Shown piece by piece: positions 1 through 64,000 of a stretch of 64,000 nt of DNA. Made by a program: the position numbers and the translations under genes. The notes under the pieces were generated by a model. That model saw only the letters and a list, made by a program, of their open reading frames with translations. It was not told the origin of the DNA and made no database searches. Numbering within the stretch: the first letter of the stretch is position 1; each line of letters starts with the position of its first letter. The DNA is from Neoechinorhynchus agilis (taxonomy: Eukaryota; Animalia; Acanthocephala): assembly GCA_051530055.1 (NCBI GenBank), contig CM121341.1, positions 11,634,784-11,698,783 on the forward strand, in the 5' to 3' direction.

Positions 1-1737
1 ATTAAATAAATTCGTTTTTTGTTCATTAATGATTAAAATGGCGCTTTCCTCGTGTTTACGAGCGATCTTTACTGTCTCAAAATGATTCCGTCTACATGAA
101 ACTGGTCATAAATTCGTAGAACTTAACATGGCATTCAAATGGTGCTCATAAAAAAATCAATACAGATGTTTTTAAGCTTGCATAAATCGGAATTTAAAAT
201 AAAGTTCACTAAAGATATTTTAGGAGACAGTATGTAAGCGGCTGCTGCATATTCTTCTTTATTCAACTCATTAAACGTTCTTAATTTTCGATGGCTATTA
301 GCTGAATTGGATTTTTAGATTCATTTAGACAAAATTCGTATAAATTCTGAAATCAAATTAGGCCTTTGAAAAATCATTGTCTTTGACATTTTACGAAATC
401 TTTAAATGTGTTAGAATTTCCTTTTGCATTCAATTCGTATTTGCGAGGGCTCACAAAGCGAAAGTCGGCTGAAAAATATCTCAGGATATCGATTCTTCTA
501 ATTAAACTGTGCACTTTGAGCTAATGAAGTGCTCTCTAAAATTCTAAAATTCAGTTAGAGCGTTTCTGCTCAATAAAGTTCTGAAAGTTAATAATTACGT
601 GTTTTTTTCATGGCCCCGATTTTGTTGTATAAATTACCGTAAAAATTCGGACTTGTTTCTTTAAATCGCTGAAAATAAAGCTAATTAATCCAGAATTGAG
701 GATCGAGTTACAATTGCAAAGTCTACAATCCAAAATGTATGTTAAAAGTCGGCGACTTTTCGTATTAGATAAATTCATCGCCTATTTATAGTTCGGATGT
801 ATCTGTTTAATTTAAAAATTATTCCGCATCTTTCCGCTACTAGAATTGTCGCCCCCTCCACTTCCCGTTTATTCCTAGCCAAATGACATTAAGTAGCAAA
901 TTTCGAAAAATAACCTAATTAGAAACCGACAGTTTGACGCCTTACAACCCGCTATAATCTCGTATGCGCTGGAAAACGACCTCATATTTTCGTCTTGCGC
1001 TAAGAGGAGATATCGTTGACATTCGTAACTAGGTAAACATTTATTTCTTATAACTGCAGGAACTCGGTCTTTGTGTCACTTGAGAAAAATGATTTGTCGG
1101 TATTCCAAATGCGATGATGAACTTTAAATATTGCAAATTTAAGTGGTTTACAAGGACACCGACGTGGTTCATCGTGTTTGACTATTAGTGAAATTGGCGA
1201 TTACTTTTAAATCCTGCGATCTTATGCTTAAGGTCGAAAGATTTTATGATCAAATATCTTATTGCTTCAACTTAAATTCGTTTTTAATTAAAAAGGACAT
1301 ATTTATTTCATACAATTTTTTCGCATTTTTAGTTGTGATCTCAACCTCTCAATTTCTTTTCCTCTTAAATGTTAAAAGACGTGATTATAATTTGGCTTAA
1401 TAGTCCACCGAATGGGCAAGGTCACCGAAAGGCTTGCTGAGTTGGCTTAAATAAATATTTACGCTTTGCACTAGAAATCCACGAAGTAAATTCGCAATGA
1501 TCTTAGCATTTCTGAGACAGACTTTATTTGGTTACAGTCGATTCTCTGGCATCGATTAACTAGTGTTGCGAACGATAAATGGCATCATGTTCATGAGTGC
1601 TTCCAGGTGATAAGTTGAGCTCAGACGCGAGCCCATTTTCGTATTGATAACACTTTCTAAGATAAATATTAGATAAAAATCGTACTGAACTTGAGATCGT
1701 TTGATTTATCTAAATGCTTTGATGCCCACAAATGAAT

Positions 1738-1944
1738 CTATGACTTGTAGTTGTCGTTATGGCATTGACGAGAACGAAAATGTAACGTCTGCGTAGCTCG
1801 TGTCATTGCGAAGAGAAATGTCGGTTCCAAACTAGGAGTACGAAATTTATTGTTTGACTTTGAATTTTTCATGAGCTGATTAAAGAATGCTTTTAGTGTA
1901 GATTTTTTCCATTTTTTATCTTCAAAATTTACCAGAAAATACAA
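1738..1944 (-). mobile_element. Possible decayed Tc1/mariner (maT-like) transposase N-terminal relic
   Basis: Translation FEDKKWKKSTLKAFFNQLMKNSKS resembles the K.W..STL HTH region of maT/Tc1 transposases; no catalytic triad or TIRs could be confirmed. Confidence 0.2.
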
Positions 1945-3425
1945 ATAGAAATTTAACTCAAATGTCTTTTCCTAAAGATCACCGTCCCCTTTTGTCTCAA
2001 AAGGTTGTGATTTATGCTTTTGTTAGGTATTGTTTCGGCGAAATTCAGAGCCGGTGTCGTTCTTCGCGTGAATAAAATTAATGGTATCAACCGTTAAAGT
2101 ACTCAAAATATTTACTGAGATCAAAAGGTGTTTTTTTAAAAATTATGCAGCCCCGTTTAAGATTTTAATATTCTTAAACGATTTTTTCTTTAGAGTCGGT
2201 TGCTTATGTAGTCGGAAATTAAGCAAATTTGTTCAAGCACGAAGTTTCAGATTCCATGACCTTAATTAAATTATCGATACAACCGACTATTAATTTTACT
2301 AAAACTGTAATATACTAAAATGCTTTATACTAAAGGAAGTTTATAACTAGTACTATTCTTAAAATCTTTCACGATTTTGGGTTCTACATTAACGTGACCT
2401 TAGTTTCGACTTTTAAGAAGATAAATTTGTCGAATTTTAATGGTGGGTCTTGTAATCAATTTAATCTGAATAATACGTAGCGTTTTTTCGCGCAGTTTGC
2501 ATCTTTTCATAGACAAGACTTAAAGGTTTTTGTCCAAATATTTTTTAAATGTAAATTCAACGCACATTTGGGCCATTTCGATTTCATCTACTTTGAAACA
2601 AACAATGCAAACGCTGAATTACAGTTAATTTAGATAATGAAATATTTATTGAATTCGGTTAGACTAATGCCCGTACTTCTGGAATAAATACTTTTTGACT
2701 TAAAATGAACAAATTTCCGAGTAAGATTTTACCAGGATTACAATATTTAAGTGTTTTAAGTAGTGGTAAAATCATTCGAATTAAAAAAAACTGTTATTTC
2801 CATTTGGCACAATCTAGATTTGAAATTCTTCAATATCTGAAGGTAGCGATTCTAACCATAAATTGTTTCGTAAAAATCCGGTGTGTTATTTTAGGTCTAT
2901 TTTTGTGCTTCCATTTGACAGACGCCTTATTCCGGAAAACTTTTAAACCCCAGCTACAACCCTCATTTTCAATGGACGAATGCACATATATCGACAGTCT
3001 CCAAATTGAGCATCCTCATCTTTGTCTTCCCATCTAATTAAGCTTCAGTGTTCCGGAAACACTCAATCTAGAAAGCTACGTGAAGATCTCACGCTTTCCA
3101 TCTACTATTAAACACCACCGAATATGCTGTGTCAATACGTATTCACATAGCTCCCTTCCATCAGTTTCCACACAAAACATCCGTGTTTTGAGGGAACGCG
3201 ACTATAACCCCCTGGTAGCTGCGGCATCATCATCGCAATTCCTTCCTTCTGCTTCCGTATGCGTCAAAGCCACACACACGTTATTCTTTTTTCTGTTGTT
3301 TCAAAACGTCGAATCAATCAATGAGCTCCGATGGGAGTCACTAATTTCCCCGTTTTTCTATTTGGTGGAATCCTTAGCATTTAAACACCGCGCACACACA
3401 CTACAGAGACAACTCACTGAGAGCA

Positions 3426-5650
3426 ATGACAACATCGTCAAAAAAACATCAAACATCGAGGCTGAACAAACTCAGATCTATATTGTACAATAATCAAAAA
3501 CGAACTGTTCTAGGACGAGGATGTCTCGCCTGGGGTAAGTTCCAAAAGTCCGTTCCAATCTTCTCCCGGTCTCTGTTATTTAGCACAAATCGCATTGTTC
3601 TATTGTGTGTTCTACGCCTTCCTCGCTGCATTTTTCGCCGGAATGCTTTTTGTAGTCCGGCTATTGACACCAATCGATCGGCCACTTTATTTCATGGGTG
3701 AAAGTGCCATGGCTAGTATCTACGCACTCAATCCAGGTAAGACTATAAAGCGACTTCCACAGGACTAACATTCACGCCCTCTTCATTTTTCCAAATTGAA
3801 CGCAATTATGAAACGCATTATCCAATTCTGTCTTTTAAAGCATTTTCTATGATCTAAGACACATTTGCATATTCTAATCTAGCTTACCATTAACCGAAGT
3901 GCTATGAGTAGAAACAAAACGTGTGTGTGCGCACACACGCTACAATGAGTTCTTTGGCGCTTTTTCATTGACATGAGACTTCGTTTGACAATCGTGTATC
4001 CTTTTCGGAGAGAGATCTTAATATTACATTATATTCTTTATAGAGAGAACTGCAGGCAAATGGACCAGTTGTGCAAAAATGAAAGCCAACGATGTGCCAC
4101 TAAGCATCTATTAGAAAGTCTCTCTAGTTTTTACATTGATAATCAGATCACATTTGCTTTTTCGACTACAAAAAGTCGAAAATCCGTGAATGCGTTCTTA
4201 GTATCGATTAGTAAACTCAAAAATAAAAGAATATTGTCGTTATTATTTTCGATCAGCCTGTCTTTTCCACTTTTTTCGCTTCATCCGTCTCCAACTGTGA
4301 CGGATTTTTGCGATAAATTTTTATTAATAATTATGTCGCGTTATTTTACTCGGGGTTTTTAGCTTATATGTACTTCGATGGTTTCGATTGATGATATCTC
4401 TGATCATTAAATTTTGAGGGCCGGTATATCAAAAAGTTCTGAAATTAATCAAAAGTGGCGGCAATTCTAAAAAATATTTGTAAAGTGTCAAAGATTGAGT
4501 TCATATCAAAAAACTATCGAATTCTGCAATAGTTAAAATAGTCGGAGTTATTTTCTTTGATTATAGTTGAAAGTTTAAGCTATTAATCTTTGAGCTCAAT
4601 TAGAGAAACTAACCCGGGAACTTAAAGTTTTACTATTTCGACGACGAAAAATGAGAAGATGAAAACGTGGAATATTTTTGTGTAGCGTCTGAAATATTTT
4701 GAAGGCTGTTCGTCCATCTTTAATATTGAATTTATCTTCTAAAATATTTAATTTTTAAAGACACGTTTTGCCTAAAATCAACTTACAAATCTTCAAAGAA
4801 GTTAGGATTAAATGATATTGAAAAAACACATTTATGAATTTTGCGTTTAAGTAACACTGTATAAAATTTTGAATTCCGTTTATTTATACAACATTATCAA
4901 CTTAAGGCCTACATAACTGTTAAAATATTTTTCATAGGTGTTGGTTTTCGCCCACAACCGGACGTCCAATCCGAGTCGATAACATTTGCAAAGTCATCAA
5001 ACCAATCAGGGCCCCTTTCCTACATTCCTTACGTTCAAGACATTGACAATTATCTCAATCAATTTTACCAATCATCAGATGACAAGACTGAAAAATGTGC
5101 GAATGGAGAATCGCCATCCGAATCTCAAAAGAGTTGCATATTCGAAATGGATGCAAGCGGGGAATGCACTTCTGCAAATAAGTATGGTTACCCGCAAGGT
5201 CGACCTTGCGTTCTAGTCAAACTGAACAGGCTATATGGCTGGAAAAGTGGAGGTATGCCGCGATGTCCAGAAGAGGACGAGATTGGCGACGGTAAAGGCA
5301 ATTTGGGGACGGGCGGTGATATTCGTATAAAATGTGCGGGTGAAACAGCAGCCGATCGTGATAACATTCAATCGATTCAATACTTTTCTTATAGTGGAAA
5401 GAGCGGAGATTGTGGTAGTTTACCCAACTCTCCGTCTTTCTATCCTTTCTTGTCACAAAAGGATTACCAAACTCCTTATGTATTCGTTCAATTTGATACG
5501 ACACCAAACACTATTGTTTCTATTCTTTGTAGAGCTTACGGAGATAATATCGATAATGGAAGTAAGTTACCGATGCGTGGAATGACTAGATTTAAGGTAT
5601 TCCAACAAAGCGAAAAAAGCGTAGGCTCAGCAAAAACCGAAGAACTGTGA
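3426..5650 (+). CDS. ATP1B: Na+/K+-ATPase beta subunit; exons 3426-3534, 3584-3736, 4938-5650 (324 aa)
   Basis: GT-AG introns 3535-3583 (gtaagt..tttag) and 3737-4937 (gtaag..catag) join in frame: YNNQKRTVLGRGCLAW-AQIALFYCVFYAFLAAFFAGML (TM)-NPGVGFRPQP...YGYPQGRPCVLVKLNRLYGW...FYPFLSQKDYQTPYVFVQF...CRAYGDNI; these are the family motifs, including the extracellular cysteines. Confidence 0.95.
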
Positions 5651-6160
5651 ATCAGTGTGGGTAAATTTGTACTAGTAGAAAGAAAAACGAACGTTTTCAA
5701 ATATTTACAAGTAGTGAAAAGTAGGATTAGACGCAATAATGGTGTTGCAATTATTCCGCATAGCCACACCATTTTAATATACTTTAAAGGAAGTATATAC
5801 TTTTGAATCAAATTTTGTGAAGTGCAGTTTCGCTCATACGTTTGAGAACTAGGTATATTTTGCTTATTATAAGGGCACACATTTTTCATAATATCTCCGC
5901 GGCTAATAAACTTTCATGCGCGCAGGATTATATGATGGTGTACTTCACTAGCAAAAGACCAATGATTTCAAATATAAACACCTTAAGAATCAGTGTGTAA
6001 ACCACATCTATTGAAGGAGAGTTTTGATCCGCACACTCCATAAAAGTCAAACCCTTTTTTAATTTTTGCTTCGTTCAAATCTCGACCAAAATGATTTGCG
6101 TACAGACCATTCCTTGATACTTCCAAAAGCTTTTGGCTCCAACAGATATAGTTGATTTAT

Positions 6161-6199
6161 TTGCCTAGCTTTCGCCGTCTTACGGCTTCAACTGGGCAA
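6161..6199 (-). ncRNA. Degenerate minimal type-I hammerhead motif downstream of a PLE endonuclease relic
   Basis: Minus strand TTGCC-CAGTTGA-A-GCCGT-AAG-ACGGC-GAA-AGCT-A-GGCAA: perfect stems I and II and palindromic stem III; core CAGTTGA differs from CTGATGA at two positions. Confidence 0.6.
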
Positions 6200-6229
6200 T
6201 CTAAAATGTGAGGCGGGGACACACAAAAA

Positions 6230-6720
6230 AGTCACAACATCCACATCGACTCCACTAACTCATCCCTCTTGTGGTTGATGAGGTGCATCCGCCTTCATCC
6301 TCAGTTCTTTCCCGATTCGAACTCATCGCTTCTCCCGAAATCACCGCCTCTATCGCAAAATCCACCGCATATCGGGCTTTATAAATGATACACCGCGAAT
6401 TGTGTTTCGCCCGAGGTGTGACTGCTGGCACGCTGGGGTTGAGCGCATTACGAACATGCTCCGTAACTCGTTTGTTCAGCGGTCGCTCCGTCTTCCCAAT
6501 ATATGTGACATAACGCCATTTCCTTTTTCTTTGCGACGTTTGCAGGTCATCTTATACACAACGTTGCGTTCTCTCCACACCGAGCACCACCATATTGACC
6601 CTTCATGCTCGTGTCCTTGCCTGGCGCAAAACTACACATCTTACATGCGCTCGGGCATGAACTTAGTGCTTCATGATGTCCCCCGTCCTCGTCATGATTC
6701 GACGCTCCGGTGAACCAGGC
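6230..6720 (-). mobile_element. Penelope-like element 3' fragment (GIY-YIG endonuclease), frameshifted
   Basis: Minus translation NVVYKMTCKR...(frameshift) YIGKTERPLNKRVTEH; hammerhead-like motif just downstream. Confidence 0.8.
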
Positions 6721-7493
6721 GAACATCTAATTACGCTCCTCGCAGCATTAGGGTTGTATATGTCAAATTAAATTAAAATAAAGGCATGCGCATTTGAGCA
6801 CAAGAAAAGTAAAGACCCTTTGTTTCCAGTTTACTCTTTTGTGATTAGTGCCGACTCGTCGTTATCGTAGGAAACAAATATCATTATTTTTAAACTTGTA
6901 ATTTTACCGAACGGTTCAAATATTTTCTCCAATTGCTTTTCGTCGACATTCTATTTTAAATGTTTTTAAAAAGATTTTTGCTTTTGCAACAACAAATGTT
7001 ACTCAGAAATCTCTTTCGCCAATTTTCCGACATACATGCAAACTCCTGTATTACTTTGGTTCTGTGCATTCTTAACATATTTTGCATTTTGATTCATAAG
7101 TTCTTAGAGGCTAACCAAAGTTTTAATTTTAGAAAGCTCGATTCAAAGAAAAAGGACATTGCTTACCTTTGAACAAGTAGCTAAAAAGGCAAATTCGTGT
7201 ATTTTAGTCGTTTTTAGTGAACTCTCGTTTCCATGGCGACCACGGACACTCTTATTTCGGTTTCTTGATTATAATTGACCTGATTTACTTGCGCGGACTT
7301 TAAACTTGGTATTTTCCAGTCGTTTGTATTTAAAACAAATATCAGATAGTTGAGAATTAAAGCAATATGCTTAGATTGATGGATATTTTCGTGAGTCAAA
7401 AGGTATACGTCGTCGATAACAGTAAATCTTTTCATTTAACTACAGTTACCTTTGTGTATCGATAAATTATGCGATATGCATTGAACTCCAATT

Positions 7494-7574
7494 GACGAGG
7501 TGGCCGAGCGGTTAAGGCGTTAGACTGCTAATCTAATGGGTTATCCCGCGTGGGTTCGAATCCCACCCTCGTCG
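7494..7574 (+). tRNA. tRNA-Ser(GCT): tRNA-Ser (anticodon GCT), 81 nt, long variable arm
   Basis: GACGAGGTGGCCGAGCGGTTAAGGCG-TTAGA-CTGCTAA-TCTAA-TGGGTTATCCC-GCGTGGGTTCGAATCCCACCCTCGTCG; cloverleaf with A and B boxes intact. Confidence 0.97.
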
Positions 7575-7919
7575 GATGGTACGGTGTTCGCTATGGCTCA
7601 CAGCTCGTTAATCCCGTGCTTATTTTAAACTCTAAGCGCAAAGCCGTAGCTGCTTACGAGGAAAGAACTCTTTTTTAGGTCGGTATGTCACCTCGGACGA
7701 ATCGCAGGGTCACTTAAATGATACCCTTTAAAATTTTTGCTAATAATTTAAAACCTCGATTGACATTTTGTTTAGATCGACAGCTGCAGCGGTGCAATTC
7801 TTGCTAGTAAACGGTATTTTCGTTCGGCAATAAGTACAATATAAATATTCTATCTATTGAACGGCAACATCGACAGTATTCGCACTCTAATGCAGATTAA
7901 TTTAAACTCTGTTTCACAA

Positions 7920-8216
7920 TCAAGCAAACATTTTTGGATATACTTTTGTCTGCACAAACTCAACTTCTTCTTTCCACTTTAAATCATCTTGATCGCTGAG
8001 TAAATGAATCTTTAACCCAGCTAAGACGGGAGCTGTATTTTCCGGAACTTTTTCGAGCCGTGCTATGGCTGAAACAAAACTTCCTAAAACACAGCTACAA
8101 AGTATTGCTCGTGTCACTCTCAATAAACCTTCAACAATGTCCTTGTGTTTAAAAGCAGTTTTATCGAGTCGAACAATGAGAGCAGATGCGTCCGAATAGT
8201 CTCTTAAGACCATCAT
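7920..8216 (-). CDS. Possible last exon of an unidentified gene (98 aa)
   Basis: Open frame with protein-like composition; candidate splice signals (cacag acceptor, gtaac and gtgagt donors) lie upstream at ~8240-8330; no family recognised. Confidence 0.3.
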   Translation of the reverse strand: MMVLRDYSDASALIVRLDKTAFKHKDIVEGLLRVTRAILCSCVLGSFVSAIARLEKVPENTAPVLAGLKIHLLSDQDDLKWKEEVEFVQTKVYPKMFA

Positions 8217-8933
8217 ATTGACATCATTGAATAACTGTGCTCATGCAGAATTTCGGAAAAATATGCTTGTTAGAAACAAAATGTTACCTTTTGAATGTGC
8301 CCCTGGAGCCACACAAGACTCACCTTTATCGCGACATCACTTTGAAGAAGTTTTGTATGGAATGAACCATCAATTAGTACAGCCTGACGCAATTGAGCGA
8401 TGTTAAGCTTCAAGGCTGGGTCCATTGACATCAAAATATCTAGAATTGCGATTAAACGTGAAGAAAATATCCGTAAAAAACTTAAATGTGAGAATTTGTT
8501 CGCCTTTCCATCTAAAGAATTTATAGGACATGCAAATTAGTTTCAACAATTAAAAACAGAATATACAAGCAGATGCGCTTGGATTCAAGATTTTCATCGT
8601 TTCGGCTGAAATCGATTAAAAGGATTTCATGGATGTTGTATGCCTTCAAAATTCACGATACACAATATGGTTTATGATTGAGAAATGTATCCAATTAAAT
8701 TTTTCTATGTATGTTTCGCTCAGCAAAAAGGATCATTAAGTCGAAATCGAACAAATGACCAACATAACTACTAGTAATGTGGCTAGAATTATTATATCAG
8801 GCACCATGCAAAGATACATTAGAGCTAAAAAATCACACGCTAATCCACCGAAATGGTAATTTCCAGTGTATCAAAATGTCACAAATAATACTATTGAAAG
8901 AAATCTCATCTCTTACAAGTATGTTTTCAACTT

Positions 8934-9926
8934 TTATGATATCGGATTGATCAGAGATAGGCCCGTCATAGGAATGTACTCCATTGCAAGTTTCTGTTGG
9001 AACAACGACCACCAATCTATCCCAGAAAAGAAATTGTGACTTTTAAGTTTATCTACTGTATTTCGTCCGCATCCAAGTCTTCTGTCAACTTCTGAGGTCA
9101 AAAGTCCAGACACAAATTCAGTCAGTTCTTTTGAAAAATACTTTGGCATCTCCATTTTCATTGCCCGAATTTTTGAGATTATTTCTAAAATTTCACTTCC
9201 CTCGAAGGGGCCATGTCCAGTGTGCAGTTCGTACGTCAATACACCTAATGCCCACCAATCCACACTTGAAGTATAACCACGTCCACTCAAAATTTCAGGA
9301 GCCATGTATTCTGGCGTCCCGAGAAATGTGAATGTTATACCGTCCAGAAACTTGGCGAATCCAAAGTCAGCAACTTTGACGTATCCTCGTTCATCAAGTA
9401 AAACATTAGCTGTTTGTATGTTTCTATGGACGACGCTAAGACGATGAAGGTACTCGAGGACAAGAACGATCTGAGCAATAATTTGCCGACTTTCGGATTC
9501 ACTGAAACGCTTCTTTATTCTTAAATGCTGGTCCAAAGCGCCGCCGACGATCGTTTTTGTCACAATGTACATGTGACTGTTGTCCTCGAAGTAACCCATA
9601 AATGTAACAACACTTGGATGAGTAATGCTTCCTAACAATATAATTTCAGCCATTGAACGTTCAGATCGTTCAGTGCTGTCCAATGTTATTTTTTCAGTCA
9701 TTTTAATCGTGCAAGGTACACCACCTCGAGTACCAAAAAACACCGTGCCAAAAGTCCCCTTATTAATCATCTCTCCTAATGCAATTCCACTTACTTGAAG
9801 AGGCTCTGGATTCTTTGGCTCCTTAAAATTATGACGGAAATACAATTGAGCGCTACGATAAAAAGATTCAAAATCGTCAAACGAATTGGGAAACAGAGCT
9901 TCTGGAATATTTTTCAATATTTCCAT
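8934..9926 (-). CDS. Intronless PKA-catalytic-like AGC kinase, 330 aa, probable pseudokinase
   Basis: KGTFGTV, CTIK, DFGFAK, TFTFLGTPEYMAPEIL, VDWWALGVLTYE, DRRLG, IDW are PKA-type motifs; catalytic loop reads HRNIQTAN instead of HRDLKPEN. Confidence 0.9.
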   Translation of the reverse strand: MEILKNIPEALFPNSFDDFESFYRSAQLYFRHNFKEPKNPEPLQVSGIALGEMINKGTFGTVFFGTRGGVPCTIKMTEKITLDSTERSERSMAEIILLGSITHPSVVTFMGYFEDNSHMYIVTKTIVGGALDQHLRIKKRFSESESRQIIAQIVLVLEYLHRLSVVHRNIQTANVLLDERGYVKVADFGFAKFLDGITFTFLGTPEYMAPEILSGRGYTSSVDWWALGVLTYELHTGHGPFEGSEILEIISKIRAMKMEMPKYFSKELTEFVSGLLTSEVDRRLGCGRNTVDKLKSHNFFSGIDWWSLFQQKLAMEYIPMTGLSLINPIS

Positions 9927-10076
9927 TTTCTATTACAATCATTCGAGTGCGCGTAAATTGGATTTGATAAGCTTCGATTACCATGGCAACCACTTGGAAA
10001 TGAGACCGATAATATATTGCTCATTGTTAAACGCAAACGTGGTGTTTTTCATATACAATTGAACTTAATATCCTTT

Positions 10077-10315
10077 GGAATTATTGTTTAGAAGTCTTCA
10101 CAGGCGGTAAATGATTATTTATTAAAGAAGTTCTGCGAACCTAATCGGGTTAATTATCAGTTCTAAAATACAAGTGGATGGATGAGTAATTATTTCGCTC
10201 TCACACGCGAGAGCGAAGATTCGAAACATCTTTAATAAATAATAATTTACCGCCTGTGAAGACTTCTTAACAATAATTCCAATAACATTCCTCTGTACCT
10301 CACATATCGACATTT
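10077..10315. mobile_element. Non-autonomous hammerhead-family insertion (inverted arm ~10077-10190, forward arm ~10220-10315)
   Basis: Inverted and forward copies of tttaataaataa..tttaccgcctgtgaagacttc..aacaataattcc; only the forward arm carries the 31-nt tail ending gtacctcacatatcgac; flanked by TTAATATCCTTT (10065-10076) and TTAATACCTTT (10316-10326). Confidence 0.8.
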
Positions 10316-10869
10316 TTAATACCTTTTTGCCCGAAACTTTCAGCGTGTCAAAGTTTGAAAAATTAATTTTATTCAAACTGAGCAAAAGAGGATAAAACAA
10401 TCATGGGGAAGACCCTTCTAAAGAAAGTAATCTAGATTATTTACAAGCAAGACTGGAGACTATTTCTTACAAAGATTTGGATACATTCGAAGAAATACAA
10501 TGATATAAGATTCAAAGTTGTGCAGAAAAAGGGACTTATTTTGTTCCCTTGGCTTGTCAGTATAATAATAACAACACGTTTATTTGTTATTTAACAAAAG
10601 TTGGACTCATGTACCTTTGGGTTCTCTGTACCTTTGGGAAGATGGAAACCCGGCTGGATACTAAATGGTAAGTAAATTTTAAGTCATATGAGAATTGTAA
10701 AAATAATAAATCGTTTAAACATAAAGCACGAAAGTCGCAACAATCCTACAGCATACCAAATGAAACACGAATTAAATATAAGGATAGAAAATGCAGCAAA
10801 GCTTCTATTGATTTAACATAACAGTTTTCAACTTTTTTTGTAGCCACGACCAAAATTTGTTTTATGGTA

Positions 10870-11405
10870 ACGACCCTACAACGTATCTTTGAACTTTTCT
10901 CTCACTTGAGAGGTCGTTCTTTTCAGTATTGTCGGTTTTCGTCTTTGCTCTTCTCTTTTCCCAGCGTTTTGAGATCTCCGCTCACACTGTCCTCCCACCT
11001 TTTCTTGAGCCTTCCTGTTCTCCTTTTTTCCTTGAGCTGCGTCTTCATCTGCTTGTGTCACCTGCAGGTACCATCGCATCCGCCTCTTAGCGATTGCCTC
11101 CTCGATTGGCTCGGCAGCGAGCAGCTTTCGCACCTCCTCATTGGGCACTCGATCCTTGCGTGTCAATCCTGCGGACGATCTCAGCATCCGCATTTCGTTG
11201 TTTAGAAAACCGAAATATTCCTGAGAAAAGTGACCAGACAGAGTGTAGTATCATTTTTTATTTTCCGACAACGACCATTCTCTAATGAGTGCGACTTTTG
11301 AGCTTGTTTCCTTTGCACAATTTCCTTGATTCGAGGTTGAATAGTTGGCACGGCCTCTGCCAGACAGAGAACTTTTTTCCAATTTTTGGGCTTATTTCGT
11401 CCCAC
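10870..11405 (-). mobile_element. RTE-clade LINE 3' fragment
   Basis: NWKKVLCLAEAVP...MRMLRSSAGLTRKDRVPNEEVRKLLAAEPIEEAIAKRRMRW matches the RTE RT C-terminal pattern EMRMLR..G.TR.DR+RNE.+R...RLRW. Confidence 0.8.
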
Positions 11406-12149
11406 ACATGAATCATCATTCGTTTTTTAATCATAACATAATAAAGTACAAAACGTGCAATCGCCACCGTCCGCAATCTATACGTCTCTACTCCGAAGGG
11501 GACAAAGTAGTGGGCCCTTGCTAGATGAAATTTTAGGGGCACATTAAAATCAAGTGATTTTATGCGCTTCCCTGGACCAGATCTGTGGGCTTTGTGCCCG
11601 AATAAAAATTAACAGCCATGAAAAAGGCCACATTATAAACACGGATTAAAAGTTACCGGCTGACTAGATTTCAGAAATCAAAAATTTATTTATTCGTTTA
11701 ATGTGTTAGATTAGTGATTTTCAACCTTGGGGTCAAGAACCAACTAGAGGTTCAGTTGGGGTTGTCCGTAATACTAATTTCTTCATTAAAATGGTTCATA
11801 GCAATTTTGGATGGCATTTTTCTGTACACCGAAAATCCCACCACGCTATTGCGAGCATTATAAAACATCCCGCTTGCATTTTTGTCGTAGATGGAGCTCG
11901 AAACCGAATTGAGAGCAAAACATGTCATGACTCCATCCTGTTCTCTTTTGCTGTCATTACCAAGGAACTCGGAGCAGTGATGACGCTGACCCTCAGGAAG
12001 GTCGATCTACTGCTTTTGCGTTGAAGATCAACGTCATCGCCGCTCGTACTTCTCCGAGATCCATGATTATGGCGGCATTTGTTTACCGAGCCAAAGAACG
12101 GAAAACAGCAACTAACTTTTTGTAGCTGCAAAGATTGACCGTCCAAAAC

Positions 12150-12735
12150 TTACAAGTTGAACTAGATACCTAAGTTCCCCAGATCGACATTCTTCTTAAG
12201 TTCATGGCTGGACGAAAGTGGCCGTTTTAAGAAAAGGATACATTGATTAACCTGAAGGATTTTCTGTGTCAATGGTTTCAAGAAGTGTACCTGCAGTACG
12301 GCTTCACTTTTCTTGTCGACGGTGATGAAAAAACCGCAATGCTCATTGGTTCACTATTGAAAGCATGAAACCTAGCTAGATGAAGGTTTATTTGTCGTCG
12401 TCTGTGTATCCAGAATTTATCAACTCAACGAAGGATTTTTTCGAGAAGACGTAGAAGAGTTTGAAAGCTACTCGATTGTGTATTCCACTATTTTTCCCAA
12501 ACTAATGAAGCAGCAGTCCAAGCATCGTATTGCTTTGCCCAGCTCTTTGCGTAACGCAAAACACTACACGCAATTGCAGCTTGTAAAACCGGCTCCAATC
12601 GAAATGGTCAAGACCGGCGACGCACGAGCAGGTGTATTCCTGCGACAAAATATCTCGCCCGCAGTACAACGAGGCAATGCTGCCAGCGTGATGGCGATAG
12701 CGGTGGTGATTGCACGTTTTGTGCTTTATTGTTGT
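12150..12735 (+). mobile_element. CRE-like RLE non-LTR retrotransposon 3' relic
   Basis: KTGDARAGVFLRQNISPAVQRGNAASV is the CRE C-terminal motif; its 3' tail cggtgg(t/c)gattgcacgttttgt(g/a)ctttat recurs inverted at ~11441-11468. The 5' boundary is approximate. Confidence 0.7.
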
Positions 12736-12864
12736 AAAACGTATTGTATTTACTTTCTAGAAATAAATTCTACTCCTTGAAAAAAATGTTGTATGTGCGT
12801 TTTATTCGAACGCTAAAACACAAACTTCACTTCTCCCTAAAAATCTTTTTCAGTTCAACTTTAG

Positions 12865-13302
12865 ATGGTCAATTTTAGATTAAGTTCTGTTTTGCTCCAC
12901 GGATTTCAACATGCGCGAGGTGGATACAGATCTAAACCGAGATCAGACAACCGACGAGGAAGGCAACAAGTGAGAAGATTGGCTTTTGATTTTCACGGTA
13001 GGCTTCGGACGTGTTTTCGACTTGCTCGAAGACAAGCTGCGATGACTATGAAGTATGAAACGACAATTCATAGAAAGTTAGAAAAGCTTTTAAGTTGCGA
13101 ACTTTACATGAACCGTATGGACGCAGCCGCGCAGCAACATGGAATTGCAGGGCATGAAGTTTACAGTGCAATGACAAGAATGAACGTGCAGCTTGAGCCA
13201 AAAATTATGGCTGATTTCGCCATTTATGAACCCAAAACTTTCCAGTGTCTTTGCATCGCTGCTAAACAATACATAACCGACACTGAAATGGAGCGGCAGT
13301 AA
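12865..13302 (+). CDS. MRPL20: Mitochondrial ribosomal protein L20 (bL20m), intronless, 145 aa
   Basis: RRLAFDFHGRLRTCFRLARR...NRMDAAAQQHG...KIMADFAIYEPKTFQCL matches the bL20m signature (LADLAIYEPKTF); Arg-rich N-terminal targeting-like segment. Confidence 0.93.
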   Translation: MVNFRLSSVLLHGFQHARGGYRSKPRSDNRRGRQQVRRLAFDFHGRLRTCFRLARRQAAMTMKYETTIHRKLEKLLSCELYMNRMDAAAQQHGIAGHEVYSAMTRMNVQLEPKIMADFAIYEPKTFQCLCIAAKQYITDTEMERQ

Positions 13303-13369
13303 TAAAGGTTTAAAGAGTGACTTTAAAAATAAATCCATCTTTATCGAGGAAACATTATTCTGAATGTTT

Positions 13370-16300
13370 TTATTTTGCAGTATAGAAAACATGATGGCAC
13401 ATTTGAACCATTGCTTGGAGGAAAGGATGACCATCGAGAGACTGACATCTCGACCCAAGTGACTGCTTCCTTTTTGTCTCACTTCTTTGAAATGATTCTC
13501 GTATTTTCAGGTCGGTGAAGACTTTGCTGAACAAGCAGTCGAACTGCGTTTTAAGTTGAAGACGAATATTGTAGTGCCACGGTGTTTTCAGGCTACGTCT
13601 TATATTCTTGTGAAGATACAAAATGGCTTGAGACATCGCTAATGTAAGAAGTTGTTCAAAGAAAGCCTCTAAAAGTATGGATGGGCGCCGTGTGTTAAGA
13701 CCCATGACGACGGCAGCTGTTCCAATGCAGTCATTGAACGAGCAATCCGGATGAGGCGGTCGATCATTTGGAAACGATAGTAGAATGTCGTATTCGTACG
13801 TGCGGAACACAATCGACGTGCAAAGATCGGCGAGATTTGGCGATTGAGCCAAAAGAACTGAGAGACATGATAATCCAGTTCGGACGAGCGAGTCAATGTC
13901 ACGGTGTTCACTTGTCTCGATTAAATCAAGGACACGATGGAACATTCGAGTAATTTCCCTTGTTGCTTGACTAAGACGTTCATGGACGTTCACTTTGTTC
14001 GGCATCGTTATGTGAAACTTCATGAGACGAACCAGCTGATTGGTGATTTGGCACCAAGCGTGCAACAAGCGACTGTTCTCTTTTGAGTCTTCGATTTTCC
14101 AGTCCCCCGGTCTTTGCGGATCATTTACAAGAAAATACTCGAGAGCTTGTTCGAAGAATTCGTTCTTCAGCTTGTTAAGAAGCCGCGCTACCAAATAAGT
14201 TACCAAGAGCCGTGAATGTTTTCCCATGTTAACCAATGTCGATATTGACAGATGAGGAAGCATTAAGCGTGCCTTTGTTTCGTCCTCAGCAAGTCGCCAC
14301 AACGCACAAAGCACCGAACGAGTGAGTTCGATCGACAAGTCACATTCGACAATCAAAGACGTCAATTTCGAGGGATGTAATGAATGGAGAATACTGGGGT
14401 GAAATCGACTCAAAACTGACATTGAAAAACTGCTCGCAGTTCTTGGAGAAATTAACAAATCAACGTCGAATGGCAAATGTCCATCCGGACAAGTACAAGC
14501 TACGAGAAGAGCGCATTCCAAGGATTGCTCGTCTCCTATCTCTGGTCGAGAAAATCTTTGCCCTGTCAATTTAACATCTTTGCTGCTAATGACCTTTCCT
14601 TCAAACGTCAGCCAATAATAAAGGTCAAGTACGTGTGGTACCATATAATAAGGACAGGCTTCTGCTAGTCGGATAAGACAATTTAAGATCGCTTGATCTA
14701 GTGTTTCACAAGACATCATAGCTGATCGCAATGCACAGAAGAGATCATTATTCAGCGTTTTTGTGGACATCGGACACGTTCGTGTACTATAAATGAACGT
14801 TCAGTCACACAAAAATGCTGCCTAGTCTTCTGCTCAATAAAAGGCATCTCATCTGTCCTTTCCCACCCGTAAAGCAAAATCGGAGTCCAGAAATTGGGGA
14901 TAACGTTTAATACATTCTGGTGAATCTTTGGGAAAAGAGGACTTATGACAACGCACATGGCAAAGCATTCAATTCGATCTGCGTCTGAATCACAAAATTC
15001 CGCGTCAAGAACAAATAGAAACTGTATATCCGCCATTAGTTCTTGTTCGTATTTCTTGGAAGCTCGTTTGAGTGATTCACATCCAATTTGTAGCACTGCA
15101 ATAATCGTACTCAGCTTCGCTGTTACGAGTGGGTAACGCCGATCACAGGACGCAGTCGCAAGAGCGTCTATCAAAACTGAACTGCTGAACAATCTGTGTT
15201 GGTGATCACTTTGTTCGGTACAAATAGCTCTAATGAACTCGAAAGCAGCTTTCTTTGCACTGAATGCTCCATCCTCATCGCTGAAGGATTTCGATCTTAA
15301 CGACTCAATCAAAATTCTAAGGAAAACATCTTCTTTGCATAATTCGGGACTTGCGTTTCTTATCAAAATACTTGTGAGTGTAAGGGATTCCACGCACAGG
15401 GCGGTGGCGCACAATTCAATTGTAGTTTCCTGGTTGCTTTGATAAATGGCGAAAGTCAACAGTTTGGTAAGAATGCATGGATCATGAGTGAGCGACGTGT
15501 GTATGAGAATCTGTGGAACAGTTTCAATTATAAAAATACAGGTCGAAAGAGTTCGGATTTCTACTGCATCAGATCGGTCTTCATATAAGACATGACCTCG
15601 GAGGAATACAACTTGTAAGAATGCGAGAAATAATCGCGGATTGGTCATGGCGCGCCCGCTAAGTGTTTTTGCCATAAGAAAATCGGCCACTTGAACGAGT
15701 ATTCGAGATTTAAGTTCGCAGTTGGACGTTTTCGCCAAAGATATTACAACGTCGACCATCGACTCCTTCGACGGATCAAGTGCAAGAGATAAAGTATCCA
15801 AAGGAACTTGACTAAGATATATTTTGTTGCTTTCGCAAAGAAGACAAATGCATTGTTCGAGTAGATCCACAGGCAATCGTTTTAGAGTCATTGATGTCGC
15901 GGTGTTCAAGAATCCGGATACTGACTGTGTACATCGGTCGACAAATGATTGAACCGATGGAATTTGTCGGAGATTTCTGGCGAGTCTTACAATGTGAATG
16001 GCACGCTCAATGAGGGTAGAATTGACGCATCGATTTATGTGACAGTGGTATTTGCAGATCGCAAAGGAGAAAAGCGTAAAAGCTCTTTTGGAAAGATTTT
16101 AAATTGACAAATTTTAGGCCACAAGGCGATCGAGATTTAATTTCAAAGACCATTGTCATCTTCTAAAAGAACATAATGCAGCAGACTCCAACAAAGCTCA
16201 TATCCATTAAATGATGCATGCAAAAGAACGAAACCATGATCTCTCGATTGACACCGTATTCGGTCTACAACTCTCACCTTCCCGTATTTAAAATTTAGAC

Positions 16301-17387
16301 AGTTCTCTAACGTTTGTGATTGTTCCGGAGCAAACATTTTCTCGAATTCGCACAATGTTCTCAACTGAGAAAATGATTGAACTACTTCTTTCGACTTTTC
16401 CGTTGAGTATTTGACCATCGCAATGAAGATGGGCAGAACCGAACAAGTGGACGCTGGAAAGAATGAAATACTCTGAACAAGCATCCCTACGACGGCGCGT
16501 GTATCGATCATCTTTTCCGACGATGAGGACAACGCATTCACTGTTTTGGATGTCGCTGTCGCCGCAAGGATTCTAAAGGACGACGCTATATCGTCTTCAT
16601 TCCAATCAGTTCGATTCAAAATACATCGAAAATATCTGCTGAACATTGGCCAGATAAGTTGGCCGAACTTACAGTTAGTATTGGAATAATCTTGTAAGAT
16701 GCGTTCAATAGACTGAATTGGAATTTCTCGAAGTCGTTCAATCAGCGAGTCCTTATCGGTTGGCGTCGACAGAGTGAGTGCGAGTGACACTAACGGATTT
16801 GCTTCTTTTGAAATTAACTTTCCAATTGCTTCCAGAATTGAACGGTCCTTGACTTTAATAGTGATGTCGTGATCACTGCAACGAAACGAGAGACAATTTA
16901 CGTTAAGAATATGTACAATAATCATCGCGGGAAGCATTTGGCTTAATCGTGAAAACTCTGGAATCTGTTCAATAAAAGAAGTCCAATCGATTCCTTTAAC
17001 TGTTCTCACACAATCCAAGCATGCCATTTGAACATCCTCTGGAACATTTTTCTTTACAGAAACTTCAATCACCTTTTTTAGCGATTCTTCGAGTGTCCTT
17101 ATCAAGATTTGAACACTTGGTGGTTCACAGGACAAAATTTTTGAGGCTAATCGTAATGCATACTTTCGTTCGCTGTCGATCAAGGCCTGCCTTTCCAATC
17201 GAGCAAACCCTCTTTGCCTAGTTACTTCGAGCACTTCCTTTATTGACTCATGATCAGCGGGGCCATTGAACAGTGAACTAAAATATTTGTTCAGATCAGT
17301 GTTCTCGCATATCCAATTGGCAAGTTCAGGCGTTCTTTGTTCGCACACACTGTGGAAGTACGATCGAAAGGTTTTACAGGATGCCAT
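13370..17387 (-). CDS. Large unidentified Leu/Cys-rich, probably helical protein in three collinear ORFs (16143-17387, 14752-15909 open upstream to ~16095, 13370-14770)
   Basis: Three long same-strand ORFs abut or overlap in different frames; uniform composition suggests one ~1300-aa ARM/HEAT-like gene. The junctions are unresolved (frameshifts or short introns). Confidence 0.65.
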
Positions 17388-17903
17388 TGAAATCTGAAAT
17401 CCCGTAATCGGATCAGAGTATAAATCCCTATCAAAAATAATTTTTTATATCGACATAAAAAAACAATCGAGCATTTCTTAAACTTTGTCCACTTATTTTT
17501 AATTTAAAAAATCTTTATCCACTCAATCCAATCCAAAATTCCCATACAATCATCAACGAACAGTTCAAATTTAAAAATATAAAGAGTGCAAGTCAATGGC
17601 TGACCAAAAGTGAAATCAGATAAGTGATCGTATTCTTCCGGATATAATAACAAATTCAATGTGAAAAAACAGGAAAAGAATAAGTGGTTGGTAAAATTGT
17701 TTTTGGTTTATTTGATTTTGGTTGGTTAAGTTGTTAGGTTGTTCTTTTCCGTTCTTTCCTCCAAACTAATTCGCATTTGGAGGATTGAGCAATGGGGATG
17801 AAATTGAGCCGTCGTGTGAACGAAGAAGATGAACAATTTACACTTTAGGGCCCCACCATTGTCAGTGCCCAGTTTCCACAAAAATTATGTTTCAAGATTG
17901 AGC

Positions 17904-18128
17904 TGTTCATATTGGTTGTTTTCTGACGAAGAAATTAAAATGATTTTATTTTAAAATCCGGTTGGTTTCGGAGGCGCAATCTTCTGTATCGAGGTTGATA
18001 AAGTGTTTTATTCGTAATTGAATGTCTAAACACTTTAACAACCTTGACAAAGAAGGCACAAGATTGTGTGCCGAAATATCGGATTTTAAAATAAAATCGC
18101 TAATTTCTTCGCCAGAAAACAACAAAAA
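17904..18128. mobile_element. MITE-like palindromic element
   Basis: TIR ttttctgacgaagaaattaaaatgattttattttaaaatccg / cggattttaaaataaaatcgctaatttcttcgccagaaaa; related shorter copy at ~47530-47656. Confidence 0.7.
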
Positions 18129-19079
18129 TCAGTGGAAAGGATCGTAGTATTTTCTGTAAATCCTTTCTGTTTCGTCATGGTATCGATTTTTTACTTCAGT
18201 CCTCAAAATTACAAGTCGGTTAATGTTAAGATTTGTAAAATTGAAACAAAGTGAGACCCTAAAGTGTAAATTGTACCTCGAGCTAAAATAGTCCGCGCAG
18301 ATCTCTACTCCACATTCTTATTATGTCCAGCTCCTAATAAAAATTGTTTTTAAGTTTCATGTATCTCGTTTCGAAACGTAGTCGATTCAGGGAACCCTAT
18401 TATTTTGAGCTGCAGAGAAAAGAAATTAAAGGGAGGAAATATAATTTCCGTAATTCCATGAAAAAGGGCACAGCAAATGTCTACAATAAAAACTTCATAC
18501 TCCACAACGTGAAAAGAAAAAATTTCATATCAAAATCAAATTTCAATCGGAAATGCAAAATTAACTCTTTATCACATTGTCCAAAATAAATTTTGATTTT
18601 TTGAGCCTTTAATTTTTAGAAGAAATTTTTCAAGAATTCAAATATGTTTATTAAAAAATTATCAAAAACCTGAAAAAATAGATCTTAAAATTGGATTATC
18701 TTCGCATCCTGAAATAAAGGACTTCAAATTGGCGGATCTCATTTTGGTAGTTTTCTTGATCGATATTGAAAGAAATGCGTTTACAATTTTACATAATATT
18801 TAATTTGATGTGTGGTTGATCGATTTTTAAACGTTTTATAAATCATTGCTTCCTCGTCACCTTCCACGTCTTACGAAAGGAATTCTTTGAATACTAGTCG
18901 TCTTTGAATACTCAATCAACATTATTTTTTAACAACTAAGCATTAAATATTGCTTTAGTAAACTAGAAAATATTTGTATTTTTCACACAACGCTAACTTT
19001 GTTGAATGGGTTTCATGCACTAGCATGAAACCCTTAAGAGTTCCAAACGCAAATATCATCGTTGAACTTGTTTGCATTC

Positions 19080-20095
19080 AGACCGAAGAACATTAACCCA
19101 CATCATCGTCTATTAAAGAAAAGGCAAAAGGGAATCAATTTGTGTGTGCCACAAACGGACTACTAAATGCGAGAAATTTCTATAAATAGTCACACAACGC
19201 AGGGGATACCCGCGGACATATGAACCCCGTACCTCGGGAATCGTGATTCAGCGTGCTCGAGCCATACAATACAAAGAAACCTTTATCGGTGACTGATGAG
19301 GCTTCCTCCCGAAATATTTCGTATCAATGAAATAGGTTTTATCTGGCTTTTTCCTCACCCAAATTCAAACTTCTCTAGAACCAATAGAGGAAAAACCTAT
19401 TAGAAAGCACAGAAAAGATACTGATTTTGTTGGTTTTTTGCATTCTCATTTTACCAATAAACTGTCATCGATAAGCTTCGTTAGAAATACTATCGAAACG
19501 TATTTATTTGATTCGCGTCCTCCATAAAATAATATCCAAATTTATACAAGAGAGGCATTACTATATAAAAGGAAACAGGAGGGAACAGACTAACCTACCC
19601 CAATGACCGATTTGGGCTATGAGTGACCTTAATCGAATTAAAAATACACGTATCATGAAGTTAGAAAGAGGCATAGGATTCTGTATAGCAGATGAGGACC
19701 ACTACCATAGGATGTCTTTTGATGTCCTATCGGGTCCCGAGTTCCGATCAAATGATGAATGCCCCACTATGAAACGAGAAAAAAATGTTGAATCAATTCT
19801 TACTAACGCTGGAGAAACGTGGAAGGATTGATTCTGAAATATACCAAAAACATCGATCCAGCAATGGAAAAATACCGAATATGTACTTAGTTTCCATTAA
19901 AAGCCCCAACAATTATTGCCTCACATTTTGCATATAATACCAGATCATCTAGAACATTGGCTCACATGTTACGAAATTCAATGCCGAAGGACAAGCACAC
20001 CGTATAATCGAGTGTAGAGTTCCTGGGAGACCGAAGGCACACAGCAATACATAATATAAAATGATTTCTGCTGATGTCAAGTCTCTATTCACAAA
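19080..20095 (+). mobile_element. Penelope-like element A, 5' half (pLTR with hammerhead, RT N-terminal part), broken at the SLFTN motif
   Basis: IMKLERGIGFCIADEDHY (DKG-like region) and KMISADVKSLFTN (PLE RT motif); hammerhead core at 19293. Confidence 0.8.
19287..19322 (+). ncRNA. Minimal type-I hammerhead motif in PLE-A pLTR
   Basis: GTGA-CTGATGA-GG-CTTCCTC-CC-GAA-ATAT-T-TCGT: all core nucleotides intact, palindromic stem III, weak 2-bp stem II. Confidence 0.6.
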
Positions 20096-21045
20096 TCATC
20101 ACTAAATTTTAGTTTGTCCCTTATACCCGGCTTATTTTTTAAGGCATAAAGCCAAACCAATTACATCAGAGAAGTGATATAACCGCATAGTCTGTAATAC
20201 ACGGTTAAAAGTTTGTACATTCCTCCGGATTCTCAGATACCTCCAGGAGGCGGGACCAATCAGCGAGTTTCCTCCTTCAGCGGCATTTCGTCCCCTTTGG
20301 TTGTGCGTCATTGGTGGTACCGGATTCGAAAGGACTATTTCAGTGATACCAAAGCGCTTCCTTGGTCGGATAACTTTTTCAACGGACCTCGTGACTGTCA
20401 TCTCGTCATCGAGAACGTTTTGGATCCGAACTTTCCCATCAGAAATTCTGTACTTCATCTGATTTTTGTACGTCGTATTTAGTTATTTATAACATTATCG
20501 GGGCATTTGTTCAGTGAATTCAATTCACTTTTGGAGAATGCGTGTTTGGATTTATTCACGATGTAACTATGCTGTTCGAATGCTTGAGGTTTTAATTGTT
20601 CAAGTTTCTTCGTGTAGCTGATTGTTATATTTTGATTAGCAAGTGGGATTCGTAAATTGGCGTACTGATTAACTCTTATGATCGCAAATCCCCAGAATGA
20701 CGCCAATTGTTTTTGCATTTTTCAATACGGTTCCACATTTCGTTAGTCTCGAATATTATCATTTTCTTAGAAAAGAAATTTTGAAGTTGAGAATCTTTGA
20801 ACCCTATGATTCCGGATCTGATTATTGCACACTGGGGAGTACCACAAAAAAGAATTTGATCACTCTAAAAGTTTATACAAATGTTTTTGAGTAACCTTAT
20901 CAAATGTGTGAATGGATGTGAATATTTTATTCCACAATTACTCCTCTAACACCATTTTGGTTTTTGTGGAGATAATTTAATTTTTTTATCAAAGAGGAGT
21001 TTAAAGGGCTCAAATTATTTGCGATGTACCAAATAAATATACAAC
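20096..21045 (-). repeat. Left arm of ~950-bp inverted repeat (inverted copy of PLE-B 40148-41133)
   Basis: Reverse complement of 40148-41133 throughout (the ORF track shows near-identical QKQL..CPDNVINN peptides at 20479-20718 and 40475-40714); lacks a 36-bp segment present in the right arm. Confidence 0.95.
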
Positions 21046-21146
21046 ACTACTCGTTTGCTGCCTGTATCTTTAATAAAGTTTTAGTTTGCCAGCGCGATCT
21101 GTAGAGCAAAAAGGGTGCGATAATCATTCAATTAATTTTCGCATTT

Positions 21147-21770
21147 TTAAGCCACCATTCTCACGAACACTAAAATTCTCGCATATCGACATCCGTATTT
21201 ATTTACAACTAAAATCTCTAACTCAATGGATTCTAAGTCAATAAGTTCCGTTCCCCGGTCCACTTTCGAATGGTCCGTATTGAGCTGTTGCAACATTCTC
21301 AATAAGACGGGCGATTGTGACAAGCCAATTAAATACCAAGTGTAATTTAACATGGCTTCACTTTTAATATAATTATTGTTCATCGTCATTGATGGCTGAT
21401 TAAGCAGAATTTGTTTCTTTACAGTCTTAGATCTTTTGTTTGCCGGTCGGTTCCCGTTATTGGTGTTGATTTTTCTTTTTCTATTACCGGTCGTCATCTC
21501 GTCTTTAAGCTCTTCATTGCCAAGATTTTTCGTTTCCTTTTTATCCAGATTTTTTCGTGATCGTCCAGAATGTAGTTTACCGAAAACACTGGAGACCACG
21601 ATCTTCCCTAAATCGTCCTTAAACTTCATCGTAGCTGTTTTTTCCATTTTATCCGTTCCAGGAACGCTACGTAGTAATTCGGGATTACTGCAAATAGATG
21701 TTTGTAAATCAAAAGACGATGTTGATATTTGCTTTACGTTGACTTTGTTTGGATCAGTTTTATCGTTCAT
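21147..21770 (-). CDS. Orphan 207-aa ORF, Lys/Asn-rich with NLS-like RKRK and KRSK
   Basis: ATG-initiated intact ORF; degraded paralogues at ~22180-22640 and ~37370-37830 share TATMK.KDD, GNRKRKIN and YLIGLSQSPV. Confidence 0.5.
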   Translation of the reverse strand: MNDKTDPNKVNVKQISTSSFDLQTSICSNPELLRSVPGTDKMEKTATMKFKDDLGKIVVSSVFGKLHSGRSRKNLDKKETKNLGNEELKDEMTTGNRKRKINTNNGNRPANKRSKTVKKQILLNQPSMTMNNNYIKSEAMLNYTWYLIGLSQSPVLLRMLQQLNTDHSKVDRGTELIDLESIELEILVVNKYGCRYARILVFVRMVA

Positions 21771-22179
21771 GATCCTTTATAATATCTGAAGAGAGCTGGA
21801 ATGTTTTATTTAGAAACAGTTATTTGGACAATTGAGCTGCAGGATCAATTCGAATTTTGTTATAAAGTTATAAAGCGATGAAAGCGTTAACAAAGAATTT
21901 CGGTCTTGATAAGAGAGGATGTGATAACCGATACCTATAAATATTGTTCGACAATCAAATCGATGCGAGTTATCACGAATATTTTGTTGACTAATATTTG
22001 CTAAGCTACATTTCGCGGTCGAACCTAGAACATTTTGCCATTTAGTAAATGTGCCACTCAAACTAACATCTGCAACGATAATATCGGTTATTTATGTGGC
22101 TTGTTTAATAATGCCTTGATTGAAGCTCTTTCTTTGGACCGTTGATACTTTATCGGAACAAAATAGTATTTTATCGTTG

Positions 22180-22640
22180 TCTCTATTATTCAGATCTTCG
22201 AGTTTACACTTAGTTTTGTGTGAATTCCGAGTAACGAAGTGCAGCTCCCCGGTCCTCTTTCGGATGGATTTTGAGCTATTTCAACATTCTTTATAAGACG
22301 GGCGATTGTGACAAACCGATTAAATACCGTGGTTCATTGTCACCGATGCCGTATTAAATTGAATTTGCTCCTTTGCGGTTTTCGATTTTTTGTTTACCGG
22401 TTGTTTCCGTGATTATTATTGATTTTTCGTTTCCTATTACCAGCAGTCACTTTGTCATTCTACTTTTCCTCAACAAGATTTTTCGTTTCCTTCTCTACGT
22501 CGTCCTTGGGCTTCATCGTAGCTGTCCTTTCCGTTTGATTGGTGGCAGGAATTCTTTTAATAACTCGGAATCATTGTAAATAAATGCTTATAAATCAAAA
22601 GGCGGTGGAGACAGGCAGCAGCAAAAGTTTTCTTGTTGAA
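22180..22640 (-). pseudogene. Disrupted paralogue of the 21147-21770 ORF
   Basis: TATMKPKDDVEKETKNL, GNRKRKINNNHG and YLIGLSQSPV are recognisable, with stops, frameshifts and deletions. Confidence 0.7.
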
Positions 22641-23629
22641 AAGGAGTTCATTGTAAAGGTGTTTGTAGGTGCCGTTCAAAAAGGAGTGGAATCAAAACAA
22701 TGAAATCCAGAAAATACGCTTAGAGCTAATAAATATGGTCTATTTTTCACAGAATCAGCGGGCGAATTGCTTTCAGTCGAATGATTTTGCGAATTGTTCA
22801 CTATGACAACTTTTAATCAATTTACTAAAAATCATCCTTAGTTTCAAAAGCTTTAAAGTAGCAGCGACGAATAGAATTTCCAAAATGAACGTCTTTTCGA
22901 TGTTGGGTCTTGGTTAAAGCCGAGATGTAAAAAGAGTAATCCATCGGAATATAATGTCAAATGTCATTCGATCAGAAATATTCAAATGTATTGAAATTTT
23001 CAAATGACTTTAATTATATAGCTACACCAAATTCCGATCGGTATGTGGTTGAATGCCGAAAATCCACTAAAGATACCGTCCGTTAGCAAGAAAGCCTCGA
23101 ATTGTAGAAGAAATTATAAAACTGAATAACTCATCGCTGTTTCACTCGCGTATCAATAAGGCAAACTATTTGCGAATAAAATAAAAAAACAAATTGCTTG
23201 CAATTGAATGACTTGGTCGCCATTGCAACTTTTGATAAATTTAATAAAATCAACCTTAGCTTTGAAAGTTTCGAAGAAGAAGCGACAAATATAACTCCCC
23301 AAATTAATGCCCTTTCGGCGTGGTCGTCCTAATTAAAACCGTGAGGCGAAATGAGCGATTGCTGAAAAACATTGCCGAATGTCGCTCCGTGAGAAGTATT
23401 CAAATATATTTAAAGTTTTAAACTACATTAATTTAAAGCGACTAACAATTGATTCCGATAGGTTTGAGTTGATTTGCGAATTACGAATCAGCAGAGTTCG
23501 AAATCGTAATTGGAAGTTTTGAGTTTTACTTGGTAGCAAAACGAACGTTACTACTTAGCAAATATCTCTCAATTATACAAAGTTTTCGTCGAAGTAGTCT
23601 CTGAAACAAAGGATTTCTCAGCATGCCAT

Positions 23630-24281
23630 AATCGTGGTGCATCTCAATCCTTCATTGGGGGATTCTTTGAAACGAAAAACTTCTCGGGATGCCGATGACC
23701 TCACAGTCATTACCATCGCATCTCCCGCTCTCTGCCTCTCCACTACCATGGACGAGCTCAACCATCCCATTTCCACGCTCTCCACCCTAAACCTCTATCT
23801 AAATTTATCCAAATCTTTTGAGCTTGTCCCCACATTTCCAAATGCTCTCCCTCTCCCCATCCAACGCTCATCTTCTCTTCGAACACTGGGCCTGATTTTA
23901 CAAGAAAAACCTTAAATGGGATTCCCACATTTCATTTACCTACTCTAAAGCAAACCCTCGTCTTTACCTCCTCGAACTCCTCCGGCATCTCGGCGTTTCT
24001 CCTAAACACCTTGCCCACTTTTATCTCTCTGCCATCCTTCCTATCCTTACATACGCCTTCCTCACTTTCCTCGTCCTTTCCGCCAATGCTCTCCATTCCC
24101 TCGAAACCTTCCACAAGAGAGCAGCGAGAATATGCGGGACTTCAGTCTCTCCCCTCGACGCCCACCTCCACGCCATTTTCTCCAAAAACGCCCATTTTAT
24201 TCCCTCATCTCTAAATACTCTTCTCTCGTAAACACCCGTAACCCCAACCTTTTTCATCCCCCTCCTCGCTCGAACCACCCT
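23630..24281 (+). mobile_element. L2/CR1-like LINE RT C-terminal relic (3'-truncated in this copy)
   Basis: DADDLTV (YADD-like), LNLSKS, SLRTLGLIL, LHSLETFHKRAARICG. Confidence 0.75.
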
Positions 24282-24358
24282 GCCAAAATCATTCAAATAA
24301 ACGTACAATTCAGAATTCTGAAAACATTAACAAAACGAAAAAATTGAAAGGTTTTCGT

Positions 24359-24877
24359 ATGATATTTCAAACGGTCCTCAAATGCTTCTGTGGTTCTAAG
24401 TTGAAGGAAAATGAAAAGGATTTAGAAAATGACCACGAAAAGCACACAAAACAGTTGATGAAGAAAGTAAATCGTCCTAAAATTGATGTTTACACCAACA
24501 ATGAAGAAAATAAAACCCAGAATACAAGGACGTGGCAAGATTACCAAGAAGATTGGGCAAAGATTGTCGACGATGTTATCAATGCGGATAAAAACAAAAT
24601 ATTTAATATTCCACTCTTGAAGGAAAAAGAAGAAGTTAGTCGAATGCCGAATATCGAAAATGAAGACAGAGCGACATTTAAAGGTCACCATAAAAAATTA
24701 AAAGAACCAAATACAGCCAAAATAAGAACAACCACGACTTTGACAACAAAGAGCAAGGAACCAGAAGATTATTCAGATGGAGATGATCGTTGTATTCGGT
24801 GGATAATATGGACGGCGATATTTATAATGTTAATGTGCGCAATAGTTGTTGGCAGCACTTTTGGAAAATGTTATTGA
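24359..24877 (+). CDS. Orphan tail-anchored-type protein (172 aa from first ATG)
   Basis: Charged Lys/Glu/Asn-rich body and a C-terminal hydrophobic stretch WIIWTAIFIMLMCAIVVG close to the stop. Confidence 0.5.
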   Translation: MIFQTVLKCFCGSKLKENEKDLENDHEKHTKQLMKKVNRPKIDVYTNNEENKTQNTRTWQDYQEDWAKIVDDVINADKNKIFNIPLLKEKEEVSRMPNIENEDRATFKGHHKKLKEPNTAKIRTTTTLTTKSKEPEDYSDGDDRCIRWIIWTAIFIMLMCAIVVGSTFGKCY

Positions 24878-25756
24878 AAATAAAATGGTTTCTAAGTTGG
24901 TTTTCGCGATAATTTCAATCGTTTGCGTGTTTCACCTTTGAAAAACGGTTTAGTAATTATTAAATCCGACAAAGTTTATCCAGACGAAATAATAGAAAAT
25001 CGGGTAAACGGTTGACACGAAGAAAATCTTTTGTTATTTAATAGGATACCTCCGTGCGATCTCACGAATTCGATGGGATTTTTCGATTTTGTTGTTTTTT
25101 AAAAAGGTCCAAAGTGTTCACTTTGGCAACAAAGAACTCGAATTCTGAAGAAACACGCAAGGGAAAACCTCTGATTTGTTGTGGCATTTTGGGTATCTAT
25201 TAAAAATCACAACCAATCGCTTAACTTGCTTAAATAAAAGTCGAAAATCGCCCAAAACTTTTTATTTCACGAGATTATCTTATATATTCCCGGACTTTTA
25301 ACGGTGTACAAACACAGTTCTAAATTGACATTGAACTTTATTGTCATTTTAAACCCCCGATTAAATGTGAAACAAAGATGTTGTTGTCTAAATCAAGCCA
25401 CTTAGAAATTGACTTCTTGAACACAATGCACTTCACTGATTCCGTCTCACAAACTCCATCAAGTGACTCATTGTAAACGGCGTAGGAAGACCCACTTTTT
25501 ATATCTCTAACCCGAATAGCATTAAAATGAAATTTATGTTGAAGCAACACGGATTAATGACCAAAGTTCTCACTGTTTTACTAGGATTGTTTTATTTATT
25601 CGCTTACTTGAACCGTCCAGCCATTGTTCAATACGGGTTAGTTTCATGATTGAACACAATTTGAGTAATGTTAAGTTTTGAAACGAAAAAAACAGAATTT
25701 GCATATTGGATTTCACTTTTCCAGTGTTTCCGATCTAATCGAATACATTAATTTCT

Positions 25757-25950
25757 GGAAGGGTTATTTAGATCTTGTTAAAAACATTTAGAACCTCGCC
25801 GAATTTATCTGCATTTATAAAATTGATGGTTGTGATACCAAACGATGAGGATTTTTTGCAAAGCTGAGATGAAACCCCTTCTGACGAGGTTCTAAATGTC
25901 TTTAATCAACTTTTTTACTAGGATGAGGACCTAAATAAAACTTCTAATAT
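25757..25950. mobile_element. Degenerate hammerhead-family copy immediately left of the satellite
   Basis: Forward gatgaaacc..gaggttctaaatgtctttaat..gatgaggacctaaataaaacttctaat, plus an inverted ttaaaaacatttagaacctcg arm at ~25757-25805. Confidence 0.6.
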
Positions 25951-26124
25951 TGATGGGTTTGAAAATCTCTAATTTACAAAAGAAAATAATTTGGGTTTTT
26001 GTATTTAACTGAGCTCAAATTCCCAAAAAAAGACGTTTATTCGAATCTAAAAATCTTAAACGTCTAAAATGTCCATATGTGAGAGAAGTGCTATTTATGC
26101 CATTGCCCTCAAAGACGCTTGTCT

Positions 26125-29100
26125 TTTAAGAACTAACAACTGATAATGAACCTGAAGAAGTTCTAAACGTCTTTAATAAAAGATTCTTTACCCAAATGAA
26201 GAATTAAATAAAATTTCTAATCTTATACCTCGGTACCTCTTCACTTACCGACCTTCATTTTATATAACTCTTTTTATTCATCATCCATTTTTTGATTTAA
26301 GAACTAATAAACTGATAATGAACCTGAAGAAGTTCTAAACGTCTTTAATAAAAGATTCTTTACCCAAATGAAGAATTAAATAAAATTTCTAATCTTATAC
26401 CTCGGTTCACTTACCGACTTCACTCTTTTTATTCATCATCCATTTTTTGATTTAAGAACTAACAAACTGATAATGAACCTGAAGAAGTTCATTTTATATA
26501 AAAATGATTCTTTTTATTAATAAACTGATAAAATCATCCACCTTTTTTACCGATTTTTTAATAACTCTTTTTATTCATCAAATTTAAGAACTAATAAACT
26601 GATAATGAACCTGAAGAAGTTCTAAACGTCTTTAATAAAAGATTCTTTACCCAAATGAAGAATTAAATAAAATTTCTAATCTTATACCTCGGTACCTCTT
26701 CACTTACCGACCTTCATTTTATATAACTCTTTTTATTCATCATCCATTTTTTGATTTAAGAACTAATAAACTGATAATGAACCTGAAGAAGTTCTAAACG
26801 TCTTTAAAAAAAGATTCTTTACCCAAATGAAGAATTAAATAAAATTTCTAATCTTATACCTCGGTACCACTTCACTTACCGACCTTCATTTTATATAACT
26901 CTTTTTATTCATCATCCATTTTTTGATTTAAGAACTAATAAACTGATAATGAACCTGAAGAAGTTCTAAACGTCTTTAATAAAAGATTCTTTACCCAAAT
27001 GAAGAATTAAATAAAATTTCTAATCTTATACCTCGGTACCTCTTCACTTACCGACCTTCATTTTATATAACTCTTTTTATTCATCATCCATTTTTTGATT
27101 TAAGAACTAATAAACTGATAATGAACCTGAATCTTTAAAAAAAGATTCTTTAACCAAATGAAGAATTAAATAAAATTTCTAATCTTATACCTCGGTACCT
27201 CTTCACTTACCGACCTTCATTTTATATAACTCTTTTTATTCATCATCCATTTTTTGATTTAAGAACTAATAAACTGATAATGAACCTGAAGAAGTTCTAA
27301 ACGTCTTTAATAAAAGATTCTTTACCCAAATGAAGAATTAAATAAAATTTCTAATCTTATACCTCGGTACCTCTTCACTTACCGACCTTCATTTTATATA
27401 ACTCTTTTTATTCATCATCCATTTTTTGATTTAAGAACTAACCTGATAATGAACCTGAAGAAGTTCTAAACGTCTTCAATAAAAGATTCTTTACCCAAAT
27501 GAAGAATTAAATAAAATTTCTAATCTTATTCCTCGGTACCTCTTCACTTACCGACCTTCATTTTATATAACTCTTTTTATTCATCATCCATTTTTTGATT
27601 TAAGAACTAATAAACTGATAATGAACCTGAAGAAGTTCTAAACGTCTTTCAATAAAAGATTCTTTACCCAAATGAAGAATTAAATAAAATTTCTAATCTT
27701 ATACCTCGGTACCTCTTCACTTACCGACCTTCATTTTATATAACTCTTTTTATTCATCATCCATTTTTTGATTTAAGAACTAATAAACTGATAATGAACC
27801 TGAAGAAGTTCTAAACGTCTTTAAAAAAAAGATTCTTTACCCAAATGAAGAATTAAATAAAATTTCTAATCTTATTCCTCGGTACCTCTTCACTTACCGA
27901 CCTTCATTTTATATAACTCTTTTTATTCATCATCCATTTTTTGATTTAAGAACTAATAAACTGATAATGAACCTGAAGAAGTTCTAAACGTCTTTAATAA
28001 AAGATTCTTTACCCAAATGAAGAATTAAATAAAATTTCTAATCTTATTCCTCGGTACCTCTTCACTTACCGACCTTCATTTTATATAACTCTTTTTATTC
28101 ATCATCCATTTTTTGATTTAAGAACTAATAAACTGATAATGAACCTGAAGAAGTTCTAAACGTCTTTAATAAAAGATTCTTTACCCAAATGAAGAATTAA
28201 ATAAAATTTCTAATCTTATACCTCGGTACCTCTTCACTTACCGACCTTCATTTTATATAACTCTTTTTATTCATCATCCATTTTTTGATTTAAGAACTAA
28301 TAAACTGATAATGAACCTGAAGAAGTTCTAAACGTCTTTAATAAAAGATTCTTTACCCAAATGAAGAATTAAATAAAATTTCTAATCTTATACCTCGGTA
28401 CCTCTTCACTTACCGACCTTCATTTTATATAACTCTTTTTATTCATCATCCATTTTTTGATTTAAGAACTAATAAACTGATAATGAACCTGAAGAAGTTC
28501 TAAACGTCTTTCAATAAAAAGATTCTTTACCCAAATGAAGAATTAAATAAAATTTCTAATCTTATACCTCGGTACCTCTTCACTTACCGACCTTCATTTT
28601 ATATAACTCTTTTTATTCATCATCCATTTTTTGATTTAAGAACTAATAAACTGATAATGAACCTGAAGAAGTTCTAAACGTTTTAATAAACTGAAATGAA
28701 GATTCTTTTTAATAAAAGATTCCCAAATGAAGAATTAAATAAAATTTCTAATCTTATTCCTCGGTACCTCTTCACTTACCGACCTTCATTTTATATAACT
28801 CTTTTTATTCATCATCCATTTTTTGATTTAAGAACTAATAAACTGATAATGAACCTGAAGAAGTTCTAAATACCTCGTCTTTCATTTTAATAAAATCATC
28901 CATTTTTTGATTCTTTACCCAAATGAAGAATTAAATAAAATTTCTAATCTTATACCTCGGTACCTCTTCACTTACCGACCTTCATTTTATATAACTCTTT
29001 TTATTCATCATCCATTTTTTGATTTAAGAACTAATAAACTGATAATGAACCTGAAGAAGTTCTAAACGTCTTTAATAAAAGATTCTTTACCCAAATGAAG

Positions 29101-32100
29101 AATTAAATAAAATTTCTAATCTTATTCCTCGGTACCTCTTCACTTACCGACCTTCATTTTATATAACTTTTTTATTCATCATCCATTTTTTGATTTAAGA
29201 ACTAATAAACTGATAATGAACCTGAAGAAGTTCTAAACGTTTTAATAAAAGATTCTTTACCCAAATGAAGAATTAAATAAAATTTCTAATCTTATACCTC
29301 GGTACCTCTTCACTTACCGACCTTCATTTTATATAACTCTTTTTATTCATCATCCATTTTTTGATTTAAGAACTAATAAACTGATAATGAACCTGAAGAA
29401 GTTCTAAACGTCTTTAATAAAAGATTCTTTACCCAAATGAAGAATTAAATAAAATTTCTAATCTTATACCTCGGTACCTCTTCACTTACCGACCTTCATT
29501 TTATATAACTCTTTTTATTCATCATCCATTTTTTGATTTAAGAACTAATAAACTGATAATGAACCTGAAGAAGTTCTAAACGTCTTTAAAAAAGATTCTT
29601 TACCCAAATGAAGAATTAAATAAAATTTCTAATCTTATACCTCGGTACCTCTTCACTTACCGACCTTCATTTTATATAACTCTTTTTATTCATCATCCAT
29701 TTTTTGATTTAAGAACTAATAAACTGATAATGAACCTGAAGAAGTTCTAAACGTCTTTAATAAAAGATTCTTTACCCAAATGAAGAATTAAATAAAATTT
29801 CTAATCTTATACCTCGGTACCTCTTCACTTACCGACCTTCATTTTATATAACTCTTTTTATTCATCATCCATTTTTTGATTTAAGAACTAATAAACTGAT
29901 AATGAACCTGAAGAAGTTCTAAACGTCTTTAATAAAAGATTCTTTACCCAAATGAAGAATTAAATAAAATTTCTAATCTTATACCTCGGTACCTCTTCAC
30001 TTACCGACCTTCATTTTATATAAACTCTTTTTATTCATCATCCATTTTTTGATTTAAGAACTAATAAACTGATAATGAACCTGAAGAAGTTCTAAACGTC
30101 TTTAATAAAAGATTCTTTACCCAAATGAAGAATTAAATAAAATTTCTAATCTTATTCCTCGGTACCTCTTCACTTACCGACCTTCATTTTATATAACTCT
30201 TTTTATTCATCATCCATTTTTTGATTTAAGAACTAATAAACTGATAATGAACCTGAAGAAGTTCTAAACGTCTTTAATAAAAGATTCTTTACCCAAATGA
30301 AGAATTAAATAAAATTTCTAATCTTATACCTCGGTACCTCTTCACTTACCGACCTTCATTTTATATAACTCTTTTTATTCATCATCCATTTTTTGATTTA
30401 AGAACTAATAAACTGATAATGAACCTGAAGAAGTTCTAAACGTCTTTCAATAAAAGATTCTTTACCCAAATGAAGAATTAAATAAAATTTCTAATCTTAT
30501 ACCTCGGTACCTCTTCACTTACCGACCTTCATTTTATATAACTCTTTTTATTCATCATCCATTTTTTGATTTAAGAACTAATAAACTGATAATGAACCTG
30601 AAGAAGTTCTAAACGTCTTTAATAAAAGATTCTTTACCCAAATGAAGAATTAAATAAAATTTCTAATCTTATACCTCGGTACCTCTTCACTTACCGACCT
30701 TCATTTTATATAACTCTTTTTATTCATCATCCATTTTTTGATTTAAGAACTAATAAACTGATAATGAACCTGAAGAAGTTCTAAACGTCTTTAATAAAAG
30801 ATTCTTTACCCAAATGAAGAATTAAATAAAATTTCTAATCTTATACCTCGGTACCTCTTCACTTACCGACCTTCATTTTATATAACTCTTTTTATTCATC
30901 ATCCATTTTTTGATTTAAGAACTAATAAACTGATAATGAACCTGAAGAAGTTCTAAACGTCTTCAATAAAAGATTCTTTACCCAAATGAAGAATTAAATA
31001 AAATTTCTAATCTTATACCTCGGTACCTCTTCACTTACCGACCTTCATTTTATATAACTCTTTTTATTCATCATCCATTTTTTGATTTAAGAACTAATAA
31101 ACTGATAATGAACCTGAAGAAGTTCTAAACGTCTTTAATAAAAGATTCTTTACCCAAATGAAGAATTAAATAAAATTTCTAATCTTATTCCTCGGTACCT
31201 CTTCACTTACCGACCTTCATTTTATATAACTCTTTTTATTCATCATCCATTTTTTGATTTAAGAACTAATAAACTGATAATGAACCTGAAGAAGTTCTAA
31301 ACGCTTTAATAAAAGATTCTTTACCCAAATGAAGAATTAAATAAAATTTCTAATCTTATTCCTCGGTACCTCTTCACTTACCGACCTTCATTTTATATAA
31401 CTCTTTTTATTCATCATCCATTTTTTGATTTAAGAACTAATAAACTGATAATGAACCTGAAGAAGTTCTAAACGTCTTTAATAAAAGATTCTTTACCCAA
31501 ATGAAGAATTAAATAAAATTTCTAATCTTATACCTCGGTACCACTTCACTTACCGACCTTCATTTTATATAACTCTTTTTATTCATCATCCATTTTTTGA
31601 TTTAAGAACTAATAAACTGATAATGAACCTGAAGAAGTTCTAAACGTCTTTAATAAAAGATTCTTTACCCAAATGAAGAATTAAATAAAATTTCTAATCT
31701 TATTCCTCGGTACCTCTTCACTTACCGACCTTCATTTTATATAACTCTTTTTATTCATCATCCATTTTTTGATTTAAGAACTAATAAACTGATAATGAAC
31801 CTGAAGAAGTTCTAAACGTCTTTAATAAAAGATTCTTTACCCAAATGAAGAATTAAATAAAATTTCTAATCTTATACCTCGGTACCTCTTCACTTACCGA
31901 CCTTCATTTTATATAACTCTTTTTATTCATCATCCATTTTTTGATTTAAGAACTAATAAACTGATAATGAACCTGAAGAAGTTCTAAACGTCTTTAATAA
32001 AAGATTCTTTACCCAAATGAAGAATTAAATAAAATTTCTAATCTTATTCCTCGGTACCTCTTCACTTACCGACCTTCATTTTATATAACTCTTTTTATTC

Positions 32101-35100
32101 ATCATCCATTTTTTGATTTAAGAACTAATAAACTGATAATGAACCTGAAGAAGTTCTAAACGTCTTTAAAAAGATTCTTTACCCAAATGAAGAATTAAAT
32201 AAAATTTCTAATCTTATACCTCGGTACCTCTTCACTTACCGACCTTCATTTTATATAACTCTTTTTATTCATCATCCATTTTTTGATTTAAGAACTAATA
32301 AACTGATAATGAACCTGAAGAAGTTCTAAACGTCTTTAATAAAAGATTCTTTACCCAAATGAAGAACTAAATAAAATTTCTAATCTTATACCTCGGTACC
32401 ACTTCACTTACCGACCTTCATTTTATATAACTCTTTTTATTCATCATCCATTTTTTGATTTAAGAACTAACAAACTGATAATGAACCTGAAGAAGTTCTA
32501 AACGTCTTTCAAAAAAAGATTCTTTACCCAAATGAAGAACTAAATAAAATTTCTAATCTTATACCTCGGTACCACTTCACTTACCGACCTTCATTTTATA
32601 TATGATAATGAACCTGAAGAAGTTCTAAACGTCTTAAATAAAAGATTCTTTACCCAAATGAAGAATTAAATAAAATTTCTAATCTTATACCTCGGTACCA
32701 CTTCACTTACCGACCTTCATTTTATATAACTCTTTTTATTCATCATCCATTTTTTGATTTAAGAACTAACAAACTGATAATGAACCTGAAGAAGTTCTAA
32801 ACGTCTTCAATAAAAGATTCTTTACCCAAATGAAGAATTAAATAAAATTTCTAATCTTATACCTCGGTACCTCTTCACATACCGACCTTCATTTTATATA
32901 ACTCTTTTTATTCATCATCCATTTTTTTGATTTAAGAACTAATAAACTGATAATGAACTCGAAGAAGTTCTAAACGTCTTTAATAAAAGATTCTTTACCC
33001 AAATGAAGAATTAAATAAAATTTCTAATCTTATACCTCGGTACCTCTTCACTTACCGACCTTCATTTTATATAACTCTTTTTATTCATCATCCATTTTTT
33101 AATTTAAGAACTAATAAACTGATAATGAACCTGAAGAAGTTCTAAACGTCTTTAATAAAAGATTCTTTACCCAAATGAAGAATTAAATAAAATTTCTAAT
33201 CTTATTTCTCGGTACCTCTTCACTTACCGACCTTCATTTTATATAACTCTTTTTATTCATCATCCATTTTTTGAATTAAGAACTAATAAACTGATAATGA
33301 ACCTGAAGAAGTTCTAAACGTCTTCAATAAAAGATTCTTTACCCAAATGAAGAATAAAATAAAATTTCTAATATTATACCTCGGTACCTCTTCACATACC
33401 GACCTTCATTTTATATAACTCTTTTTATTCATCATCCATTTTTTGATTTAAGAACTAATAAACTGATATTGAACCTGAAGAAGTTCTAAACGTCTTTAAT
33501 AAAAGATTCTTTACCCAATTGAAGAGTTAAATAAAATTTCTAATCTTATTCCTCGGTACCACTTCACTTACCGACCTTCATTTTATATAACTCTTTTTAT
33601 TCATCATCCATTTTTTGATTTAAGAACTTATAAACTGATAATGAACCTGAAGAAGTTCTAAACGCCTTTAATAAAAGATTCTTTACCCAAATGAAGAATT
33701 AAATAAAATTTCTAATCTTATACCTCGGTACCACTTCACTTACCGACCTTCATTTTATATAACTCTTTTTATTCATCATCCATTTTTTGATTTAAGAACT
33801 AATAAACTGATAATGAACCTGAAGAAGTTCTAAACGCCTTTAATAAAAGATTCTTTACCCAAATGAAGAATTAAATAAAAATTCTAAATCTTATACCTCG
33901 GTACCTCTTCACTTACCGACCTTCATTTTATATAACTCTTTTTATTCATCATCCATTTTTTAATTTAAGAACTAATAAACTGATAATGAACCTGAAGAAG
34001 TTCTAAACGTCTTTCAAAAAAAGATTCTTTACCCAAATGAAGAACTAAATAAAATTTCTAATCTTATACTTCGGTACCTCTTCACTTACCGACCTTCATT
34101 TTATATAACTCTTTTTATTCATCATCCATTTTTTGATTTAAGAACTAACAAACTGATAATGAACCTGAAGAAGTTCTAAACGTCTTTCAAAAAAAGATTC
34201 TTTACCCAAATGAAGAACTAAATAAAATTTCTCTAATCCTATTCCTCGGTACCTCTTCACTTACCGACCTTCATTTTATATAACTCTTTTTATTCATCAT
34301 CCATTTTTTGATTTAAGAACTAATAAACTGATAATGAACCTGAAGAAGTACTAAACGTCTTTAATAAAAGATTCTTTACCCAAATGAAGAATTAAATAAA
34401 ATTTCTAATCTTATTCCTCGGTACCTCTTCACTTACCGACCTTCATTTTATATAACTCTTTTTATTCATCATCCATTTTTTGATTTAAGAACTAATAAAC
34501 TGATAATGAACCTGAAGAAGTTCTAAACGTCTTTAATAAAAGATTCTTTACCCAAATGAAGAATTAAATAAAATTTCTAATCTTAATCCTCGGTACCTCT
34601 TCACTTACCGACCTTCATTTTATATAACTCTTTTTATTCATCATCCATTTTTTGATTTAAGAACTAATAAACTGATAATGAACCTGAAGAAGTTCTAAAC
34701 GTCTTTAATAAAAGATTCTTTACCCAAATGAAGAATTAAATAAAATTTCTAATCTTATACCTCGGTACCTCTTCACTTACCGACCTTCATTTTATATAAC
34801 TCTTTTTATTCATCATCCATTTTTTGATTTAAGAACTAACAAACTGATAATGAACCTGAAGAAGTTCTAAACGTCTTCAATAAAAGATTCTTTACCCAAA
34901 TGAAGAATTAAATAAAATTTCTAATCTTATACCTCGGTACCACTTCACTTACCGACCTTCATTTTATATAACTCTTTTTATTCATCATCCATTTTTTGAT
35001 TTAAGAACTAATAAACTGATAATGAACCTGAAGAAGTTCTAAACGTCTTTAATAAAAGATTCTTTACCCAAATGAAGAATTAAATAAAATTTATAATCTT

Positions 35101-37034
35101 ATTCCTCGGTACCTCTTCACTTACCGACCTTCATTTTATATAACTCTTTTTATTCATCATCCATTTTTTGATTTAAGAACTAATAAACTGATAATGAACC
35201 TGAAGAAGTTCTAAACGTCTTTAATAAAAGATTCTTTACCCAAATGAAGAATTAAATAAAATTTCTAATTTTATACCTCGTTACCTCTTCACTTACCGAC
35301 CTTCATTTTATATAACTCTTTTTATTCATCATCCATTTTTTAATTTAAGAATTAACAAACTGATAATCAACCTGAAGAAGTTCTAAACGTCTTTAATAAA
35401 AGATTCTTTACCCAAATGAAGAATTAAATAAAATTTCTAATCTTATACCTCGGTACCTCTTCACTTACCGACCTTCATTTTATATAACTCTTTTTATTCA
35501 TCATCCATTTTTTAATTTAAGAACTAATAAATTGATAATGAACCTGAAGAAGTTCTAAACGTCTTTAATAAAAGATTCTTTACCCAAATGAAGAATTAAA
35601 TAAAATTTCTAATCCTATTCCTCGGTACCTCTTCACTTACCGACCTTCATTTTATATAACTCTTTTTATTCATCATCCATTTTTTGATTTAAGAACTAAT
35701 AAACTGATAATGAACCTGAAGAAGTTCTAAACGTCTTAAATAAAAGATTCTTTACCCAAATGAAGAATTAAATAAAATTTCTAATCTTATACCTCGGTAC
35801 CTCTTCACATACCGACCTTCATTTTATATAACTCTTTTTATTCATCATCCATTTTTTGATTTAAGAACTAATAAACTGATATTGAACCTGAAGAAGTTCT
35901 AAACGTCATTAATAAAAGATTCTTTACCCAATTGAAGAGTTAAATAAAATTTCTAATCTTATTCCTCGGTACCACTTCACTTACCGACCTTCATTTTATA
36001 TAACTTTTTATTCATCATCCATTTTTTGATTTAAGAACTAATAAACTGATAATGAACCTGAAGAAGTTCTAAACGCCTTTAATAAAAGATTCTTTACCCA
36101 AATGAAGAATTAAATAAAATTTCTAATCTTATACCTCGGTACCACTTCACTTACCGACCTTCATTTTGTATAACTCTTTTTATTCATCATCCATTTTTTG
36201 ATTTAAGAACTAATAAACTGATAATGAACCTGAAGAAGTTCTAAACGTCTTTCAAAAAAAGATTCTTTACCCAAATGAAGAATTAAATAAAATTTCTAAT
36301 CTTATACCTCGGTACCTCTTCACTTACCGACCTTCATTTTATATAACTCTTTTTATTCATCATCCATTTTTTAATTTAAGAACTAAAAAACTGATAATGA
36401 ACCTGAAGAAGTTCTAAACGTCTTTCAAAAAAAGATTCTTTACCCAAATGAAGAACTAAATAAAATTTCTAATCTTATACCTCGGTACCTCTTCACTTAC
36501 CGACCTTCATTTTATATAACTCTTTTTATTCATCATCCATTTTTTGATTTAAGAACTAACAAACTGATAATGAACCTGAAGAAGTTCTAAACGTCTTTCA
36601 AAAAAAGATTCTTTACCCAAATGAAGAACTAAATAAAATTTCTAATCCTATTCCTCGGTACCTCTTCACTTACCGACCTTCATTTTATATAACTCTTTTT
36701 ATTCATCATCCATTTTTTGATTTAAGAACTAATAAACTGATAATGAACCTGAAGAAGTTCTAAACGTCTTTAATAAAAGATTCTTTACCCAAATGAAGAA
36801 CTAAATAAAATTTCTAATCTTATACCTCGGTACCACTTCACTTACCGACCTTCATTTTATATAACTCTTTTTATTCATCATCCATTTTTTGATTTAAGAA
36901 CTAACAAACTGATAATGAACCTGAAGAAGTTCTAAACGTCTTTCAAAAAAAGATTCTTTACCCAAATGAAGAACTAAATAAAATTTCTAATCCTATTCCT
37001 CGGTACCTCTTCACTTACCGACCTTCATTTTATA
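26125..37034 (+). repeat. Tandem satellite array, 172-bp monomer, ~63 copies, ~27% GC
   Basis: CTGATAATGAACC recurs at 27961, 28133 and 28305 (period 172); homogeneous centre, more variants at the right end; a few garbled monomers near 26400-26600 and 28680-28920. Confidence 0.99.
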
Positions 37035-37043
37035 CACAAATGG

Positions 37044-39471
37044 ATTTTGTTATAAAGTTATAAAGCGATGAAAGCGTTAACAAAGAATTTCGGTCTTGAT
37101 AAGAGAGGATGTGATAACCGATACCTATAAATATTGTTCGACAATCAAATCGATGCGAGTTATCACGAATATTTTGTTGACTAATATTTGCTAAGCTACA
37201 TTTCGCGGTCGAACCTAGAACATTTTGCCATTTAGTAAATGTGCCACTCAAACTAACATCTGCAACGATAATATCGGTTATTTATGTGGCTTGTTTAATA
37301 ATGCCTTGATTGAAGCTCTTTCTTTGGACCGTTGATACTTTATCGGAACAAAATAGTATTTTATCGTTGTCTCTATTATTCAGATCTTCGAGTTTACACT
37401 TAGTTTTGTGTGAATTCCGAGTAACGAAGTGCAGCTCCCCGGTCCTCTTTCGGATGGATTTTGAGCTATTTCAACATTCTTTATAAGACGGGCGATTGTG
37501 ACAAACCGATTAAATACCGTGGTTCATTGTCACCGATGACGTATTAAATTGAATTTGCTCCTTTGCGGTTTTCGATTTTTTGTTTACCCGTTGTTTCCGT
37601 GATTATTATTGATTTTTCGTTTCCTATTACCAGCAGTCACTTTGTCATTCTACTTTTCCTCAACAAGATTTTTCGTTTCCTTCTCTACGTCGTCCTTGGG
37701 CTTCATCGTAGCTGTCCTTTCCGTTTGATTGGTGGCAGGAATTCTTTTAATAACTCGGAATCATTGTAAATAAATGCTTGTAAATCAAAAGGCGGTGGAG
37801 ACAGGCAGCAGCAAAAGTTTTCTTGTTGAAAAGGAGTTCATTGTAAAGGTGTTTGTAGGTGCCGTTCAAAAAGGAGTGGAATCAAAACAATGAAATCCAG
37901 AAAATACGCTTAGAGCTAATAAATATGGTCTATTTTTCACAGAATCAGCGGGCGAATTGCTTTCAGTCGAATGATTTTGCGAATTGTTCACTATGACAAC
38001 TTTTAATCAATTTACTAAAAATCATCCTTAGTTTCAAAAGCTTTAAAGTAGCAGCGACGAATAGAATTTCCAAAATGAACGTCTTTTCGATGTTGGGTCT
38101 TGGTTAAAGCCGAGATGTAAAAAGAGTAATCCATCGGAATATAATGTCAAATGTCATTCGATCAGAAATATTCAAATGTATTGAAATTTTCAAATGACTT
38201 TAATTATATAGCTACACCAAATTCCGATCGGTATGTGGTTGAATGCCGAAAATCCACTAAAGATACCGTCCGTTAGCAAGAAAGCCTCGAATTGTAGAAG
38301 AAATTATAAAACTGAATAACTCATCGCTGTTTCACTCGCGTATCAATAAGGCAAACTATTTGCGAATAAAATAAAAAAACAAATTGCTTGCAATTGAATG
38401 ACTTGGTCGCCATTGCAACTTTTGATAAATTTAATAAAATCAACCTTAGCTTTGAAAGTTTCGAAGAAGAAGCGACAAATATAACTCCCCAAATTAATGC
38501 CCTTTCGGCGTGGTCGTCCTAATTAAAACCGTGAGGCGAAATGAGCGATTGCTGAAAAACATTGCCGAATGTCGCTCCGTGAGAAGTATTCAAATATATT
38601 TAAAGTTTTAAACTACATTAATTTAAAGCGACTAACAATTGATTCCGATAGGTTTGAGTTGATTTGCGAATTACGAATCAGCAGAGTTCGAAATCGTAAT
38701 TGGAAGTTTTGAGTTTTACTTGGTAGCAAAACGAACGTTACTACTTAGCAAATATCTCTCAATTATACAAAGTTTTCGTCGAAGTAGTCTCTGAAACAAA
38801 GGATTTCTCAGCATGCCATAATCGTGGTGCATCTCAATCCTTCATTGGGGGATTCTTTGAAACGAAAAACTTCTCGGGATGCCGATGACCTCACAGTCAT
38901 TACCATCGCATCTCCCGCTCTCTGCCTCTCCACTACCATGGACGAGCTCAACCATCCCATTTCCACGCTCTCCACCCTAAACCTCTATCTAAATTTATCC
39001 AAATCTTTTGAGCTTGTCCCCACATTTCCAAATGCTCTCCCTCTCCCCATCCAACGCTCATCTTCTCTTCGAACACTGGGCCTGATTTTACAAGAAAAAC
39101 CTTAAATGGGATTCCCACATTTCATTTACCTACTCTAAAGCAAACCCTCGTCTTTACCTCCTCGAACTCCTCCGGCATCTCGGCGTTTCTCCTAAACACC
39201 TTGCCCACTTTTATCTCTCTGCCATCCTTCCTATCCTTAAATACGCCTTCCCCACTTTACTCGCCCTTTCCACCAATGTTCTCCATTCCCTCGAAACCTT
39301 CCACAAGAGAGCAGCGAGAATATGCGGGACTTCAGTCTCTCCCCTCGACGCCCACCTCCACGCCATTTTCTCCAAAAACGCCCATTTTCTTCCTTCATCT
39401 CTAAATACTCTTCGTTCGTAAACACCCGTAACCCCAACCTTTTTCATCCCCCTCCTCGCTCGAACCACCCT
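37044..39471 (+). repeat. Segmental direct repeat, copy 2
   Basis: Matches 21854-24281; starts about 10 bp after the last satellite monomer. Confidence 0.95.
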
Positions 39472-39790
39472 CTACCAAAAATCTTTCTTCCCTCGTTGTC
39501 ATTTGTCGTTTTCAAGCATGGGATGAGCAATTTTTTGTGTAGTTGGCCCCTTGGTAGGATAGGGTTTGATTTTATGACCGCCAAATATGGCCAACGTGGC
39601 TTTATAGATTCTTTGGGTTGTAATCCCCTTGATGCCTCATCCCTCTGGACAGCAGAGAGAGGCATCTTTAAGGTAATGGGTGGCCGTTTGCCACCCTCCA
39701 CCAACGGCTGAACGTTGGTGCGCATGAGTGCGTTGTGTATTTTGCGGTTGTCGGCAAGTATTATACGTAATTGTTTTATTCGATATCGAT
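38820..39790 (+). mobile_element. L2/CR1-like LINE 3' relic (longer copy extending toward the element 3' end)
   Basis: Same RT motifs as 23630-24281, continuing past the duplication breakpoint. Confidence 0.7.
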
Positions 39791-40147
39791 TAATAATGTC
39801 TTAAACCTTTTATTCGTTTGCCAAGAAGCTGACGGACAGCGTTGCCCTCCTCTGATTCCTTTTCAGATAACCAAAGAAAAGCTTCCTGACCAAGGCGCAA
39901 GGCGTCGAAAATTTGAAGCAAGAAATAAATAAAACACCCATTTTCCGTTCGATAATAAATCTGGAATAAAACATGAGGGTGTTGGGAAAAGAGGCTTTCC
40001 ATAATTTTTTGTCAAAAGTTAAAGTATGCAATCAACTGAATTTAATTTTAGGAAAGCATTAAAAATTAATTTAATTGCGACCTTCGATTTGTTAGGTATC
40101 ATTAAGTTTATAACACTTGCGATACTAGAATTTCAATTTTTATTTTC

Positions 40148-42010
40148 GTTGTATATTTATTTGGTATATAGCAAATAATTTGAGCCCTTTAAACTCCTCT
40201 TTGATTAAAAAATTAAATTATCTCCACAAAAACCAAAATGGTGTTAGAGGGGTAATTGCGGAATAAAATATTCACATCCATTCACACGTTTGATAAGGTT
40301 ACTCAAAAACATTTGTATAAACTTTTAGAGTGATCAAATTCTTTTTTGTGGTACTCCCCAGTGTGCAATAATCAGATCCGGAATCATAGGGTTCAAAGAT
40401 TCTCAACTTCAAAATTTCTTTTCTAAGAAAATGATAATATTCGAGACTCACGAAATGTGGAACCGTATTGAAAAATGCAAAAACAATTGACGTTATTCTG
40501 GGGATTTGCGATCATAAGAGTTAATCAGTACGCCAATTTACGAATCCCACTTGCTAATCAAAATATAACAATCAGCTACACGAAGAAACTTGAACAATTA
40601 AAACCTCAAGCATTCGAACAGCATAGTTACATCGTGAATAAATCCAAACACGCATTCTCCAAAAGTGAATTGAATTCACTGAACAAATGCCCCGATAATG
40701 TTATAAATAACTAAATACGACGTACAAAAATCAGATGAAGTACAGAATTTCTGATGGGAAAGTTCGGATCCAAAACGTTCTCGATGACGAGATGACAGTC
40801 ACGAGGTCCGTTGAAAAAGTTATCCGACCGAGGAAGCGCTTTGGTAACCGTGAATATGGATAATTATCAGAACGCGGCTCGTTCACTGAAATAGTCCTTT
40901 CGAATCCGGTACCACCAATGACACACAACCAAAGGAGACGAAATACCGCTGAAGGAGGAAACTCACTGATTGGTCCCGCCTCCTTGAGGTATCTGAAAAT
41001 CTGGAGGAATGTACAAACGTTTAACCGGGCATTACAGACTATGCGGTTATATCACTTCTCTGATGCAATTGGTTTGGCTTTATGCCTTAAAAAATAAGTC
41101 GGGTATAAGGGACAAACAAAAATTTAGTGATAATATGAAACAAACCGGCTTGCCAGTAAAACGTAAAATAGAATCTATTCACAAAAGTGCTATTGTACTC
41201 AGCGATCAGCCTTGTGATTACTTTATTTTAACGCAATTTAGAAGGATGAAATTTCACCAAACCTGAATAGAAGGAAATCTTATTCATGTGCAAGAGGAAT
41301 AGGAATTTCAATTTCGAAGGTAAGAGCTATGATCAAGATGATGTATTGTCCATGGGGAGTCCTCTTGCCCCAGTTCTCGCCGAATTGCCCATGCGTGATT
41401 AGGAGGCCAAGTATGTTTCCAGCCTACCGTGTGTCAAATTCTGGCAGAGATACGTTGATGATACATTTTTCTTAATCGACAAATCCCAGAGAGACGGAAA
41501 AGTTCTGCCGCATATTAATTCAAATCACAGCAACATTCAATGGACTGTCGACTCGGAGAATGACAATACGATCCGCTTTTTGGACATGTTGATAACTCGA
41601 CACGGAGAAGAGTTTGAAATTACTGTATACAGGAAGATTGGTATACCGACCGACATAAGCTCAACCATTAAGCTCCATGGTGAAGAAATGAAATGTACAT
41701 GAAAGCAAAGGTGTGGTGTGGGAATTCCCTTCATCGAATGCAGTAAATCCTATGCAGGCAAAACAAAAAATTTGAAAAGAGCACGAATGAACAGAAATAT
41801 GCTCTGAGAAGAGACACCGATGCCAGTTCCGCGATATTCAACCATTTTAAGCTACGAGGGCACGTCACGGATATCGGCAATGCCACCATTTTCGCTCAAA
41901 GTGAATCCAAATGAGATCGCGTTATATTGGAGGCAATATTTATTTGCCAAGTTAAAACAGTAAACTGGGGAATAAGGCGGACTTCAAACTGATACTAAGA
42001 GCAGTGTGAA
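40148..42010 (+). mobile_element. Decayed Penelope-like element(s): N-terminal part B (40148-41173) and RT core plus GIY-YIG (41174-42010)
   Basis: YIVNKSKHAFSKSELNSLNK, DRGSALVTVNMDNY, LFTKV, FEGKSYDQ..SMGSPLAPVLAEL, RYVDDTF, IRFLDMLI, CSKSYAGKT; many stops and frameshifts. Confidence 0.9.
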
Positions 42011-42344
42011 TAACCATTCCCTACGTGTGGATTTTAGACCTCGATAAGGCACAATATTGTTCCGAAATGTCGGACTTAATAATTTCTTTTAATTTTTCAG
42101 CCGTGAAAAACATTCCTATAAGTTTTTTTCCATTTAAGAATTATATTAAAATGGCCGAGTTTCTGACGATATTGTCCAGTCGTTTTAAGGATTACAATTG
42201 TTTACAGCGATATATTTGTATAGCCTTTTCACCATGCTGTCGCATACATAAATTATTCTCCTCAAACCTCTGCACCGCACCTCTCCGATCCACTAAACAG
42301 ACACAGCAAACGCACCCAGATTTACTTCGTCTTTCATTTATACC

Positions 42345-44241
42345 ATGTTGATAAGACAACGCTTGAGACGTATTTGTACATTTCTAACTGTAATTGGACT
42401 ATTCATTCTTTATCTTTTATTCCGTGGACCACCTCTCATACCGTCCGAGGACATTCAAATCGTACGTGATCATCATGCTACATTAGAAAAACTAATCTAT
42501 ATTTATACTCCAAATAAATACACGCCCAAAGCTGGTTCGAAATGCCAAAACTGTTTATTCACTCACCACAGAAGTGATCTCGATCATGCGGATTCTATTG
42601 TGGTTCATTTAAACGATGTTATTATGATGGGAGCGAATGAAATCGTGAAAGATCGACGGATGACAAAACGCGATGCCTTCTGGGTCGCCATGTTTGAGGA
42701 AACACCATGCACTCTAATTGTCATCGAAGATTTTACTGTTTGGAGTCGAATTTATTTTTAGTCTACTTGTATTATATCTCAAGTTATATTTTATGTAAGA
42801 GTGGATGCTTATATGCAAAAATTATAATTTTATGAACGGAAGTTACACCCTTATTACTCAAAGGGCCTGGACATGTGTGGCCCATAAGACACTTTAGGCG
42901 GGACAAATAAACTGGCTGGGACACATAAGTTCCTATAGACTCGAAAGGGTTAAAGGAGATGTAGTTAAGAACGTGTTTAAAATTCAAACTAATATTGAGA
43001 AGGACGTCACATTTTTCAACATTAATTCTATATTTCGGGCAATATTCTGGCTTTAAGGAGTGATTCAAGTCCAAACGGCGTTGATAATCTTATGTATTTT
43101 ACTGATGTTTAATTAAAATCCTCTTACAACGCTATAATCTTCATCGCTCCGTTCAAAGGTCTCTGGTTCGTTAGGCAAAAATATGGGTAAAATAGTTCCT
43201 TTTTAATTAAATAGCAAAATACCATTTAAAGCAACCTTAACAAATAGAATCGTCAAAATCATTTGATATATGTCATGAAAAGTTAGAACTTAAATGATTA
43301 TATTCTGTGATAATCAAATTTAATTGACTCCTACAACTGCTGCCTATATTTTGTACTGCGCAGTAAATCAGGAAAAAGTTCATTTTATCTTATAGTGTAT
43401 TGAAGCTTAAGAATCTGATATTCGAGAAGTAAACAAATATTCAATGAATTGAGTGTTCTACTTTCTTCGATGACTCATACGCGATCTTAGCAATCGGTAC
43501 AACCCCTCGTTCGCATCATCTGAGCTCAACGGAATTTTCAATTGGACGATGTCTTATCGAACGGATTCGGAGGTAACAATAGTAAAATACCATCGAAAAG
43601 ATGTTGCGGATAAACGTGAGCCTCCTAATCTAGTAAATTTCAATCAAAGACTCAATGGAACAGTCGCAGTGGTAAGCAATTGTAATCGAGGACCACGTAA
43701 CAGATTTTTTGAATCACTTGCGTCTTACTATCCCGTTGATATTTATGGCAGATGCCGATTGAATGGAACGGGAGGTAGCAGATACTGCAATAATCAATTA
43801 AAAACGAGTTCAAACGTCGACTGCAACGAGGTGGTTCAGAAATACAAGTTTTATTTAGCCGTGGAAAATAGCCTCGGTTGTCAGGATTATATTACTGAAA
43901 AATATTGGCGAAACGCCATCGGGAATTTAGTATTACCAGTGGTTATGGGTGCAACAGAAGACGATTTCGATATGCTGGCAATTCCGAAATCGTATTTGCA
44001 TGCAGAATCTGCAGACGGGTTCAAAGATCTTGCATCAAGACTGACTTTGTTGAGCCGTAACTATGATGATTACTTGAAGTATTTTGAATGGATGAAGGAA
44101 TTTTCTGTTGGATACGATTACGGACATTGGTGCAAACTGTGCACTCGACTCAACGGTAGAAGTTCTAACAATGATTTGACTTATAGGAAATATCTGGAAT
44201 TTGACGAATGGTTTAATTCGTGTCCTGGAATCTATTTGTAA
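42345..44241 (+). CDS. Alpha-1,3/4-fucosyltransferase (GT10), two coding blocks (42345-~42720 and ~43490-44241)
   Basis: Type II membrane anchor, WVAMFEETP, FNWTMSYRTDS, VSNC, YKFYLAVENSLGCQDYITEKYWRNA, PVVMG, YLKYFEW; the splice junction is not resolved. Confidence 0.88.
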
Positions 44242-44339
44242 ACCTAAAAGGGATTTGTTTAAAAACAGAAAGTAACTCTACGATTTTGTTTTTATTAAGA
44301 CCGAAATAATTTTCGCAATTGAAACGGAACGCAATCCAA

Positions 44340-45620
44340 TTGGGTTTAAAAGAAGCTTTTATAATGAGTTCTCATAGATTCAGCGTTCCCCAGTTGCACA
44401 GTCAGGCTTATGTTTTGTAGGAGGAATGCCCCTGTCCTCGGATCGCCAGTAATTCCTCTGAGTCTCTTGGACGATTGATTGACGAGGTCCTGCGCCATGG
44501 TGACAAACGACCTGAGTGTCTCGACGCCAAAGGGAACGAAATAATGATTTCGACCCAGGCCCCTTTATTTTGTCCTTTTGCGGTCCTCAGCGGCGGTTGC
44601 TGCTCCCCTGGTTTAATAGTGGCGAATTTAATGTTACTGGCTACGAGTAAGTCCAGTCAGTATACTGTGACCCCGTCCGTTCTACGGCCATCGAGTCGCC
44701 AAAGATTGCTCGGCTCTAGGATGTTGGGGGCATTTAAAATATTCAATGCTCCACTAGGATCATTGCGTTCACTTAGACGTGTCGCCAGTGCCTTCCGCCT
44801 GATTGCCGACAGACGAGACCATGGCGTCCCGATGGTTCCACGGTCGCTCCTCCACGGCAGCGATGGAATGTGAACATCGGCACCCCAAGTCTCGGGGACA
44901 CTCGAATCCTTACAGTCTCATCGGAGAGAAGGGTACCAACAGAAACGATTGGAATAGCGTTGAGCCAAGCATCCGATTTTCTTGTAGAGACTGCCGCCAA
45001 TCGAGTTCGGTTCACCAGGTTACGATAGTCTGAAATTAAAGAGTTATGAATTCTCGCTACCAGGGTTGAGTCCCAAGCTAATTGTTTGCAACCATTAACG
45101 GGTACCTGCTCGCTGTCTGAATCTCCACACCAAAGATTAAGCGCCTCCACGAAATCTTCATCCAAAGTGTAATTCTCGCCAAGAACGGATTTAACTATTC
45201 TGCGGCTTGTTTCATACGATCCCAAGTAGGCTGGCAGAGAAATATTTGCTGCTTTTCGGATACCCAAACCGCCGGACGACAGAGACAAGGAAGCTTGACG
45301 TCAGGCCTCGTCCGACAGCTGAGTATTTAAAATTTTCTCTCGTCTAATTTTCCCTTATAAAAGGTGCTGTACGCAGCTTATTCAGCAATTTTTGAATGAC
45401 GAGGGTGTTCTTGATTAGGAACAGTCTCGTGTGAGGATAATTCATCAACTCGTTCGCACAGCACCGAAAGTTGCGGTTGAAGATTAGCAATCTCTGCTTC
45501 AACATTATAACCAAAAATGCAGCTTCCTAGAAGACTCAAACGGTCTTCAGTGATCAATTCTATCCCGGGGCCAGGTTCTGAAAATCTTTCACGGTAGTTT
45601 GCCTGGATGCTGCTTTGGCA
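44340..45620 (-). mobile_element. CRE-like RLE retrotransposon 3' half (thumb, CCHC, RLE), decayed
   Basis: GGLGIR, AWLNAIP, CR..HGLVC...RH, EPSNLWRLDGRRTDGVT, GDPRTGAFLLQNISLTVQLGNA. Confidence 0.88.
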
Positions 45621-46289
45621 TTATTTCTTCGTCGTTATATTATCCAATATTTCAATATAAATGCTGCGCCCGAGATCAATAAATGTAGAATTCTCCAAAC
45701 GGCTATGCTGACTGCGACGTATTTTGTCGAACCTTTGAATCGTGGTCTAAGAACTATGACGACTCAATTGAAAAGTTTGATCGTTTTAGTCGGAAAGCAT
45801 TCCAAAGTTGACCAACTAATCTGTAAAAAGTAGAACTGGGAAACTTAAATCATTTTGTCGTATAGTTAAGTGATGCATTGCAAAAACATTCTATAATCTA
45901 GGAAAAAGTAGTCGCTCAAAACTGTTATAAGCAGATTATTATAAAGAAATCAAAGATTTTAGTCTTCAGTGAGTTAATAACTACCATTTCTGGAAATTTA
46001 TGATAGGACAGAACTCGTAGAACCTGACGAAATACGATTACTGTGTGCTTTTCCAAAATGTTCAAAAGTTCTCCTTTTGTAAACAATTGCCTCACAACTT
46101 TACGACCATTTAATAAATAACGAGCGAGGCTCACTATCAATGTAAGCATCTTCCCTGTCTCGATGCATTAATTCACAATAATCCAATCGCTCGTCTCTAA
46201 CGATCTCAATATAATTTACATCAGGTTCCTTACAACCCATAAACAATTCATACATTTACTTTTTTAGCAAATTATAATAATGTTCATTC

Positions 46290-46570
46290 TTTTCGTTCAC
46301 AAATTCCTCCTTTTCGTCCAATTCTGCAACTGCCGTCATGATTGTTCGGCAGCTTCCTTGATGACTGCGGCATTGCCGCGTTGGATCGCCGCGCTGATTC
46401 GTTGCATCAGGGAGCTGCTGGAGCGCATGTCGCCGGTGGCATAGGAAATAATCGGCTTCTTTTCCGAGACATCCTAGCGTTTCCACCGCAATCGGGATGA
46501 ATACATATTGATGCCCATCGAGCGAGGAGTACTTATGCCGCTTCTTTTCCTTGCTGAAGCTGGCTACTGC
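46290..46570 (-). mobile_element. Short CRE-like RLE 3' fragment
   Basis: KKRHKYSSL..FIPIAVETLGCLGKEA matches the CRE RLE C-terminal pattern. Confidence 0.75.
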
Positions 46571-47529
46571 TCCCGGCTTTAAAGTGTTATAATAATTGAT
46601 TTATTTGATAATTTTCGGCCTTCGCGTAGGTCTTCTTCAATCTATTGTTTTCGGAGAAAAACTTGAGTAAGGCTTCTAACGATCCTTCATCTTTTTCATC
46701 GTTCTCATACGATCCCAATACATTTTCTAGGCTTCTATTTGAGGCATTCTTGTAACCTTGAAATATATATAAGATCGTCAAATTCGCTAATAATGAAATC
46801 AGACATCGTAGCAGCAGTCATTCTCGGTTGCTTTTTTCACTTTGAAATTACCCAATATGCTCTTCAGATGACAAAGGATCGCGTCCTCGTATTTTATTTT
46901 CATTAAAAGATCCTTCACTAAATGCTTTGTACATAATGCAGGTTAGTCACTTCTGGTAAATTTTCCAGTACAATTTTCAATTTAAGCTGTCAATACTTTG
47001 TCGTTGCACTTCCTGAACGAATATTGTTGGAGTGCCTACTTGCAAAGATGAAATCCGCCATCTCAGATTTTCTGGCAAATTTGCTTCGCTAAGTCACTCC
47101 TGAAGCAATGCCATTAATGGCTCCGTGCTAACTGCAGCAACCGTGCTAACATCAATTTTTGTACCTTCTGTAATTGTGTTTCCTTCACTCTTTGAATTGG
47201 AAACGAATAAAAAAATTATCTCAAAAGACTAAATAACTTGGATGCGATTCTGCTTGAATTCGACCAAACAAGCTTTTATTAAAGCCCTTGTAAGTCCTTG
47301 AAGAGACACATCTTTCAGTCAACCGTGGAAAAGTGGCATTAAAAATGAGTCTTTCACAGATAATTCAAGAGAATTTTCAGATTAAAAAAATCCTTCCCCT
47401 GCTTTTAAATTGGTTACAACTAAGAGATATTGTTCATTAGGAACGAGTTTCATAGTACAACCTACGAAGCCCTAAAATCTGAAATAAATATCGCAGATAA
47501 AATTGTATTCCTGAGCAAGATACGTACTT

Positions 47530-47656
47530 TTTTAGTTGTTTTTTTGGCGGAGAAATTAAAATGATTTTATTTTAAAATCCGATATTTCGGCACAATCTTG
47601 TGCCTCTAAAATAAAATCATTTTAATTTCTCCGCCAGAAAATAACCAATATGAACA
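47530..47656. mobile_element. MITE, internally deleted copy of the 17904-18128 family, opposite orientation
   Basis: ggcggagaaattaaaatgattttatttta..taaaataaaatcattttaatttctccgcc perfect inverted arms; flank agaaaataaccaatatgaaca matches the reverse complement of the left end of copy 1. Confidence 0.7.
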
Positions 47657-50082
47657 ATTCATTCTTCAAACACATCTCTTTTTGGGGGTGCGATTGTTTA
47701 GTTGCGATATGAATCTCAGATCCTCCTCATTACATCGACATTCCTCGCTAAATGGAGACAATTTGACATGTCGATATTTTTTATGTGATGAATGATGCGT
47801 CTGATCCCAAGGTATCCGCAGGAGCTTGTCCTTTCTGTCAAAGAAATATGCGTTTGACGAAATCAAATGTTTTACACGTCCATGGTCCTTGCTCTTCACG
47901 AAATGCAGGCTCTGGAGAGCTTCCAATGAATGCCGCCTATCTTAATTCAAAATCGGAGCAAAACGACGATTCGCAGAGTGAGGAGTCTGATTACCGATTT
48001 CCTTCGCGTTCTCTCAAAATACGTCCTCAAACGAATTCTTAAAGGAGCTCGGTATCAAATCGGGACGAGCTACGCCGAACTCCGCAATGAATGTGTTGCC
48101 AATAATAACGCAATGTCATGGATGCGCTTGTTCGCTTTTCCAAAGTTAGTCCTCTATTCCAGAGTCCTCAAAGGAATCGTTGACCTCCATCGTCAAGAAA
48201 ATAGTCGTTCAATTCCAAGAGAAATTCAGTGATGCCCCAAAACTCTCGGAGGCAACTACATTGGATTTTTCGGAAGCTCAAGATAATCGACATCCAACCT
48301 GCCAATGAGGTGTGCGCGCGTCAGCAAAACTATCCCGCGGAGACGTTAGAGGAGATGTAAGACTACTTTCATCAACTGACACATTCGTCAGCGACACATC
48401 CGTAACATTTGATGCTTTACGAGAAAAACATCCGCCGTCAGACGCAAGGCTCTTCATCCAGGCCAATGAGCTCGCTTCTGGAAATAATTCTTTGAGACCC
48501 ATCGAAAGAGCTGATATTGAGAAAGCTCTATTCTCCTTCGCATGTGGCTCCAGTCACGGACTAGACGGTCTCATGCCCCAACACTTAAAGGATCGTGTCT
48601 CACCTGCGTCAAACTGCGCCTCCAAATCAGTCATTAAAGCCCTGACAGCCGTAGTCAATTTAATCGCTCGATGCGGTTTAATCATGGAAAGCGTGCGCTT
48701 CCTTTTCTCGGCCTCGCTTTGTGTTCTAAATAAGGAGGACGGTGGGATTCGTCCCATTGCTATCGGCACCACCTTTCGCCGCCTTACGGGCAAGATCCTT
48801 TCCAAAAGAATAGCAGAAGAAGCGAGTCACATTCCATTGCCAGTACAACTCGGATGCTGCTCACCTTGTGTAGCCGAGGTGATTGTGCATGCGTTGCGTA
48901 CCTTTGTTAATACTGGCAAGGATATTCAAATCGTGCTCAAATGCGACTTCGCCAACGCCTTCAATACTATTGACGTGGAGCCTTGATTCAAGCAGTCCGT
49001 AGTAATCTCCCGGAGGTATTACCCTACTTCCCTTCAGCCTATAGTTCTAGTACTCCCCTTGTCTTCGGAAATGATCTTATTTGGTCACAATCCGGTTTCC
49101 AACAGGGAGATCCTTTGGGACCTCTGGGTTTCGCCTTGACAATCAACCATCTGACACTCTCTTTCCAGTCCAATTTCAACGCCTGGTACATGGACGATGC
49201 CACACTCGGAGGCTCTCCTTCCGTAGTCCTGCGCGATCTCAGTATATTGGTTTTCGAAGCAAATAAGGTTGGCTTGACTTAGAATCCTCGAAAATGTGAG
49301 TTACTGGTTTTGAATTGTGGAGATAACGACTGTTGGCATATTTCGAGTGATTTTGAAAAGGTTGCTCCAGGCATACAGCTCATAACGAAATCTGGTATGC
49401 GTCTACTTGGCAGTTGTGTAATTGATGAGAACATACCTGACGATTTAAATGAGATCAGACCCTCAATAGAGCTCATGTGTAACCGACTATCGGAATTATC
49501 CCCTCACGAAGCTTTACATCTCCTTAAGAACTGCCTATACATACCGAAACTACTCTATGAATTATGATCAGCACCCTTTTTCAAATATGCGGACTGCTAA
49601 AAAAAGTTTGACAACATTCTCAGAACATCATTATCTGAGATAATTAACGTGCAGCTCCCGGAATCAGGTTGGACACAGGCATTCATGCCCATTAATTTTG
49701 GAGGAATTGGTATTCCCGTCCTTCCTTTCCCCCTATGGTCAGCCGAATGCTCAAATTGGTATTTTAAGAGTCCGAATTTTGTTCAAATAAGATATTTGCT
49801 TCAATGTTATAATAGTCACAGTCAATTAATGTCAACGGAAAGTTATCGAGAGGATTCAAATTTGCAACTGCAGTGGATCAGTGGAGCAGACTCTTTCGAA
49901 CAAAACAGAGGTTCCCGAGCACCCGGAAAGACAGCGGTCGTGGGATATTCCATTGGCTGAGCGAGTTCACAACTCACTTGAAGATTCGCTCTCCATGGTG
50001 GATAGAATACGATTAAATGCAGCATCCTGCGAAGAACCCGGTACATGGTTGACCGCCCTCCCAGTCGCTTCGCTCAGAACTC

Positions 50083-50900
50083 CATCATATGTGAACGTGG
50101 GGAAAAAATTATATATCCAAGATGACTTTTATTGAAATATTTCGTCCAATCGCACTGGACTTCTTCAGTCAATTATCTAAAAAGGGAATTGGAAACATCA
50201 TTTTCTTGTCAGGAGGTATCCTCAACTTTAGGGAATAATCTGTCTTGCTTCCCTCGAAAGTATTGGCTCCCTGAATGTATATGGCCTCGATAATAACACG
50301 CTCAACCTTGTGGTCATTGCGTACCAACACATATGTGTCGTTTATATCGATCTTATGGCCCGTATTCAGAAAATGGGAAACCACAGCGGAGTTCGTGTTA
50401 TGTTTGTTCAGTGAATAGCGATGTTCCCTCATCCTCCCAAAGTTATTTGTCTGGCCAATATAGTAGCGATCACAATCCGAGCAAAGTATTCTATATTCTG
50501 CACCACTTGGGCCAAATCCAAGATAAAAACCAGTTCATGTTCGAGGTCAGTACTCGAGCTGCGATAAGCAAAAGCTCGTTGTACCAATGATCTAATCCTG
50601 GAGATCTTATATTCACGTGGTTGAGAGGAGATCCATGGTACCATGCCATGTGGAATATCAATTTTCCGATAAGCCTTAGTCCTATATCCATCTCAACCAA
50701 CACGCTCTATCGCAACATCAAGGTAACTGAATTTACCGTCAGTCTCGATATCCGTCGACCATTGAATGTGTGAATCTTTGATTCCAGGAATTGTGGGTAG
50801 GTACTTCTCTTCCCACTGCCGCATGTATAACTCAGCAAGTACCGGTGCAAGAGGGCTGCCCATCGCTACACCATTCACCTGATCAAAATCCCGTGCCGAC
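50083..50900 (-). mobile_element. 5'-truncated Penelope-like element nested in the CRE element
   Basis: NGVAMGSPLAPVLAELYM, FSYLDV, REHRY..SAVVSH..GH..ERVIIEAIYI; hammerhead directly after the stop codon. Confidence 0.9.
50131..50173 (-). ncRNA. Apparently intact minimal type-I hammerhead ribozyme (PLE 3' pLTR)
   Basis: ATTGA-CTGAAGA-A-GTCCA-GTGCGAT-TGGAC-GAA-ATAT-T-TCAAT: 5-bp stems I and II, complete core, palindromic stem III. Confidence 0.85.
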
Positions 50901-52413
50901 CTTCGGATCGTGCTTAGCGGTTAATAGAAGCAACAAAGGACATTAGAGCTCCCAACCTATCTCCTACAAAACATATCGCTTGCAATACAGAGAGGAAATG
51001 GCGCAAGCGTACTTGGGACCGTGGAGAAAGCAAAAATGAAATCTATGAACTCTTTAAGTTAACAGAGCCATTATTAATTAAAAATTAAAGCATTTTTTAA
51101 TTTTTCTAACACTTTTGCCGAAAAAAAACATAGTTTTAAATTTTTTAATGTTTAGACGAAACAATCCCACTTATTAAAATTATAAATGAAAAATTGTGAA
51201 GAGGTTTTAATTTGAATCATCGCGGACAGAAGACACTTTATGATTTCTCCAATTATTTTTTTAATAAATAATAAAATTGCTCGTCTTTCTGGGACGTATT
51301 TCAACGACTTTGACATGTATGCAAATTACAATTTAATATAATTCGGTTTTGCTTATCTCAGATGTCCCGAATTCCGAATTTTTGAAATAATTCATCTTTG
51401 TAAACGAGAATAAATTAGCAAAAATAGCCTTCGATTTATAACTAAAATGCATTAAAATTAACTTCAAAACATTTGGCAACCATTGGATTATTGATAAATT
51501 TTCGCAACGTCTAAGAGCTTACAATTTCCACTAATGTTATTATTTCACAGTTTGAGTTTTTCAGGCTTGGAATAACTCCGATTGTTTCCCATTTGAAGGA
51601 TAAATCCACCTCTTTTACGAAAAGAAAGATGCAAATGAAGAAATACTGAACCACCGAGAATCCGATTTTCTACCTTTCAACGTCTTATTTGATACTATTA
51701 TTGAAAATCACACATTCTTTGTACACTAAACGCGGGTTCCCTCCCAAAACAAGTGAAAAATAACGAGGGAATGCTGCCAGTGTGGGGAAAACAGCGGCTC
51801 CACCGAACATTATCTTCCAAAACTTGTGAATTTTAATAAATTTGCTGCCAGCGTGAGGAAAACTGCGGCAAAAAATTATTATTCAATCCCTACTCAAAAA
51901 CACCATAAATCGGCCCGTTAACTGCCAATCACTCATCCCAACACAAATTTTCGATTCGCTGCCGGACTTTTCTCTTTGAGATGACCAATCCTTTGAAATC
52001 GACAACTTGTAACGATTCGTCCCTTAATTTATCATCCACGGCGACCAAAGCAACATCAATCTCCCTCATTTCCACCCGCAATGCGCCTAAATCCAAAATT
52101 TCATTCTCGTCGTAATCTGCTCCAACACTCGAAGCCTCATCCCTAAACTAGATGAAATATCATTCATTTCATCTACTTCAGAAGCACAAGGGGCGCAATG
52201 TTCGATCTGTTGGACTGCTCTCAGGTTTCGAAATCCCCTTTGTTGTAAAATCATAGCGGGCGTTTAAAGCTAAACAGTAAATAAGTACACTGCAAATATC
52301 TGCGAAACTTAACTGGTTCCTGCAAGATTTTCAAATGTGATGCTTTTAATCAAAAAATCTTAATAAATCGGAAAATCAGAGATAAATTCCTACCGGATCG
52401 CTGTTTAGCGTTC

Positions 52414-53215
52414 CGAACTCACATACCAGACGAACTCACATATCAGACGAACTCACATATTTAAAAACTTACAAACGAAAAACTTACGAAACAATTCCGC
52501 TCCACAACAGCCACCAAATCGTTCGTATCGGTCAACTCCTTGTCCCTCAAGATCAACGTCGTCACACGATCAACGTCGTCACACGATCTAACGTCGTAAA
52601 CACTTGCAAACAATGCCGAGGCCAAAGCGCCCAACCACCAAGCTCGTTCCCTGCGACATGAACGATTGCCCTGTTACAACTCAAATATACGTCTCAGCTA
52701 CTTGGGCAGCAGGCCGGAAATTTATTTGCAGTTTCTGTGCAGCCGCCTTGCTCAAACCTTGTTCTCCGGTTCCCCCCCTTCCCAATAAGTACTCAAACCC
52801 TAACCGCTCACAATCTCCCAAACCCCAACCCCTTCCATCTTCAGTTTCCCCACCCCAAACCTCCTCTCCTTTTTCGCTTCACTCTCCAAATCCTTTCCAT
52901 CCACCCTTTTCGGTCTCCGCCTTCCAAGACTCCTCTCCACACTCTAATTCGACTTTTCATCAACAATCTTCTCCACTCCTTAATTCCGTTCCTATCATCT
53001 CTCATATCCCTTTTCCCTCGTCCCTGTACTCTAAGTCTCACTCTGCTCCACCATTAAAACCGAACCCCCTTCCTCCTCAGCCTCATCTAAATCCTCCACC
53101 TCCTCTCTAGCACCCCGTACTGCTAGAAAAAACCATAAACCCCTCCCATCCTTCTACGATTACGTTTCAACGTTAGCAACATCAAAACCTACCACCTTCT
53201 CTCCTGTACCACCAA
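52414..53215 (+). mobile_element. L2/CR1-like LINE 5' part: two 17-bp x3 tandem repeats, Cys-rich and Pro-rich ORF1-like frame (52613-53110), possible start of endonuclease
   Basis: Repeats gaactcacata.cagac (52414-52461) and gatcaacgtcgtcacac (52551-52603); CDMNDC..W..FICSFC; FNVSNIK near 53165. Confidence 0.55.
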
Positions 53216-53546
53216 TCATAATTTTTTATGTATTTAAATATTATTTGAACTTTAACAATTTTATCATTTTCAGCCTTTCAAATGTCGGAACTCTCTTCAC
53301 AAAGCTCCGAGCCGAATCAATGATTCCATTTTTAACTATAATTTATCTACGCTTTGGATTGACGGTCTCACATTATGCTTTTCCGAGCCGAAAAATCTTA
53401 TCCTGGATTATTAATTGCCACTTAATTTGTCGAGTTCGAGGTAAAAAATAGGCGCTTTTTCCGCGCATCGATGAAAAGAGCGATGTAATGCTCGTACACT
53501 CATTCTGCAAATAACTCACACCTATTTTACTCTTTCAAATGTATAT

Positions 53547-55517
53547 ATGTACATTAGTTGTCTCGATTTTTTGTCGTTTGTAACCGCAATGTTTTCAGTG
53601 TTTCATTTAAATATTCTATTGTTAGCAATTCAACTAAGTTTTATTTCAGTGGAAAAGCAGGGAAGAGAACTGAAGTGCGAGTTAAAAAAGTGTCAAACGA
53701 TCTTCGGCTTTCGAATACGATGTTACCAAAATGATGCTGTTGGGAGAATGAAATCGATTACTAATTTATTAGGATCTGTTCAACGGAAGCATGAAAATTT
53801 TCAATTTTATAATGTCGATCTCAAAGATATTCCTGAAAATTTTTCTTCATTATTTCCCAATGCAGTTAAAGTAACTGTCTCTCATGATTCGGAAAAATCA
53901 TACACTTCGTCAGTACTGAGCAATTCTTTACTTCATAAACTCAGAGGTGTAAAACAGTTGGATATTGAGAGAGCTGGAATTGTTAAGATTCAAGAAGATG
54001 CTTTTCAGGAATTCATGAGAATTCGTCGACTAAGTTTGAGTTTCAACAACATATCAGTAATTCCTGTTCATTTCCCACAGCAATTACCATTGTTGAATAT
54101 ACTTCGTTTATCGAACAATATGCTCACAAGTGAAAGTATAAACGTTATTAGCCAACTAAGATATCTGAAACTATTGGATTTAAGAAATAATTTGATTGAA
54201 CATTTGTCCGCGCAGGACTGCAGCTCTTTTTACAATCTTGAGGAATTGTACATAGTTGGTAATCCAATAAAATCCGTAGACAAAATGGAATGGTTTAAAA
54301 ATCTTCGTTATCTCCATATTAGCTATCTCGCAAATGTAACTGATTTATTACGCCGTAAAGAGCAATATTCCAGGTTATATGAATTTATTGTCACCAATGG
54401 ACCGGCCAAAGTGTTTGACACTAATTTGTTAGCTGCAGCACCTCGACTTGAAAATCTTGAGATAACGAGAAATCAATTGAATTTGATTCCACTTGGAAAC
54501 TTACAAACAAAGGAAAATATAAAGGAATTATCATTAGCGTATAATCAAATAAAATTCATATACGAAAATGATTTAAATGACTGGACAAGTCTTACAATAC
54601 TACGTCTTCAAGATAATAAAATTATAGGTTTCCACAAAAACGCTTTTTCGAAGTTAACAAGCTTAAGAGATATATTTCTTGATCATAATCTAGTGAAAAC
54701 GATTAGCTCGGACAGTTTTAGGAATAATCGCCTATTGGAAATCTTCTCGATTAGTTGCAACGAGCTAAATTATGTCCATCGCAACCTTTTTCGGAATACA
54801 AAGAAAATTAGATATATCGACGCGTCTGGAAATCGAATTCGAGATTTGATTGCAGGAAATTCTCCCATGTATTCCATTCCATCGGTCATTTTGCGAGGAA
54901 ATAACATATCAACAGTAACCTTCAACAGGACAAACACTTACTTGAATCTCGCGTACTTCGGTCTTCGCTCGGAATTCGTACCGCAGTCCATTTTAACCGC
55001 CTTGAAGATCTATGGTCCAAAAGCTACGCAGGTTATCTCGCTAAGACACCAAAATCTGATAACGGTGAGAGAAATCAATGTGTGGCTACCAAGCAATACT
55101 TTAACTTCTCTCGACTTGAGCAATAATCAAATAACAATGCTTGAACCTTCAGATTTTTCACGTTTATCCAATCTTAAATATTTGAGTCTCCAATCAAATA
55201 TAATCAGCAAAATTAAGTCAAAAGCATTTGAAGCTGCTAGCTTTTTGGAAGCTATCGATCTCAGCCACAACAAGCTCAGTACATTTCCTGTTGATGCGTT
55301 CGAGGGATTGGGAAATCTCCTATTTTTTAACCTGGCTGATAACAAACTTAGGAGTATACCGGGAAGTCTTTATGATATCAAAATGCTAAATCTTGTTTTC
55401 TTGAATGTTTCGAACAATATGGTTAAACACTTTAATATCGATCGCTTCGCAATGATGAGATCGCTGGGACAGATAGTCGTCAATGGAATGAAAATTGAAG
55501 CAATTTATTACTACTAA
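53547..55517 (+). CDS. Intronless secreted leucine-rich-repeat protein (656 aa; 642 aa if M15 at 53589 is the start)
   Basis: Signal-like MFSVFHLNILLLAIQLSFIS; many LxxLxLxxNxI repeats (LSLSFNNI, LDLRNNLI, LSLAYNQI, LDLSNNQI, IDLSHNKL); no TM, TIR or LRRCT seen. Confidence 0.92.
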   Translation: MYISCLDFLSFVTAMFSVFHLNILLLAIQLSFISVEKQGRELKCELKKCQTIFGFRIRCYQNDAVGRMKSITNLLGSVQRKHENFQFYNVDLKDIPENFSSLFPNAVKVTVSHDSEKSYTSSVLSNSLLHKLRGVKQLDIERAGIVKIQEDAFQEFMRIRRLSLSFNNISVIPVHFPQQLPLLNILRLSNNMLTSESINVISQLRYLKLLDLRNNLIEHLSAQDCSSFYNLEELYIVGNPIKSVDKMEWFKNLRYLHISYLANVTDLLRRKEQYSRLYEFIVTNGPAKVFDTNLLAAAPRLENLEITRNQLNLIPLGNLQTKENIKELSLAYNQIKFIYENDLNDWTSLTILRLQDNKIIGFHKNAFSKLTSLRDIFLDHNLVKTISSDSFRNNRLLEIFSISCNELNYVHRNLFRNTKKIRYIDASGNRIRDLIAGNSPMYSIPSVILRGNNISTVTFNRTNTYLNLAYFGLRSEFVPQSILTALKIYGPKATQVISLRHQNLITVREINVWLPSNTLTSLDLSNNQITMLEPSDFSRLSNLKYLSLQSNIISKIKSKAFEAASFLEAIDLSHNKLSTFPVDAFEGLGNLLFFNLADNKLRSIPGSLYDIKMLNLVFLNVSNNMVKHFNIDRFAMMRSLGQIVVNGMKIEAIYYY

Positions 55518-55869
55518 ATTTTAAGGTCCTATTATTAAAACGTTTTATCGTTGGATTCGTTTAATGGTAAGAGCAACCAACATATAAAAATTAAAAGGTT
55601 AACAATTTACTCACCCAAGAAAATTCACTTGAATATCCGACCGTGGCCCACCATGAAGTCAAGCATCTAAGGCACATAGAAATAAATCTTGTGGCGCGCA
55701 AAACATCGGGGTCGTGCGGTAATGTTTAAGAAAATTAAATATAATTCACGAACCGTAAAAGCTACCTCGAAAAGAAGAGCATAATTGGAATGAGCGGATC
55801 AAGTTGGACTTGACGGACAATACTTCAAGATGAGAACATTCAATTGGTTGAAGAAGTGCTGCACAGGTT

Positions 55870-56275
55870 TCATCAATAAAACCCTGCTCTTCATCTCTCA
55901 TAGGCTCTCTGCAAAACGCCGATCAAGATTTCATCGCCGTCAATTTCTCAGCTCCTCTAAGAAATGATATTGGAGAAGTCACAATTGCTGGCGTCTACCG
56001 CCCTCCTACCTCTCGTCCTAAGTCTCCATTATGCCAACTTGTTTCCATGATGGAGCTCGTAAACTCCACAAATTCACACCATTTCTTAATTGCAGGGGAC
56101 TTCAATAATCTATTTCCCCTCTACCCTTCTCCGCCTTACGTAAACTTATTGACTTCCCAAATCGTCTTGACGCTCACCTCGACAAAGCGTTCACAAATAT
56201 TGATGCCTACTCATTCGCCTCTAAACTACCTCCCCCCAAAAAACTGACCAATCTTCTGCCCTTTTCACTCCACCT
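55870..56275 (+). mobile_element. APE endonuclease fragment of an L2/CR1-like LINE
   Basis: IAGVYRPP, LIAGDFNN, LDKAFTN. Confidence 0.8.
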
Positions 56276-56279
56276 ACCC

Positions 56280-57445
56280 CATGGAAAAGTATGAACAGTG
56301 CAAATTCTTCACGGCCGACGTAACGTCCTTATTTACCAACATTCCACTCCAAGAGACAATTTCCATAGCAGCTTAACTTCTACACAATCAATGCGAAGAA
56401 CCGCGCCTTGATCATAAAACGTGGATAACTCTACTGCAGTGGTGCACATGCAAGACCGTTTTTGAATTCGATCAAGTTTTCTATGAACAACGCGACGGAG
56501 TTGCAATGGGTTCACCTCTGGTACCCACTCTAGCTGATCTCTACATGAGAAGATGGGAAAACAACTTCTTGAAGAAGCAACCCAACATCAAAAAGTGACT
56601 CACTGATGATGAAACGAGCATGGGAGACCTAAGCATTCCACTCAACATGGAGGATCCAAACATCCAGTGGTCAATGACTCAGGAAGATGAAGAGGGGGCT
56701 ATCTCCTTTTTGGACGTAAAGATAAAACGATGATAAGGGCAACATCAAAAAACAGCTCTACCGCAAACCAGGTATAGCATGGGGTCCACCTCACTGGTCG
56801 AGCCACCAACCGGAGGGCCAGGATGATTTCTTCAGAAAGCAGGGATTGGGAAGAACAAAAACAAAGTATCACCAAAGTTCTCAGATCACGAGGCTTCCCT
56901 GAATATGCCATCAAAATCAGTCTGAAAAAGGCAACACATAGCGGCCATCGCAAGAAGAAGGATACCGCAAGCATTTCGCTCAAATACACTGGCTTTAACC
57001 ACATAAGTGACAACGCGACCGAAAAACTGAGGCGCCTCAACTACCTCGCTCCAAATCTTTTGATCTACAACAAACGGGCGCATCCATTGCGGGCAATCTC
57101 AAGAGGAAAACCAAGCAAGAGACAAAATCAGGGATATACAAAATCTCATGTGCAGAATGCCCAAAGGTCTACATTGGACAAACCATGCAAGGGATCAGGA
57201 AACGGATTTCGCAGCATAAACAAGCTTGCAGGACATTCGACAAATCCTCAGCAATCTCGAACCACCAGCAAACAATCCAGCACAAGGTGGATTTTGAAAA
57301 GGCGAGATTCATAACCAGCGAACCGGATCTTAGAAGAAGACTGATTCTTGAGGCCATTCACATCCGGGGAAATCCGACGATGGGAGGCAATAAATCAAAC
57401 CACACGCTGGTGCTACCCAAGTTGCGTAGCATGACGGGCAAATAA
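56280..57445 (+). mobile_element. Penelope-like element (RT core to GIY-YIG), decayed
   Basis: ADVTSLFTNIP, GVAMGSPL, ISFLDVKI, GIYKISCAECPKVYIGQT..RISQHK, RRLILEAIHI. Confidence 0.92.
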
Positions 57446-57779
57446 ATCGGCAACAAACCGCAAGAGGTGTGTACGGATGCAACTCCCCACACTTCGAGTA
57501 TTAGTAAACCTGCGGATCTGAGCTACATCCAGACGTGACCGGCTGTGCATGCTGTCTATGTCCTCCATTTTAGATAGACTGAAGAGGCAAGGAAAACCTT
57601 GCGAAATATTTCTAAAATAAATGAGTAACGAAAACACCGGGGAAAGGATTCGCCAACGCATTTAATTTTATGGATAGCCGCTTCCGCATATAATTGTGAT
57701 TTTGTCGTCAATGGCCCAAATATTGATCCTCCTCTAAGGATTCGCTTCGGAACAATTGCGAAATCGTCATTCAACTTCT

Positions 57780-59270
57780 GGATTGACGAATGCGCGCACT
57801 CAATAAAAAGCAATCGAAGAATAATGAGAGGCTGCGTAACCGCGCTCTATATTTCAATCATAGTGCGCGTTTCGCAAACGAAATTTTTAAAGATGCGAAA
57901 TCATCAAGGCCGAATATTCATCTGCCGACAGCAAGAAAGCATTACGGCGACCTCTCCGAAGGCAACAACCAACCGGATTTCACAGAGGAAAACTTACCCG
58001 AAGATTCAATTACACTACATAATCTGTCAGTTATAACAAAAGAAGAAATTGGAAATGCAATCCGCGGAACAAAACCTAGAAGTGCACATGGACCCGACAA
58101 AATATCACTCAGAAACATCAAGGCATTCGATAGGCACCTCGCTGGTTTGACGATACTCTCTAATTCAATAATGGAAACAGGGCATCCTCTGAATTAATGG
58201 TTAGATAGCAAAACCATTTTATTGCCAAAGAACGGAGCGCGTTCACACATCTCTTCTGACCTGAAAGCATGGCTACCAATCACCATTTCATCGATTCTTT
58301 TACGAATCTTGCATGGATAGCTCTTGGGGAGGATCAGAACTCTCCTTATCGACACTCGAGGAAGTCGAGCAAATGTGGAGGACAACATTAAAGAAGCTCT
58401 CCTTCTTACTCCACTACCTCAACGACGGAGCAATATTCCTCCCACTGAGCAAAGGTAGATTGGGTTTTACATCCATACAGCAATCCGTTATGGTCGTACG
58501 CCTAAAGGCTTGCCTCAATGCAAAAGAACGCTGCCCGAGCCTTGAAACACCAAACGCCTACAACAATACAGTACAAAAAAATTTTCGGGTCTCGGAGCTA
58601 CCGAGTATATATTAGCGTCATCGCAAGTAAAAAATCTTAGCACGGAGTCTAATGTGAGGAAATGGATGTAATCTAAGACCCAATAGCAAGGTATCAAAGC
58701 ATTCACAAGCTTCAACTTCGTAGGCAAGACAATCACAAGCATTCCTCCGAATTGATAAAAGTGCGATTTCAACTTCTCGAATTCGGCTCTCATCTAACGA
58801 CAATTGAGCACAACAGAACAAGAAAATGTCACCAGTGCACTATCCGAGACGCAGAACCAAAAACTACATCCACGATCCTAAACTGCAGCTCTATAAACCA
58901 GATGCCAAGAGGCGTACACGCAAGAGCAGAGGAAATTATGAGTGCAGAGAAGAAGTACCGAGTAATATCAGAAGACGTACCATGAATGCTCGGGTTCTGT
59001 AATCGCCGCATCTATACAATGGGCTTTGCTGTCGGCTCAAGAGGAACCTATTCAATGGAATTAATCACGCGGCTCAAAAATTTTTATTTGTCAATTAACA
59101 CCGCATTGAATATAGCAACAATTGCAGTAAAGATTACCTTTCATGTCTTTATGAATAGAGAAAGGACTCGGTAACAATTCAACGGTACTCGAACAAAAAA
59201 GAAAACAAAACAATGGAACTTATCCAAAAGAAGAAAATGACACTGAGTGAAAAACTCTAAACTATGTAAG
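57780..59270 (+). mobile_element. R2-like RLE retrotransposon remnant with internal deletions
   Basis: SAHGPDKIS, KTILLPK, WLPITISSILLRILH, FLPLSKGRLGF, CHQC..ILNC, GFAVGSRG; lacks the RT palm (no YADD) and the PD..D nuclease core; abuts 28S sequence near the R2 target. Confidence 0.8.
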
Positions 59271-60335
59271 AATTTCCACCTCATCTAACTAGTGACGTTC
59301 ATGAATGGATTATTGAGAATCCTACTGTCCCTGCCTGCAGCCTAGCGAAATCAAAGCCAAGGGAACGGGCTTGGAGAGTAACAGCGGCGAAAAAAGATAT
59401 TGTTGAGCTTGACTCTAGTCAGTCTCTGTGAAATAACATGATAGGCGTAGAATAGATGGGGGCCCGCCGCGGTGAAATACCACTACCATCATTGTTTCTT
59501 ATTTACTCAGTGATTCAGTTAGCGTTAATTCGCTAATTGCGATATCTATTCCTTTCTTAAGTGTCGAAGAGTGTCTGGTCTGAGAACACAGACTGATTGG
59601 GAGTTTGGAATTATTGTTTAGGTCTTCACCCGGTAAGTTATTGTTTTGCTAAGGACGTTTCGAACCTCGTGGGTTCATCATCTGTTTGTTAGCTAGTAAT
59701 AAACGATGAACCCGACGAGGGTTTGCTAGTTAGTAATAGACGATGAACCTAATGAGGGTTTGTTAGTTAGTAATAGACCATGAACCCGACGAGGTTAATA
59801 ACACGTTTTTTTAATTAACAAAGAGATGGACAAATGTATCTTTGGGTCCTCTAACTTTGGGTCAACGTCTTTAATAAAAAATCATTTACCAGGTGAAGAC
59901 CTAAAGAGTAATTCCTATCATATACCCCGGTACCTCACATATCGACTATTGGGAGTTTGATTAGGGCGGTACATCTGTTAAAACCTAACGCAGTCAGAAA
60001 AATTATCACGGGGATAACTGGGTTGTGGCGGCCAAGCGTCCACAGCGACGTCGCTTTTTGATCCTTCGATGTCGGCTTTTCCTATCATTGGGATGCAAAA
60101 AGTCCCATAGCGTTGGATTGTTCACCCATTAATAGGGAACGTGAGCTGGGTTTAGACCGCCGCGAAACAGGTTAGTTATACCCTACTGTTGAGCTGGTTG
60201 TTGTAATAGCAATCTTGCTAATTAAGAAAAGAACCGCAGGTTTGGACATTAAGTACACGCACTCGGTCGAGAGGCCGATGTTGCGAAGCTTCGTCAGCAG
60301 GATTACGACTGAACACCTCTAAGTCGGAAGTCTAC
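59271..60335 (+). pseudogene. 28S rRNA (pseudo): 28S rRNA pseudogene fragment starting near the R2 target site
   Basis: tcatctaactagtgacg, ctagcgaaa..gccaagggaacgggcttgg, gtgaaataccactac, gggagtttg, gatccttcgatgtcggct, ggattgttcaccca..gtgagctgggtttagacc; contains a 340-bp insertion and an internal deletion at gcag|tcagaa (~59995). Confidence 0.93.
59608..59947. mobile_element. Hammerhead-family insertion inside the 28S fragment
   Basis: Exact 12-bp TSD ATTGGGAGTTTG (59596-59607, 59948-59959); inverted arm with hammerhead-like core (59654-59684, minus strand); three 37-bp subrepeats; forward arm plus 33-nt tail ending cacatatcgact. Confidence 0.9.
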
Positions 60336-61219
60336 TTAGGAGCAACAACACCAATGCGCACTAGGCGGCCTGAACTTGTTACAAATGTGATAGTGAGCGA
60401 CGTTTTCTACGCGGAAATTACGTTTCTTCTCAATGATTTATCCGCCAGCGGCGAATTTATCATCTGCGCTCAGTGTCTACTTATGAAATGAATTGACCTG
60501 CGTAGTTGGTAGCCGTGTTCAATACCTCGCTGTACTTGTGCGTTAGCATATGATGTGTGCTATGATGTGCCGGTATAAAATTAAGTCTCATGACGTATGC
60601 AAAGTTGGGCAAAATGTGTGTTTTCGACAAATTTTTGCGAGCCCCCTGATAAGGGCTAGGCACAACACCTAAGCTATAACGCGAAGAAGTGCATCTTGAT
60701 TACGCCATGCAAAGCTCTCTGAGCTGGCAGAGAAGATTGCGGTAGTGGTTGTTGATTAAGACGTTCGATGTTAAAACTCATTGAACTATGAGAAGAGTTG
60801 GGTATAGACTGAACGGCCGTGCTGTTGGGCGATACAAAAGTATCAGGTAAAAAATGTAGTAAAGATAGGCGGATTGAATAAGCGGCAAATACCAATCAAT
60901 TCACTGATATTATATCAGTGATTGAGCTAAGTGAATGCTGGGCAAAATTGTTACTTGGCGCTTACGGTTTACTAAAAATTAACGTAGTTAATGTTGAACA
61001 CCATCCGAGTGGATGGTTGAGCAGTTAATATTGGCGGCAAATGCCAATTGATGACGTAATGTGCCTTGCACTGTAATGTTGGTAATGCTGAGATGATAAA
61101 ATTATCTGACCTACGGGTCAGTTAGAACAGTGGGCGACTCATATAAAAGGCGTAAACGGATTTTGATTATTTTTCTTAGTAGAAGTTGAGGCGATTGTTT
61201 TGCGGACGTTATATCACCT

Positions 61220-61270
61220 ACCTAAACAATAATTCTAATCAAATTCCCCGGTACCTTACATATCGACATT
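61220..61270 (+). mobile_element. 51-bp 5'-truncated hammerhead-family insertion
   Basis: acctaaacaataattc..ccccggtaccttacatatcgacatt between exact 12-bp repeats GTTATATCACCT (61208-61219, 61271-61282). Confidence 0.85.
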
Positions 61271-62049
61271 GTTATATCACCTGTTTTTTGTAGCAGGGTT
61301 CAAAACCTGGGTATACATGAGATGGCTGCTCCGTCTTGTCATGTTTTATTCGATGTAGCGCGCACACCCCACACGCGTTCACAACCTATGTTCACATGCA
61401 CTACGTATATGATTCTTTCGGGGATAACTCTTGACACGTCTGCCGTCGTTTCGCCGATGCCTGCACTGGCTTTTGCTATGCTGAGCTCGTCTAATTAAGA
61501 CGAAATGGACATTGTGTTATAATGTATGGACATAAGAGTTGAAATTAACCAATGGTTGATTTCTCAGTGGATCTTCGTTGATATTGGAAATAATTACGTC
61601 ACAGAAGATGATGTTAATTATTGGCTGATGATTGGTTTTAACAATCAAAATTAAATTCGGGTTAGTTGTTGGACATAAGGTCCGCAATAATTGGAAGAAT
61701 TGTCGGGAAGTATCAGTGGGTTGTTATTATTCGACCTCCACATGGTTGTGGACGGTAGCAATGACGTTAGTTTTTGTTACCATGATTTAGGTTGAGAGTT
61801 GCATTCGTGTAGTGGGATGTGTTATTGTTAAGGTTGTTTGTCGAAACCTGAGGAAGATCGATAAAGGCAAATATATTTCAACAACCTAAGCAATAACTTA
61901 CAATGATTTGGTTCACGGGTGCGATACTCTTGCCGCGGTTAAACACACTATCCTAGGCACTCAGGTTTACGGGTCGACGTAAGGAATAAGCAGCTGGTTA
62001 GTGCAGAAACTTTCGCAACGATACCATTAGCCTCCGTTCCTGTATCGAT

Positions 62050-62350
62050 CGAAGCCCTCAGCGTCGATTTCCTCGGATCGAAGAACGACGAATTTAATAA
62101 AATTCTCGCAGATTTCCCCTATATAACGAGACCTACCTTTTCGGACGTTTCGACCAAACATGCAGTGGAGCACATTATTGAGACACAAGGACAACCACTC
62201 CATGCTAGACCGCGACGCCTGCCACCCGATAAACTCGCTATTACTAAATCCGAATTCAAAAATATGGAGGATCTTGGAATCATTAGACGCTCAAATAGCC
62301 AGTGGTCGTCTCCGTTGCATCTCGTACCCAAATCAGGCGGTTCTTGAAAG
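62050..62350 (+). mobile_element. Ty3/Gypsy pol fragment (pre-RT region)
   Basis: VEHIIETQGQPLHARPRRLPPDKL..EF..MEDLGIIRRSNSQWSSPLHLVPK. Confidence 0.9.
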
Positions 62351-62718
62351 GCTCCATAACGTGTAGTATCCGTGATTTATTTAGGTCACCCTTCAACAAT
62401 TTCTCACACAATCACACAGGCCCACACACAATAAGATGGACATTAAAGCATAGAATTGGAAACAAGCTCAAATAGCACTGCCTTGATTGCTCCGGGAATT
62501 TACAGTAATGTCCCCCTCCATGGACGACTTCTCTACAACCTCATAATTCTTGTTCTCTTCAGAACTTACGACTTCTCTACAACCTCATAATTCTTGTTCT
62601 CTACAGAACTTTTGTCTTTTTTATAATTATCTGTACATTGTTCGTTTTCTCCATTTTCCAAATGTTCGAAGCTATCCGCACTTTGCGAACTTTCCTGGTT
62701 CAAACAAGCTGCTCTATT

Positions 62719-64000
62719 TTACTTCTTGGCACTTCCGCAATTTTCTTTAGATTCCGGGGCAACCGGATTCTGATAAATGAGTTCATAAAACAAGATGTAC
62801 CCAGTAAGAACACGCCTCTTACTCTCTTGATCAGCTGGATTCACAGGTGGGTTAACTCCCGCAACTCCATTTGAGAGATCAAATGGTTCAGGCAACAAAG
62901 CATCCTCCGTTTTTTCCGCCGTCGCATTTTCCTCCTCGACCTCATCTACTCCATAAAACTCCTCAAACACATTTCCATTGACGTCTTTGACTGATGCATC
63001 GTCGAGTATTAACCATTTGTAATCATTGTATGTCTTGGTCACCGATGATTCCGCGGGCTCCTGCGGTTCAGTTATATCCTTGCGGATCACCGTTATGAAA
63101 TGTCCAGTGTTGTGGTTCGCTCCGCAGTGTACAATAAAACATCGAAGACGGTAACGTGCGTTATTCACATCGATTTCAATGGAAAGTGGAACCTTTGCGC
63201 ATACTTTTGTGTAAGTAAATTTTTCTTCTTCTTGAACGCATTTGAACCTTTTCAAGTGAAGGATTAGAATTCTGGGACATTTGTCAATCACCATTCGAAT
63301 CGTTTGTTCATTATGTGCCCAGCAATTTGTACAAAAATGTGGACTTTCTGACTCGAGAATTTCAGGAGTGCTGAAGTCTCTCAGACACTGTTCAACCGTA
63401 CGACCCGCTTCTATTAAATTATTTCTGGTATTTTTAAATCAGGTATCAGTGTAGATAAACCAATTTTACAGAAATATAAATCACAATTTTTCTATTATCA
63501 TATTCTTACCAGTGTGCTTAGGAGGATGCGACTCCCAAAAATGGAACCCATCCAGCCCCTCCCCCCTTCTTGTACCAGAAACAATTCTAGACGTCAAGTG
63601 ATACGTCGTAAAATATTTCCGATTGTTTGGGTCCATCATGACAGAGAATGCAACTCGTCTTATGAACCAATGTTCCCATGAAAATGTCACCAACTATGCA
63701 TTTTTTCGTAATTTCATCCTGAAGGTTGTCAGCGCAAATGTTTATGAGATAATTCAGAAATTCATGGGCATCGTGTTGGTACGGCCGCTTAAAACTACTT
63801 CCATTACTTTGAACCTCGTTAATAAACTTCTTTGGTTTGACTGCAGGTAGGTGGTTATTTCTCCTAAGAATTCTCCGTTTTCTACCAGGTTCCAAAAGCT
63901 CTTCGAAAACTTTTCCCAGGTGATATACTAATGCCGCTCCTCTGACATTTTCATTACCCGGTGGAGAATTCCTTCGTTCGTTCGATTGGCTACGAGCTAA
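62719..64000 (-). CDS. USP12/USP46-like ubiquitin-specific protease, 5' part outside the window; intron 63411-63509; one apparent frameshift near 63590
   Basis: KPKKFI, QHDAHEFLNYL, IFMGTL..C..C, LHLKRFK, VHCG..GHF, WLILDD, GYILFYE; gtaag..ttaatag intron is phase-compatible; frame open to the window end. Confidence 0.88.

What the first reader, a model, noticed from the sequence alone, without database searches (positions are those of the whole stretch)
26125..37034. 172-bp satellite is a tandemly amplified hammerhead ribozyme with a mutated core (retrozyme-to-satellite transition)
Seen: the monomers carry TAAA-CTGATAA-T-GAAC-CTGAAGAA-GTTC-TAA-ACGT-C-TTTA. This folds as a minimal type-I hammerhead: stem I TAAA/TTTA, stem II GAAC/GTTC, palindromic ACGT stem III, and an extra base after A9 like the other hammerheads in this window. 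It has G8->A and G12->U, and the monomer contains no GAAA. The rest of the monomer aligns to the dispersed TSD-flanked copies at 10077, 25757, 59608 and 61220 (tttaataaa..tttacc..tgaaga..taaa..cggtacctc..cac.ta.cgac). Known: PLE-associated minimal hammerheads and 150-400-nt tandem non-LTR retrozymes occur in animals, G12 is the general base, and G8 pairs with C3. Inference: a mobile ribozyme unit lost its activity and was amplified into a nucleosome-sized satellite, possibly with a structural or centromeric role.
Basis: partly seen in the sequence, partly recalled or inferred. Interest (0 to 1): 0.88.

Follow-up and report, generated by a model that had tools for sequence, protein, structure and literature searches.

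The report
Satellite built from dead hammerhead retroelement
An 11-kb tandem array of 172-bp units in the thorny-headed worm Neoechinorhynchus agilis derives from the ribozyme-bearing 3' end of a Penelope-like retrotransposon, with the ribozyme now a mutated relic; this is a further example of a known route from mobile element to satellite DNA.

Summary
Window 26125-37034 is about 63 head-to-tail copies of a 172-bp unit (27% GC). All 62 monomers carry TAAA-CTGATAA-T-GAAC-CTGAAGAA-GTTC-TAA-ACGT-C-TTTA.

This is the minimal type-I hammerhead (HHR) layout of Penelope-like elements (PLEs), with G8->A and G12->U. Chance is unlikely: 3 of 20,000 shuffled monomers fit my descriptor.

The same layout with an intact core follows two decayed PLE reading frames in the window. 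The rest of the unit is homologous to dispersed copies (E 8e-12 to 1.6e-4). Three dispersed copies in the window carry a PLE-type 3' tail, and two of them have exact 12-bp target-site duplications.

In another locus of the same genome, the satellite's best match follows a GIY-YIG remnant and has an intact core (CTGATGA...GAA-ACGT-C).

So the hammerhead ancestry is supported. The source is a PLE 3' terminus. No monomer keeps G8 or G12, and the hammerhead fold is disfavoured (-1.3 against -4.2 kcal/mol). Within the array the motif is no better conserved than its neighbours.

A circular-RNA (retrozyme) stage and a centromeric role are untested. This is a new member of a known kind and of modest interest.

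The parts
26125..26583 (+). Three rearranged or deleted leading monomers (171, 155 and 132 bp) at the left edge of the array. No target-site duplication at the array ends.
26584..32459 (+). Young, homogeneous half of the array. Most units have 0-1 mismatch to the 172-bp consensus and many are identical.
32460..37034 (+). Older half of the array, with 2-7 mismatches per unit. It ends 13 nt after a tail (...CCGAC CTTCATTTTATA).
26595..26634 (+). Hammerhead-like relic of a representative monomer: TAAA|CTGATAA|T|GAAC-CTGAAGAA-GTTC|TAA|ACGT|C|TTTA (G8->A, G12->U).
26635..26679 (+). 'Arm' of the representative monomer (ATAAAAGATTCTTTACCC..AAATGAAGAATTAAATAAAATTTC). It is homologous to the 3' arm of the dispersed elements and to L043:15125-15165.
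26680..26711 (+). PLE-type 'tail' inside each monomer (TCTTATACCTCGGTACCTCTTCACTTACCGAC). It is homologous to the terminal ..CCCCGGTACCTCACATATCGAC of the dispersed copies.
26712..26755 (+). Remaining 44 nt of the monomer, possibly a collapsed inverted half. TTCATCATCC is the reverse complement of a GATGA box. The homology is not significant.
10077..10311 (+). Dispersed relative: a 235-nt hairpin element (-97.9 kcal/mol, z = -12.8) with hammerhead-like modules next to each arm, a 31-nt tail and an imperfect ~13-bp target-site duplication.
25757..25951 (+). Dispersed relative about 175 bp upstream of the array. Hairpin; both arms carry TAA (G12->U). No tail and no target-site duplication.
59607..59946 (+). 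Dispersed relative inserted in a 28S rRNA fragment with an exact 12-bp target-site duplication ATTGGGAGTTTG (59596-59607 and 59948-59959). The inverted arm read on the minus strand is CAGATGA|T|GAACC-CACGA-GGTTC|GAA|ACGT|C, one change (U4->A) from a canonical core.
61220..61267 (+). 5'-truncated relative (last 16 nt of the arm plus the tail) with an exact 12-bp target-site duplication GTTATATCACCT.
57575..57614 (+). Intact minimal hammerhead (TAGA|CTGAAGA|G|GCAAGG-AAAA-CCTTGC|GAA|ATAT|T|TCTA) downstream of a decayed PLE copy (RT plus GIY-YIG, ~56290-57450).
50132..50172 (-). Intact minimal hammerhead directly after the stop codon of a decayed PLE (RT C-terminus plus GIY-YIG, minus strand ~50169-50900).
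39882..39918 (+). Minimal hammerhead with G8->C (CTTC|CTGACCA|A|GGCGC-AAG-GCGTC|GAA|AATT|T|GAAG).
6162..6198 (-). Minimal hammerhead with two core changes (TGCC|CAGTTGA|A|GCCGT-AAG-ACGGC|GAA|AGCT|A|GGCA).

Best explanation
The 172-bp unit is a shortened copy of a non-autonomous element descended from the 3' terminus of a Penelope-like retrotransposon (PLE) of Neoechinorhynchus agilis.

**Ancestral module.** It read: TTTTAGA box, minimal type-I hammerhead (CUGAUGA, N, stem II, GAA, ACGU palindrome, C17), AATAAA, a ~45-nt arm, then a ~32-nt 'tail'.

**Dispersal.** Relatives of this module are scattered as single insertions made by PLE-type target-primed reverse transcription. Shown: 12-bp target-site duplications, 5' truncation, an inverted arm, and a tail at one end only.

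**Array formation.** At this locus one unit became tandem and was expanded in place. The hammerhead already carried G8->A and G12->U, because every monomer has both. Inferred: expansion was by unequal exchange or local segmental duplication, since the left half is nearly identical copies and the right half is older.

**Present state.** The hammerhead is a fossil. The general base G12 and the C3-pairing G8 are gone, helices I and II are 4-bp A/U-rich stems, and the fold is not preferred. The array most likely has no ribozyme function and behaves as an ordinary interstitial satellite.
For: **Array and motif**
- Array and fixed motif.
- Descriptor match: 3 of 20,000 shuffled monomers; 4 sites in the non-array window against 0.017 expected.

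**Intact hammerheads nearby**
- Intact hammerheads of the same layout lie directly 3' of PLE RT/GIY-YIG remnants at 50132-50172(-) and 57575-57614(+).
- More occur in other loci of the same assembly (L042, L044).
- They fold as hammerheads at minimum free energy.

**Homology**
- To the dispersed copies: E 8e-12 to 1.6e-4.
- To L043:15087-15183: 72% over 98 nt, E = 3e-12.
- That L043 segment lies about 65 nt after a GIY-YIG remnant (FIGQASRNFKTRLAEHTR) and reads CTGATGA|T|..|GAA|ACGT|C.
- The majority consensus of 10 family members restores TGATGA..GGTTC-GAA-ACGT-C.

**PLE insertion signatures**
- Target-site duplications, truncation and tail.
- These match published PLE signatures (PMC8557442, PMC11167929).

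**No constraint on the relic**
- Variability of the motif inside the array is 0.015 per site, against 0.010 for the arm and 0.020 for the tail.
- The hammerhead-type fold is -1.3 kcal/mol against a minimum free energy of -4.2; the stem II pair has probability 0.12.

**History of the array**
- Age gradient along the array. No higher-order repeat.

**Literature**
- Roles of G12 and G8: PMC6155905.
- Single C3 or G8 mutations abolish cleavage of a PLE hammerhead but not insertion: PMC11167929.
Against: - No family member in the ~150 kb I could read combines an intact core with good helices. The L043 copy has an intact core but almost no stem I and a weak stem II.
- BLAST finds no significant similarity between the satellite and the two PLE 3' ends inside the window. 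Tail similarity to PLE1 and to the L043 PLE is marginal (p about 0.04).
- The link to an autonomous PLE therefore rests on one decayed locus.
- The array has no target-site duplication and ends 13 nt past the tail, so how it started is not shown.
- The origin of monomer positions 129-172 is unproven.
- Cleavage activity was not measured.
Confidence: 0.75

Rival explanations
1. The array was inserted ready-made. A multimeric or circular RNA of the element was reverse transcribed by a PLE enzyme in rolling-circle fashion into tandem cDNA (the retrozyme life cycle). Later unequal exchange only modified it. The identity of the element is the same as in the best explanation; only the way the array arose differs.
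For: PLEs and non-LTR retrozymes characteristically insert as tandems (PMC8557442, PMC7229834, PMC11167929). The tail lies inside each unit, as expected if reverse transcription starts at internal sites of a tandem template. Relatives are rod-like RNAs. The left half of the array is nearly identical copies.
Against: There is no target-site duplication at the array ends. The hammerhead needed to make unit-length circles is mutated in every unit. The monomer itself is not rod-like. The two halves of different age and the decayed left edge fit growth in place.
Confidence: 0.2
2. The array is a working retrozyme locus. Its transcripts still self-process, through a tolerant dimeric hammerhead or a host factor, into 172-nt circular RNAs.
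For: The tandem layout, unit size, low GC and palindromic ACGU helix III that could pair between neighbouring units fit non-LTR retrozymes (PMC7229834, PMC4209133).
Against: G12 (general base) and G8 are both replaced, and C3 is not co-varied (PMC6155905, PMC11167929). The hammerhead fold is disfavoured. The motif shows no extra conservation. The monomer is not highly self-paired.
Confidence: 0.05
3. The satellite has been taken over for a chromosomal role (centromere or heterochromatin), and its nucleosome-sized unit is what matters.
For: Only the unit length (172 bp), the AT-richness and the position at about 60% of a 19.4-Mb chromosome.
Against: The array is only 10.9 kb and lies between ordinary genes and transposon fragments. 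No other array was seen in about 84 kb of other loci. There are no data on abundance, chromatin or location.
Confidence: 0.05
4. The hammerhead resemblance is coincidence in an AT-rich repeat.
For: Rfam finds no hammerhead in the array, even in a 400-nt search at E<=10. The core has two mismatches. Stems I and II are only 4 bp.
Against: Rfam also misses the intact PLE hammerheads, so it cannot see this class. Only 3 of 20,000 shuffles match the descriptor. Homologous copies carry the missing G8 and G12 at the same aligned positions.
Confidence: 0.03

Closest known systems
Non-LTR retrozymes: tandem 150-450-bp repeats with type-I hammerheads (newt satellite 2, Dolichopoda pDo500, coral, mussel and axolotl repeats; PMC7229834). 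They were recently argued to be non-autonomous PLE derivatives (bioRxiv 10.64898/2026.07.22.740005).
   Same: Head-to-tail units of 172 bp, low GC, a type-I hammerhead layout with a short palindromic helix III, co-occurrence with PLEs, and sequence relationship to a PLE terminus.
   Different: The catalytic core is mutated in every unit. The monomer is not rod-like. No RNA evidence is available. The unit contains a PLE 'tail', and its relatives occur as single target-site-duplication-flanked hairpin insertions.
Minimal hammerheads in the pseudo-LTRs of metazoan Penelope-like elements (PMC4209133, PMC8557442).
   Same: A 4-5-bp helix I, an unpaired nucleotide 5' of helix II, a small palindromic helix III implying action as dimers, occasional pairs on opposite strands, and a position at the PLE terminus.
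   Different: Here the motif sits in a 172-bp satellite without any reading frame, and it has G8->A and G12->U.
Schistosoma Sm-alpha and W-element repeats: SINE-like or satellite-like elements with hammerheads (PMC8490949, PMC6155905).
   Same: Short non-coding hammerhead-bearing repeats in a parasitic worm that exist both dispersed and in tandem.
   Different: The Schistosoma hammerheads are canonical and active, and there is no sequence relationship. My knowledge of Sm-alpha activity comes from the literature, not from a test here.
Satellites born from transposable-element fragments, such as MITE- or SINE-derived satellites (general model discussed in bioRxiv 10.64898/2026.07.22.740005).
   Same: A transposon-derived unit becomes tandem and expands by unequal exchange, and the original transposon function decays.
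   Different: The donor is a PLE terminus, and the decayed function is a ribozyme.

Membership tests
Hammerhead ribozyme (type I, minimal PLE type) | Conserved core C3-U4-G5-A6-N7-G8-A9 ... G12-A13-A14 | tested here: not met
   All 62 monomers have A8 and U12, and none has CTGATGA.
Hammerhead ribozyme (type I, minimal PLE type) | Three-way layout: helix I open, helix II hairpin, unpaired nucleotide 5' of helix II, short palindromic helix III, H17 | tested here: met
   The descriptor matches the consensus (stem I 4 bp, stem II 4 bp, ACGT, C17). 3 of 20,000 shuffles match.
Hammerhead ribozyme (type I, minimal PLE type) | The hammerhead secondary structure is a favoured fold of the RNA | tested here: not met
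   -1.3 kcal/mol against a minimum free energy of -4.2; stem II pair probability 0.12 and stem I 0.02. The PLE1 and PLE2 controls fold as hammerheads.
Hammerhead ribozyme (type I, minimal PLE type) | Match to the Rfam hammerhead covariance models | tested here: inconclusive
   No match. The intact PLE hammerheads are also missed, even in a 111-nt search.
Hammerhead ribozyme (type I, minimal PLE type) | Site-specific self-cleavage | not testable with these tools
   Needs in vitro transcription of monomer and dimer.
Non-LTR retrozyme | Tandem repeats of about 150-450 bp with low GC | tested here: met
   172 bp, 63 units, 27% GC.
Non-LTR retrozyme | A competent type-I hammerhead in each unit | tested here: not met
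   Core mutated in every unit.
Non-LTR retrozyme | Highly self-paired (rod-like) unit RNA | tested here: not met
   Monomer -21 kcal/mol, z = -1.7. The dispersed relative at 10077 is rod-like, z = -12.8.
Non-LTR retrozyme | Expressed as unit-length linear and circular RNA | not testable with these tools
   No RNA data could be reached.
PLE-derived non-autonomous element | Sequence homology to the terminus of an element encoding a PLE RT or GIY-YIG | tested here: met
   Satellite positions 14-111 against L043:15087-15183, E = 3e-12. This lies about 65 nt downstream of a GIY-YIG remnant. It rests on a single decayed locus.
PLE-derived non-autonomous element | 30-40-bp 'tail' at one end of insertions | tested here: met
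   A ~31-nt ..CCCCGGTACCTCACATATCGAC is present only at the 3' end of the 10077, 59608, 61220 and L043:5985 copies, and is absent from the 25757 copy.
PLE-derived non-autonomous element | Target-site duplication, 5' truncation and inverted 5' copy | tested here: met
   Exact 12-bp duplications at two copies; a truncated copy at 61220; inverted arms at 10077, 25757 and 59608. The array itself has no target-site duplication.
Centromeric or structural satellite | Very long arrays at a defined chromosomal domain bound by centromeric chromatin | not testable with these tools
   All that is known is that this array is 10.9 kb and flanked by genes and transposons.

The most novel reading that the evidence does not exclude
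The N. agilis family directly ties retrozyme-like repeats to the PLE insertion machinery. One lineage exists in three forms: the 3' end of a PLE, rod-like target-site-duplication-flanked single insertions that end at the PLE 'tail', and a tandem array with the tail inside each unit. Arrays like this one would be, or would have been, the multimeric templates from which PLE reverse transcriptase starts at two internal sites. Mobility would have continued after the hammerhead was inactivated, so the ribozyme is dispensable in vivo.
Probability: 0.3. Interest if true: 0.5.

Novelty: new member of a known kind. Interest (0 to 1): 0.32.

Why it matters
The finding gives a worked invertebrate (acanthocephalan) example of a proposal so far supported mainly in vertebrates. 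That proposal is that hammerhead-bearing tandem repeats descend from Penelope-like element termini and can decay into plain satellites.

The family also contains mobile copies with broken ribozyme cores. This agrees with in vitro evidence that PLE insertion does not need hammerhead cleavage.

There is a practical lesson as well. Rfam models miss this minimal hammerhead class entirely, so descriptor-based scans are needed.

Tried and rejected
- **Rfam.** I ran it at gathering thresholds and at E<=10 on the whole window, on two monomers and on a bona fide PLE hammerhead. It found no hammerhead anywhere, so the result is uninformative.
- **Metagenome scan.** A scan for the 17-nt tail motif gave 39 hits with no further similarity, so these are chance matches.
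- **Protein search with the decayed PLE1.** Nothing at E<=1e-10.
- **Kinase search.** It returned one paralogue from this genome, on an unplaced scaffold (L044), so it could not be used to sample the genome widely.
- **BLAST of the window's PLE 3' ends.** No significant hit against the satellite or the dispersed copies.
- **Monomer positions 129-172 as a collapsed inverted arm.** Not significant; only TTCATCATCC.. against the 59608 copy reached p about 0.05.
- **Tail similarity to PLE1 and the L043 PLE.** Marginal, p about 0.04.
- **Covariance model from the intact hammerheads.** Abandoned because MAFFT placed the stem II gaps inconsistently. I used my own descriptor with shuffles instead.
- **Alternative register.** Using the intact CTGAAGA box in loop II as the core was rejected because no stem II or GAA follows it.
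- **Higher-order repeat.** None found.
- **Literature.** Papers on N. agilis and on acanthocephalan satellites mention neither this repeat nor PLEs.
Full report
**1. The observation**

Tandem Repeats Finder reports a 172-bp period over 26582-37034 with 96% matches. Three rearranged units extend the array back to 26125. The array is 10,910 bp, about 63 units. GC falls to 27% and GC skew is strongly negative.

All 62 anchored monomers carry CTGATAA (three have one further change) and TAA. None has G8 or G12. CTGATGA is absent from the array, and GAAA is absent from the consensus.

**2. Where the window comes from**

An intronless kinase gene places the window on chromosome CM121341.1 (19.4 Mb) of assembly GCA_051530055.1. 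Fragments of Penelope-like element (PLE) protein from the window hit proteins named Neoechinorhynchus agilis. These lie on other chromosomes of the same assembly.

The host is therefore an acanthocephalan fish parasite. Its genome paper (PMC12690905) describes a hybrid ONT/Illumina/Hi-C assembly and does not mention satellites or PLEs.

**3. Is the hammerhead resemblance real?**

Rfam finds no hammerhead in the window, even at E<=10. Rfam also misses motifs that are clearly hammerheads, so that negative result says nothing.

Two such motifs lie at PLE 3' ends:
- 57575-57614(+) reads TAGA|CTGAAGA|G|GCAAGG-AAAA-CCTTGC|GAA|ATAT|T|TCTA.
- 50132-50172(-) reads TTGA|CTGAAGA|A|GTCCA..TGGAC|GAA|ATAT|T|TCAA.
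- Both lie just 3' of decayed PLE reading frames with RT motifs and a GIY-YIG domain.
- Both fold into the hammerhead secondary structure at minimum free energy.
- A 111-nt Rfam search around the first still finds nothing.

Their layout is a short helix I, an unpaired base 5' of helix II, and a 4-nt palindromic helix III. This is what Cervera and de la Pena described for metazoan PLE minimal hammerheads (PMC4209133).

I wrote that layout as a descriptor allowing up to two core mismatches.
- It finds 4 sites in the 53 kb outside the array, against 0.017 expected. These are the two above plus 39882-39918 (G8->C) and 6162-6198 (two changes).
- It finds the satellite motif.
- It matches only 3 of 20,000 shuffled monomers.

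The PLE hammerheads also share a TTTTAGA(T) box upstream and AATAAA downstream. The satellite keeps both, as TTTAAGA and AATAAAAG.

**4. Homology to mobile elements**

A dimer of the consensus matches four places outside the array:

| Window match | E-value |
|---|---|
| 59864-59946 | 8e-12 |
| 10215-10328 | 4e-10 |
| 25881-25951 | 4e-10 |
| 61223-61288 | 1.6e-4 |

It also matches the opposite arms of the same elements on the other strand.

The elements at 10077-10311 and 59607-59946 are hairpins. The first folds at -97.9 kcal/mol, z = -12.8. They end in a ~31-nt tail..CCCCGGTACCTCACATATCGAC, which is present at one end only. The 59608 and 61220 copies have exact 12-bp target-site duplications. 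The 61220 copy is a 48-nt 5'-truncated end. The 10077 duplication is imperfect. The 25757 copy has neither a tail nor a duplication.

These features are the published signature of PLE insertions: 5' truncation, an inverted 5' copy, and an optional 30-40-bp tail that reflects two internal start sites of reverse transcription (PMC8557442; PMC11167929).

**5. The link to an autonomous-type PLE and to an intact core**

I fetched four further loci of the same genome, about 84 kb in all. The satellite's best match there is L043:15087-15183, at 72% over 98 nt with E = 3e-12.

That segment lies about 65 nt downstream of a GIY-YIG remnant (..FIGQASRNFKTRLAEHTR..). It reads GGAA|CTGATGA|T|GAAACC-GAAGA-GGTAC|GAA|ACGT|C|CGTAATAAAAT, followed by the arm and a diverged tail. 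The core, the ACGU palindrome and C17 are all intact. Helices I and II are eroded.

The inverted arm of the 59608 copy is one change (U4->A) from a canonical core and has a good 5-bp helix II. A MAFFT alignment of ten family members gives the majority consensus ..TGATGA-T-.AA.CC-GA.GA-GGTTC-GAA-ACGT-C-TTTAATAAAA...

The family ancestor therefore had a canonical hammerhead, and the satellite's A8 and U12 are derived states.

U12 is shared with both arms of the neighbouring 25757 copy. A8 is shared with the inverted arm of the 10077 copy. Relatives carry the same broken positions, and the 10077 copy, which has a tail and an imperfect duplication, was clearly inserted. In vitro, hammerhead catalytic mutants do not affect PLE insertion (PMC11167929).

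**6. State of the relic**

- G12 is the general base, and G8 supplies the general-acid 2'-OH (PMC6155905).
- G8 also pairs with C3. Single C3 or G8 mutations abolish cleavage of a PLE hammerhead (PMC11167929).
- In the satellite both are replaced, and C3 is not co-varied.
- The hammerhead-type fold scores -1.3 kcal/mol, against -4.2 for an alternative fold. Pair probabilities are 0.12 for stem II and 0.02 for stem I.
- Within the array the motif varies at 0.015 per site, against 0.010 for the arm and 0.020 for the tail.
- The changes that do occur, such as TTTA to TTCA or TTTC, break helix I.

I infer that the motif is a fossil. Activity itself was not measured.

**7. How the array arose**

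Each unit holds the box, the hammerhead relic, the arm and the tail, plus 44 nt of uncertain origin. That last stretch contains TTCATCATCC, the reverse complement of a GATGA box. It may be a collapsed inverted half, but the similarity is not significant. The monomer is not rod-like.

The array has no target-site duplication, and it ends 13 nt beyond a tail. Units in 26584-32459 are almost all within one mismatch of the consensus. Units in 32460-37034 carry 2-7 mismatches. The left edge is rearranged. There is no higher-order periodicity.

I read this as growth in place by unequal exchange or local duplication, with a recent burst in the left half. Insertion of a ready-made tandem cDNA from a multimeric or circular template is not excluded, and I list it as a rival.

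**8. Comparison with what is known**

Hammerhead-bearing tandem repeats have been known since newt satellite 2. They are now called non-LTR retrozymes (PMC7229834). A 2026 preprint argues from vertebrate data that they are non-autonomous derivatives of PLE pseudo-LTRs and discusses satellite birth from them.

This locus fits that picture and extends it to an acanthocephalan. It fails the retrozyme criteria of a competent hammerhead and a rod-like unit, and RNA evidence could not be obtained. I therefore file it as a PLE-derived satellite with a dead hammerhead: a new member of a known kind.

Nothing supports a centromeric role. The array is small and lies among ordinary genes (kinase, fucosyltransferase, LRR protein, UCH) and transposon debris.

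**9. Limits**

- I could read only about 150 kb of the genome.
- Copy number, other arrays, expression and the existence of a fully intact family member are unknown.
- The link to an autonomous PLE rests on one decayed locus.
- The descriptor was written after I had seen the intact hammerheads in the window.

Noticed in passing
window 57700-60570: A 28S rRNA 3' fragment (Rfam LSU positions ~2359-3399) starts at about 59280, inside the classical R-element insertion hotspot (CTCATCTAACTAGTGACG..CATGAATGG). It is preceded by a decayed non-LTR reverse-transcriptase remnant (ORF 57790-58197). It looks like an rDNA-specific LINE with its 28S flank, lying outside the rDNA.
   Followed up: partly
window 59684-59794: A 37-bp unit repeated three times inside the 59608 element. 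Each copy is the 5' half of the hammerhead-like module (..TAATAGAC-GATGAACC-CGACGA-GGGTT..).
   Followed up: partly
window 26614-26625 (each monomer): Loop II of the satellite motif holds an intact CTGAAGA-A-GTTC box identical to the 5' core half of the PLE1 and PLE2 hammerheads. No stem II or GAA follows it. Homologous positions in relatives read CTGACGA, CCGACGA and CCGAAGA. Unexplained; it may be a relic of a half-motif duplication.
   Followed up: partly
window 50132-50190 (-), 57562-57625 (+), 39850-39935 (+), 6150-6210 (-): Every PLE minimal hammerhead has a TTTTAGAT-like box upstream and AATAAA just downstream. In PLE1 the ORF stop codon TGA forms part of helix I.
   Followed up: partly
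window 19286-19326 (+): A motif with an intact core (CTGATGA..GAA-ATAT-T) but no credible helix II, probably a decayed PLE hammerhead. No PLE reading frame was seen upstream.
   Followed up: partly
window 10569-10638; window 59796-59861; L043 12468-12527 (-): A ~65-nt segment (AATAACACGTTT..CTTTGGGT) is shared by the interior of the 59608 element, a site 260 bp downstream of the 10077 element, and a site next to a truncated PLE in L043 (E 3e-9 and 3e-6).
   Followed up: no
window 47531-47649: A long, near-perfect palindrome matches several microRNA precursor models on both strands, well below their gathering scores. It is probably an inverted-repeat element and not a microRNA.
   Followed up: no
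window 47785-50135 (+): A frameshifted LINE-like reverse transcriptase (weak RVT_1 hits) abuts the 3' end of the minus-strand PLE1.
   Followed up: partly
L042 9110 (-) and 11144 (+): Two identical PLE2-type hammerheads in inverted orientation about 2 kb apart, the inverted-copy arrangement described for PLE insertions. L041:11132 has the same hammerhead with G8->A.
   Followed up: no
window 7494-7574 (+): A tRNA gene with a long variable arm. The anticodon loop reads CUGCUAA, which I read as Ser(GCU).
   Followed up: no
window 25960-26122: The spacer between the 25757 element and the array contains AAGACGTTTA...TTAAACGTCTAAAAT. This small inverted pair resembles the ACGTC end of the hammerhead module, so the array may sit in a cluster of older family insertions.
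   Followed up: no
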